A DNA stretch of 64,000 bases from NCBI GenBank assembly GCA_028826165.1, contig JAPDFW010000069.1, positions 310,001 through 374,000 of the forward strand. Direction: 5' to 3'. The notes under the pieces were generated by a model, which saw only the letters and a program-made list of their open reading frames with translations, searched no databases and had not been told where the DNA came from. How positions within the stretch are numbered: the stretch's first letter is position 1; every line of letters begins with the position of its first letter. Of the stretch, positions 1 to 64,000 are shown in pieces. Source of the DNA: Anaeramoeba ignava BMAN (taxonomy: Eukaryota; Protista; Anaeramoebae). Position numbers and translations under genes: made by a program.

Positions 1-1
1 T

Positions 2-1108
2 TTAACAGAAGAACAAATTCAAAAATTATTTACAAAAACAACTTCTTCTTCAATTAAAAATATTTTAAGTCAATATTATCAACCAAATTACGATTTTGAT
101 TCAAATGATTTTGATTCTAATTTATCTGAAGATTTTATTGAAATTTCAGATGAAAAAATTGAAACCAAATTAAAAAAGAGAGAAAAGAAAAATAAGAAGA
201 AAAACAAAAAGAAAAAAAGGAAAAAAAGACAAAATAAAATCAAAATAAAAGAAGAAAACAAAGAAATTCAAATGGAAATTGAAAATGAAAATGAAAATCA
301 AAATCAAATTGAAAATGAAAATCAAATTGAAAAAAAATCAAAACAAAATTTTACAGGATATTTAAATCTTGAAAAATACTTTTCCATGAAAAAAAAGAAA
401 AAAAACAAAGATGACTCAATATATGAAGTACCGAATAAAATACCACATGGATGGTTTGTAAGAGAGATATCAATTTATAATCCAGAAGAAGAAAAACCAA
501 CAAAATTTTATTTTGAAGTTTCATCAATTTTGAAACATAAATTTGAAAGAAAAGAATATCAAGCAATTATGATGAATCCACCATGGAAAGAAGAAATTGA
601 ATTAGAAAAAGAAATGAAGGATGAAAACACGATAGAAAAAGGAGTTAGTGTTTCTGATATATTTGGGATGGAAATAATTTCAAATTTTCAAGGATTTTTA
701 TTTATTTGGATAACAAATAATAATATGAATGAAGTGCTCAAAAAAGGGATAGAAAATGGGTTTAGATGTGTAGAAACTGTAACATGGATCAAAATCAATT
801 CTTCAAATGATTTTATGATTCATGAAGTTGGTTCATTTAAATCAGTTAAATCAACGATGTTAATTCTTGTTCATGATAAAGCAAATTTGAAAAATGTTTC
901 TCATCAAAGAAATTGTGATGTTTTAATTGATATTGAAAGGCCTAAATTTCATAATATTTCCCCTAAACCTCAATATGCTAGAAATATTGTTGAAGATATG
1001 CTTAGTTATTATAAGATTATTGATAATCCTGTGTTTTTAGATTTATGGGTTTCTAGTCCAAATGAATCTAGAAAATTTTGGATTAGTTTTCATGAGAAAG
1101 ATTATTAA
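2..1108 (+). CDS. MT-A70 family adenine-N6 methyltransferase-like protein, 5'-partial
   Basis: The frame of ORF 272..1108 is open back to position 2. MMNPPW matches the [DN]PPW motif. GFLFIWIT, GFRCVETVTWIK, HQRNCDV, PKPQY and FLDLW follow the MT-A70 motif order. Confidence 0.8.
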   Translation, partial: LTEEQIQKLFTKTTSSSIKNILSQYYQPNYDFDSNDFDSNLSEDFIEISDEKIETKLKKREKKNKKKNKKKKRKKRQNKIKIKEENKEIQMEIENENENQNQIENENQIEKKSKQNFTGYLNLEKYFSMKKKKKNKDDSIYEVPNKIPHGWFVREISIYNPEEEKPTKFYFEVSSILKHKFERKEYQAIMMNPPWKEEIELEKEMKDENTIEKGVSVSDIFGMEIISNFQGFLFIWITNNNMNEVLKKGIENGFRCVETVTWIKINSSNDFMIHEVGSFKSVKSTMLILVHDKANLKNVSHQRNCDVLIDIERPKFHNISPKPQYARNIVEDMLSYYKIIDNPVFLDLWVSSPNESRKFWISFHEKDY

Positions 1109-1134
1109 TCAAACAATAAAACATAAATAAAGCA

Positions 1135-2540
1135 TAATTTAAAATTTAAATCAAAAATAATATTTTATTTAATTATTTATTAAACTTTAAACATAAATTC
1201 TTATTCTATTTAATTAGTTTAAATTAAATTATTTATAAATTATTTATTAATTATAATTTAAATTTTAAATATAAATTTAAATCAAAAATAAATATTATTT
1301 TATTTAATTATTTATTAATTATTTATTAAACTTTAAACATTAATTCTTATTCTATTTATTTATTTAAATTAAATTATTTATAAATTATTTATTAATTATT
1401 ATTTAAATTTTAAATATAAATTTAAATCAAAAATAAATATTATTTTATTTAATTATTTATTAATTATTTATTAAACTTTTAAACATAAAATTCTTTATTT
1501 ATTTATTTATTTAAATTAAATTATTTATAAATTATTTATTAATTATAATTTAAATTTTAAATTTAAATTTAAATCAAAAATAAATATTATTTTATTTAAT
1601 TATTTATTAATTATTTATTAAACTTTAAATATTAAATTCTTATTCTATTTATTTATTTAAATTAAATTATTTATAAATTATTTATTAATTATAATTTAAA
1701 TTTTAAATATAAATTTAAATCAAAAATAAATATTATTTTTATTTTATTATTTATTAATTATTTATTAAACTTTAAATATTAATTCTTATTTTATTTATTT
1801 ATTTAAATTAAATTATTTATAAATTATTTATTAATTATTATTTAAATTTTAAATATAAATTTAAATCAAAAATAAATATTATTTTATTTTTATTATTTAT
1901 TAATTATTTATTAAACTTTAAATATTAAATTCTTATTTTTATTTAATTGTTTAAATTAAATTATTTATAAATTATTTATTAATTATAATTTAAATTTTAA
2001 ATATAAATTTAAATCAAAAATAAATCAAAAATAAATATTAAACTTTAAATCCTTATTTATTTATTTATTTAAATTAAATTATTTATAAATTATTTATTAA
2101 TTAATTTAAATTTTAAATATAAATTTAAATCAAAAATAAATATTATTTTATTTAATTATTTATTAATTATTTATTAAACTTTAAATATTATTTTTTTTAT
2201 TTAAATTAAATTATTTATAAATTATTTATTAATTATTTTAATTTTTAAATATAAATTTAAATCAAAAATAAATATTATTTTTATTTAATTATTTATTAAC
2301 TATTTATTAAACTTTAAACATTAATTCTTATTCTATTTATTTATTTAAATTAAATTATTTATAAATTATTTATTAATTATAATTTAAATTTTAAATATAA
2401 ATTTAAATCAAAAATAAATATTATTTTATTTAATTATTTATTAATTATTTATTAAACTTTAAATATTAATTCTTATTCTATTTATTTATTTAAATTAAAT
2501 TATTTATAAATTATTTATTAATTATAATTTAAATTTTAAA
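1135..2540. repeat. Tandem repeat, ~146-bp unit, about 10 copies, intergenic
   Basis: The anchor TCAAAAATAA recurs at 1282, 1427, 1574, 1720, 1866 and 2014 (spacing 145-148). Confidence 0.9.
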
Positions 2541-3054
2541 TAAAAAAAATGATCAAAAAAATGATCAAAAAAAAAAAAAAATAGGAATAAAAAAAATGGA
2601 AAATAAATTCTCCTTTTTTTATTTATTTATTTAAAATATTATTTTTAAATCAAATTATAAATAAAATATTGAATACTTGAAATAATAAATCTCCTTTGTT
2701 TTTAAATTTTTGTTTTTTAAATTGGTTTTTAATTAAAAAATTAAAATTAATTTAAATTGACAAGTGGACAAAAAAAGGTTTTATCTACTTAAGTGGATAA
2801 TTTAATTTTGCTTTATAATTTTTACCTTTTTTGCTTTATTTTTTGATTTTAAAAAAAATGATCAATTCTTCATTTTATTCATTTTTATTTTTTTTTATTT
2901 TTTTATTCTTTTTAAAAAATCTATTCAAAAAATTAAAAAAATTGAATATAAAATTTTTTAAAATACACAATTTTTAATATAAACAATTGATTTCTTTGTT
3001 CTTTCTTTATTTGATTTTTATTTTGATTTTTATTTTATAATTAAACAAAAAAAA

Positions 3055-3333
3055 ATGACAGGAAAATTTAATCCAAATTTTAATTCAAATTTAAATTCAT
3101 TAAAAATAATTCAACCAAAACAAAACATTAATTTTTTTGCACTTTTTAATCAAAATCAACAAGAACTTCCACCTTTTCAATTAGAAAATTATAATAAAGG
3201 AAAGATAATTGAAGAAAATGGTTTAACTCAAATTCAAACTTCAGATTCTGTTCCTGATTTTTTGGTTTATTATTCTTATGATATTGAATTAAAAAAAGAT
3301 GAAGAAAAAATTCAAATTGAAAAAAAAATCTAA
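3055..3333 (+). CDS. Hypothetical 92-aa protein
   Basis: AAAAAATG start context and non-repetitive, coding-like composition. No recognisable motif. Confidence 0.4.
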   Translation: MTGKFNPNFNSNLNSLKIIQPKQNINFFALFNQNQQELPPFQLENYNKGKIIEENGLTQIQTSDSVPDFLVYYSYDIELKKDEEKIQIEKKI

Positions 3334-3519
3334 ATCTAAATCTAAAACTAAATTCAATAATTTTTTAATTTTAAAATTAATTGGATTTAATAATTCCTTT
3401 ATTTTTTTTAAATGTTTCCTCTTTTTTTCTTTTTTTTTCTTTTTTTTTTATTAATTAAAAGCGAAAAATATTTTTTTTCATTTTTTTTTTCATTTTTTTT
3501 TTAAATTAATTTTATTAAA

Positions 3520-6500
3520 ATGTTTCCAAGATTTTCAACAACTCCTTCAAGATTTGGAAATTATGATTTACTTCGTACTCCAAAAGTTAGTTTAAAAACA
3601 CAAGGAAATGTAAATTAAATTTAAAAAATTTGTAAAATTAAATTTATTTTTTAAAATTTTTTAAAATTAAAAGTGAATTTTATTTTTATATAACATTTTA
3701 AATTAGACGTTATTTAATTATTTAAATTAAAAATTAAAATTCTAAATTAAAATTAATCATAGATTTCTAAATTCAATAATTAAAATTATAATTAAAATTA
3801 AAATGAAAATTAAAATTAAAATTAAAATTAAAATTAAAATTAAAATTAAAATTAAAATTAAAATTAAAATTAAAATTAAAATTCAAAATTAAAATTAAAA
3901 TCAAAATTAAAATTAAAATTCAAAAATTAATTTAAAAAGACAATAGAAGGACTTAATAAAGAAAACTTTGAACTAAAATTAAAAATATATTATTTAGAAG
4001 ATGAACTCAAAAAATTTATACAAGATGATGAAGTTGATGAATCTTATCCACAACAAATTGCAGAATTAAAAACAGAACTTGAAATGAAAACCAATGAATT
4101 AGAAGAAACAGATAATTTACTAAAAGAAGCAAGAGAAACAATATCAGATTTACAACAACAACTTCAAGAAACTCCAACAAAAAAACCAGCATTTCTTGAT
4201 AAATTATCATTTAGTGGATTAAGAAAAAGCCAGTAAATAAAATAATAATATTTTTTAATTAAATTGCTTTAAATTAAATTATTTTAAATTATTTAAATTA
4301 AATTATTTTAAATTATTTAAATTAAATTATTTTAAATTATTTTAATTAAATTATTTTAAATTAAATTATTTAAATTAAATTATTTTAAATTAAATTATTT
4401 TAAATTAAATTATTTAAATTAAATTATTTTAAATTAAATTGTTTTAAATTAAATGTTTTAAATTAAATTATTTAAATTAAATTATTTTAAATTAAATTAT
4501 TTAAATTAAATTATTTTAAATTAAATTATTTTAATTAAATTATTTAAATTAAATTATTTTTAAATTAAATTGTTTTAAATTAAATTGTTTTAAATTAAAT
4601 TATTTAAATTAAATTGTTTAAATTAAATTATTTTAAATTAAATTGTTTTAAATTAAATTGTTTTAAATTAAATTGTTTTAAATTAAATTGTTTTAAATTA
4701 AATTGTTTTAAATTAAATTATTTTAAATTAAATTGTTTTAAATTAAATTATTTTAAATTAAATTGTTTTAAATTAAATCGTTTTAAATTAAATTGTTTTT
4801 AAATTAAATTATTTTAAATTAAATTATTTTAAATTAAATTGGTTTAAATTAAATTATTTTAAATTAAATTATTTTTAAATTAAATTATTTTAAAAATTAT
4901 TTAAAAATTGTTTTTAAATTATTTTAAATTAAATTATTTTAAATTAAATTGTTTTTAAATTAAATTATTTTAAATTAAATTGTTTTAAATTAAATTATTT
5001 TAAATTAAATTATTTTAAATTAAATTGATTTAAATTAAATTATTTTAAAGAATTAAATTGCTTTAAATTAAATTGTTTTAAATTAAATTGTTTAAATTAT
5101 TTAAATTAAATGGTTTAAATTAAATTGTTTTAAATTAAATTATTTTAAATTAAATTATTTTAAATTAAATTATTTTTAAATTAAATTGTTTTAAATTAAA
5201 TTGTTTTAAATTAAATTGTTTTAAATTAAATTAAATGGTTTAAATTAAATTGTTTTAAATTAAATTATTTTAAATTAAATTGTTTTAAATTAAATTGTTT
5301 TAAATTAAATTATTTTAAATTAAATTATTTTAAATTAAATTGTTTTAAATTAAATTAAATTGTTTTAAATTAAATTGTTTTTAAATTAAATTATTTTTAA
5401 ATTAAATTATTTTAAATTAAATTATTTAAATTAAATTTTTTAAATTAAATTGTTTTAAATTAAATTGTTTTAAATTAAATTGTTTTAAATTAAATTGTTT
5501 TAAATTAAATTATTTTAAATTAAATTGGTTTAAATTAAATTGGTTAAATTAAATTGTTTTAAATTGTTTTAAATTAAATTATTTAAATTAAATTGTTTTA
5601 AATTAAATTGTTTTAATTAAATTGTTTTAATTAAATTAAATTATTTAAAAATTAAATTATTTTAAATTAAAATTTTTTAGTCAAGAATTACTTCAACAAA
5701 GTATTGAACTCCAAAAAAAAAGAACTTCAGAAGTTCAAAATCAAGAAATTGATGCTTTAAAACAAACAATTCAATTAAATAGTGAAAATGATACTCTTAA
5801 AGATATGGAAATTAGAAATCTTAATGATAGAAATGAACAATTAGTTTCTGAAAACCAAGAATTAACTTCTCAATATGAAGAAATTTCTTCACAACTTGAA
5901 CAACTCAAAGAAGCATATTCCCAAGAAAAATATCAAAATAACCAGAAATTAGAAAATTTATCTTCTCAAAACGAAGAATTATCAAACCAATTAAATTCTT
6001 TATTCCAAGAAAACCAACAACTACAAGAAACAATCGAAAATATTAATCAAAAATTATCTCAAAAAAAACAAAAATATCAAAAAAACAAAAACGATTTATT
6101 TTCTCAAATCCAACAATTAACTTCCCAAAACGAAGAATTATCAGCTCAATTTGATTTATTGAAAACTAATCATGATAAATTAGATCAAGAAAATGAAAAT
6201 TTATCTTCTATGATTGAAGAACAAACTCAATATCTTGAAAAACAAAAACAAATTGCTCTTAAACTCCAAAATTTATTGGAACAAAACAAAAAGAAAACAG
6301 AAATATTGGAACAAGATAATGACGAAAAAGATCAACAACTTGAACAACAAAATCTTGAAAACAACGAAATTACTGAATCCATAACATCTGCTCTTCAAAA
6401 ATTGGAAAATTACACTCAAATCATTCAAGAAAAAAATGAGAAAATTAGAGAAAAAGAACAAGAATTCCAAAATCTTCAAGATCAAGCCCAAAAAATGCAA

Positions 6501-9500
6501 AAAGAAATTGAAAACTTATCCCAAAAAGCAAATCAAATGGAAAATGAAGATTCTTCAAAAATAGAATCCATTTCTCTTCTTCAAAATGATCTTGAATCCA
6601 AAAACAAAGAAATTGAAAATCTTAATTCACAAATAAACGATTTGAATCAAGAAAAACAAAATTTAAAAAATGAGATTGCTCAATTAAATGAAAATAATAA
6701 AGAATTTGAAAATCAAAACAACCAAATTTCTGGATCATTAGAAAATATGAAACAAGAATTCCAAGAAACATATCAAGAACTTCAAAAAGTAATTCTTGAA
6801 TACAAACAACAAGCTTTGAATGACAATCAACAAATTGAAAACCAACTGCAAAATATTGCCAAATTAGAAAAAGATAACCAATTATTGAGCGAAAATTTGA
6901 AACAAATTGAAAATCAAGAAAATTCTCAATTCCAAAATTTACAATCAAAAATCAAGAAGAATGAGGAAAAGAAAAAAGAATTAAAACAACAAATCGAAAA
7001 ATTACAAAATCAAAACGAACAAACAAAACAATCATTGATGAAATTGGAAAAACAAGTAGGACATTTAAAAGTGGAAAACCAAAATTTAATGAGAGTTAAA
7101 GAACAATTATTAAATCTTAAAAATCAAAACGAATCAACAATCAAAGAATATCAACAATCACATGAAAAAGCACAACAATATATTAACGAACTTAAGCAAA
7201 ATCAAACTCATGTTTTCACAAACAGCGAAAGACAAAAACAAGATTTATTAGATCTAGCTCAAGAAAGAGAAGGTCTTGAAAATGAGATTAATAAACTAAA
7301 AGATATGAATCGCCAAAAACAAAATGAAATTAATTTATTGCAATCTGAACTTATTGAAGCCAAAAATAAAATTGATGAGTTGAACGAAAATATACAACAA
7401 CTTGCAAATGAATATACCTCAAAAATACAAGAAATTGTTGGTCTTTCACAAACTACAACATTAAATCAAAATGGATGGGAAAATCAACAAAATCAAATGA
7501 AAGAATTTTTCAATTCTCAAATTGAAAAACTTCAAAAAAAACTGAATAAAAATGCCAAATTAATTGATGAATTACGCAAAGAAATTGAAAACAAAGATCT
7601 CGAAATTATGCAATCAAAGAAAGATATTACTAATTTAAAAATGGCTGAAAGTCAGAATAATGAATATTATGAACAAGCTATTGATGAACTAAATTCCAAA
7701 ATTGCAGAAAAAGAATCCATTTTAAGAAACTTAAATTTTGAAAGTGATAAAGCTCTTCAAGAAAAAACATCCACAATCGCAGAAAATTATCAACAAGAAC
7801 TTCAAGAAAGAGATTCATTACTTAATATTATCAACGATAAATTACAGCAAATTGTTTCTGATCCAAATTTATTAAGAAGTGATTTAATGAACCAGCAATT
7901 CAAAGGTTTATCTTCAAATTTTATTCTTTTGAAAACAAATATTTTACAAAAAATTAATCATCTTTTGGATTATAAATTGGAATTGGAAAGAAAGAAAAAA
8001 GAAATTGATAATAAATTGAGCAAATTTTCATCAACAGTGGATAATAAATTGAATGAACAAAAAAGAAAAAACGAAGAAAACGAAAAAAGAATCAAAGATT
8101 TAATGTCACATTTGAAAGCTTTAAGAGAACTTAATCAACAAAAAACCCAAGATTTAGTTTCTGCTCAAGACATGATTCAACATTTAGAATCAGAAAAAAC
8201 ACAAGCAGAAAGCACTATGTTATTATTATCACAAGATGTTTCTTCCAAAACTAATAAACATGAAAATGCAATTCGAGAAATTAATTCATTGAAACAAACA
8301 CGAAAATCACTTCAAGATAAAATTTTACAAATTGAAAAACATCTTAATGAAAAAATTGATAGTCAACAAGCTATTCTGAAAGAAAGAAATGAAATTGCTC
8401 AAGAAAATGAATCAATGCAAAAAGAAATTTCAAACTTGCAAAACGAATGCCAAAATTTACAAAGAGAATACACAAAAATTGAATCTGAAAGAGATGATTT
8501 ATACAAACAATTAGCAAGTCTTCAAGAAGAAAAAGAGCAAATTGAAAGTGATTTTTGAACAAAAGAAGCAGATTATCAATCCAAAATTGATTATTTAAAC
8601 AAAAAATATGAAGATCTCCGAAATGAACAAATATCATATTCAAATCTTAATAAGGAAAATCAACAATTACTAAGAGATTTTAGAGAAATTCAAACTGAAA
8701 GAAATACTTTATATTCTGAAATTAAGCAATTACGCAAAGATAAAAGTGAACTTCAATCTGATATACAAAAATTGCAATTTCTTGTTAGAGATTCAAATAA
8801 TTTGAAATCTGATTTAGAAAGTTTTCAAATTCAAATCAAAATGAAAGAACAAGAATTGGAAGAAAAAGAAAATGAAATTTTAAAATTAAAAATGAAACAA
8901 AAACAAAATGAGAATTATGAATTGAAATTAAAAGATGAAGAATTGGAAGAAAAAGAAAATGAAATTTTAAAATTAAAAATGAAAGAAAAACAAAATGAAA
9001 ATGAAATTTTAAAATTAAAAATGAATGAACAAGAATTGGAAGAAAAGGAAAATGAAATTTTAAAATTAAAAATGAATCAGAAACAAAATGAAAATGAAAA
9101 TTATAAATTAAAAATGAATGAACAAGAATTACAAGAAAAACAAAATGAAATTAATTCATTAAATTGGAAATTGCAAAATCAACAATCAAAATTAAAAGAA
9201 TTAGATGAATTGAATCAAGATCTTGAAACAGAAAACAATAAACTAAATCAAGATATGAATGAATTACAAAAACAATTATCAATCGCAGAAAAAAAAATAC
9301 AAGAAGCATTAAATCCTCTTCCAAATTCAACAATAGATTCAAATTCACAAAGAAGTCTTGATTTAAATTCAATTCAAAACCCAGATTCTCAAAAAGGAAT
9401 TTTCTCAAATTTCAAATCAAAATTATCAACACTTAGTAAAGAAAACCAACCAAAATCAACTGAAATGAATTATTCATCTCCAATTTATGCAGCAAATATT

Positions 9501-10361
9501 CAATCAAATCAAAAACCATATATTGAAAGAAAATCACCAACAATTCCAAATTATTCAATAACCAAAAATTTGAAAATTTCTCCAAAATTAAATGAAAATC
9601 CAAATCCTAAAAATTTGAATAATTATACACATCTTTATCCTAATAGTTTATCAAGCGTTCCATCAGAATTTGATAATTTATCCTTTCAATCTGATCTTGA
9701 AGAAGAAAAATTATTGGAAAGAACTCAAGGTTCACCATCAAAATTGGAGAACGAACTTGATAAGATAATTATAGACCAAGTTGAAAAAATGCAAAAAGTT
9801 ATGAAAAAATCACATGATAAACTTGAAAAAAATCGATTGGATTACATAAAAGAACAAACAAAGAAATCAAAACCAGCAAATATTATTAGACAAGCAAAAT
9901 CAGCAATAACAGGAATAAATAAACCGTTAAGTAATTTATCAAATAAAAACAATTTGCAAAGAAATTTCAATCAAGAATTTCAATCACCAAAAGCTATAAA
10001 TCCAATTAGAAATCATTCAAATTTTAATTTCCAAACAGGAATTCCAAAAACAGAACCAAAAATCAAATTAAAACCTCTTTTCAACAAGAATTCTTTCCAA
10101 AATGATAATAATTTAAATCAAAATGATAATTTAATTTTAGAAAGTAATTCGTTTAAAAGTGATGAATTTACAAGTAATTCTCCAATTCCAATTAGAATCA
10201 AAGAACAAAATGAACAAGAAAAAAAATATTTTCCTTTTCAATCACATTTAAATTCAAAAACAAAAGAAATTGAAAATGATCCAATTGAAGAAATTTCAAA
10301 ATTATCAAAAGGTTTAAATTTTTTACAAAATCAATTAAAACAGTATTCTAATAAGAAATAA
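3520..10361 (+). CDS. Centrosomin/CDK5RAP2/Mto1-like gamma-tubulin-complex receptor (CM1 motif plus long coiled coil); exons 3520-3609, 3940-4232, 5681-10361
   Basis: Splicing GT-AG introns 3610-3939 and 4233-5680 gives SLKTQGN|TIEGLNKENFELKLKIYYLEDEL (CM1/Cnn_1N motif) in frame with ORF 5805. ORF 8772..10361 is in the same frame, separated by a single TGA at 8556-8558. Confidence 0.8.
4255..5670. repeat. Intronic ~15-bp minisatellite (TTAAATTAAATTATT/GTT)n
   Basis: Directly visible tandem array filling intron 2 of the CM1 gene. Confidence 0.9.
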
Positions 10362-10414
10362 ATAAAAAATTTAAATTTAATTTTTTCATTTTTTTCATTT
10401 TATTAAATTTAAAA

Positions 10415-11864
10415 ATGAAAATTTTGATTTTGTTTTTTCTCTTTTGTTATTCTTTCCAAAACCAACTTCGCCCAATAATTGGAATTCTAACACAACCATC
10501 TTTACAAGAAATTGAACCTTATGGTGAACAATATATAGCTAGTTCATATGTAAAATTTGTTGAAAGTGGAGGAGCAAGAGCAGCGCCAATAAAATATAAT
10601 TTAGAAAAAACAGAATTAGACAAACTCTTGAACTCAGTAAATGGAATACTTTTTGCTGGGGGAGATTATAGAAATTTGAATCCAGGAACGAAATATTCTG
10701 AGACAATCGAATATATATTTGATTTTGTTATTGATAAGAATAATAAAGGAATCCATTTGCCTCTTCAAGGAACTTGCATGGGATTTGAAGCTCTTTGTCT
10801 TGCTGCGACAAAGAATCATAGCGTGTTTTCTCGTGTTAATATGGAAAATATTTCAGTGCCTTTGGATTTTATTGGAGGAGATCCTAAAAAAATTTCGAAA
10901 TTATTTAAAAATGCAAGTTATGAAATTATTGATATTTTGAAATTTAAAAATGTTACTTTGAATAATCATGTTAATTGTGTTGAATTTGATGTTTTTGAAA
11001 AGAATTCTCAATTAACTACTATGTTTCATCCTATTTCTATTAATACTGGTGGTTTATATAATTTAACATTTGTTTCAACAATGGAAGCATGGGATTATCC
11101 AATTACAGGAACACAAGTATTTATAAAATCCAATCAAAATTCAATTATAAAATTAAAATTAAAATCAAAATTCAATTATAAAATTAAAATTAAAATTAAA
11201 ATTAAAATTAAAATTAAAATTAAAATTAAAATTAAAATTAAAATTAAAATTAAAATTCATTTATAAATTAAAATTAAAATTAAAATTAAAATTAAAATTA
11301 AAATTAAAATTAAAATTAAAATAAAAATCGGATAAAAAATTAAAATTAAAATTAAAATTAAAATTAATATTAAAATTTAAATTAAAATTAAAATAAAAAT
11401 TCATTTATAAATTTAAAATTAAAATTAAAATTAAAATTAAAATTAAAATTAAAATTAAAATTAAAATTAAAAATTAAAAATCGGATAAAAAATTAAAATT
11501 AAAATTAAAATTAATATTAAAATTTAAATCAATATTAAAATTAAAATTAAAATTAAAATTAAAATTAAAATTAAAATTAAAATTAAAATTAAAAATCGGA
11601 TAAAAAAATATTCTTCATTTTGTTTAAAAGTGGCATCCTGAAAAAAATGTTTTTGAATGGAATCCAAATGAAGATATAAATCATTCAAAATATGCTATTT
11701 TAATAACTCAATTTATCTCAAATTATTTCATTAATGAATCTCGTAAAAATAATCAATCATTTCCAAATCAAGAAGAAGAAGAAAAAGCTTTAATTTATAA
11801 TTATACTCCTTTATATTCAGCTTCTTTTATTCCAGATTTTGAACAAGTTTATGTTTTCAATTAA
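10415..11864 (+). CDS. GGH: Gamma-glutamyl hydrolase (peptidase C26) with signal peptide; exons 10415-11116, 11631-11864
   Basis: RPIIGIL, YIASSYVKFVESGGAR and catalytic GTCMGFE. YPITGTQ|WHPEK is restored by GT-AG intron 11117-11630, which is filled with (AAAATT)n. Hydrophobic N-terminus. Confidence 0.92.
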
Positions 11865-11939
11865 AAAGATTTTTTTCATTTCATTTTATTAATTAATTAA
11901 ATCAAATTTTAACTTCAAAATAAAACAAAATCTTTTTCT

Positions 11940-12190
11940 TTAATTTGATTTTGATTTTGATTTTCATTTTTATTTTAATTTTGATTTTTATTTTAATTTG
12001 ATTTTGATTTTGATTTTGATTTTGATTTTAATTTTGAATTTTAATTTTGATTTTCATTTTGATTTTGATTTTGATTTTGATTTTCATTTTGATTATGATT
12101 TTGATTTTGATTTTGATTATGATTTTGATTTTGATTTTGATTTTAATTTTAATTTTGATTTTAATTTTGATTTTGATTTTGATTTTGATT
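11940..12190. repeat. (GATTTT)n microsatellite
   Basis: Visible hexamer array between the convergent GGH and LSm6 3' ends. Confidence 0.85.
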
Positions 12191-12196
12191 AAATAA

Positions 12197-12519
12197 TTAT
12201 AAATCTTGTAAATTTCTTTTCTTTTGTGGAGTAACATAAAAAACATTATTTCCTCTAATAAAAATATCTGCATATTTATTTTTAAATTGTCCTTCAATCC
12301 ATTCTTCAGCTTGTTCCAAGGAAATATTCATATATGCATCAAGACATGCAAGAATTCCTTTTGTTTTATTTATTATTATTTATTTTCATTTAAGAAAGAA
12401 ACAATTTAAAAAATAATTTTAAAAAAAAAACCTTTATATTCAATAGAACTTGTTAATTTAACAATAACTGGTTTTCCAATAATATTTTTAAGGAAATCAC
12501 TTGGAGATTTTGAAGTCAT
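12197..12519 (-). CDS. LSM6: Sm-like protein LSm6; exons 12519-12432, 12357-12197 (not in the ORF track)
   Basis: Spliced translation MTSKSPSDFLKNIIGKPVIVKLTSSIEYKG|ILACLDAYMNISLEQAEEWIEGQFKNKYADIFIRGNNVFYV has Sm1/Sm2 motifs typical of LSm6. GT-AG intron 12431-12358. Confidence 0.9.
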
Positions 12520-12554
12520 TTTTATTTTTTAAAATGAAAAAATGAAAAAAATGA

Positions 12555-13235
12555 AAAAAATGAAAATAAATTTAAATTAATATTTATTAATAAAATATTT
12601 TTAAATATTATTTTTAAATTAAAATTATTATTTAATTCTTATATTTATTATTTAAAAATAAATTAATTAAATTAATAAAAATAAAATCGGATAAAAAATT
12701 TAATTAAAATGAATTAAAAAATGAAAATAAATTTAAATTTATATTAATTAATAAAATATTTTTAAATATTATTTTTAAATTAAATTTATTATTTAATTAT
12801 TATATTTATTATTTAAAAAATAAATTAATTAATTAATAAAAATAAAAACGGATAAAAAATTTAATTAAAATAAAATAAAAAATGAAAATAAATTTAAATT
12901 AATATTAATTAATAAAATATTTTTAAATATTATTTTTAAATTAAATTTATTATTTAATTCTTATATTTATTATTTAAAAATAAATTAAATAAATTAATAA
13001 AAATAAAATCGGATAAAAAATTTAATTAAAAATAAAATTAAATTTAAACAAAAAAAAAAGGGAAATCAAGTCTCGCTTTATATGGTCATCCTTGCACAGA
13101 TAAGTAATTTAAAATTAGATTAAATTAAATTTATTATTTAATTATTATATTTATTATTTAAAAATAAATTAAATAAATTAATAAAAATAAAATCGGATAA
13201 AAAATTTAATTAAAAATAAAATTAAATTTAAACAA
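12555..13235. repeat. Tandem repeat, ~160-bp unit, between LSm6 and U6
   Basis: AAATGAAAATAAATTTAAATT recurs at about 12558, 12719 and 12880. AAAATCGGATAAAAAA (one copy AAAACGG) recurs four times. Confidence 0.8.
13050..13099 (-). pseudogene. Truncated duplicate of the 3' half of U6 snRNA
   Basis: Identical to the U6 3' segment (CTGTGCAAGGATGACCATATAAAGCGAGACTTGATTTCCCTTTT on the minus strand) but lacks the ACAGAGA box and 5' stem. Confidence 0.75.
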
Positions 13236-13288
13236 AAAAAAAAGGGAAATCAAGTCTCGCTTTATATGGTCATCCTTGCACAGGGGCC

Positions 13289-13319
<31 letters not shown>

Positions 13320-13347
13320 CATTTATGTTAGGTTATAAAAACCTAAC
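13234..13347 (-). ncRNA. U6: U6 spliceosomal snRNA
   Basis: The minus strand reads ...AAAATTGGAACGATACAGAGAAGATTAGCATGGCCCCTGTGCAAGGATGAC... with the ACAGAGA box, AGC triad and ISL. 5' stem-loop GTTAGGTT/AACCTAAC and an oligo-T Pol III terminator. The 5' end is uncertain. Confidence 0.95.
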
Positions 13348-13484
13348 TAAAATATCTCGAAAGATATTTGTAAATTAGACCAATTTTTTATTTTATTTTT
13401 TTTATTATTTATTTTTTATTTCTTTTTTTATTTTTTTTAATTATGGAAAAAAAAATTTAATTAAAAAAATAAATAAAAAATATT

Positions 13485-13835
13485 TAATTCAAAAAATATC
13501 TAAATTTATTAATAGTTTTAATTTAATATTTAATTTAAATTCTTTTTGAAATTAATTAAATATTAAATATTTATTATTAAAATAGATTAAAATAGATTAA
13601 TTTCCTTTTTAAAAAAATAAATTAAAAATATTTAATTGAAAAATATCTAAATTTCTTAATAGTTTTGATTTAATATTTAATTTAAATTCTTTTTTAAAAT
13701 TAATTAAATATTAAATATTTATTATTAAAATAGATTAAAATAGATTAATTTCCCTTAAAAAAATAAATTAAAATATCTAATTGAAAAATATTTAAATTTC
13801 TTAATAGTTTTAATTTAATATTTAATTTAAATTTT
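13485..13835. repeat. ~146-bp tandem repeat, about 2.5 copies, same family as 16730-18650
   Basis: TTT(A/C)TTAATAGTTTT...AAAATAGATTAAAATAGATTAATTTCC unit at 13505, 13652 and 13797. Confidence 0.85.
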
Positions 13836-14066
13836 GTATTTCTGATTATTTCATAAATATTTCTATTATTATTCTTTATTATTCTTTATTTATTATCTTT
13901 AAAAAACAATTTTTCAATTTAATCTTCTTTTTAATAATATTTTTAAATTAAAATTAAATTATTTATAATTGGGTTTGTTTTCTTATTTATTGATTTGAAG
14001 AATTTAATTTGATTGAAAGTAAATGAAAAATGAATTAAATTTTGAAAAAAAAATGAAAAAAAGTTT

Positions 14067-16599
14067 TTAAATGAAATAAGTCTCAAGTTCATCAACAATC
14101 CATTTATTATAAGAACCAGCTAAATAACTTTGAGGTTCATTTGATTGATAATTAATTCCATTAGGTAGATTATAACTTTCACCAAAATTTGAATAACCAG
14201 ATTTTAATTTAGAATTTAACCGAATATCATCTATAAATATTTTAATAAAGATAAATAATTAATTTTAATAATAATTAATAATAATTTAATTTAAAATTAA
14301 TTTTATTTTAAATTTAAATAATAATATTATTTATTATATTAATATTTTGGATTATTTATTAATTTAATTTTAATTATAATAATAAATATTTATTAAATAT
14401 AAATTATTTACCATCTATTTTAATAAAAATAAATAATTAATTTTAATAATAATTAATAATAATTTAATTTAAAATTAATTTTATTTTAAATTGAAATAAT
14501 ATTAATTATTTATTATATTAATATTTTGGATTATTTATTAATTTTATTTTAATTATAATAATAATTATTTATTAAATATAAATTATTTACAATCTATTTT
14601 AATAAAAATAAATAATTAATTTTAATAATAATAAATAATAATTTAATTTAAAATTAATTTTATTTTAAATTTAAATAATAATATTATTTATTATATTAAT
14701 ATTTTGGATTATTTATTAATTTAATTTTAATTATAATAATAATTATTTATTAAATATAAATTATTTACAATCTATTTTAATAAATATAAATAATTAATTT
14801 TAATAATAATTAATAATAATTTAATTTAAAATTATTTTTATTTTAAATTTAAATAATGATATTATTTATTAATTTAATTTTAATTATAATAATAAATATT
14901 TATTAAATATAAATTATTTACTTCCAAAAATTGGACCATAATGTAAATGATAAAAAATTGCGACATTTTCGTTTCCTTTTTGAATTGTAAACTTTTCTGG
15001 TTTTCTATCTCCTTTATCATTTCTTAATGAAAAAATAAATGCATTTGGATCTGGAATATTTCCATAACCATAATTTGGATAATCTAACTTTGAATCTGAA
15101 TCTAAATCTGAATCTGACTCTGATGAAAGAGAAAATGAATCATCTTTATTCCATTTTGATTTATCAGTTGTCCATCCAACTTGAGTAAAACCTCCAAAAA
15201 TAAAATTATCTTTTGTTTTGATAATAACTAATGTTTTTCCTTTATTATCACATTTTGAATGCCATTTTTTAGAATTAAATCCATCTTTTTTTGTTGAAAA
15301 TCCTTTTTTCATTTTAGAAAAAAAATCATTATCATTTATCCATTCTTGTAATTTCTTAACATATTCAATATCTTTAATAATTTTTGAATTTGAAAAAATC
15401 TTCAACAATTTAAGATTTTGAATTTCTTCATCTTTTTGTTTGAGAATCTTTTCTTTCTTTTCAATTTCTTTATCTTTCTTTTGATTTTCAGATTCAAATG
15501 ATTTGATTCTTTTATCTCTTCTTTTAATTTTATTATCTTTCTTCTCAACTTCTTTCTTCCATTTATCTTCAATTTCCTTTTTTTGTTTGTCATTTTCTGA
15601 TTTCAATTTTTGATTCCATTGTTTTTGTTTTTCAGTTTTAGATTTCAAATCTTGATTCTCCTTTTCTTTTTCTTTAATTTCCTTTTCTTTTTCTTTGATT
15701 TTCTTTTCATTTTCTTTGATTTTCTTTTCTTTTTCTTGATCTTGAATTTGAAAAATAGTTCTTTCAAAATGAATTAAAAAAGAATTTGGAAGAAAAAAAT
15801 CAAATTGTTTTAATTTATCAAAATCTTGTTTTGAAATTGAATCTTTATCAAATAATGAAAAAAAAGAATGAAATAATCTTTTCTTTGCATTCATCTTGTG
15901 TTTATATTTCTTTAATTTTAATGATTTAACTCTTTTTTCAATCCAATTATTTAAAAATTGAAAAAAATCAAATTGAAAAATTTCTTTTTTTTCTTGTTTA
16001 AATTGAATAAATTTGATAATTTCTTCTTTAGTTAAATTGAATAAATTCTCATTATTTTGAATTTGGGAAAAATTTTGATTTATTAATTCAAAACATTTTA
16101 TTTCAATTTCATTTGAATTTAAATTTCGATTTTGGAATAAAAATTGGAAAAAATTTGAATAATTAATTGAATTTAAAATTTTTTTTTGAATAATTTCTTT
16201 CAATAAATTTAATTTAAAATAAATTGAAATTTCCAATAATTGAATAAGATTTTCTTGATTCTCAAAAGAAATATTTCCATAATAAATATAACTCAAAATT
16301 GATTCCATTTCTTTTTTATTAAATTGATTTAAAGAAATTTTATCAATATCGTTTTTTCCTCTTAAATACTTATTAAAAAAAGGAGATCTTGAAGATAAAA
16401 TTGATTTATGAACTTTAATTTCAAAAGGATTTGATTTATTCTCAACAAAAATTGAAAAATCTTTAAATGAATTTCCTTTTAAAAGGTTTGAATAATCTTT
16501 AATTAAATTTTTTGTTACTTTTTTTTCTAAATTTTTCATTTCATTTTCATTTTCATTTTGATTTGCATTTTCAATTTGGTTATTATTATTATTATCCAT
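14067..16599 (-). CDS. BTB/POZ - coiled coil - TLDc domain protein; main exon 16599-14922, last exon 14230-14067
   Basis: BTB: FKDFSIFV..IKVHKSILSSRSPFF..ILSYIYYG. TLDc: KDGFNSKKWHSKCDNKGKTLVIIKT..FIFGGFT..AFIFSL..YGPIFG. The C-terminal exon DIRL..YLAGSYNKWIVDELETYFI* completes the TLDc domain. Confidence 0.9.
14231..14921 (-). repeat. Intron made of four tandem 150-181-bp intron units separated by AG|NNN|GT
   Basis: Minus-strand junctions TAG|ATT|GTAAAT (14771-14769 and 14593-14591) and TAG|ATG|GTAAAT (14414-14412). Confidence 0.85.
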
Positions 16600-16729
16600 T
16601 TTGTTTTTTGTTTTTGTTTGTTTTGTTTTTGTTTTTGTTTTAAAAAAAAAAGGAAAAAAATGAAAAAAAAAATTTAAATAAAAAAAAAAAATAAAAAAAG
16701 TGGATTTTGAAAATAAATAAAAATATAAA

Positions 16730-18650
16730 AAATATTTAAATTTCTTAATAGTTTTAATTTAATATTTAATTTAAATTCTTTTTTAAAATTAATTGAATAT
16801 TAAATATTTATTAGTAAAATAGATTAAAATAGATTAATTTCCCTTTTAAAAAATAAATCAAAAAATTGAATTGAAAAATAATTAAATTTCTTAATAGTTT
16901 TGATTTAATATTTAATTTAAATTCTTTTTTAAAATTAATTGGATATTAAATATTTATTATTGAAATAGATTAAAATAGATTTATTTCCTTTTAAAAAATA
17001 AATTGAAAAATTGAATTAAAAAATATCTAAATTTATTAATAGTTTTGATTTAATATTTAATTTAAATTCTTTTTAAAATTAATTGAATATTAAATATTTA
17101 TTATTAAAATAGATTAAAATAGATTAATTTCCCTTTTAAAAAATAAATTGAAAAATTGAATTAAAAAATAATTAAATTTATTAATAGTTTTGATTTAATA
17201 TTTAATTTAAATTATTTTTAAAAATTAATTAAATATTAAATATTTGTTATTAAAATAGTTTAAAATAGATTAATTTCCTTTTAAAAATTAAATTGAAAAA
17301 TTGAATTAAAAAATATTTAAATTTCTTAATAGATTTGATTTAAGATTTAATTTAAATTCTTTTTAAAATTAATTGAATATTAAATATTTATTATTAAAAT
17401 AGTTTAAAATAGATTAATTTCCCTTTTAAAAAATGAATTGAAAAATTGAATTAAAAAATAATTAAATTTATTAATAGTTTTAATTTAATATTTAATTTAA
17501 ATTCTTTTTAAAAATTAATTAAATATTAAATATTTATTATTAAAATAGATTAAAATAGATTAATTTCTTTTTAAAAAATAAATCAAAAATAATTAAATTT
17601 ATTAATAGATTTGATTTAAGATTTAATTTAATTTCTTTTTAAAATAATTAAATATTAAATATTTATTATTAAAATAGATTAAAATAGATTAATTTCCCTT
17701 TTAAAAAATGAATTGAAAAATGAATTAAAAATAATTAAATTTATTAATAGTTTTGATTTAAGATTTAATTTAAATTCTTTTTAAAAATTAATTGAATATT
17801 AAATATTTATTATTAAAATAGATTAAAATAGATTAATTTCCCTTTTAAAAAATGAATTGAAAAATTGAATTAAAAAATATTTAAATTTCTTAATAGATTT
17901 GATTTAAGATTTAATTTAAATTCTTTTTAAAAAATTAATTGAATATTAAATATTTATTATTAAAATAGTTTAAAATAGATTAATTTCCCTTTTAAAAAAT
18001 AAATTGAAAAATTGAATTAAAAATATTTAAATTTCTTAATAGTTTTGATTTAATATTTAATTTAAATTCTTTTTAAAAATTAATTAAATATTAAATATTT
18101 ATTATTAAAATTAATTAAAATAGATTAATTTCCTTTTAAAAAATGAAATTAAAAAATTGAATTAAAAAATATTTAAATTTCTTAATAGTTTTAATTTAAT
18201 ATTTAATTTAAATTCTTTTTTAAAATTAATTGAATATTAAATATTTATTAGTAAAATTTATTAAAATAGATTAATTTCCTTTTAAAAATTGAATTAAAAA
18301 TAATTAAATTTATTAATAGTTTTGATTTAATATTTAATTTAAATTCTTTTTAAAATTAATTGAATATTAAATATTTATTATTAAAATAGATTAAAATAGA
18401 TTAATTTCCCTTTTAAAAAATAAATTGAAAAATTAAATTGAAAAATATCTAAATTTATTAATAGTTTTGATTTAAGATTTAATTTAAATTATTTTTAAAA
18501 ATTAATTAAATATTAAATATTTATTATTAAAATTTATTAAAATAGATTTATTTCTTTTTAAAAAATAAATCAAAAAATAATTAAATTTATTAATAGTTTT
18601 AATTTAAGATTTAATTTAAATTCTTTTTTAAAATTGATTAAAATAGATTT
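16730..18650. repeat. ~146-bp tandem repeat, about 13 copies, between the divergent BTB-TLDc and A2M genes
   Basis: The anchor TTT(C/A)TTAATAG occurs at 16741, 16887 and 17032 and continues at similar spacing. Confidence 0.9.
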
Positions 18651-18699
18651 ATTAGAAAAAAGAAACAAATACATCATCAATTAAGAAAAATATTTTAAA

Positions 18700-18744
18700 A
18701 AAATTTTCATTTTCATTTTTTTCATTTTTATTCTTAAAAAAAAA
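18700..18744 (+). promoter_or_regulatory. Example of the T-rich TCATTT initiator-like element found just upstream of most start codons
   Basis: TTTTCATTTT occurs on the sense strand, often 2-5 times, within about 100 nt of the ATGs at 3520, 10415, 12519(-), 16599(-), 18745, 24740, 26825, 28702, 35214(-), 38509(-), 38631, 41474, 43471, 62382(-) and 63337(-). Confidence 0.7.
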
Positions 18745-21700
18745 ATGCTTTCAATCGAACAAATTTCAACAACACTTCTCAATAGCCAAAGATTTATTCC
18801 TTACATTTCACTTGATAAACAATTATATCAACCAGGAGAAAACATTTTCATTCGAGCAGTAGTTTTAAATTCTTTTACAAACGAACCATTAATTGATCCA
18901 AATGTATTAAATCAACTCAAAAATGCAAAAATCAAAATTCAAGATGCAAGAGATCAAACAGTTTTAGAAGAAGATTTAAAATTGGATAATATCAAAGAAA
19001 GTAGTGTTTATTCATATTGTTGGAAAACCGATGATTCAACAAAAGGAGGAGAATATAAAGTGGTTATTTCTCATTTTATTTCTGATCAATTATTTTCATC
19101 TGAAAGAAAATTTGTTATTAGACCTTTTAGAATTCCAAGATTGAATAAGAACATTGAATTTCTTAAGCAAAGTTATTCAGAAAAAGATGAAGTTGAAGCT
19201 ATTTTATCAGTTCAAAGAGTAGAAGGCGAAAATAATAAATTGGAGGAAATTTCTGTTACTTATCAAGTTAAACATGAATCTTATTCTTTTAAAACTGAAA
19301 CAAAAAATCTTGATTCAAAAGGAAAATTATTGATTAAATTTACTTTGCCTTCTGAAATTAAATCTGATATTGTTTTGAATTGTGTTATTAAGGACGGAGA
19401 TGTTCAAGAAAATGCAATTAAAAACGTTCCTGTTGCTACTTCAAATTTTGATGTTTTTTTCTTTCCTGAAGGAGGAAATTTGGTTTATGGAATAAAATCA
19501 AGAGTTTATTTTGAAGCAACAAATGATATCAATGAGCCAATTGATTTGGAAGCAGAATTAGTTTCTTCAAACAACGAAACAGTTAATCAAAATATCATTT
19601 TAAAAACTCAACATGAAGGAAGAGGATTTTTTGAATTTACTCCCCAAAACGATAACAAATACTCTTTGAAAATCATCAAACCAAAACAAGATATCATCTC
19701 ATCAATACCTTTACCTAGAATTCTAAAAGAAGGAGTTTCAATGAAAGTTTTAAAACCCTCATTTTCATTTGGAGAAGAAATTGAGATTGAAATGATTTCT
19801 TCTTATTCAGGAAATTTCAAAGTGGGATTATTTAAAAAGGAAATTGAGATTGGACAAGAATTAGTATCAATTTCAGAGGATCAAAAATACAAGCCAATTA
19901 TTGTTAAAATTTCACCAAAAAATGAAAAATACCAACAAGGAATAATAAGAATAACAATTTACAAAGTTGAACAAAAAGAAAATCAAAAAATACTAATTAT
20001 TCCAACAACAGAAAGATTAACATTCATTAAACAAAAAAGAGAGCTTAATTTCAATATTAAACTTAATAAAGAATCTTATATTCCAGGTGAAAAAGTTGAA
20101 ATGATTATTGAAACAAAGGATCAAAACAATGAACCAATTAATTCAATTTGTGGAATAACAGTTACAGATAATTCAGTTTATGAAATGACTGAAAAAGCTG
20201 ATCGAAATCCAAGTTTATTTTCTATGGTTCATTTAGAAAATGAAGTATTAAAATTTCATGATTCTGAATCCTATCTTGATTCTAATGATGAAATTAGTCA
20301 AAGTATTTTTTATTATTTTTATATTTTTATTTAAAAAATTAATTTATTTTATTATTATTTTTATTAGAAAAACTTGATCTTTTACTTGGTATTCAAGGAT
20401 GGAGAAAATTTATTTTTTCAAGGAAAGTTCCAATCATTTTCAAAAATCAAGAACAAATTATGAAAGCTTTTGTAATTCCTGAAAACATTATCAATTTCCA
20501 AATTAAACATGATCAAGATTCAATTTCTCTTTCTTGTCTTCCACAAACACCTTTAATCAAAATCAAAGAACTTATTGAAAAAGGATTTGATATTCCAATT
20601 TCATCTCAATATATTTTCAAAGAAAAAGAATATCTTTCAGAAAATGATAAATCAATAAATGAATTCAAAATTATACAAGATCAAGAACTCAAAGTTTTGG
20701 ATTCAAGAAAAACTGGAGAGAAAATATTCGTTAATGTTCTTGATACTGATTTGGTTTCATTAGATTATAATCCAAACAACAAAATTTCTTTTGTTAAAAA
20801 ATATTTTGAAGAAAAGGAAGGAATAAAACAACAAAATCAAACAATATTTTTCCAAAATGAAAAATTAGAAGATGACAAAACATTAAATGATTATGGAATA
20901 AAACATGGAGATGTACTTAAAATCGATTCAAGTGAAATTATGGTTGAAATTCATTGTTTTAAATTTGAAACAATGAAAATTTTTATTGATCCAAAAGAAA
21001 CTGTTGGAAAAGTGAAGCAAATTATCGAGGAAAAACTAGGATTCTTTCAAATTCAACAAAAACTCTATTTCGACAATAAAATTTTGGAAGATGATAAAAC
21101 TATTCAAGAAAGTAACGTCAAACATAAATCAAGAATGCTATTTTTTCTTAAAAGACTCGAAAATTTAAAAATGAAAGTTAAAGTTCAACATTTTGAGAAA
21201 ATTATTGAATATGAAGTTTTTACAAATGAAGAAATCTATAAATTAAAAGGAAAAATTGAAAAAAATTTCAAAATTCCCTATGGCAAACAAAAATTATTTT
21301 ATAATCGAAGTGAAATTTCAAGTTATGATTTTGAAGGTAATATGATTCCAAATAATGCAATTATGCATTTAATTACAGATGAAGATGGAGATAGAGATTT
21401 GAAATTAACTATAAAAAATGATTCCAAAAATGAAGAATATCAAATTGAAACAAAATTTGGAGCAACACTTGAAGAATTAAAAGAAATTATTGAAAAAAAA
21501 GTAGGGATTGTAGAAAACAAACAAATAATTCTCTTCAATGAAAAAGAAATTTTTGATTTAGATAAAAAATTACTTTATTATTTAATCAATAATGGAGATG
21601 TTATTCATGTTCGAGAAAATACAAATCAAGATCTTTATTTTGATATCAAGATTCAACCAGTTTCAGGAAAACCTTTTCCAGTAAATGTGAAAGAATCAGA

Positions 21701-24666
21701 CAAAATCAGATATTTGAAAAAACAAATCCAAAAACAATTACAAATTCCTTTTGAAAAACAAATTCTTTTTTATAAAAGAAAATATTTGAATGATGTATCA
21801 ACTCTATCATCCGTTTCAATTTTCAAGAAAGATTCAAGTAATGTTTTAATTCAAATGGTTGATCCTAACATTAAAGCTATGATTAATATTTCGATGCCTG
21901 GTAATGAAAAAACAGTACATCAAATTGAATGTGAAATTGGAAAAACAATTGATGATTTGAAAAAATTAATGGATGCAAAAAAAATTGTTTCAGAATCCTT
22001 TGATTTATATCAAACTTCGCACCATTATCTTACAGAAAATCTAATATTAGCTTCTTTAATTTATCCATCAGAAAATTGGGAAACATTTTTGAGTTTAGAA
22101 TATTATTCATTTAATTCAGGCCAACTTTTTGTTAAAACATTAACAGGAAAAACTCTCACACTTGAAGTTAAAGCAGATGATACAATTGAAAACGTAAAAG
22201 AAAAAATTCAAGATAAAGAAGGAATTCCACCAGATCAACAAAGATTAATATTTGCAGGAAAACAATTGGAAGATGCAAGAACTTTGAGAGATTATCGAAT
22301 CCAAAAGGAATCAACAATTCATATGGTTTTGAGATTAAGAGGAGGAGGAACTGTAGAAGATATGGGAGAAATAGCATATGGAAATCAATTGGAAGAGGAT
22401 AATCAAATGCAAGAATCTGGGTTAAAATTAAATGATAAAAAACCTCTTGATATTGAGATTGAACCATTTGCAAGAGTTTATTCTCATAAATTGATCAAAA
22501 TCGAAATTAAAGATAAAGAAAGAAAAGATTTCACAAACACAATTTATTGGAATCCATCAATAAAAAGCAAAATTGAAAATGAAAATCAAGTTAAAAAAAG
22601 TTCAGATTTTAAAATTGAATTTGAAACAAATGATTCAATTACTTCATTCAGAGTTTTAATTGATGGATTTACTAATGATGGAATGATTGGAAGTTCGAAT
22701 TCTTTTGTTTTTGCTTCAAAAAAACCTTTTTATATTGAACCTAAATTACCACTTGAAGTAACTTATGGTGATGAAATTAACTTTCCTGTTTATTTTGTGA
22801 ATAATTTCCATAATCTTTCATTGAAAATTAAAATGGATATTGAAGCAAAAAATTTGAAATTAAGTGAAAACAAAAAACAATTTGAATTAAAACCAAATGA
22901 AAGATTTGCAGAATTTATCAAAGCAACAATTTTAGAAAGTAAATCAAAACTAATTTCCAAAAACATTCCAATCAAAATTACAGCAAAATGCATTGATAAT
23001 CCATCTATTCAAGATTCAATCACAAAGGAATTGAAAGTTGTTCCAAATGCATTTCCAAATCATTTCAATTATTCAGGAATTCTTTCAAACAAAATCAAAA
23101 AAATTGAGAATAAATTTAAACTTCCTTCAATGATTCCAAAAAGTTTAACTTTCTCAATTCAACTTTATCCAACAATTCTTGCTAATTTTACAGAATCAAT
23201 CAAGAGTTTAATTCAAGAACCTTATGGATGTTTTGAACAAACATCAAGTGTTCTTTATCCAATGATAATGGCACAAAAATACTTTAAAAAAACAGGATAT
23301 GATGATTTAGAACTAATTCAAAAAGCAAACACTTTTATTCAAAAGGGATACAAGAAATTAATATCATATGAATGTAAAAATGGAGGATTTGAATGGTTTG
23401 GAGATGATCCAGCACATGAAGCATTAACATCAATGGGAGTTCTTGAATTTCTTGATTTATCAACAATATTTTCAGTTAATCAAGAAATGATGCAAAGAAC
23501 AACAAGTTGGTTAATTTCTAGGAAAGATGAAGAATCAAAATCATTCAAAAAAAATGAAAGAGCATTAGATTCATTTGGATATGCACCTCAACACACAACA
23601 GATGCTTATATTATTTGGTCTTTATCAGAAGGAAAAATTGAAACTGAGAAAATTGGAGATATTATTCAAAGACTTTATCAAGAAACACATAAAGAACATG
23701 AAAATGATCCATATTATATTGCATTAGTTTCAGCAACAATGTTCAATACAAATCAAAATGAACAATCATTGGAATTGGGTAAAAAATTAGTTAAATTTCA
23801 AGATAAAAAAGAAGGATTTATTTCTGATTCAAAAACATCAATTACATCATCAAAAGGATCGAATTTAATCATTGAAACAACATCTTTAGCAATTCTTTGT
23901 TGGATAAAACATGGAAAAGAATTCAGTAAGAATATTACTCAAGCAAGTGAATGGATTTTTTCAAAATGTTCATCAGGAAAATTTGGATCAACTCAATCAA
24001 CTGTTTTAGCATTAAAAGCTTTATCTGCTTTTGAAGATTTTTCTGCTAAAGAACAAAAGGAAGAAATTTTGATTAATTTATCATTTGGAAAAACAAAAAA
24101 ACAAATTGAAATTGGAGAAAAACAAGAAGATTTTCTTGAATTCAAATTTGGAAATGAAATTTTTAAAAATGAAAAGGAAGTTGATTTTGGAATTGAATTA
24201 AAAAAAGGAACAATGATGAGATTTTCAACAAGATTTGATTATTACACAGAAAAACCAAAAGATTCAACAAAATGTCCATTATCAATTTCCACAAAATTAA
24301 AAGAAGAAAAGATGAAATTAGGAGAAACATCAGAAATTCATGTTTCAGTTGAGAATTTGGAAAATCAAGAATCAGGAATGGTTGTAGCCATTATTGGAAT
24401 TGCAGGAGGAATTGAAACAAGATTTGAACAATTACAAAATCTTGTTAAGAAAGGAATTGTTTCTTCATTTGAATTGTTTGGAGCAAGACAAGTTGTTTTT
24501 TATTGGAGAGGAATGAAGCCAAATCAAAAAATTGAATTTGATATTGAAGTACTTGCAACAATTCCAGGAAAATTTAAATCATCTCCTATCAAGAGTTTAT
24601 TTGTATTATGGAGATGAAGAAGATAAGAAATGGATTGAACCTTATTCTATTCAGATTTTCAATTAA
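18745..24666 (+). CDS. Alpha-2-macroglobulin-like thioester protein with eight ubiquitin-like domains in the bait region; exons 18745-20302, 20368-24666
   Basis: MG2 motif [24 protein letters not shown] and [10 protein letters not shown]. The 65-nt GT-AG intron 20303-20367 joins to [14 protein letters not shown]. Post-bait [12 protein letters not shown], thioester EPYGCFEQT and [14 protein letters not shown] follow. A probable 1-nt error near 24588 hides the C-terminus [26 protein letters not shown]. Confidence 0.9.
22119..22346 (+). other. Near-canonical ubiquitin domain embedded in the A2M bait region
   Basis: [17 protein letters not shown]...[17 protein letters not shown]...[14 protein letters not shown]. 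By manual comparison 64/76 residues match canonical ubiquitin. Confidence 0.95.
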
Positions 24667-24739
24667 TTTTTCAAAATCAATTTCCAAAATTTTTTCATTT
24701 TTTTCTTTTCAAAAAATCAAAATCAAAAAATAAAAGAAA

Positions 24740-26515
24740 ATGAATGAAATTTTATTTTTTGGTATAAATGAAAAACCAAAACTTTTCAAAAATGAACCAA
24801 AAATAATAACAAAACCAATTCAATTTAAATTTGAAAATGAAAATGAAAAACAAATTAAACAAATTTTAACAAGTCAATTTTCAACAATTTTCCTTTTTAA
24901 AAATGGAAAAGCAATAGAATATTTAAATGATGAAAATTCAAATCAAAATCCACAAGAAATTCAAATTGAAGAAAATATTCGAAAAGTAACTGTTGGTGAT
25001 AGAAATGAAGCTATTTTAACAAAAGAAGGAAATGTATTTGCCAAAGCAAAAGGTATTAATCCAGATAATCCAAATGAATTTATCAATATTTCATCATTAA
25101 TTAAAGATACAAATGATAGAATAATTGAAGATATTGTTTCTGGAAGAAATTCAATTTATTTATTAACTTCAAATCAAAATGCTTATGGAATTGATTCAAA
25201 TCATTTTTGTCAACTTGGTTTTGATTATAAAAAACTTGAAAAAACAGAAAAATCAATTTTAATGATGAAAAATGTTTCTAAAATATTTTCAGGAAATTCT
25301 TCAGCTCATGTTTTTCTTTTAAATTCAAATCAAGAATTATTTGGATGTGGCAATAATTATCATAGACAAGTTGGATTAGGAGAATCAAGAAAAGAAAAAA
25401 AAATCCAAGAACTAACAAAAATCCAAAATATTCCAAAAGGTAAAATAATTGATATTCAATGTGGATTTGCTTATTCAGTAATGTTGATTGAAAATGAAAA
25501 TGAAAATGAAAATCTAAAAAGAAAACTTTATTCATGTGGTTATTATGGATTAAATGGACTTGGCAAAGATAAAAATACTTATGAATTTACTGAAATCAAA
25601 TCATCTTTATTTGAAAATGATGATATTATTGATTTTTCTGTTGGAAATGCTCATACTTTGATTTTAACATCCAATTCAAAATTTATTGTATTTGGATATA
25701 ATAAATATGGTCAATTAGGAGCTGAAGATCGAAATAATCAACCAATTCCAATTCAAATTGAACTTCCTAAATTAAGATTTAATGAAAATATTTTCAATTA
25801 TCATATTTCTTGTGGATTTAACAAATCATTTATTTATTATTCTCCTCTTTCTTTTTCCAATCTTGAAGAAGATTTGATAAAATTATTTAGAAGAAAAGAA
25901 TTTTGTGATATTTCATTTAAAACCAAAAATGGAGAAATAATCAAAGCTCATAAATTAATATTGAAATATAGATTAAATCAAAATCAAAATGAAATTGAAA
26001 AACTTCAAGAAATTATTTCAAATAAATCAATTAAAGAATCAAATCAAATATTTGAAATGATTTATTCAAATAATTCCAAAATAAATCCAAAATTATATTC
26101 TGAAATTAAAGAAATTATAAATTCAAATGAAAGAATTGAAGAAACAATGAAAAGAATTTATTTAAATGAAAATGAAAATGAAAATGAAAAAGATTTTATT
26201 ATTGAAAGAAAAGAAAAACAATATAAATTTCCAAAATTAATATTAATAATGAGAAGTGAATTATATCGAGGAATGTTTTTATCTGTAACAGATGATACTT
26301 CAAATAAAGTTACAGATTATAGTGAATTAAGTAATAAATCATTTCAAATATTAGAATATTGGATTTATTCAAATCAAATTAAAGATGGAATTCAAATTAC
26401 ACAAGAAATAATTGAAGAAATTCAAATTGGAATTGATTATTTTCAATTAAATCAAACAAATCCAAATTTATTTGATTTATTAATTAATAAATTTAATAAT
26501 CAAAATCAAAATTAA
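24740..26515 (+). CDS. RCC1-repeat beta-propeller plus tandem BTB protein, copy 1 (intact)
   Basis: RCC1 repeats (GCGNNYHRQVG, FSVGNAHTLILT..FGYNKYGQLG). BTB motifs EFCDISF..IKAHKLIL and LIMRSELYRGMF..LEYWIYS. Confidence 0.88.
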   Translation: MNEILFFGINEKPKLFKNEPKIITKPIQFKFENENEKQIKQILTSQFSTIFLFKNGKAIEYLNDENSNQNPQEIQIEENIRKVTVGDRNEAILTKEGNVFAKAKGINPDNPNEFINISSLIKDTNDRIIEDIVSGRNSIYLLTSNQNAYGIDSNHFCQLGFDYKKLEKTEKSILMMKNVSKIFSGNSSAHVFLLNSNQELFGCGNNYHRQVGLGESRKEKKIQELTKIQNIPKGKIIDIQCGFAYSVMLIENENENENLKRKLYSCGYYGLNGLGKDKNTYEFTEIKSSLFENDDIIDFSVGNAHTLILTSNSKFIVFGYNKYGQLGAEDRNNQPIPIQIELPKLRFNENIFNYHISCGFNKSFIYYSPLSFSNLEEDLIKLFRRKEFCDISFKTKNGEIIKAHKLILKYRLNQNQNEIEKLQEIISNKSIKESNQIFEMIYSNNSKINPKLYSEIKEIINSNERIEETMKRIYLNENENENEKDFIIERKEKQYKFPKLILIMRSELYRGMFLSVTDDTSNKVTDYSELSNKSFQILEYWIYSNQIKDGIQITQEIIEEIQIGIDYFQLNQTNPNLFDLLINKFNNQNQN

Positions 26516-26824
26516 AATAAAAATTAAAATTAAAATCAAAATCAAAATAAAAATTAAAATTAAAATTAAAATCAAAATTAAAATTTAAAATTAAAATTAA
26601 AATTAAAATCAAAATTAAAATTAAAATTAAAATTAAATTAAAATTAAAATTAAAATTAAAATTAAAATTAAAATTAAAATTAAAATTAAAAATTAAAATT
26701 AAAATTAAAATTAAAATTAAAATTAAAATTAAAATTAAAATTAAAATTAAAATTAAAATTAAAATTAAAATTAAAATTAAAATAAAAATTCAAAAATCAA
26801 TTTTTCATTTTTTTCTTTTCAAAA

Positions 26825-28480
26825 ATGAATGATTGTTTATTTTTTGGTTGGAATAAATATCCAATTCTTATTAAAAATAAACCAAATAAAATAACAAAAC
26901 CAATTCAATTTAAATTTGAAAATGAAAATGAAAATGAAAATGAAAAACAAATTAAACAAATTTCATCAGGAAGATTTTCAACAATTTTCCTTTTTGAAAA
27001 TGGAAAAGCAATAGAATATTTAAGAAATTCAAATCAAAATCCTGAAAAATCCAAATTGAAGAAAATATTCAAAAAGTAACTGTTGGTGTTCAAAATGAAG
27101 CTATTTTAACAAAAGAAGGAAATGTATTTGCCAAAAGGATATGATGTTAATCCAAAAAATACAAATGAATTTATCAATATTTCATCATTAATTGAAGATA
27201 AAAATGATAGAATAATTGAAGATATTGTTTCTGCAGATGATTCAGTTTACTTATTAACTTCAAATCAAAATGCTTATGGAATTGGTTCAAATCAATATTG
27301 TAAATTTGATTCTGAAACACTTAAAAAAACACAAAAACCAATTTTAATGATGAAAAATGTTTCTAAAATATTTTCAGGAAATGCTTCAAAATATGTTTTT
27401 GTTTTAAATTCAAATCAAGAATTATTTGGGTGCGGATATAATTATTATGGTCAACTTGGATTAGGAGAATCAAGAAAAACAACAAAAATCCAAAAATTAA
27501 CCAAAATCCAAAATATTCCAAAAGGTAAAATAATTGATATTCAATCTGGAGGTGATCATTCAATAATGCTGATTGAAAATGAAAATGAAAATCTAAAAAG
27601 AAAACTTTATTCATGTGGTTTTATAAATATAAATGGACTTGACAAAGATAAAAATACTTATGAATTTACTGAAATAAAATCATCTTTATTTGAAAATGAT
27701 AATATTCTTGAATTTTCTGTTGGAAATAACCATACTTTGATTTTAACATCCAAAGGGAAATTTATAGTATTTGGAGGTAATTCTTGGGCACAATTAGGAA
27801 CTGGAGATACAAATGAGCAATCAATTCCAATTCAAATTGAACTTCCTAAATTAAGATTTAATGAAAATATTTTCAATTATCATATTTCTTGTGGATTTAA
27901 CAAATCATTTATTTATTATTCTCCTCCTTCTTTTTCCAATCTTGAAGAAGATTTGATAAAACTATTTAGAAGAAAAGAATTTTGTGATATTTCATTTAAA
28001 ACCAAAAATGGAGAAATAATCAAAGCTCATAAATTAATATTGAAATATAGATTAAATCAAAATCAAAATGAATTTGAAAAACTTCAAGAAATTATTTCAA
28101 AAAAATCAATTAAAGAATCAAATCAAATATTTGAAATGATTTATTCAAACAATTCCAAAATAAATCCAAAATTATATTCTGAAATTAAAGAAATTATAAA
28201 TTTCAAATGAAAGAATTGAAGAAACAATGAAAAGAATTTATTTAAATGAAAATGAAAATGAAAATGAAAAAGATTTTATTATTGAAAGAAAAGAAAAACA
28301 ATATAAATTTCCAAAATTAATATTAATAATGAGAAGTGAATTATATCGAGGAATGTTTTTATCTGTAACAGATGATAAATCAAATAATAAAGTTAGAGAT
28401 TATAGTAAATTTCAAATATTTGAATAATAAATCATTTCAAATATTTGAATATTGGATTTATTCAAATCAAATCAAAAGAT
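26825..28480 (+). pseudogene. RCC1-BTB copy 2, frameshifted (pseudogene or consensus errors)
   Basis: Collinear with copy 1 but split into ORFs 26825, 27122 and 28227. The 3' end decays into AAAATT repeats. Confidence 0.65.
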
Positions 28481-28701
28481 GAAATTAAAATTATTCAAAA
28501 CAATTAAAATAATTAATTAAAATTCAAATTGAATTGATTATTTTAAAATTTAAATCAAAAATTTAAAATTAAAATTTATTTGATTTTAAAATTAAAATTA
28601 AAATTAAAATTTAATAATCAAAATTAAAATTAAAATAAAAATTAAAATTAAATTTAAAATTAAAATTAAAATCAATTTTTTTCATTTTTTTCTTTTCAAA
28701 A

Positions 28702-30470
28702 ATGAATGATTGTTTATTTTTTGGTTTAAATAAAAAACCAAAACTTTTCAAAAATGAACCAGATAAAATAACAAAACCAATTCAATTTAAATTTGAAAAT
28801 GAAAATGAAAATGAAAATGAAAATGAAAAACAAATTAAACAAATTTCATCAAGTTTATTTGCAACAATTTTCCTTTTTGAAAATGGAAAAGCAATAGAAT
28901 ATTTAAATGAAGAATATTCAAAACAAAAACCTGAAAAAATCCAAATTGAAGAAAATATTCAAAAAGTAACTGTTGGCTATTGTGATGAAGCTATTTTAAC
29001 AATAGAAGGAAATGTATTTGCCAAAGGAAATATTAATCCAAAAAATCCAAATGAATTTATCAATATTTCATCATTAATTGAAGATAAAAATGATAGAATA
29101 ATTGAAGATATTGTTTCTGGAAGTTATTCAATTTATTTATTAACTTCAAATCAAAATGTTTATGGAATTGGTTCAAATCTGGAGAGTCAACTTGGTTTTG
29201 ATTATAAAAATTTACAAAAACAAAAAAACCAATTTTAATGATGAAAAATGTTTCTAAAATATTTTCAGGAAATGCTTCAAATCATGTTTTTCTTTTAAAT
29301 TCAAATCAAGAATTGTTTGTATGCGGATATAATCAATATGGTCAACTTGGATTAGGAGAATCAAGAAAAACAACAAAAATCCAAAAATTAACCAAAATCC
29401 AAAATATTCCAAAAGGTAAAATAATTGATATTCAATCTGGAGGTGATCATTCAATAATGCTGATTGAAAATGAAAACCAAAATCCAAAAAGAAAACTTTA
29501 TTCATGTGGACCTTATGGATTAAATGGACTTGACAAAGATAAAGATACTTATGAATTTACTGAAATAAAATCATCTTTATTTGAAAATGATAATATTCTT
29601 GAAATTTCTGTTGGAAATAATCATACTTTGATTTTAACATCCAAAGGGAAACTAATAGTATTTGGGAATAACGATTCTGGTCAATTAGGAAATGGAAATA
29701 TAAATGATCAATCAATTCCAATTCAAATTGAACTTCCTAAATTAAGATTTAATGAAGATATTTTCAATTATCATATTTCTTGTGGAAATCAAAAATCATT
29801 TATTTATTATTCTCCTTCTTTTTCCAATCTTGAAGAAGATTTGATAAAATTATTTAAAAGAAAAGAATTTTGTAATATTTCATTTAAAACCAAAAATGGA
29901 GAAATAATCAAAGCTCATAAATTAATATTGAAATATAGATTAAATCAAAATCAAAATCAAATTGAAAAACTTAAAGAAATTATTTCAAATAAATCAATTA
30001 AAGAATCAAATCAAATATTTGAAATGATTTATTCAAACAATTCCAAAATAAATCCAAAATTATATTCTGAAATTAAAGAAATTATAAATTCAAATGAAAA
30101 AATTGAAGAAAAAATGAAAAGAATTTATTTAAATGAAAATGAAAATGAAAATGAAAAAGATTTTATAATTGAAAGAAAAGAAAAACAATATAAATTTCCA
30201 AAATTAATATTAATAATGAGAAGTGAATTATATCGAGGAATGTTTTTATCTGTAACAGATGATAAATCTAATAAAGTTAGAGATTATAGTGAATTAAGTA
30301 ATAAATCATTTCAAATATTTGAATATTGGATTTATTCAAATCAAATTAAAAATGAAATTAAAATTACACAAGAAATAATTAATGAAATTAAAATTGGAAT
30401 TGATTATTTTCAATTAAATCAAACAAATCCAAATTTATTTGATTTATTAATTAACAAATTTAAAAATTAA
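28702..30470 (+). CDS. RCC1-BTB copy 3, one frameshift in an A-rich run near 29210-29230
   Basis: ORFs 28702..29238 and 29238..30470 together align end to end with copy 1. Confidence 0.8.
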
Positions 30471-30522
30471 AATCAAAATTAAAATCAAAATTAAAATTTA
30501 AAATTTAAAATTTAAAAATTTT

Positions 30523-33500
30523 TTATTTTCGAAGTTGAATATTAGAAAATTCATTTTTTAAAAATTGATTAGATTCTCGTTGATTCCCATTTAAAGAAGT
30601 TACTCTTCTTAATGGTTGGTTAAAAAAAAATCCATTTGTTACTTGAATTTCTCTTTGTGTTTGCATCAATCTTTGAATATTTTGATTTTGATTTTGATTT
30701 TGATTTATATTTTGATTTATATTTTGATTTATATTTTGATTGTAAATTGGAATTGGAATTTGATTTTCATTTTGAATTGGCAAAGGATTAAATATTAAAT
30801 TAAAATCTGATAATTTTTCAATTTTAATGGTTTGATTTGAAGAATTTATAAGCTCAAGATTATTTGAACCATTTGAATGAGCATCCATGAGAGAAATAAC
30901 TTGTTTCCATTCATTGCAATTAGAAAATGTTGATTTCTTACCGAATATAAACATTCCAACTCTTGCTCTGCTTGTCAAAACTGTTATTCGATGATTATCT
31001 CTTAAATGAGGAGAAGGTCCAAATCTTTGAGTTGAAACAAGACTGACCAATACAAAATTACTCTGCAATCCTTGAAATTCATCTGTTGTACAAATTTGTC
31101 TTGGAATCATGTTTTCATGATTTTTGAAGTCTTCTTGGAACATGTTTGAAATGAGTTGTCTTTGCTTTCGATATGGAGTTAATATTGCGATTGATTTTCT
31201 GGAAATGCGATTTTTTAATAAGAATTTTGTAAATAATATGATCCATTTTACTTCCTCAATATTTTCTTCATTGTTTGATTCCGAATTCTGGACATCAACA
31301 AACTGAACACGATATTTCAAGAACGGGAGCGGTTCTTGGAAAAGTGGGCTTTGAGTGATATTCGGCAAGTCTCCTAAAACTTCGTCTTTTTGGTAATTTT
31401 GATTTGGATCGTCTGTCTTTGTTTTGTATCTCCATCGATAGATATCCGCAATTTCTGGGATTGCTCTTCCTTGTTTATTAAGGATAATTCTTGGAATTTT
31501 CAATTTTTGAAGACGATAAAACAATGAATGATGATATTCCTTGCGTGATTTTAATTCCTGGCTTTTTATCAATGGTGTTAATTGCTTGTGATCGCCAACA
31601 AGAATAATTCTTTGAGGATTCAATGAAATCAATGGAATACTTTCTGTTTCCAAAATTTTGCTTGCTTCTTCCATAACAAGCGCTTCAAAAGTATAAGTTG
31701 TTAAATGGCTACTGAAAAGAGCAATTCCTGAGCATGTTCCCGCAATTATTTGTGATTGAAGTAGTAATACTTCCATTTGTCTGTGTTTTTTCAAGCTCAA
31801 AACTTCGTAAATATTTTTCAAATATTGAAGATCCTCAACCAAAATATCAAATTCCCTCTTTTCATCGCTTTGAATTGTTTTGTGGATGATTTTGTTCATG
31901 AAAGTGTTGATTTTCGTCATTGATTCTTGACATGATTTTGGTGGTATTTGTAAATTATTAAAATCCAAATGCTGGATATCATTTTCAATTGGCATCATTT
32001 CATCTTGTTTTTTCTCACACAATTCCAATAGAAACGCAAACTGCGGTTGAGGCAAATGGGAGTAAAGCTCTGCAAACAACTTTCCCAATTCACCGTCATA
32101 ATTTGAATATTTATGGAAAATCATGACCAAATGCATGAACTTCCTTTCAATTTGTGATTTTGCAGAACATTTGCTTGCAACTTCAAGTTTGCTTTGAGAA
32201 CCAAGTCTCAAAATTCTAGCTTCGCGCTTTTTAAAAGCACTTGAATCATCTGGTATATCGATAAGTCTTTCAATAATATGATCCAACGCGAGATTGGAAT
32301 GAGCTGAAATGAGAATTTTTTGGTTATCTAACGGGAAATTTTTGTTCATCATTTGGATTATTGAAGCAACTACATCAGTTTTTCCTGTTCCTGGCGGTCC
32401 AGTAATCAATGTTACTCGATTCACCAGTGAACTTATTAGTGCGCTTCGTTGTAAAGAATACAGTTGAAGTTGATTTGGTTTCACATTTCCAAATTCAATT
32501 CTTAAAAATTCTTGTGAATTAAATGAAAGTTGACAAAATGTTCGAAAATTTTCATCCTTCAATCAAATCAATATGTGTTTTTTTTTTTGATAGAAATAAT
32601 ATTTAGTTTAAATTTAAATTTTCATTTTGATTTTAATTTTACAATCAAAATTTGGAATTGTTTTCCATTATTTTTTAAAAGACTTGCAAGATCTTGAACA
32701 TCAGAAATTCTTCCTTCAAAATTAATTGTATCAGGCCATTTTGAATTTGGAAGTAAATGATAAAAATCCTTTTCTCCTGAAATAAATAAAATAAAAACAA
32801 AACAAAACAAATTTTTTTTGTATCTAATGAATTAATTTATCAAACAAAAGCTTTTTCTTCCAAAAACATTGAATAAAAAATACCCAATAATATTCTTTCA
32901 ATTTCTGGTGGAAAAGGAGTTTTTTGCTTGATCATCCTTGAAATCAACTCCAAAATCCTAACATTTGCAAATAAACTTGGATGAATATTAAATGCAAAAT
33001 TAATTTTTTTTGGATCCCATTTTCCTGAATGGAAAAACTGACCATCATTTGGAAATAATTTAACTGTAACTTCATAAAAATTTTTCTGTTTTCCATTCAA
33101 TTGATTTTTTTCAGTTTTCATTTCACAACCAAGAAATTTTGTGCCAATAAAATACATCACATCTTGATTGTTTTGATTGATTGCTCCAATAAAAATAAAT
33201 GTTGGAGCCATATCTTCCATTGTATGTGAACGAAAAGATAAAGGGCGATTGACAATCAATTTAATTTTATTTCTACTTTTCAATGGAAATTCCACACTAT
33301 CCACATAAAATAAATTTTTGCCTTGATCCGATTGGAATTCGGACCAAATATTTGCTGCTGTTGATGCTTTAAATAAAACAAAATTGCGGATTAAATAATC
33401 TTTTATATTTAAAAAAAGTGAGCCCAATCTGGGTAAAAATTGAGATCCATTAAATAAATCTTCAAAATATTCATGATTTGGAAGTGGATTTTCAACACCG

Positions 33501-35214
33501 CACACCTGGAGAAGTAAGCTATATATCTTTTCTTCGTGTGTTTCTTTGATAAAAGGAAGTAGTTTTCCATCTTCTGCTCTTAGAAAGGAAAGTATATCTT
33601 TTTATTTTTGATATTTTTAATATTTTTAATATTATTGATATTTTTGATATTTTTAATATTTTTGATATTTTTAATATTTTTAATATTTTTAATATTTTTA
33701 ATATTTTTGATATTTTTAATATTTTTGATATTTTTAATATTTTTGATATTTTTAATATTTTTGATATTTTTGATATTTTTAATATTTTTGATATTTTTAA
33801 TATTTTTGATATTTTTAATATTTTTAATATTTTTAATATTTTTAATATTTTTAATATTTTTAATATTTTTAATATTTTTAATATTTTTAATATTATTGAT
33901 ATTTTTGATATTTTTAATATTTTTGATATTATTGATATTATCTTTTTTATAAAGTTAAGTAAATTACTTGTTTGAAGATGAATTAATTGTGTGTAAATTC
34001 TTTTCGAAATATTTTCAGGGAAATACCCTAAAGATTTATCCAAAATTCTCATAAATTGGAAAAACTCTGACTTGTTGTTGGAATTATTGAAAAATGCAAG
34101 TAATAACGAAATATATTTTCCAGTTGAATAATTGCTTGTTAATTGAATTAACAAAGCAAGAGAGTTTGAGAAAAACTTGAAGCTTTTTTCTTGCTGTTGG
34201 TTCTTCGATTTGGCAATTTCGGAACAAAATAAAATGTTTGATTCAATAAAGCATTTCTGGATGAAATTTGATTCCAAAATGACTTTATTTGGAATTGATT
34301 CCAAAGAAACAGCAAAATTATTTGTTAAAATTTGAGCAAGAAGTTGAGAATTTGAGCAGAAAACTTGTTCGGATAGCAAATTTTGAAGAATACATTCATC
34401 AACTAAAGGCATCAAAGAAAATAGTATATAATATTTATGGAAGTTGCTGAAGCAATATTCTAAAAAAATGGCGATATCGCTTTTTAAATCAATTCCAAAG
34501 TCATTTGGATAAGAAGAAAATAAATGAACTAAATGACCAATTAATGTCTGAATCAAAAGCTGCGTTTTGTTGTTAAAAGTGATAATTTTTTTCAAAAGAA
34601 ACCAGCATTCAAGCTCTTTTTGAATCTAAAATCACGTGATTTTTGCATTTTCATAAACGGTTTTATTGCAATCACTTAAATATTCACTTACCTTTATAAT
34701 TAAATAATATGATAATCGAGTGAATCAATGGAATCCATGGTGTTCTTTGATAAACTCCTTCAAAAATAGGAATCAAAACTATTTCAAGGAAGTTTGTTGA
34801 TTCAAGTTGTCGAATAAATTCTTCATTATATATAAATAATGTTGGTAATTCTTGTTTCTTGTTCAATTTTATATCACCTTTCAAATTTTCTCTATTTAAA
34901 AATATTTTTTCTTCATTTTCACTAAAAAAATTGTTTAAAATCATTTGTAAATCTTTGTTTTGTAATTCTAAATCAGTAATATGATGTTTATTGGCAGAAT
35001 AATATATTCTCGAATATTCTTTTCCATCCTTTTTTATTAAAGAAAAGATCAAATTTTTTTTTAATTTAAAAATATATTATTTTATTTTTTTATTTTTTTT
35101 TTTTACATCACATAAACAAGAATAAACTCCAACAATAAGAAATTTTGTAGTAATAGAATCATTTTGCAAATTTTCTGGTGAATTTATCCAAATATTTGCG
35201 AGTTCTGAAATCAT
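30523..35214 (-). CDS. AQR: Aquarius/IBP160-like spliceosomal SF1 RNA helicase, multi-exon
   Basis: LITGPPGTGKTDVV, AHSNLALD, LVMEEASKILETE, LVGDHKQL and QGRAIPEIADIYRWRY. The upstream exon LPRLGSLFLNIKDYLIRNFVLFK resembles the Aquarius N-terminal region. The ATG at 35214 is preceded by TTTTCATTTT motifs. Confidence 0.82.
33605..33940. repeat. Intronic 9-bp repeat (ATATTTTT[A/G])n
   Basis: Lies inside a minus-strand GT-AG intron (about 33967-33598) whose removal joins ORFs 34595 and 33505 in frame. Confidence 0.85.
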
Positions 35215-35326
35215 TTTTTTTTTAATTAAATGAAAAAGAAAAAAAATTTTTAAAAATGAAAAAATGAAAAAAATTTTTTCAAGATCAATTCATTTCAATT
35301 TATTTAATCTAAATTTAAATTTAATT

Positions 35327-38300
35327 TTAATCAGTTGTAATATCAAATTCTAAACTACTTTCCCAAAAACGAATTGGAATATTTGAATTATTTTTGCTTC
35401 TTTTTTTGATTTTCCACAAAATAATTGGATCCAAACCACGAATACCTTGAATATCAATCATTTGAAGATACAAACAATTCTCAGATAATTTCTTGATTCC
35501 TGAAGTTGTGATTTGAGAACAAAAAGAACAACGAAAAAACTCAATAGTTTTTCTTGCTTCACCTTCAGCAAAAAGAATTAATCCATGATCTGTTATTTGA
35601 TAACAATGGGAAATATTAATAAGTTTGATTTGCGAACTATTTTTGGAAATTAAATTCAGATCAATATCTTTTATTGAAATTCCAGCAATCCCTAAAGAAG
35701 CAATATTTGGGCATTTAGAAGAAATTAAAATCGGTGCTTTTTGATCGCAAAGAATACAATAATCAAGATTAATTGATCGTATTTTTGGATATTTTTCTTT
35801 AAAAAATAGTGATTGAATTCCATTTGAAGAAATTGGACATCTGCTCAAACAAACGCATCTCAAATTGCTTGATATTGATGATAATATTCTCAATGTGTAA
35901 TCACTAATGTAATAGCAACTATCAAATGTTATTTCTTCTAGTTTTTCAAGACTGTTTGGATAATGAAAAAATTTATAAAATCCTTGATCTGAAATGAAAG
36001 GTCCACATGATAATATTGATAATTTTATTGTTTTATTTTCTGAAAATATTTGGAATCCTTCGTCTGTTAAATTTGGACAATTTCTTATTCTTAAACTTTT
36101 TAGGTTCTCGTTTTTTTTGATTATTTTGGAAAGTCCATCATTTGTAATTTGAGAGAAATTCCCTGAAAATTTCTCAAGAAGATGGCATGTGTTTGATATA
36201 TAACTAAAATGTTCATCTGTAAATCCACAATCATTTATAATCAATGTTCTTAAATCTAATAAATTTTCAATAAGCAATCCAAAATCTTGAGGTGAAAGTT
36301 CTGGATGATTTGAGATATTTAAATATTTGATTTTGTAACAAGTTTTTCCAAAAGTTTCCAAAATTTCTGATAAATTTTTTTGTAAATTTTTTTGGAAATT
36401 ATTATTTAGATTATTATTTAAATTATTATTTAAATTATTATTTAAATTATTATGTAAATTATTATTTAAATTATTATTTAAATTATTTTGTAAATTATTT
36501 TGTAAATTATTTTTATTATTTAAATTATTATTTAAATTATTATTTAAATTATTTTGTAAATTATTTTGTAAATTATTTTGGAAATTATTTTGGAAATTAT
36601 TATTTAAATTATTTTGTAAATTATTTTGTAAATTATTTTGTAAATTATTATGTAAATTATTATTTAAATTATTTTGTAAATTATTTTGTAAATTATTATT
36701 TAAATTATTTGTAAATTATTTTGTAAATTATTTTGTAAATTATTTTGTAAATTATTTTGTAAATTATTTAAATTATTTTGTAAATTATTATGTAAATTAT
36801 TTTGTAAATTATTATTTTGTAAATTATTTAAATTATTTTGTAAATTATTATTTTGTAAATTATTTTGTAAATTATTATTTAAATTATTATTTAAATTATT
36901 TTGTAAATTATTTTGTAAATTATTTTGTAAATTATTTTGTAAATTATTATTTAAATTATTATGTAAATTATTATTTAAATTATTATTTAAATTATTATTT
37001 AAATTATTTTGTAAATTATTATTTAAATTATTTTGTAAATTATTATTTAAATTATTATGTAAATTATTATTTAAATTATTATTTAAATTATTTTGTAAAT
37101 TATTTTGTAAATTATTTTGTAAATTATTTTGTAAATTATTTTGTAAATTATTTTGTAAATTATTTTGTAAATTATTTTGATTATTTATTGATTCTTTCAT
37201 ATCCATTTCTTCTTGAATATCTATTATTTCAGAAAATTCTGATGTTTCTTCAATAGATAATATTTCAATATTTGGGCAATTTAAAAGATCAAAAAAGATT
37301 TGTGCTGTAATTTGTTCACAATTACCAATCCACAATTCTTTTAATCTATAATTACAATAATGAGCAATATATTTAACAGATAAATCTGTAATATCTTCAC
37401 AACCAGAAATATTTAAAGAATATAAATAATGACAATTTGAAACAATTAGTTCAATATGATTATCTCTTAAAAAGACACAATTATCTAAATTTAATATTCT
37501 TAATTCAGTTAATTTTGAAATTGATTTAAAACCCCAATCTCCAATTTGTTCATAAAGTTTTGATAAATTTAATATTTGTAAATTTTTCCCTTTCTTTTTC
37601 AAAAGATTAAATATTGAAAAATCATTTAAATTTCTACATTTTGAAAGACTCAACTCTGTCAAATTTAGATCTCCAAATTTTGTGACTAAATCAAAAATAG
37701 TATTTCTTTGAATTTTAAAATTTCCTTTTGTACTTTCAAAGTTTTCAAAAATTGTAGATGATTCATCATTGATTTCTTCATCTGAAAAATCTAATTTCTT
37801 CCATAAATATGAATGAGAAAATAATATCTTATACAATCTTTTGCAAGTAGAAGCAATAAAAATCTTATTTTTTAATGGTAAATATTGAGCAATTAATAAG
37901 ACAATTTTTTTATTACAAATTATTGAATAATTTTTTGATTTTGATTTTGATTTTGATTTTGATTTTGATTTTGATTTTGAATTTGAATTGGATTTTGATT
38001 TTGATTTTGATTTTGAATTGAATTTTGAATTTGATTTTAATTTTGAATTTGAATTTGAATTTGAATTTGATTTTGAATTTGAATTTGATTTTAATTTTGA
38101 TTTTGATTTTGATTTTGAATTTGAATTTGATTTTGATTTTGATTTTGATTTTGAATTGAATTTTGAATTGAATTTTGAATTTGAATTTTGAATTTGAATT
38201 TGAATTTGAATTTGAATTTGATTTTGATTTTGAATTTGATTTTGATTTTGAATTTGATTTTGAATTTGATTTTAATTTTGAATTGGATTTTGATTTTGAA

Positions 38301-38509
38301 TTTAAATTTGAATTTGATTTTGAATTTGATTTTGAATTTGAATTTAAATTTGAATTTAAATTTGAATTTGATTTTGATTTTGATTTTGATTTTGATTTTG
38401 AATTTGATTTTGATTTTGATTTTGAATTTGATTTTGAATTTGAATTTGATTTTGAATTTGAATTGGATTTTGTTCCAAATTGTAATTGAATTGGGTTTCC
38501 CCTTTCCAT
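35327..38509 (-). CDS. F-box/leucine-rich-repeat (FBXL-like) protein with SK/SN and LQNN low-complexity inserts
   Basis: F-box-like IVLLIAQYLPLKNKIFIASTCKRLYKIL upstream of ORF 37836. Cys-containing LRRs (LNISGCEDITD, LRIRNCPNLTD, INISHCYQITD). Frame breaks occur only inside repeats. Confidence 0.8.
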
Positions 38510-38630
38510 AATTAATAAAAGAAAAAAAAAATGAAAAAAAAAAATGAAAAAAAAATTTATTTTATTTTTTTTTCATTTTTCAATTCTTATCTAATTTTAA
38601 ATTTAATTTTAAATTTTAAATTCAAATCTA

Positions 38631-41095
38631 ATGGAAAAAAAATCACAAGAAAATCAACAATTTGAAGAAAATTTAGATGGATTAAGATTTGTTCAATTTC
38701 ATTTCTCAGATCCAACAGGAGGACTTCATTATATGGAAGAAAGTATTGATAATGTACCAGGAATTTTAAAATCAGGAGTTGGAGTTGATGGAAGTTCTGT
38801 TATTGGTTTTGGTCAAGTTGAAAAGAGTGATATTATTTTATTTCCTGAAAGAGTAAATTAAAAAAAATTTTTTTTTTAATAAATTTTTATTATAAAAAAA
38901 TTAAATTCCTTTTTTTCATGATTCGTCATTGTTTTTGAATTTATTTCTTTTATTTTAAAATAATTTTATTCAAAACTCCCCCATTTTTATATTTTTGATC
39001 AAAAGAATTTATTAATTTACAATTTTTTCATTAATTCGAAATTAAATTCTTCAAATTAAATTTTTTAATAAGCAATTTTTTAATAGAGATTTAAATAAAA
39101 TATTTTTTTATTAATATTGATTAATTTTTGCTTTTTTTTTTTAAGAATATTTGTTGGATTTTTTATTGATCAATTAAAATTAAAATTAAATTTAAATTTA
39201 AATTTATTATTTTTTTTTGCTTCTTGAAATTTAAATTAATTTTTAAATTAAAAATAAAATAAAGAGTTCTTTTTCTCGTTTTGTTGTTGAAGGTGAAGAA
39301 ATTGGAATGTATTGGTGTCATGTTTTAACTCCAGAACTTGAAAAACATCCTAATGATCCAAGAAATGTTCTTCAACTTGTAATTGATAAAGCAGCAAAAA
39401 TGGGATTTGAATGTGAAATGTTTTCAGAACTTGAATTTTATGTTTTGGATGAAAAAACAAGAAAGCCAGTTGATAATGCAAGATATTTATCTCCTCCTCC
39501 TTTAGATAAATGCAGTAGATTACGCTATGATTTTGGTCATGCTTATGAAAAAGCTGGATTAAAAGTAAACTTTTCATTTCTCAATTCAAAATCATTAAAT
39601 TTAAAAATTAAATCAATTACATGAAATTTAAAAATTGAATCAAATTAAAAATTAAATTAAATCAATTAAATTAAATCAATTAAATTAAATCAATTAAATT
39701 AAATCAATTACATGAAAATAAATTAAATTAATTAAATCAATTAAATAAAATCAATTAAATTAAATCAATTTAATCAATTAAATTAAATCAATTAAATTAA
39801 TTAAATCAATTACATGAAATTTAAAAATTGAATCAATTACATGAAATTTATTCTAAAAAGGTTAAAAGAATCCATCATGAATTAGGACCTGGACAAAATG
39901 AAGTTGAATTACAATTAACACCAGTAATGAAAAATTGTGATGATTCTATGATTGCAATTTGGTTAGCACAATTAATCAGTTCTAAATATAATTGGGTTGT
40001 TGATTTCACACCAAAACCTTTCCCAGAAATTCCAGGAAATGGATTACATCAACACATTAGATTAAAGGATATCAAAACAAAAGAAAATGTTATGGCTGCA
40101 AAAGAAGGAGGTTTATCAAAAATTGCTCTTCAATTTATTGCAGGAATGCTTAAATATTCAAGAGATATAACTGCTGTTTTTGGAAATGATCCAAATGTAA
40201 TTTTTAAAATTAAAATTAAAATTAAAATCAAAATTAAAATTAAAATTAAAATTCAAATTTAAAATTAAAATTAAAATTAAAATTAAAATTAAAATTAAAA
40301 ATTAAAAATTAAATTAAAATTAAAATTAAAATTAAAAATTCTTAAAATTAAAATTAAAATTAAAATTAAAATTAAAATTAAAATTATAAATTAAAATTAA
40401 AATTATAATTTAAATTAAAAATAAAATTAAAAATTAAAATTATAATTAAAATTAAAATTAAAATTAAAATTAAAATTTAAAATTAATTTATAATATTAAA
40501 ATTTAAATTAAAATTAAAATTAAAATTTAAATTAGACTTATGATAGATTAAAACCAGGATATGAAGCACCAATTTATGCAACATGGGATTATTCTAATAG
40601 ATCAGCTCTTGTTCGAATTCCTGCAATTGGAAAAGGAGATTTATCCAAAACAAGAGTTGAATTTAGAGGAGGAGATGCAAGTGGATCAATTCATTTATTA
40701 TGTGCAATGATTCTTGCAGCTGGATTAAAAGGAATTGAAGAGAATTTAGAATGTCCAAAAAATACAATAGGAGATGTTGCTCATCTTACTGAACAAGAAT
40801 TAAAGGATTTGAAGATTGAGATTCTTCCAACATCTTTACCTGAGGTTGAAATTAATTTATAATTTAATTTATATTTTAATTTAATTTAATTTATTTTAAT
40901 TTAATTTAATTTAATTTATAATTTATTTAATTTGAATTTTAATTTATAATTTATTTATAATTTAATTTAATTTTTATTTTAATTTAATTTTAGTCTTTAA
41001 AGATACTTGAAGAAAGCAAATTCATTGCAGAATTTATTGATCCTTCTTTAAAAACCTTTATGAATCAAAACGGTTTACAGAAAATGAAGAAATAA
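38631..41095 (+). CDS. glnA: Glutamine synthetase, prokaryotic type I-like; five exons (about 38631-38852, 39265-39564, 39861-40196, 40537-40843, 40994-41095)
   Basis: VQFHFSDPTG, GVDGSSVIGF..EKSDI, DPRNVL, ELEFY, HHELGPGQNE, PKPF..GNGLHQH, YDRLKPGYEAP..NRSALVRIP and RVEFR. Confidence 0.9.
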
Positions 41096-41473
41096 TTAAT
41101 TTACTTTTTTTCATTTTCAATTCTAATTTCATTTCAAATTCAAATTCAAATTCTAATTTCATTTCAAATTTCAGTTTAAATTCCAATTTCAATTCCAATT
41201 TCGATTCAAAAATTGGATTCAAAAATTTTAATTTCAATTTCTAATTTCAATTTCGATTAACAAATTCCAATTTTTCTTTTTTCTTTTTTTTTTTTCTTTT
41301 TCTTTTTCCATTCTAATGATTGATTGATTAATTAATTAATTGATGATTTAGTGATAAAACTTAAAAAGATTGGATTTCAAAAAAATTTTTCATTTATCAA
41401 TCAATAAAAGAATGTTTTTTTTTCATTTTTTTGTTTTTCATTTTCATTTTTTCATTTTTTTCATTTTTAAAAA

Positions 41474-43207
41474 ATGAATTTTAAATGGGAATATCCAAAA
41501 ACAAAATTTTCAAACGAAAAAATTAAAGAAAGATGTTCACATTTTGGATGTGTTTATGGAAATGAAATTATAATAGCAGGAGGATCAGATCAAGAAGATA
41601 ATCATTTAAACGATATTTGGACATTTTCACCCAGAACTCTTGAATGGAAAAGACTTGATATAAATTTACCATCACCACTTTCATGTGCAGGAATGTGTGA
41701 ACACAACTCAAAAATATATATTTTTGGAGGATTATTTCAAATGAATAGATATTTGACTTTTGAAACAAATTCATTTATTAGAATTGATTTGGAAAGCAAA
41801 AAGGTTGAAGAAATTGAATCGGAAACTTCTGTTTATCCATCTCATCGATATCATCCTGTTTTTGAATGTTTTGGAGATAGTATTTATATTATTTGGGGAA
41901 GAAACACTTCCGAGATTTTACCCGATTATTATCGTTTTGATATCAAAACTGAGAAATGGAAATTACTTGGAAAACCGAAAAATGATACACAAGGATATCC
42001 AAATAAAAGAATACTCTGTTCAACTGCAATTAAAGATAATTTTCTTATTGTTTTTGGTGGACTTGTTGATGACGAAGTGCATGTCAATGATTTCTGGTTT
42101 TTTAACTTCAAAACAGAAACCTGGATGCAGAAAACAAACTTCTTTGGAAAACCTCCTTCACCAAGAAGAAGCCATAAGATGGTTGTTATGAACCAGTTGA
42201 TGATATTTTTTGGTGGTTATCATCCAGACTTCGAATTTTTCAATGATTCTTATGTTTTTGATTTTTCAACTGATACTTGGTCACAAATAATCACAGACTC
42301 GCCTCTTCCTCCTCCAAGAAGAGTGCACTTATGCTTCCCTGATCTCTATTCAAATCAAATGATTACTTTTGGTGGTATTGGAGATGACTATAAACGTTTT
42401 GATGATCTTTTTGTTCTGAAAATTCCAACTCAATCATCGTTATCTTCTGATTTGCAAAATTTATTTGTGAGACAAGAACTCTGCGATTTGAAAATCAATC
42501 AAGAATATTCTGTTCATAAAGACCTTATTGAATCACGTGTTAAATCTATAAATAAGTTTCTTCTTGCTACCAGAGAATATAAGCAAAAACAAGAATTGAA
42601 AGATTTTCTTATATTTCTTTATTCGGGAATCTTACCAACAATTCCATCAGAAAAATTTAATGAAATCCTTGAAAAAACAGAAATTAAAACTTGTGATCAA
42701 AATTCTGATCCAAATTTAAATTATCAAATTCTTTTAAAAAATGATTTAAAGAAATTATATTCACTTGTTCAAGAAAAAGATAATTTGCCAAAAAATTCAA
42801 CACTTTTTGAAATTATTGTTAAGAATGAAAAAACATCAGAAGAGCAATCCTTATGGATTCATAAGTTTATTCTCCTTTCAAGATCTGAACTTTTTCGAGG
42901 AATGTTTTTATGTGTTGAAGATGATAAAAATTCAGTCCAAGACTTAAGTCAACGTTCTTATCAATCTTTAAAAGCTTTTGTTCATTTTTTATATTTGGAT
43001 TCTCTTCCAAATGATTTATCTATTGAAAATGCTTTGGAATTAATTGATGCTACTGAATATTATGGATTATCTAATGATTATTTTACAAATTTACTTATTG
43101 ATTATATTTCTCAAAAAGTGGAACAAAAAGATGCTTCAATTTTATTACCTTTTTGTGAAATTTATCCTCAAATCCAAACAATTTACAAAAATAAATTTAA
43201 AAAATAA
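41474..43207 (+). CDS. Kelch-repeat plus tandem BTB protein (LZTR1-like architecture)
   Basis: Kelch GG..W repeats (IYIFGG, LIVFGG, PSPRRSH..IFFGG). BTB motifs ELCDLKI..VHKDLI and HKFILLSRSELFRGMF..FVHFLYLD. Confidence 0.88.
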   Translation: MNFKWEYPKTKFSNEKIKERCSHFGCVYGNEIIIAGGSDQEDNHLNDIWTFSPRTLEWKRLDINLPSPLSCAGMCEHNSKIYIFGGLFQMNRYLTFETNSFIRIDLESKKVEEIESETSVYPSHRYHPVFECFGDSIYIIWGRNTSEILPDYYRFDIKTEKWKLLGKPKNDTQGYPNKRILCSTAIKDNFLIVFGGLVDDEVHVNDFWFFNFKTETWMQKTNFFGKPPSPRRSHKMVVMNQLMIFFGGYHPDFEFFNDSYVFDFSTDTWSQIITDSPLPPPRRVHLCFPDLYSNQMITFGGIGDDYKRFDDLFVLKIPTQSSLSSDLQNLFVRQELCDLKINQEYSVHKDLIESRVKSINKFLLATREYKQKQELKDFLIFLYSGILPTIPSEKFNEILEKTEIKTCDQNSDPNLNYQILLKNDLKKLYSLVQEKDNLPKNSTLFEIIVKNEKTSEEQSLWIHKFILLSRSELFRGMFLCVEDDKNSVQDLSQRSYQSLKAFVHFLYLDSLPNDLSIENALELIDATEYYGLSNDYFTNLLIDYISQKVEQKDASILLPFCEIYPQIQTIYKNKFKK

Positions 43208-43470
43208 AAAATTTTTAATAATTTTATTTAAATTTTTTTTAATATTTATAAAAAGTGGAATAAAAATATTATTTTTAATTTTAATTTATTTATAAAATTT
43301 TTTTAAATTTATTTACAAAATAAATTTAAAAATAAAAATTTGGAATAAAAATATTTTTTTAATAATTAATTATTTTATTTATAAATTTTTTTATTCAAAT
43401 TTTAAAAAAAAATATTATTTTTTTCATTTTTTTTTTCATTTTTCATTTTTTCATTTTTTCATTTTTAAAA

Positions 43471-46400
43471 ATGAGTAAAAGAAGAAGAAATAAAAGAAAA
43501 AATAAAGTAAGAAGAGATGATTTAATTCTTGAAAATGAAGATTTTGAAAACTATTATAAAGTAAAAAAAAAAGAAAAAGAATATAAAAAAGAAATGAAAA
43601 GAAAAATTTTTAAATAAAATAAATTTAATTAATTCTTATTTTTCAAATTAAGCTTCAACAAATCGTTTCTGAAAAAGAATGGGATGAATTTATTACGACT
43701 CTTAAGCAACCTCTCCCACTTACATTTCGAATTACAAATGTTGAACCTTCTAAAACTCGATTGGATAAACTATTCAAATCAAATGCATATAATTTTATGG
43801 ATGAAATAATAATTGAAAATGAAAAAATTGGAAAACCTATTGCTATTGAATGGTTTCCTAATGATTTAGCTTGGGAAATTACAAACGCTTCACGTTGGAC
43901 TGTTAGAAAAAATCCAGATTTACAAAAGCTTAAATCTCTTTTAATTTCAGAAGAAAATCAAGTATTTATTTTAATTTAATTTTAATTTTAATTTTAAATT
44001 TGATTTTAAATTTAATTTTGATTTTAATTTTAATTTTAATTTTAATTTTAATTTTAATTATAATTTTAATTTTAATTTTAAATTTAATTTTGATTTTAAT
44101 TTTAAATTTAATTTTAATTTTAATTATAATTTTAATTTTATTTTGATTTTGATTTTAATTTTAAAAAGGAAATTTAACAAATTTAATTTTTGATTTTGAT
44201 TTCCTTTTTTTAATATTAAATATTATTTTTAATTTTAATTACTCCTTAGAAATAATTTTATTTGGTAGAAAAATTCAAAATTTTAAAATTATAATTTAAA
44301 TTCAAATTTTAAATTCAAAATCAAATTTTAAATTTTAAATTCAAATTCAAATTTAAAATCAATTTCAAAATTTAATTTTTAATTTTGAAAAGGAAAAATT
44401 CAAATTAAAATTAAAATTTAAAATCAAATAAAATTCAAAATCAATTTTTAAATTTAAAATTATATTCTTGATATTTGTGCAGCTCCTGGTAGAAAAATTC
44501 AAAATTTAAATCAAATTTAAATTCAAATTCAAATTTAAAATTAAAATTTAAAATCAAAAATTAAAATTTAAAATCAAATTCAAATTCAAAATCAAAATTG
44601 AAAATCAAAATTAAATTCAAAATTAAATTCAAATTTAAAATCAAATTCAAATTTAAATTAAAATTCAAATTTAAATAAAAATAAAATTAAAATTTAAAAT
44701 TAAATTCAAATTCAAAATCAAAATTCAAAATATAAATTAAAATTGAAAAAAGGATCAAAAACAACACAAATTATTGAATCTTTACATCAAAACGAAGAAA
44801 ATCCATCAGGCCTTGTTGTTGCAAATGATATTGATTCTAAAAGAAGTTATATGCTTTATCATAGAACTAAAAAATTAGCATCACCAAATTTACTAGTTGT
44901 TAGTTATCCAGGACAACATTTCCCAAAAATAAAAACATTATCATTAAATCAAAATTCAGAAAAAGAAAACCAAGAATTAAAATATGAAAATCTTTTATTT
45001 GATCGAGTTCTTTGTGATGTTCCTTGTAAATAATTTTTTGATTAATTTTTTTTTGATTGAATTTTTTTTGATTGATTTTTTTTTGATTGATTTTTTTTTG
45101 ATTAATTTTTTTTTGATTGATTTTTTTTTGATTGATTTTTTTGATTAAATTTTTTGATTAAATTTTTATTAAGGTACTTGTGATGGAACATTTCGAAAAA
45201 ATCCAGAAAGTTGGGAAAGATGGAAAACACAAGATGCACTTGCAATTCATAAGTAAAAAAATAAATTTTAAAAAAATCGGAAAAAAATTTTTTTTCATTT
45301 AAAAAAAATATTTTTCTTTTTTACATCAAAAGACTTCAAGTTGCAATTTCAAGAAGAGCTATTGAGTTAACAAAACCTGGTGGAAAAATTGTTTATTCAA
45401 CATGTTCTCTAAATCCAATAGAAGATGAAGCTGTTGTTGCAGAATTATTAAGAATTTTTCCAAAAGAAATTGAATTAATTGATTGTTCTCAAAATTTTCC
45501 AAAATTAAAATTTTCTCAAGGATTAGAAAAATGGAAAGTTATAATTCCAAAACAACAAAAAAGAAGAATAAAACAACCAAAAAGAAAAATGAATAAGGAA
45601 GAAAATAATCAAAATCAAATCAAAATTCAACAAGAAAATAATATTAAAAATGAAAATTCATTTGAAAATGATTTTTTCATTTATGAAGATTTTGGTCAAG
45701 TTGATAGAAAAAATAGTTTAATATATCCTCAACATTTCCCTCCAAAAAATGAAGAACTTTCATGGATGAATTTGAAAAAGTGTATGAGATTTCTTCCTCA
45801 TTTTATGAATACTGGAGGATTTTTTGTAGCAGTTTTACAGAAAAAAATGAAAGAAAATCAAAAAGAAAATCAAAAAGAAAATCAAAAAGAAATTAAAGAA
45901 AATGAATTAAATCAAGAAATTAAAGAAAATGAAAATGAAAAAGAAAATCAAAAAGAAATTGAAAAAGAAATTAAAGAAAATGAAAAAGAAATTGAATTAA
46001 ATGAAAAAGAAAATCAAAAAGAAATTGAATCAAATCAAAATGAAAAAAAATCAAAAAATAAAAATCAAGAATTTAAAGAAGAACCCTTTTTTCCAATAAT
46101 AATGAACTTCCCAAAAAAAACAATTTCAATTTCAGAAGAAAAATTAAAAGAATCAAGACAATTACTTCACGATTCATATAATTTAAATGATAATTTCCCA
46201 TATAATTTATTTCTTGGAAGAGCACCTTTATTAAAAACATTAGTTTATGTTTCAGAATCAGTTCGCAATATCGTTATTGCAAATTTAGAATCACCAATTA
46301 ATATTATCAATTGTGGAGTTAGATCTTTTGCTAAAGATTTTAATGGATATAGAATTGCTCAAGAAGGAATAAATAAACTTGTTAAGATTCTTCCAGAAAA

Positions 46401-46656
46401 TAGAAGAATTAAAGTGACAAAAGATGAAATTCTTCAAATTCTTACTTCAAAATCAATTCCAAAAGAAAAATTCTCTCAAAAAACTCAAGAACAAATGAAT
46501 TCACTTGGAAAAGGAAATGTTATTTTTGTTTTGGAAATGAATGATCCAGATAAAAATGAGATTTATGTTTCTGGAAATGTTGGAATTAAAAATATAATTG
46601 GTTTTGTTAAACAAGATGATTCTAAAAGTTTACTTCATGAAATGAACCAATTATAA
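43471..46656 (+). CDS. NSUN2: tRNA cytosine-C5 methyltransferase NSUN2/Trm4, multi-exon
   Basis: FENYYK|LQQIV..PLPTTFRI, ILDICAAPG|SKT, VVANDIDSKR, FDRVLCDVPC|TCDGTFRK, KPGGKIVYSTCSLNPIEDEAVV and RFLPHFMNTGGFFVAVL. Confidence 0.9.
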
Positions 46657-47312
46657 CTCAATTTAGACAAAGAATTAAGTTTATTTCTTTCCCTTTTTTC
46701 ATTTTTTTTTTTTAATCGTTTTTTTTTTTTAGGGGATTTATTTTAATTTTGGTTGAATCAAAATAAGAACATTCCAAATAAAAAATTTTAATTAAAAAAA
46801 AAAATAAATTAAAATAAAAAAGCAAAAAAAAAAAAAATGGAAAAAAAAAAAATAAAAAGATCTATCATTCTCTTTTTTTAAATTACTTTAATAAATTTAA
46901 ATAATTTTATTATTAATTTATAAATAAAATTTAATTAAAATAATAAAAATTAATTAAAAAAAAAAATTAAAAAAAAAATAAAAAGAAATAAAAAGAACAA
47001 GGAAAAAAAACCCTTTTGCTTTTTATTCAAAGTTTTAATTTTAAATCATTTCTTTTACTTATTTTTAATTTGTTAGGTTTTTTTTATTAACTAAATTAAT
47101 TAAAAAAAAAAATTAAAAAATAAATTTTAAAAACAAAACAAATTTTTTTTTTTTTTTTTTTGATCATTTTTTTTTCTCTTTTTATTTTTTTTCTTTTTTC
47201 TTTTTGTTTTTTTTAATACAAAAAAAAAAGCATTTAAAATTTTTTTTTTTTTTACAATTCTTTTCTATTCTATTCTTTTCTTTTTATAATTTTAGTTTTG
47301 AAAGAAATAAAA

Positions 47313-50300
47313 ATGCAAGATCCGAAAAAAACACAAGGCAAAAAAGTAACAAAAGTACAACAAGTGGCATTAACAGAATTTCCAGAAAATCAAACAATAA
47401 ATTCAATAAATCCAATAAATCAACAACCGCAAGTATTTTATCCCAATTTTTATGCGCAAACAAGTCAATTTCCGCAACAAATTCAACAAACACAACAATA
47501 TTCTTCTTTTTTTCCTTCTCAAGTTTATTTTGGAACAAATCAAAACCAAAATCAATCTTCTTTTTCTTCTTTTAATTATCCTTATCCTCAATTTCCTGAT
47601 CTTCAAAATCATTTTTCTCCTAAAAATTCTTATAACCCTCAAAATTTTCTAAATAATAAATTTGATTCTGGTGTTAAATCAAAAAATATTTATGGAAAAA
47701 ATCAAAATCAAAATCAAAATCAAAATGAAAATCAAAATCAAAATCAAAATCAAAATCAAAATCAAAATCAAAATCAAAATAATCAAAATAATCAAAATCA
47801 AAATCAAAATCAAAATCAAAATCAAAATCAAAATCAAAATCAAAATCAAAATCAAAATCAAAATCAAAATCAAAATCAAAATCAAATTCAAAATCAAAAT
47901 CAAAATCAAAATCTTAATCAAAATAAAAACCAAAATCAAAATCAAAATAAAAATAAAAATCAAATTCCAAATCAAAATCAAACTCAAACTCAAAATCAAA
48001 ATCCAACTCAAACTCAAAATCAAAATAAAAATAAAAATCAAAATAAAAATCAAAATCAAATTCCAAATCAAATTCCAAATCAAAATCAAAATCAAAATCT
48101 AAATCAAATTCCAAATCAAATTCAAAATCAAAATCAAAATCAAAATCAAAATCAAAATCAAAATCAAAATCAAAATCAAAATCAAAATAAAAATAAAAAT
48201 AAAAATAAAAATCAAAATCAAATTCCAAATCAAATTCAAAATCAATTTTCATATACATTTCCAAATCAATTTCCATTTCAAAATGAAAATGAAAATCAAA
48301 TTCCAAATCAAAATATAAATGAAAATGAAAATCAAATTCCAAATCAAAATATAAATGAAAATGAAAATCAAATTCCAAATCAAATTCCAAATCAAAATAT
48401 AAATCAAAATAATCAAAATCAAAATCAAAATCAAAATCAAAATCAAAATAATCAAAATAATCAAAATAATCAAATGTTTGTTGAACCTCTTTTGTATCAA
48501 TATCCTCCTAATTATTTAGATACAATGAGAATTATTCAACAACAACCAGAAATACATTCACAAGAAAAAAATGAAAATCCTGTTAATTATCAAAACTATG
48601 GCTATAAACCATCTGTTATGGTTCCACTATTTTCACACCCACAAATGTAAGGAATTATTTAGAATTTTATCATATCATTTCAAAATTGTTTTAAATTCAT
48701 TTTTCATTTTGCATTTTGTATTTTGCATTTTGTATTTTGTTAGGCAACCTATGCTTCAATACTCATATCCCCCAACACAAAATATGCATCAAATAAATAT
48801 TAACAAAGCTGTTCAATTCTTAAAGGTTGTTGAGGAAAGATTCAAAAATCAACCCGAATCATTTCAAAAATTTCTTTCGATAATGAAAAAATTAAGGAAT
48901 GGAGAAATAATTACAACCGATGCGATTAGAATAATTTCCAAATTATTTGAAGGAAAGACAGATTTAATAGCGAGATTCAATGAGTTTATTCCTCAAACCT
49001 CTCAAATTCCATTAAATAATAATATTGAACAAGGCATCCCAAATCACCTTTCAGATTTATTAAAGAAAATAACAGCAAAATTCCCACAAAATCAGTTTGT
49101 TTTCTTAAAATTTATGGAGATCATTAGAAATACCGAGCTTTTAAATAACCAAGATATAATTGAAAAGGTTTCGAAATTGTTTGCAGGACATCCTGATTTA
49201 ATCGAAGAATTCAAACGCTTTACTCAAAATGAATATAACAGCAAATCTACTTCCAAAAGAAACGAAGACTCTCGAAATAATGAAATCTCAAGAAAGCACA
49301 AAAACCAATCTCCAGCAAAAGGCAAATCTTCATATCGACAAAGAAGAAAAGTTGATGAGAATGATTTATCTTCTGATTCAGAATCTGTTTTAGAAAAAGA
49401 TAACCAAAATGGTGATAATGATTATGGAAATAATTTTGAAAGTAAAAGAAGAAAAAAGGCTAAATCAAATAAAGCAAAAAATTCGCCCTTTAGTCAAAAT
49501 TCACAAGATAGTACAGAAAATTTAGAGACTAGTTCTGATTTTTCTGATGATGAAAGTGATGATGAAAGTGATGAACAAAATAACCAACAACCAAATGCTG
49601 TTAATCGTAATCAAGTTTTAGACGTAAAATTAGAAAATTTAGATGATATTTCTCAAATTGCAAAAAAATTCCTCAAAAAAATTAAAAGAAATGTCCCGTC
49701 TTTTATTTATGAACAATTTCTAAAATGTTTAGATTTATACACTAAAAATATTTTACCAAAAACAGCAATGGAAACAATTGCAAAAGATCTATTTGTTGAA
49801 TATCCCCAATTTTTTACAGAATTTCAAGAAATTTTATTTCCTCAAGAATCTGAATATGAAGATGTTGATTATGATTTATTTGAAAGCTCTGGATCTTCAT
49901 ATAAAGCACTTCCTTTAATTGTAAGAAATTGAACTATTAAATTAACAAAAGCAAAATTTAAATTAAAATTTAAATATTTTTTTTTGCTTTTTTTTTTTTT
50001 AAAATTTTTAAGCCTCAAAGTTTAAAATGTTCAGCAAGACAAGAACTAGAAAAATCTGTTTTGAATAATAAATGGGTTTCAATTCCAATCGGAAGTGAAG
50101 ATCATAGTGCTTACTCAACAGATCAAAATCAACATGAAAGAATTATACTTCAATGTGAAGAAGAAAGATTTGAGATGGGAATGCTTATTGAGTTAAATCT
50201 CAGGACTTTAAGATCATTAGAAGAGTTGAAATGCCAATCTGATCAAGTACATATAACAAAATTTAAACAAAGTGTTGAACGTAAGAAATATTTTTAAAAA

Positions 50301-52512
50301 GAAATATTTAGCTTTAAATTAAATTAAAAAAAAATTTTTTTTCCTTTTTTTTTTTTTATAGAATTTATTTTAGACCCTTTGCATTCAAAAACTCTTAATT
50401 TATGTTATGGTGAAACCTCTAAAAAAATCTTAGAATTGTTACAAAAAGAACCTTATAATACTGTTGATATTTTGCTCAAAAGATTAAAGCTCAGAGATTT
50501 AAAACTGAAAAAAGAAAAGAAAATGATGGATTTACATTGGAAAAAGATCACTGATACTCATTTTTTTGATTCAAAAGAATTTCAATTTAATGAATTTCAA
50601 ATGAATGAAAAAAACAATCTCAGTTACGAAAGTAATTATTAAAATTAAATTTTTTCATTAATTTATTTATTCAATATTTCTTTCCATAAAAAAAAAAACA
50701 CAATAGAATTATTAAATGAAATCCTGGGTATTAACAAAGAACAACCAAATGAGCAAAAAGATAGAAAACCAATCGTTCTTAATTTTTATAGGAAGAAAAT
50801 CCTTATTCATTTAAAAAATCTTTTAATACTTTCTGCGCAAAATATAGAAAAATTAGAGTCTTTTGATTACAATAATATTGATTTTTTCACACAAATTGAA
50901 ACAAATTTTAAAGTTAAACAAAATGAACCAAATATAGATAGTGATTTAATCATCAACCAAATCGAAGACTGTTTAGAAACAATTATAACTTATTTTCTGG
51001 AAATTGGTCCAAACAGTCAAAAACCACCAACAAATTATTGGCCTTTGATCATTTTTTCAGAACAAAAAGATAAAAATATTGAAAATGAAAATGAAAGCGA
51101 AAATGAAAATGAAAATATTCAAAATGAAAATATTCAAAATGAAAATCAAAATCAAAATGAAAATCAAAATATAAATATGAATATGAATATCGAAGAAAAA
51201 GAAAATCAAACTGTTTTATTTGGAGGAAAATACTTGTATTATTTCTTTCGTATTTTCAACTTTCTCTATCAAAGATTAAACAACGCAAATCAAAAACTTA
51301 AAGATTTGTATCAATTACAAGCAATCAAAGAACCTGAAAAACATAAGCATATTTTATTTCCACCTTCGAATAAAAGACCACAAAATGGAAATAAACATGT
51401 TCTTCTCAACAAAATTGAACAAGGAAAAATTTCAGAAGAAAAGTTATTCATTTCATTTATTGAATTATTATCAAACAAAATACAACAAAAAATTCAACCG
51501 AAAACTTATGAAATTGAATGCAGAGATTTATTCAAATCTGAAGCATATCGTTTCTTATCAATTGAGAAGATTTTTGGATTGTTAGTATTTTTGGCTTCAC
51601 AAATTATAACCTCAAATGAAATTGAATTTCTTACCATTTTTTTTTATGAAAGACGCAAAAAAAAATTCGATCAAGATTCTTATCAATCAAATATTTTATC
51701 AAATATTCAAATTCAAGATTATCTATTCAAATTTGTTTATCGAAATTTCCCAAAAGAAAAAGAAAAAAATGGAAAATCAAATGAATTTTCTCTTTTAATT
51801 GATCTTTTAGATACCAATCAAGAAAATCAAATTAATTCATTAATTCTAAATTTCGAGGATAAAACTAAATCAAAAAAACAAAAAGCTTTGCAATCCTTTT
51901 CAAAACCATTATTTTCAATTAATGTTCAAGAGATTGTTGATCAAAAACTTTTTTTAGTTAAATCTTTAATTCATTGGGAAATAAATAATGAAAATGAAAA
52001 TATTCGAAATGAAAATGAAAATCTAAATGAAAATATTCAAAATGAAAATGAAAATCAAAATCTAAATCAAAATCAAAATCAAATTGAAAATGAAAATGAA
52101 AATGAAAATGAAAATGAAAATGAAAATGAAAATGAAAATCTAAATGAATATCAAAATGAATATCAAAGTGAATGAATATCAAAATCAAAATGAAAATGAA
52201 AATCAAAATCAAAATCAAAATCAAATTCAAAATCAAAATCAAATTCAAAATCAAATTCAAAATCAAAATCAAAATCAAAATCAAAATCAAATTCAAAATC
52301 AATTAGAAAAATATTTAGGAATTTTTAATAATCAAATAGAAATTAAAAATATTTTCTTAAATACTATAATTCATAACAATCTTGAAAAACACTTTCCAAA
52401 ACCAAAAAACAAAATTAAGAGTTTTTATAAAAAAGAGGATTTCTTTTTTAGATGGAATTCTTTAATTTATTCTCAAAAAAAAGTGAAAAAAAAGAAGAAA
52501 AAAGAAAAATGA
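47313..52512 (+). CDS. SIN3: Sin3-like histone deacetylase corepressor (PAH domains plus HDAC-interaction domain) with NQ tracts, multi-exon
   Basis: PAH motifs AVQFLKVVEERF..FLSIM..LFEGKTDLIARFNEFIP and LFAGHPDLIEEFKRF. HID motifs GSSYKALP and LNNKWVSIPIGSED..CEEERFEM. C-terminal LYYFFRIFNFLYQRL. Confidence 0.85.
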
Positions 52513-52839
52513 AAATTATTTAAAAAAAAAATACAATTTAGAATTCTTCAAAAAAACAAAACAAAACAAAACAAATTTTATATTTTTTTTAATTAAATCA
52601 ATAATGGTTTTGGAAAAAAGAAAAAAATTTCCAAAATAATTTTCTTTTTTAGATAAAAATAGTTTCATCAAAAAAATTAATTCTTTTTCATTTTTATTTT
52701 GTTTTAAAAAAGAAAAAAAGATAAAATAAATTTTGATTTGTTTCTTGATTAAAAATTAAAAAATTAAAAATGAAAAAAACAAATGAAAAAAAAATGTGAA
52801 AAACTTTCAAAAAAAGAAAAGAAAAGAAAAATATGAAAG

Positions 52840-55800
52840 TTAATCAGAATCAGAAGTTGAAGTTGATTTTGATTTTGATTTAGATTTTGATTTAGATTTT
52901 GATTTTGATTTTGATTTTGATTTTGATTTTGATTTTGATTTTGATTTTGATTTAGATTTTGATTTTGATTTTGATTTTGAATTTGATTTAGATTTAGATT
53001 TTGATTTTGATTTAGATTTTGATTTTGATTTTGAATTTGATTTTGAATTTGATTTTGATTTTGATTTTGATTTTGATTTTGATTTTGATTTTGATTTTGA
53101 TTTTGATTTTGAATCAGACTCAAAACTAGAATCAGAATCACTTCTTTCAACAATTTCCAAAATTTCTTCATCACTTCCAATTTGTTCATCACTTCCAATT
53201 TCTTCAACAAGAATAACATCTTCATCATCATCAGAATAATCAATTTTATCATTAAAATCAACAATTTCTATCATTTCTGAGTCTGAAATAGAAACACTTT
53301 GGATTTTATGAGATTTTTTATCTTTATGTGAATCAATTTCTTCCTGTAAATTAGATTGTTGATCAAGTTCAAAACTCAAATCTTCATCAGTTGTTTCAAC
53401 AATTTCCAAAATTTCTTCATCACTTCCAATTTCTTCATCACTTCCAATTTCTTCAACAAGAATAACATCTCCATCATAATCATTTTCATCGCCATCCACC
53501 AACTCAAAAATCTCTTGCGTTTCATAAAATGAATCAGCTTCATTAACGTAAATAATCTTTTCTTTTTGATGTTTTTTCTTTTCTTGTTTGATTTTTTGTT
53601 TTTCAATTTCAACAAGTTGTTTTTCAACTTGGATTGATTTTGTTATTGAATCAAACCATTCCATCATTTCGGAATTAGAATTGCAACCGAAAATGAAAAC
53701 GCGATCAAAAGTGATGATTTCAAATGCGAATTTTTCTGGGAAATCTTCACTTATTTGTATTGATGATAATTGCAATGATATTTCTTTATGTTCTTTTTGA
53801 TCTTGTGATTTTGAATATTGAAGTTCGTGATTTTCAAGTTGTGCATAAACTGGTGTCCATTTATCGTTAGGATTTGTGTGTGATTTATATAGAATCCCTT
53901 GATGAATTGGGAATGATAATAATGGATAAAGATTTGGTGAATCCAATTTTGTTTCTATTTTAAGTTTGATTCGTTCTTCTGTTTCTTCTTCTTTGTGGAT
54001 TTCTTCCATTTCTATTTTTGATTCTTCGAAAGTATCATCAGATTCAACAAAATCTGAATCATTTGGAACATCTTCATTTGAAGTTGATTTTGATTTTGAT
54101 TTTGATTTTGATTTTGATTTTGATTTTGATTTTGATTTTGATTTTGATTTTGATTTTGATTTTGATTTTTCAATTTGATTTTGATTTTGATTTTGATTTT
54201 GATTTTGATTTTGATTTTGATTTTGATTTTGATTTTGATTTTGATTTTGATTTAGGTTCAATTTTAGGTTCAATTTATGTTCAATTTGAAGTTCAATTTA
54301 GGTTCAATTTTAGGTTCAATTTTTGATTTTCAATTTTAGATTCAATTTTAGGTTCAATTTTATGTTCAATTTTGATTTTCAATTTTGAGTTCAATGTCTT
54401 TTGGAACTTCTTTTTATTTGATTCTCTTTCTTTTGATTTTGAAGATTTTGATTTTGATTTTGATTTTGATTTAGATTTTGATTTAGATTTTGTTTTTGAT
54501 TCAATTTGTTTTGGATTTCAATTTTTTTGATTTGTCTTTTTGATTTATTTGTGTTTTTTGATTTGATTTTGATTTAGATTGATTTAGATTTGAATTTTGA
54601 TTTAGATGTTTCAATTTGTTTTGGTTTTTCAATTTGTTTTGTGTTTCAATTTGTTTTTGAGATTGTCTCATCTTTTATTTTGTTTTTTGAAGTTGAAGTT
54701 CAATTTTTAGGTTCAATTTTAGGATTTTCAATTTTATTTCAATTTTGATTTTGATTTTAGGTTCAATTTTAGGGTTCAATTTTTTTTTTTTATTTTGTTT
54801 TGGTTTTTCAATTTTTTTGGTGTTTTCAATTTGTTTTGGTTTTTCAATTTGTTTTGGTTTTTTTTCATTTGTTTTTGATTTTGATTTTTGATTTAGATTT
54901 TGATTTAGATTTTTTTGATTTTTGATTTTGATTTTGTTTTTGATTTTGATTTTGATTTTGATGTTTCAATTTGTTTTGGTGTTTCAATTTGTTTTGGTGT
55001 TTCAATTTGTTTTGAGATTATCTCATCTTTTATTTGTGTTTTAGGTTCAATTTTAGGTTCAATTTTAGGTTCAATTTTAGGTTCAATTTTAGGTTCAATT
55101 TTAGGTTCAATTTTAGGTTCAATTTTAGGTTCAATTTTTTTCATTTAATTTTATTTTTCTTTCTTCAAATGAAATTGAAGTTGATTTTGATTTTGATTTT
55201 GATTTTGATTTTGATTTTGATTTTGATTTTTCAATTTGTTTTGGGTTTCAATTTGTTTTGGTGTTTCAATTTGTTTTGGTGTTTCAATTTGTTTTGGTTT
55301 TTCAATTTGTTTTGGTGTTTCAATTTGTTTTGGTGTTTCAATTTGTTTTGGGATTGTCTCATCTTTTATTTGTGTTTTAGGTTCAATTTTAGGTTCAATT
55401 TTAGGTTCAATTTTAGGTTCAACTTTAGGTTCAATTTTAGGTTCAATTTTAGGTTCAATTTTAGGTTCAATTTTAGGTTCAATTTTAGGTTCAACCTTTA
55501 TTTCATTTAATTTATTTTTATTATCTTCAGATGAAACTGAAGTTGAAGTTGAAGTTGATTTTGATTTTGATTTTGATTTTGATTTTGATTTTGATTTTGA
55601 TTTTGATTTTGATTTTGATTTTGATTTTGATTTTGATTTTGATTTTGATTTTGATTTTGATTTTGGTTTTGTGTTTCAATTTGTTTTGGTGTTTCAATTT
55701 GTTTTGGTTTTTCAATTTGTTTTGGTTTTTCAATTTGTTTTGGTGTTTCAATTTGTTTTGGTTTTTCAATTTGTTTTGGTGTTTCAATTTGTTTTTGTGT

Positions 55801-58800
55801 TTCAATTTGTTTTGGGATTTTCATTTGTTTTGGTGTTTCATTTTGTTTTGGTTTTAGGTTCAACTTTATTTCAACTTTAGGTTCAATTTTAGGTTCAACT
55901 TTAGGTTCAATTTTAGGTTCAATTTTAGGTTCAATTTTAGGTTCAACTTTAGGTTCAACCTTTATTTCATTTAATTTATTTTTATTATCTTCAGATGAAA
56001 CTGAAGTTGAAGTTGAAGTTGATTTTGATTTTGATTTTGATTTTGATTTTGATTTTGATTTTGATTTTGATTTTGATTTTGATTTTGATTTTGATTTTGA
56101 TTTTGATTTTGATTTTGATTTTGATTTTGATTTTGATTTTGATTTAGATTTTGATTTTGATTTTGATTTTGATTTTGATTTTGATTTAGATTTAGATTTA
56201 GGTTTTTCAATTTGTTTTGGTGTTTCAATTTGTTTTGGTGTTTCAATTTGTTTTGGTTTTTCAATTTGTTTTGGTTTTTCAATTTGTTTTGGTTTTTCAA
56301 TTTGTTTTGGTGTTTCAATTTGTTTTGGTTTTTCAATTTGTTTTGGTTTTTCAATTTGTTTTGGTTTTTCAATTTGTTTTGGTTTTTCAATTTGTTTTGG
56401 TTTTTCAATTTGTTTTGGTTTTTCAACTTGTTTTGGTTTTTGTTCAATTATTTTGTTATCTATTTGCGATTCTTGAATTGGTTTTATTTTTTTTTGATCT
56501 TCTTTTTGTGGTGTTTCTTTTGATTGATCCACTTTTTTTCTATCTTTTGTGAAAAATTTATTCAATTCTTCTTTTGTGACAATTTGTCGTGATCGATCTT
56601 GATTGATATTTTCATTTTTAAAAATTAATTCTGTATTATGAGCTTCTGATTTTGATACCGATACGCTTCTGGCTAATTTTCCTTTTGGAATTTGAGGAAG
56701 TTGTTCAAGTTGAGATTTGAGTTTTGCTTTTGATTTTGATTTTGCTTTTTGTTGCTTTTGTTTTTGCTTTTGTTTCTTTTGCTTTTGTTTCTGTTTTTGT
56801 TTTTCCTTTTGCTTTTGTTGTTTGGATTTTGGTTTATCATCTTTTAATGGAAGCATAACTTCGGCTCCAAATTTAATAGATTTTTTTGATTCTTTATCTT
56901 TTCCACTTTCTGAAGAACTTGTAGTTGATGATGATGTTGATCCTTTTCCTTTTTTGTGATTCTTTTTGTTTGATTTTTTTGCTTTTAGTGTTTTTGCTTT
57001 TGCTTTTGCTTTTGTTTTTGTTTTTGATTCGTTATTTTTTTGATCCTTAATATTTTCTTTCGCATTTTCTTTTATATTTTCTTTATTTTTATTTTTATCT
57101 TTCTCTTTCTCTTCTTTTTGAGGAGATTTTAGTTCTTGATTATTTTGTAAATTTAATTTTTCTTCTTTTCTTTTTTTTTCTTCTTGGTCTAAAAATATCA
57201 TTAAATTTGATCTGATTTGATTTATCCATTCAAGTGCTCCAATCAAGTTTCCTGAAGATAAATAATAAATTCTGTTTTGAGTTTTAATTTGAAACCCTTT
57301 AAGATCAGGAAGCAAGCTGACATTGCATTCCAATAAAGAGAATATAGTTTTTGGGGCTTGATCCTAAATATAAATTAAATATTTTGAAATATTTTGAAAT
57401 ATTTTGAATTATTTTGAATATTTTGAATTATTTTGAAATATTTTAAATATTTTGAATTAATTATTTTGAAATATTTTGAATTATTTGAATTATTTGAATT
57501 ATTTTAAATTATTTTGAAATATTTTGAATTATTTAAATTATTTTAAATTATTTTGAATTATTTTGAATTATTTGAATTATTTTGAATTATTTTAAATTAT
57601 TTTAAAATATTTTGAATTATTTTGAATTATTTTGAATTATTTTGAATTATTTTAAATATTTTGAATTATTTGTTTATAATTACGGATTCTGAACGAAAGA
57701 AATAAAGCTTTTCGTATAATAAAAACACATTCGTGATTTTTGTTTCTTGTGATTGAATTGCTTTATACTGAATCAATGTGTTTTGAAGAGGAGCTTGAAA
57801 TGTTTTTGAACGAATTTCCTTTATTGACAACAATTCATCTGATTTATTGTTATTTTTAAGAAGATCTTTTGAACGGAACTCTTTCTTAATTGAAAGATTT
57901 TCAATAACACCAGAAATAGCATCATCAATCGCAACAATCCAAGATAATTGTTCTTTTGAATTTGAAGCTGCAAGAGTTACTTTAATATTTGATTTCTCGT
58001 TTGACAAGGAAAAAATAAGATCTGGTGCATGTTTGCGACTTTTTTTACTTTCTCCTAATTCTTCAATCATTTCAAGAATTAAATTTCCAGGTAAAAATAT
58101 CCTAGTATAACCATCCAAATCAATTTTATACATAAAACGAAGTTTTGAGCCTGAAATTTTTGCAATCACAAGAAGATCATTGAACATGAAAATTTGAACG
58201 TTTATTGCTTTTGAGCCGCGAATTAATTGCAATTTTCCTTCGCGAACAAATCTTCGACTTGGAGAAGCAATCTTATCCAATCCACTGACTTTATCCTGAA
58301 TCAAAAGCACTTCGTTGAGGTTTTCAGCTTCTCGTTTTTTTTCATTAACATAATTTGCAACTTCTCTGATTTTCTTCAAAGCTTCAGATAAATCAACGTA
58401 GTCAGGATGAGTATCCAATGTATTCTTCAAGAGATCTTCCAAAAGAAGAACATATCTTGGGATCCGTTGGATTGGCATGATTAAATAGGATGTAATTCCT
58501 AACATTTTTGTTTCTGGATTTTTTTTTGCTTTTTCAAGAAAGTTTTGGAAATCTTTATATTTTTTCACAACTGATAAAGTTTGTAATGCATTGTTATAAT
58601 TATTGATATAATCAGTATAAACTTTCAAGAAAGACCCCATCATCTTAAAAACATCTCCAAGCATCGATGTCTCAGACCATCCTTGCCATCTTTGCTCAAT
58701 TTGTATTTGAAGTGCTCTATTGTAATTCAATATAACTTCAACTTGTGAAAATATTGATCGTATTTGTTCTTTTGTTAAAATATTTGTTCCATCTCGAAGT

Positions 58801-61800
58801 GGAATTAGGAAAATATTCACAAGAATTTCTAAACTTTTAACATAGGATTTCTCAGTCTCATAAATTTCTTGTGCAATTTCTCTTCGCTTTTCTTTCATTT
58901 GTTGTTTTTTTTCTTCTGTGATTTCTACTATTGATTTTGTTTCTTTTTCTTGGTTATCTTCAATTTTATTTTCTTTAATTTTGTTTTTATTATCTTCTTC
59001 AATTTTGTTTTTATTATCTTCTTCAATTTTGTTTTTATCTTCTTCAATTTTATTTTTATTATCTTCAATTTTGTTTTTATCTTCTTCAATTTTATTTTTA
59101 TCTTCTTCAATTTTATTATTATTATCTTCTTCAATTTTATTTTTATCTTCTTCAATTTTGTTTTTATCTTCTTCAATTTTGTTTTTATCTTCTTCAATTT
59201 TGTTTTTATCTTCTTCAATTTCATTTTCATTTTCTTCAATTTTATCTTCATTTATTTCTTGTGGTTGATCTTCTTTGTTTTCTTGGAAATTTTTTGATTT
59301 AGAAAGAATATTTGAGTCCATTTTTTGCCTTCTGATTTTTAAAGCTCCTCTTTCAATAACTCTTGCTTTTGATTTTACTGTTCTTCTTTTATAAAGATAA
59401 ATATTACTATTTTCAGCTTCTTTTTTTTGATTTTGAATTTTTTGTTCCCAAACAGATAATTTCAATTTTTGGGGTTGTTTTGGTTTTTCATCTTGAGTTC
59501 CATCATCTAAATCAACAGTTTCCTTTTGTCTTTCTTTTTTTCCTGTTTTTTGCTTTATTTGTTCTTGATTTTTCATTGCTTCTCTAATAAAATGACTTGA
59601 TATTTCATCAATCGCAGTAAAAATATGTTTTTTTTCTTGTCTTGGAGTTTGTTCTTGATATGATAATATTTCTTGTTTATTATCTTCCAAGGAAAGAGTT
59701 TTATTTTTGATTTCATTTTCTTTTTTGATTTCATTTTCTTTTTTAATATTATCTTCTTTTTTGATTTCATTTTCTTTTTTGATATTATCTTCTTTTTTAA
59801 TATTATCTTCTTTTTTAATATTATCTTCTTTTTTAATATTATCTTCTTTTTTCTTTGTTTTTATCACTCGAACATTAGTAACTTTTTTTTGATTTATTTT
59901 TTGCTTTACAAATTGTGTTCTAGCTTTAAAGTTTTGTTCAATTTGTTTTTGTGATGGTGACTTTATTAATGGTTTCGTATCTTTTTTTTCTGTAAATCGA
60001 ATCAAAGACCAAATAACACCAAGAGTTCTTTTAGAATTTCCATCAACAACATCTTTTTTTTTCAATAAAATTTTATTTATAATTATTTAAAATTATTTGA
60101 AATTTTATTTATAATTTTATTTATAATTTTATTTATAATTTAATTTATAATTTTATTTATAATTTTATTTATAATTTTATTTATATTTTTATTTATAATT
60201 TTATTTATATTTTTATTTATAATTTTATTTATAATTTTATTTATAATTTTATTTATAATTTAATTTATAATTTTACTTATAATTTTATTTATAATTTTAT
60301 TTATAATTTTATTTATAATTTAATTTATAATTTAATTTATAATTTTATTTATAATTTTATTTATAATTTAATTTATAATTTAATTTATAATTTTTATTTA
60401 TAATTTTATTTATAATTTTATTTATAATTTTATTTATAATTTAATTTATAATTTAATTTATAATTTTAATTTATAATTTTTTATTTTATAATTTTATTTA
60501 TAATTTTTTTATTTATAATTTTTATTTATAATTTTATTTATAATTTAATTTATAATTTTAATTTATAATTTTATTTATAATTTTATTTATAATTTTATTT
60601 ATAATTTTATTTATAATTTTATTTATAATTTTATTTATAATTTTATTTATAATTTTATTTATAATTTTTATTTATAATTTTTTATTTATAATTTTATTTA
60701 TAATTTTATTTTATAATTTTATTTATAATTTAATTTATAATTTTATTTATAATTTTATTTATAATTTTATTTATAATTTTATTTATAATTTAATTTATAA
60801 TTATTTAAAATTATTTGAAATTTTATTTATAATTTTATTTATAATTTTATTTATAATTTAATTTATAATTTTATTTATAATTTTATTTATAATTTAATTT
60901 ATAATTTATTTATAATTTTATTTATAATTTTATTTATAATTTTATTTATAATTTTTATTTATAATTTTATTTATAATTTAATTTATAATTTTATTTATAA
61001 TTTTATTTATAATTTTATTTATAATTTTATTTATAATTTTATTTATAATTTTATTTATAATTTTATTTTATAATTTTTTATTTATAATTTTTTTTTATTT
61101 ATAATTTAATTTATAATTTTATTTATAATTTTATTTATAATTTTATTTATAATTTTATTTATAATTTTATTTATAATTTTATTTATAATTTTATTTATAA
61201 TTTTATTTATAATTTAATTTATAATTTTATTTATAATTTAATTTATAATTTTATTTATAATTTAATTTATAATTTAATTTATAATTTTATTTATAATTTA
61301 ATTTATAATTTTAATTTATAATTTTAATTTATAATTTTATTTATAATTTTATTTATATTTTTATTTATAATTTTATTTATAATTTTTATTTATAATTTTA
61401 ATTTTATAATTTTATTTATAATTTAATTTTATAATTTTAATTTTATAATTTTTTTAATTTAATTTATAATTTAATTTATAATTTAATTTATAATTTATTT
61501 ATAATTTAATTTTATTTATAATTTAATTTTATAATTTTATTTATAATTTTATTTATAATTTTATTTATAATTTTATTTATAATTTAATTTATAATTTTAT
61601 TTATAATTTTATTTATAATTTTATTTATAATTTTATTTATAATTTTATTTATAATTTTATTTATAATTTTATTTATAATTTTATTTATAATTTTATTTAT
61701 AATTTATTTATAATTTTATTTATAATTTTATTTAATATTTTATTTATAATTTTATTTATTATTTTATTTATAATTTTATTTATAATTTTATTTATAATTT

Positions 61801-62382
61801 TGTTTTATAATTTTATTTATATTTTAATTTATAATTTTATTTATAATTTTATTTATAATTTTATTTATAATTTTATTTATAATTTTATTTATAATTTAAT
61901 TTATAATTTTATTTATAATCAATATTAATAAAAAATTTACCTTCTGGACTGCAAGTTGTTGAAATTCCTTTCTTTTGAAGAAATGTAAAAACGATTGATG
62001 AATTCTCAATTTTTTGGAATCTTAATTTTGGATTTTTTGAATAACGAAAATTCACTCCAAATATTTCTTCAACTAAATTAACTAATAAAACACCATCTTT
62101 AAAATCTGTTTCAATATTATTTACTTCAAGATCTCTTCTATTAAGATATCTGTTTGTCCATTCAGTAAATTTCTTTTTAATTTAATTTTTAATTTTATAT
62201 TTTTTTTTTTATTTTAATTTTGGTTTAACAAACAGAAAAATAAAAGAAATGATCATTTTATATTTTTTATATTTTATATATTTTTTTATATTTTTTTTGC
62301 GTTAAAATTTTAATTTAAATTTTTTTTTTTATTTTTTATTTAAATAATAACTAACTTGAATCTGAATTTGATCCCAACTCAT
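52840..62382 (-). CDS. Large RhoGEF: calponin-homology, DH and PH domains, a repetitive linker and further PH domains; multi-exon
   Basis: Spliced MSWDQIQIQ|KFTEWTNRYL..DFKDGVLLVNLVE..QKIEN..|DVVDGNSKRTLGVIWSLI (CH). RREIAQEIYETEKSYV..YLIMPIQRIPRYVLLL (DH). PH domains ending QLSWIVAI, ALEWINQI and MMEWFDSI. The repeat region 54200-56450 is frameshifted. Confidence 0.8.
60070..61920. repeat. Intronic 12-bp minisatellite (TTTATAATTTTA)n, about 1.85 kb
   Basis: Visible array inside the intron that splits the CH domain. Confidence 0.9.
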
Positions 62383-62731
62383 TTTTAATTAAAAAAAAAA
62401 CAAACAAAAGTTTAGAATTATTAAAATGGAAAAAAAGAAATGGAAATAAAAGGAAAAAAATGAAAAAAAATGAATTCTTTTTGAAAATAATAGAAATAAA
62501 TTTTTTTTTTTAAAAATAAATTTCTTTTGCCATTTAAAAAGCAATTTATTGAAAGAAAAATCTTAAATCAATTTTCGCTTTTTTAGGATTTTAATTTAAA
62601 TGAGAAAATTAGAAATTTTTCTTTTTTCTTTCTTTTTTCTTTCAATTTTTTTTACTAATTTTATTAATAAAAAAAAATTTTTGATTGATTTTTTGTTTTT
62701 TAAAAAAAAAAAGTCAAAATTCATTAATTCA

Positions 62732-63337
62732 TTAATTTGTAAGACTATCATCTGCAAGAGTACCAGAATCTGTTTCAGATTCAGATTCAGATTCAGAACT
62801 TAAATTTGGAGATTTTTTTATTGAAGGTTGATTTTGTTTTATTTGTTGTTTTGGTTTTTCTGAACTTGATTCTGAATCACTTTCTGAATCACTTTCATTT
62901 GATTGTTGAATTTTTTTAAATTTATTTATTTTATTTGAATCTGAATTTGAATCTGAATCTGAATCTGAATCTGAATTTGATTTTGATTTTGATTTTGATT
63001 TTGATTTTGAATTTGATTTTGAATTTGATTTTGATTTTGATTTTGATTTTGATTTTGATTTTAATTTTGAATCAACTTTTATTTTCCTTTTGATTTTTTG
63101 AAAATTTTCTTTTTTATTTTGTATTTCATTTTCAGATTCAGAATCAGTTTCAGATTCAGGATTTGTTTCTACTTTTTTTTTTGTTTCTTCTTTTATTTTT
63201 AATTCTGATTTTTTTTCAGAATTTGATATACTTATTGATTCTGATTGTTTTGAACTATCATTTTTACTTTCATCAGCTTCATATTGATTTTCATTTACTG
63301 AATGTTCAGAAGAATCTGAATTTGTTTGTGAACTCAT
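62732..63337 (-). CDS. Hypothetical low-complexity Ser/Glu/Lys-rich protein
   Basis: 201-aa ORF with AAAATG start context and upstream TTTTCATTTT motifs. No domain recognised; it may be spliced further. Confidence 0.5.
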   Translation of the reverse strand: MSSQTNSDSSEHSVNENQYEADESKNDSSKQSESISISNSEKKSELKIKEETKKKVETNPESETDSESENEIQNKKENFQKIKRKIKVDSKLKSKSKSKSKSKSNSKSNSKSKSKSKSKSNSDSDSDSDSNSDSNKINKFKKIQQSNESDSESDSESSSEKPKQQIKQNQPSIKKSPNLSSESESESETDSGTLADDSLTN

Positions 63338-63585
63338 TTTAAAAATTTAAAGAAAAAGAAAAGAAAAGAAAAGAAAAAGAAAAAAAATGAAAAAATGAAA
63401 TATTTTTTTTTCCTTTTTTTTTTTTAAAATTATTTAAAATTAAAATTTTTTTTTGAGTTAAAAAATGGATTTGGAAAAGAAAAAATAGATCAAAAACAAA
63501 ATTAAATTTTTTTTTCCTTTTTAGATTTGATTTTGGATTGGATTTTCAATTTGGATTTTCATTTTGGATTTTCAATTTGAATTTG

Positions 63586-64000
63586 TTATAAGTTAAAGAA
63601 AGCAATTTTAGTTTTCTTCATATAATTCTCAATAAGAGTAACAAAATCCTTGAGAACAAAAAGAATTATTGCTGAATCTAAAAATGATGTAATAACTTTC
63701 ATTTTATCTAAAAGTTCTGTATTTTTGGATTGATTAGATTCAAAGTGAGTAATCCAAGTGTCAAGGAATTGAGAATTTTCAAAAAGATGAACAATAGTTT
63801 CAACATAATTTGTTGTGTTTTTCCTATTATTTTTTTTTTAATTAAGAAAATAAATATAAAAATAAATATAAAAATAATTATAAATATTTTACATCTTGCT
63901 GCTATATTTTTTAATTGGTTTTGGTTTTGATGATTTTTTCTTGTCTTTATCTTTAATTTCTCCAATAAATTTTAAACTTTTTGATAATTGGTTTTGTAAT
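63586..64000 (-). CDS. 3' end of an unknown protein (5'-partial, last intron about 63892-63824)
   Basis: Spliced frame ...KKYSSKM|KNTTNYVETIVHLFENSQFLDTW...KIAFFNL*, which differs from the frame in the ORF track. Confidence 0.55.

Follow-up and report, generated by a model that had tools for sequence, protein, structure and literature searches.

The protist Anaeramoeba ignava carries a gene for an α2-macroglobulin (A2M)-family thioester protein in which an array of ubiquitin-like (Ubl) units occupies the position of the bait region. This architecture is solid, and from it we infer a function: with a probability of about 0.5, we read the product as a cytosolic thioester protein whose Ubl array serves as bait and would be triggered by a di-glycine-specific protease, either a deubiquitinase (DUB) or a Ubl protease, cutting after LxGG. 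The known thioester proteins of the A2M family are extracellular or periplasmic. The initial annotation knew of no A2M built in this way, and our literature search, in which subscription papers were thinly covered, agrees with it, returning neither a paper joining Anaeramoeba and macroglobulin nor an intracellular macroglobulin with a Ubl or Snf7 bait. The main text of the genome paper (PMC11550330) mentions neither ubiquitin nor macroglobulin.

Gene Structure and Contiguity

The window, a stretch of 64,000 nucleotides, contains the gene on the forward strand (18745..24666) in two exons (Table 1). The start of exon 1 is common to the paralogs C59 and C24 (the copy described here is C70). The intron is skipped in assembled contigs of runs X1 and X2, which come from two studies, and a similar break occurs at its position in C59, C24, and C74; exon 2 begins at 20368. 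An extra base at 24587/24588 in the assembly shifts the frame, so that the assembled frame stops at 24617 and gives 1935 aa, as in the NCBI model, whereas the family C terminus is encoded in the next frame, up to position 24666 (∼1951 aa). Short-read contigs without base 24588 carry the letters of C59 and C24; they are not decisive for the frame of C70, and we rejected them as proof of an assembly error. The spliced reading frame of about 1950 aa first described therefore holds for its splicing (X1 and X2) and for the order of its A2M motifs, which Pfam recovers, but not for the assembled frame, which ends at 1935 aa.

Table 1. Features of the Ub-baited A2M gene, in window coordinates

Feature	Position	Strand	Description and evidence
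Exon 1	18745..20302	+	N-terminal macroglobulin (MG) domains to first MG6 half and start of linker; Pfam MG2 (E 7.8e-11), end of A2M_BRD
Intron	20303..20367	+	65 nt, GT..AG; spliced in runs X1 and X2
Linker end	20368..20483	+	13-residue family motif just before bait; 56-homolog comparison
U1-U7	20484..22118	+	Diverged ubiquitin-like units, none ending in GG; Pfam, profile scan
U1	20484-20717	+	
U2	to 20936	+	
U3	to 21170	+	
U4	to 21398	+	
U5	to 21638	+	
U6	to 21875	+	
U7	21876-22118	+	Degenerate
U8	22119..22346	+	Near-canonical ubiquitin, LRLRGG end; candidate cut site after G76
58-residue tail	22347..22520	+	Variable acidic part, then conserved FARVYSH-type motif
RKDFTNT, second MG6 half, MG7, first CUB part	22521..23216	+	Profile alignments to human A2M and CD109; Pfam A2M
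Thioester domain (TED)	23217..24059	+	Pfam TED (E 3.9e-27)
GCFEQ	23226-23240	+	Aligns to GCGEQ of CD109, C4A, and A2M
Second CUB part and MG8	24060..24666	+	Last 25 codons out of frame in assembly (extra base 24587/24588)

The contiguity on which the initial annotation depended is borne out by the skipped intron and by contigs of both runs, identical to this copy, that run across the joins of U7 with U8 (21870-22231) and of U8 with the tail (22238-22479). We considered and rejected two artifacts. Misassembly is excluded because the design recurs in three further A. ignava paralogs and in an A. flamelloides gene; the four A. ignava loci lie on different contigs, the A. flamelloides gene is found in two strains, and identical contigs cross both U8 joins. 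As for removal of the array by splicing, there was no credible skipping joint: the long “skips” had sides of 20–21 bases and mostly occurred in DNA runs too.

The A2M Body and Its Cellular Location

Searches with the spliced model took one exon at a time. Pfam places the parts of the protein in the order MG2, end of A2M_BRD (exon 1), ubiquitin, A2M/MG6b, TED, and A2M_recep. The MG domains, the split MG6, CUB-TED-CUB, and MG8 follow in order, with CxEQ in the TED, as in A2ML1, CD109, insect TEP1, bacterial YfhM/ECAM, and human A2M, with which the protein shares the order MG-LNK-bait-MG6b-MG7-CUB-TED-CUB-MG8 and the R/F plug residues. The best solved relatives by profile are CD109 (E 2e-44) and A2M (E 2e-41). 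Positions 1–692 of the 708 in the profile of the post-bait half align to residues 732–1457 of human A2M, with RKDFTNT falling on R732-K-Y-F735, so that a candidate cleavable region lies by alignment between the linker and the α′NT plug (R732/F735). The thioester motif reported earlier is indeed intact, and CFEQ is present in 120/120 homologs. The catalytic position is the Asp of RALDSF, compared with His in CD109 and Asn in A2M. By sequence the nearest relatives, at 33–38% identity, come from Planctomycetes and other bacteria and make up a CFEQ subfamily that is unstudied.

Classical A2M inhibitors are secreted or periplasmic and carry a signal peptide or lipobox. This protein has neither, in keeping with the earlier reading of its N terminus: a hydropathy scan, used here in place of a trained predictor, finds no hydrophobic leader (best 13-residue value, 0.68). 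The same scan detects a leader in 83/91 full-length prokaryotic-type relatives and in none of the Anaeramoeba copies read. Judged from its sequence, the Ub-baited A2M is very probably cytosolic. Most of the Ub-less paralogs begin Met-Gly, like myristoylated proteins, and the Ub-bearing clade lacks that Gly, as if the array had replaced a targeting signal. This last point favors a competing reading, which we consider possible at roughly half the weight of DUB triggering, in which the array is an address or disposal tag. It would position the A2M through ubiquitin receptors (proteasome, Cdc48 cofactors, autophagy or ESCRT adaptors), much as myristoylation or Snf7 would do for other paralogs. The true bait would then be the unstructured tail of 55–64 residues, cut by leaked lysosomal or bacterial proteases; it is variable and long enough for such a role.

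A Ubiquitin-like Array in the Bait Position

Pfam matches to A2M_BRD and A2M bracket the array, and RKDF aligns to human R732/F735, which upholds the assignment of the array to the bait position. On the upstream side, D-L-L-L, Q-G-W-R, and F of the linker motif are invariant in 56 homologs; on the downstream side, the array ends 58 residues before RKDF. A total of 705 residues separates the flanking motifs, as against ∼110–220 in Ub-less relatives. Pfam ubiquitin passes over six stretches (E 1.8e-69), and a profile of diverged ubiquitin units scores U1–U6 and U8 above every shuffle (12.5–136 bits). U7 is borderline (5.2 bits, compared with 4.9 for the best shuffle), although its counterpart in C74 reaches E 1.3e-5. 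The array is thus composed of seven clear ubiquitin-fold units and one degenerate unit, where eight ubiquitin-fold units were first counted. In an AlphaFold2 model of the intronless A. flamelloides ortholog, with a pTM of only 0.35, both flanks are strands with five β-grasp units between them; fold searches with this model return ubiquitin matches only, and the pairing of the MG6 halves is not readable in it. A single-sequence AlphaFold model of exon 2 has a pLDDT of 31.

That only the last unit is near-canonical was correctly recognized from the start. U8 is identical to host ubiquitin at 64/76 positions and differs at 12/76, retaining L8, I36, I44, H68, V70, all seven Lys, and LRLRGG, together with F4 and R42, and the residue after GG is Gly. 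The canonical DUB-binding face is therefore whole in this copy. The units are head-to-tail β-grasp folds with a terminal LRLRGG, as in polyubiquitin, ubiquitin-fusion precursors, ISG15, FAT10, and OASL. However, in polyubiquitin precursors the units are near-identical and each ends in GG, whereas here U1–U7 have diverged and lack GG, LxGG stands on the last unit only, and the array is internal to a split MG6. True polyubiquitin genes are found elsewhere in the genome, on C75. Nor does the region resemble the short, disordered, and promiscuous bait of classical A2M inhibitors, since ∼620 residues of folded Ubl units (Pfam, profile) replace ∼40 disordered residues. The 58-residue tail, equivalent to the C-terminal bait plus α′NT plug, is 55–64 residues long in all Ub-bearing copies, and its R-x-Y-x-H is conserved in the family.

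An intact U8 is also compatible with routine processing by host DUBs as a maturation step, an explanation that we regard as rather unlikely. The activated thioester, like that of C3b, would attach a ready-made Ubl chain to nearby surfaces (e.g. the vacuole of a symbiont or of prey), or the N-terminal half would end in a free Ub-GG that E1 could conjugate. Ubiquitin fusions are normally cut in the eukaryotic cytosol, and host USPs are many. However, R72, which is read by the ubiquitin E1, is Leu in C59. An early constitutive cut would leave the channel without a plug and the thioester should be lost to no purpose, but A. flamelloides and three of the A. ignava copies have retained CFEQ.

Paralogs, Orthologs, and Divergence

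The Ub-bait design is present in four A. ignava copies (C70, C59, C24, and C74) and in the intronless A. flamelloides gene, and these five proteins from two species form one clade (SH-aLRT 99) in a quick tree in which the A. flamelloides and C74 rows are on long branches. The flanks of C59 and C24 consist of multicopy families, so that synteny does not tell alleles from paralogs. Among 261 A2M homologs, the best of thousands, a ubiquitin scan found ubiquitin in Anaeramoeba proteins only, and no A2M-plus-ubiquitin cluster appeared among the ESM Atlas matches listed. A homolog search with the A. flamelloides bait region was dominated by polyubiquitins and has no bearing on absence.

L73-x-G75-G76 is retained by the last unit of every one of the four A. 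ignava copies, with R72 and R74 varying, and upstream of that unit there is only one other GG across the four arrays. The retention holds although these units are 44–85% identical to ubiquitin (44–45% in two of them). Integral Ubl domains usually lose GG, as U1–U7 have, and the kept LxGG therefore argues against the array being solely a tag. The last unit is also the fastest-changing part of the protein, at 49–63% identity among the A. ignava copies versus 93–98% in the body, and its dS of 0.38–0.39 compares with 0.03–0.10 in the TED (95–98% identity). This hypervariability appears to be the behavior of bait regions. The pattern has exceptions. In both A. flamelloides strains GG ends units 3 and 4 and VVRSG closes the last unit, a breach of the last-unit rule that favors the tag; C74 retains LxGG but has lost the thioester Cys. 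Another paralog carries Snf7 at the same bait place, so that host-protein modules entered the bait twice; Snf7 has an evident role in membrane targeting and is not known as a protease bait, which again speaks for the tag.

The array might instead be a polyubiquitin-like gene tolerated in a permissive loop and now decaying without special function, which we judge very improbable. The genome contains no fewer than 127 ubiquitin-like matches, many of which lie in long frames, long inserts in this bait position occur in bacteria too, the C70 and C59 assemblies contain frameshifts, and C74 lacks the Cys. The frames of C24 and of the A. flamelloides gene are intact. Against decay, the design is kept in five genes of two species in one clade, spliced runs of RNA type cover the bait region, and U8 is under purifying selection when compared with polyubiquitin (dN 0.12, dS 0.59).

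Proposed Trigger by a Di-glycine-specific Protease

The published A2M trigger is a retraction of the cut segment through a channel (PMC9352918). By analogy with this mechanism, a DUB would bind the last unit and cut after G76, whereupon the freed, unfolded 58-residue tail would retract through the MG2-MG3-linker channel. That passage would be barred to a fragment still carrying a folded Ubl, and hence only the last junction would need GG. The molecule would then collapse and the thioester react, cross-linking the DUB or a neighbor, probably through an amine because Asp rather than His is at the catalytic position. U1–U7, lacking GG and still tied to the MG ring, would remain attached to the adduct, either serving as a ubiquitin-like tag that resists DUBs or providing additional binding sites, and paralogs that differ in their last unit may be specialized for different DUBs.

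Ubiquitin-like units and Snf7 alike count among the classic unfoldase substrates, which raises a mechanical alternative, in our estimate a long shot, that an AAA unfoldase (Cdc48/p97 or the proteasome for the Ubl array, Vps4 in the Snf7 paralog) pulls on the insert, drags the plug, and springs the thioester without proteolysis. Non-proteolytic A2M triggers have been left open (PMC9352918), but the same study finds that a chain discontinuity is needed for triggering; moreover, an internal loop offers no free end, and the kept GG would be unexplained.

Against DUB triggering itself, the 58-residue tail exceeds the entire human bait in length and might act as a generic bait cut by any protease, and longer baits predispose human A2M to collapse (PMC9352918). 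The genome has 140 Pfam UCH matches, a large USP repertoire, and given the canonical face of U8 and the number of USP genes, host USPs should be just as able to cut and could spend the trap at once. Within the DUB-trigger reading we tentatively lean toward a foreign enzyme, bacterial or viral, and hold a host USP to be somewhat less probable. Legionella injects ubiquitin-modifying enzymes, including DUBs (PMC7830128), and a Legionellales symbiont with Dot/Icm is described in A. pumila, a species related to A. ignava but distinct from it, in a report that does not mention a DUB for the symbiont (10.64898/2026.04.11.717937).

The intracellular DUB trap or sensor first proposed is hence only partly sustained: the array is in the bait position of a very probably cytosolic protein, it is not a misassembly, and four paralogs keep the terminal LxGG, whereas the missing thioester Cys of C74 and the missing GG of the last A. 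flamelloides unit count against it.

Relation to Known Systems and Implications

Relative to A2M-family inhibitors, the Anaeramoeba protein differs in having no signal peptide or lipid anchor and in its CFEQ and catalytic-position Asp. Complement C3/C4/C5 have the same placing of a folded domain of ∼76 residues right before the cut site and the α′NT plug, and there the ANA domain sets specificity for one protease; here the domain is ubiquitin rather than ANA, the protein is not secreted, and the proposed protease is a DUB rather than a convertase. Pfam finds no ANA or C345C domain, and MG8 is the last domain of the protein. Plant NLR integrated domains, PBS1, and NLRP1/CARD8 are integrated-decoy or tripwire sensors, in which a switch protein incorporates a cleavage site or a mimic of a host protein so as to detect an enzyme, and the mimic evolves fast. 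They share no sequence or fold with the Anaeramoeba protein, for which the proposed output is thioester cross-linking rather than signaling and a foreign trigger is only proposed. In engineered “tabula rasa” A2M, the bait sequence can be freely swapped to choose the triggering protease (PMC9352918), but with artificial short peptides in a secreted tetramer, compared with a natural folded domain array in a cytosolic protein.

Since the segment after the cut must slide through the channel, cleavage should be effective only behind the last folded unit, and the Ub array thus offers a direct test of the channel-retraction trigger. If the DUB-trigger reading is true, the protein would be a covalent DUB trap that occurs in nature and is genetically encoded, with a swappable ubiquitin variant determining its specificity, and it would make a useful tool. 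More speculatively, Anaeramoeba may possess an intracellular complement-like defence, in which cytosolic thioester traps derived from a bacterial-type A2M carry host-protein decoys (ubiquitin variants, Snf7) in the bait, capture bacterial or viral DUB effectors covalently, and leave a DUB-resistant ubiquitin-like tag on them; such traps would be natural proteinaceous activity-based probes for deubiquitinases. In a free-living anaerobic protist that lives with bacterial symbionts, a cytosolic branch of the family with a folded host-protein bait would bring thioester chemistry into intracellular defence or the control of ubiquitin.

Gene structure and the bait array

The A2M gene of the window, copy C70, lies in eukaryotic DNA with a G+C content of 20% and matches an A. 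ignava protein of 1935 aa that is labelled only "polyubiquitin-like" in the database searched for homologs. Skipping of the 65-nt GT..AG intron shows in contigs from two runs (two studies) and in neither of the two DNA runs, in line with the spliced reading frame of the initial annotation. The proposed length of about 1950 aa did not hold for the assembled sequence, in which an extra base at 24587/24588 leads to a stop at 24617; the conserved C terminus of the family lies in the next frame, up to 24666. In the ubiquitin-bearing paralogs C59 and C24 the frame continues through the equivalent site. Short-read contigs lack the extra base, but because they carry the C59/C24 letters at most variable sites, we regard an assembly error in C70 only as plausible.

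In exon 1 Pfam places MG2 and then the closing part of the bait-region domain; ubiquitin (six passing stretches), A2M, the thioester domain (TED), and A2M_recep follow in exon 2. The motif RKDF, 58 residues past the last ubiquitin-like (Ubl) unit, U8, aligns to R732-K-Y-F735 of human A2M, directly after the human bait, and with the Pfam order this supports that the array occupies the bait position. Of the eight units originally counted, seven are clear in a local profile; U7 is degenerate, but it is recognizable in the paralog C74. Only U8 is near-canonical, as first described: 12 of its 76 positions are unlike host ubiquitin, and it retains the I44 patch, all lysines, and the LRLRGG end. Contigs identical to C70 (two spliced runs) cross both the U7-U8 and U8-tail joins, and the design is present at four A. 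ignava loci and in both sequenced A. flamelloides strains, which excludes a misassembly of the array.

The GCFEQ motif, correctly assigned from the outset, lines up with the thioester motifs of CD109, C4A, and A2M. At the alignment position of the catalytic His in CD109 (the Asn region in A2M), C70 has the Asp of RALDSF, which under the known His-versus-non-His rule points to a thioester that would react with amines. Judged by its sequence, C70 is a member of the A2M superfamily and not a classical secreted inhibitor.

Locations of features in the window and in the A. ignava genome (G000)
Feature	Location	Strand	Remark
C70 exon 1	18745-20302		
C70 exon 2	from 20368		
Window neighbors	272-1108, 10415-11266, 14914-16599, 24740-30470, 30523-32562, 41474-43207, 57666-60065		
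Low-complexity frames	5805-10361		long; repeat family
C59 unit 1	L014:3926-3989		frame change within poly-A run
Ubiquitin-bearing paralog C74	L016:3731-8170, G000:C74		LxGG kept; Gly replaces thioester Cys
A2M paralog C116, with Snf7/CHMP4-like bait unit	L024, G000:C116, about 46361-52900	minus	Pfam Snf7 E 2.4e-7 and 1.9e-5, two separate exons
Other Ubl-bearing frames	G000 C13:437967, C71:429991, C59:369346-376370, C70:305130-307518, C85:203812, C64:1021553, C87:123309		
USP-family copies	G000 C128:88078, C105:158640, C1:1084687, C80:249344, C24:736899, C59:7413, C48:41695, C96:45721, C90:146239		

A2Ms with ubiquitin-like units at the bait position are conserved in two Anaeramoeba species

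The A. ignava genome holds 12 A2M loci, four with eight-unit bait arrays (C70, C59, C24, and C74), seven with low-complexity baits, and one, C116, with a multi-exon Snf7 at the bait position and an intact CFEQ. The frame change in C59 is probably a long-read error. An A2M of A. flamelloides, without introns, carries five Ubl units at the bait position, and an AlphaFold2 prediction for it places five beta-grasp units between strand-rich flanks, the MG6 pairing not being readable from the model. In a quick tree of the post-bait half, with the Ubl insert excluded, the five ubiquitin-bearing proteins form one clade (SH-aLRT 99; two rows long-branched) nested in the Anaeramoeba group, which is separate from the rows of prokaryotes and of other protists. 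The simplest reading of these sequences is a single origin of the design before the two species split. The architecture is real and conserved across two species, and we found no description of it in the literature searched; no ubiquitin-bearing A2M from outside Anaeramoeba was present among the best 261 homologs of a family of thousands. Long prokaryotic-type homologs (P0261, P0283, P0373, and others) have an anti-sigma-like zinc finger at the N terminus and a bait that contains two segments predicted to span the membrane, so in bacteria, too, the bait tolerates large inserts.

Other long frames with Ubl units (about 500-820 aa) occur elsewhere in the genome, with Ubl clusters about 22-29 kb upstream of the A2M genes on both C59 and C70. 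The window neighbors are ordinary or multicopy genes (MT-A70, peptidase C26, BTB-TLDc, RCC1-BTB with similar repeats downstream, UPF1-like helicase, Kelch-BTB, and RhoGEF), and we saw no functional link between them and the A2M. The low-complexity frames have no Pfam matches and recur on many contigs.

The closest relatives of C70 form an unstudied, mostly metagenomic CFEQ subfamily, those named being Planctomycetes. A hydrophobic leader is present in 83 of 91 full-length relatives, whereas every Anaeramoeba copy read lacks one, which upholds the absence of a signal peptide noted for C70 and makes a cytosolic location well supported by sequence. Ubiquitin-less Anaeramoeba A2Ms (L017-L023, P0004-P0009) have low-complexity charged baits and no signal peptide; nearly all start with Met-Gly, several with Ser/Thr at position 6, a myristoylation-like pattern lacking in the ubiquitin- and Snf7-bearing paralogs. 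Protostelium and Cantina likewise have relatives with no leader, and a Pelomyxa relative carries a membrane anchor at its N terminus.

In A. ignava the last unit diverges around a conserved end

The last units of the four A. ignava copies end in LRLRGG, LLLRGG, WRLKGG, and IRLIGG, with L73, G75, and G76 invariant, R72 and R74 variable, and a Gly directly after GG in all four. The only other GG upstream in these arrays is at the U7 end in C24. The last unit is otherwise the most variable part of these copies: the TED of C70 shares 98% identity with that of C59 (dS 0.03) and 95% with that of C24 (dS 0.10), compared with 49% (dS 0.38) and 63% (dS 0.39) for U8. Given the higher dS in U8, the terminal cassettes are, by this sequence measure, much older than the bodies carrying them, a pattern suggesting that copies have exchanged cassettes and that variants have been retained for a long time. 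There was no signal of positive selection, dN/dS never exceeding 1.

A deubiquitinase as the possible trigger

Proteins of the A2M family are triggered once a broken bait allows the alpha'NT segment behind it to retract through the MG2/MG3/linker channel; the bait sequence itself is dispensable, and F735 contributes to holding the native state (PMC9352918). A folded Ubl still carried by the downstream fragment would block this channel, such that only a cut past the last unit would trigger, matching the position of the kept LxGG in A. ignava. U8 would then stand where complement proteins have their anaphylatoxin domain. Cleavage would let the thioester cross-link the deubiquitinase (DUB) or a neighbor, and units 1-7 would remain attached as a tag that DUBs could not remove. 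We consider a DUB-triggered trap or sensor the best reading, with a probability of about 0.5. It is rather unlikely that the array is a targeting tag accompanied by a generic bait, and routine maturation by the host seems quite improbable.

Several observations do not fit the DUB-triggered reading. A. flamelloides has LRLRGG on unit 3 and LKLKGG on unit 4, but its last unit ends in VVRSG. The host has dozens of USP genes (140 Pfam UCH matches), for whose products U8 of C70 resembles a good substrate, and the tail of 55-64 residues past the last unit could serve as a general bait by itself. C74 keeps LxGG and has lost the thioester Cys; it would be a non-covalent member, and covalent capture is therefore not required in every copy.

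As to the trigger, the Legionellales symbiont of the related A. pumila has Dot/Icm, and 184 effectors are predicted for it (10.64898/2026.04.11.717937), and the ubiquitin-modifying effectors of Legionella include DUBs (PMC7830128); this is context only for a foreign trigger. The A. ignava genome itself contains at least nine dispersed copies of a single-frame gene of the USP family, each about 302-306 aa long and falling into one of two groups within which scores are near-equal; this suggests a mobile element with a DUB. The DUB of this putative element is a possible endogenous target of the ubiquitin-bearing A2Ms.
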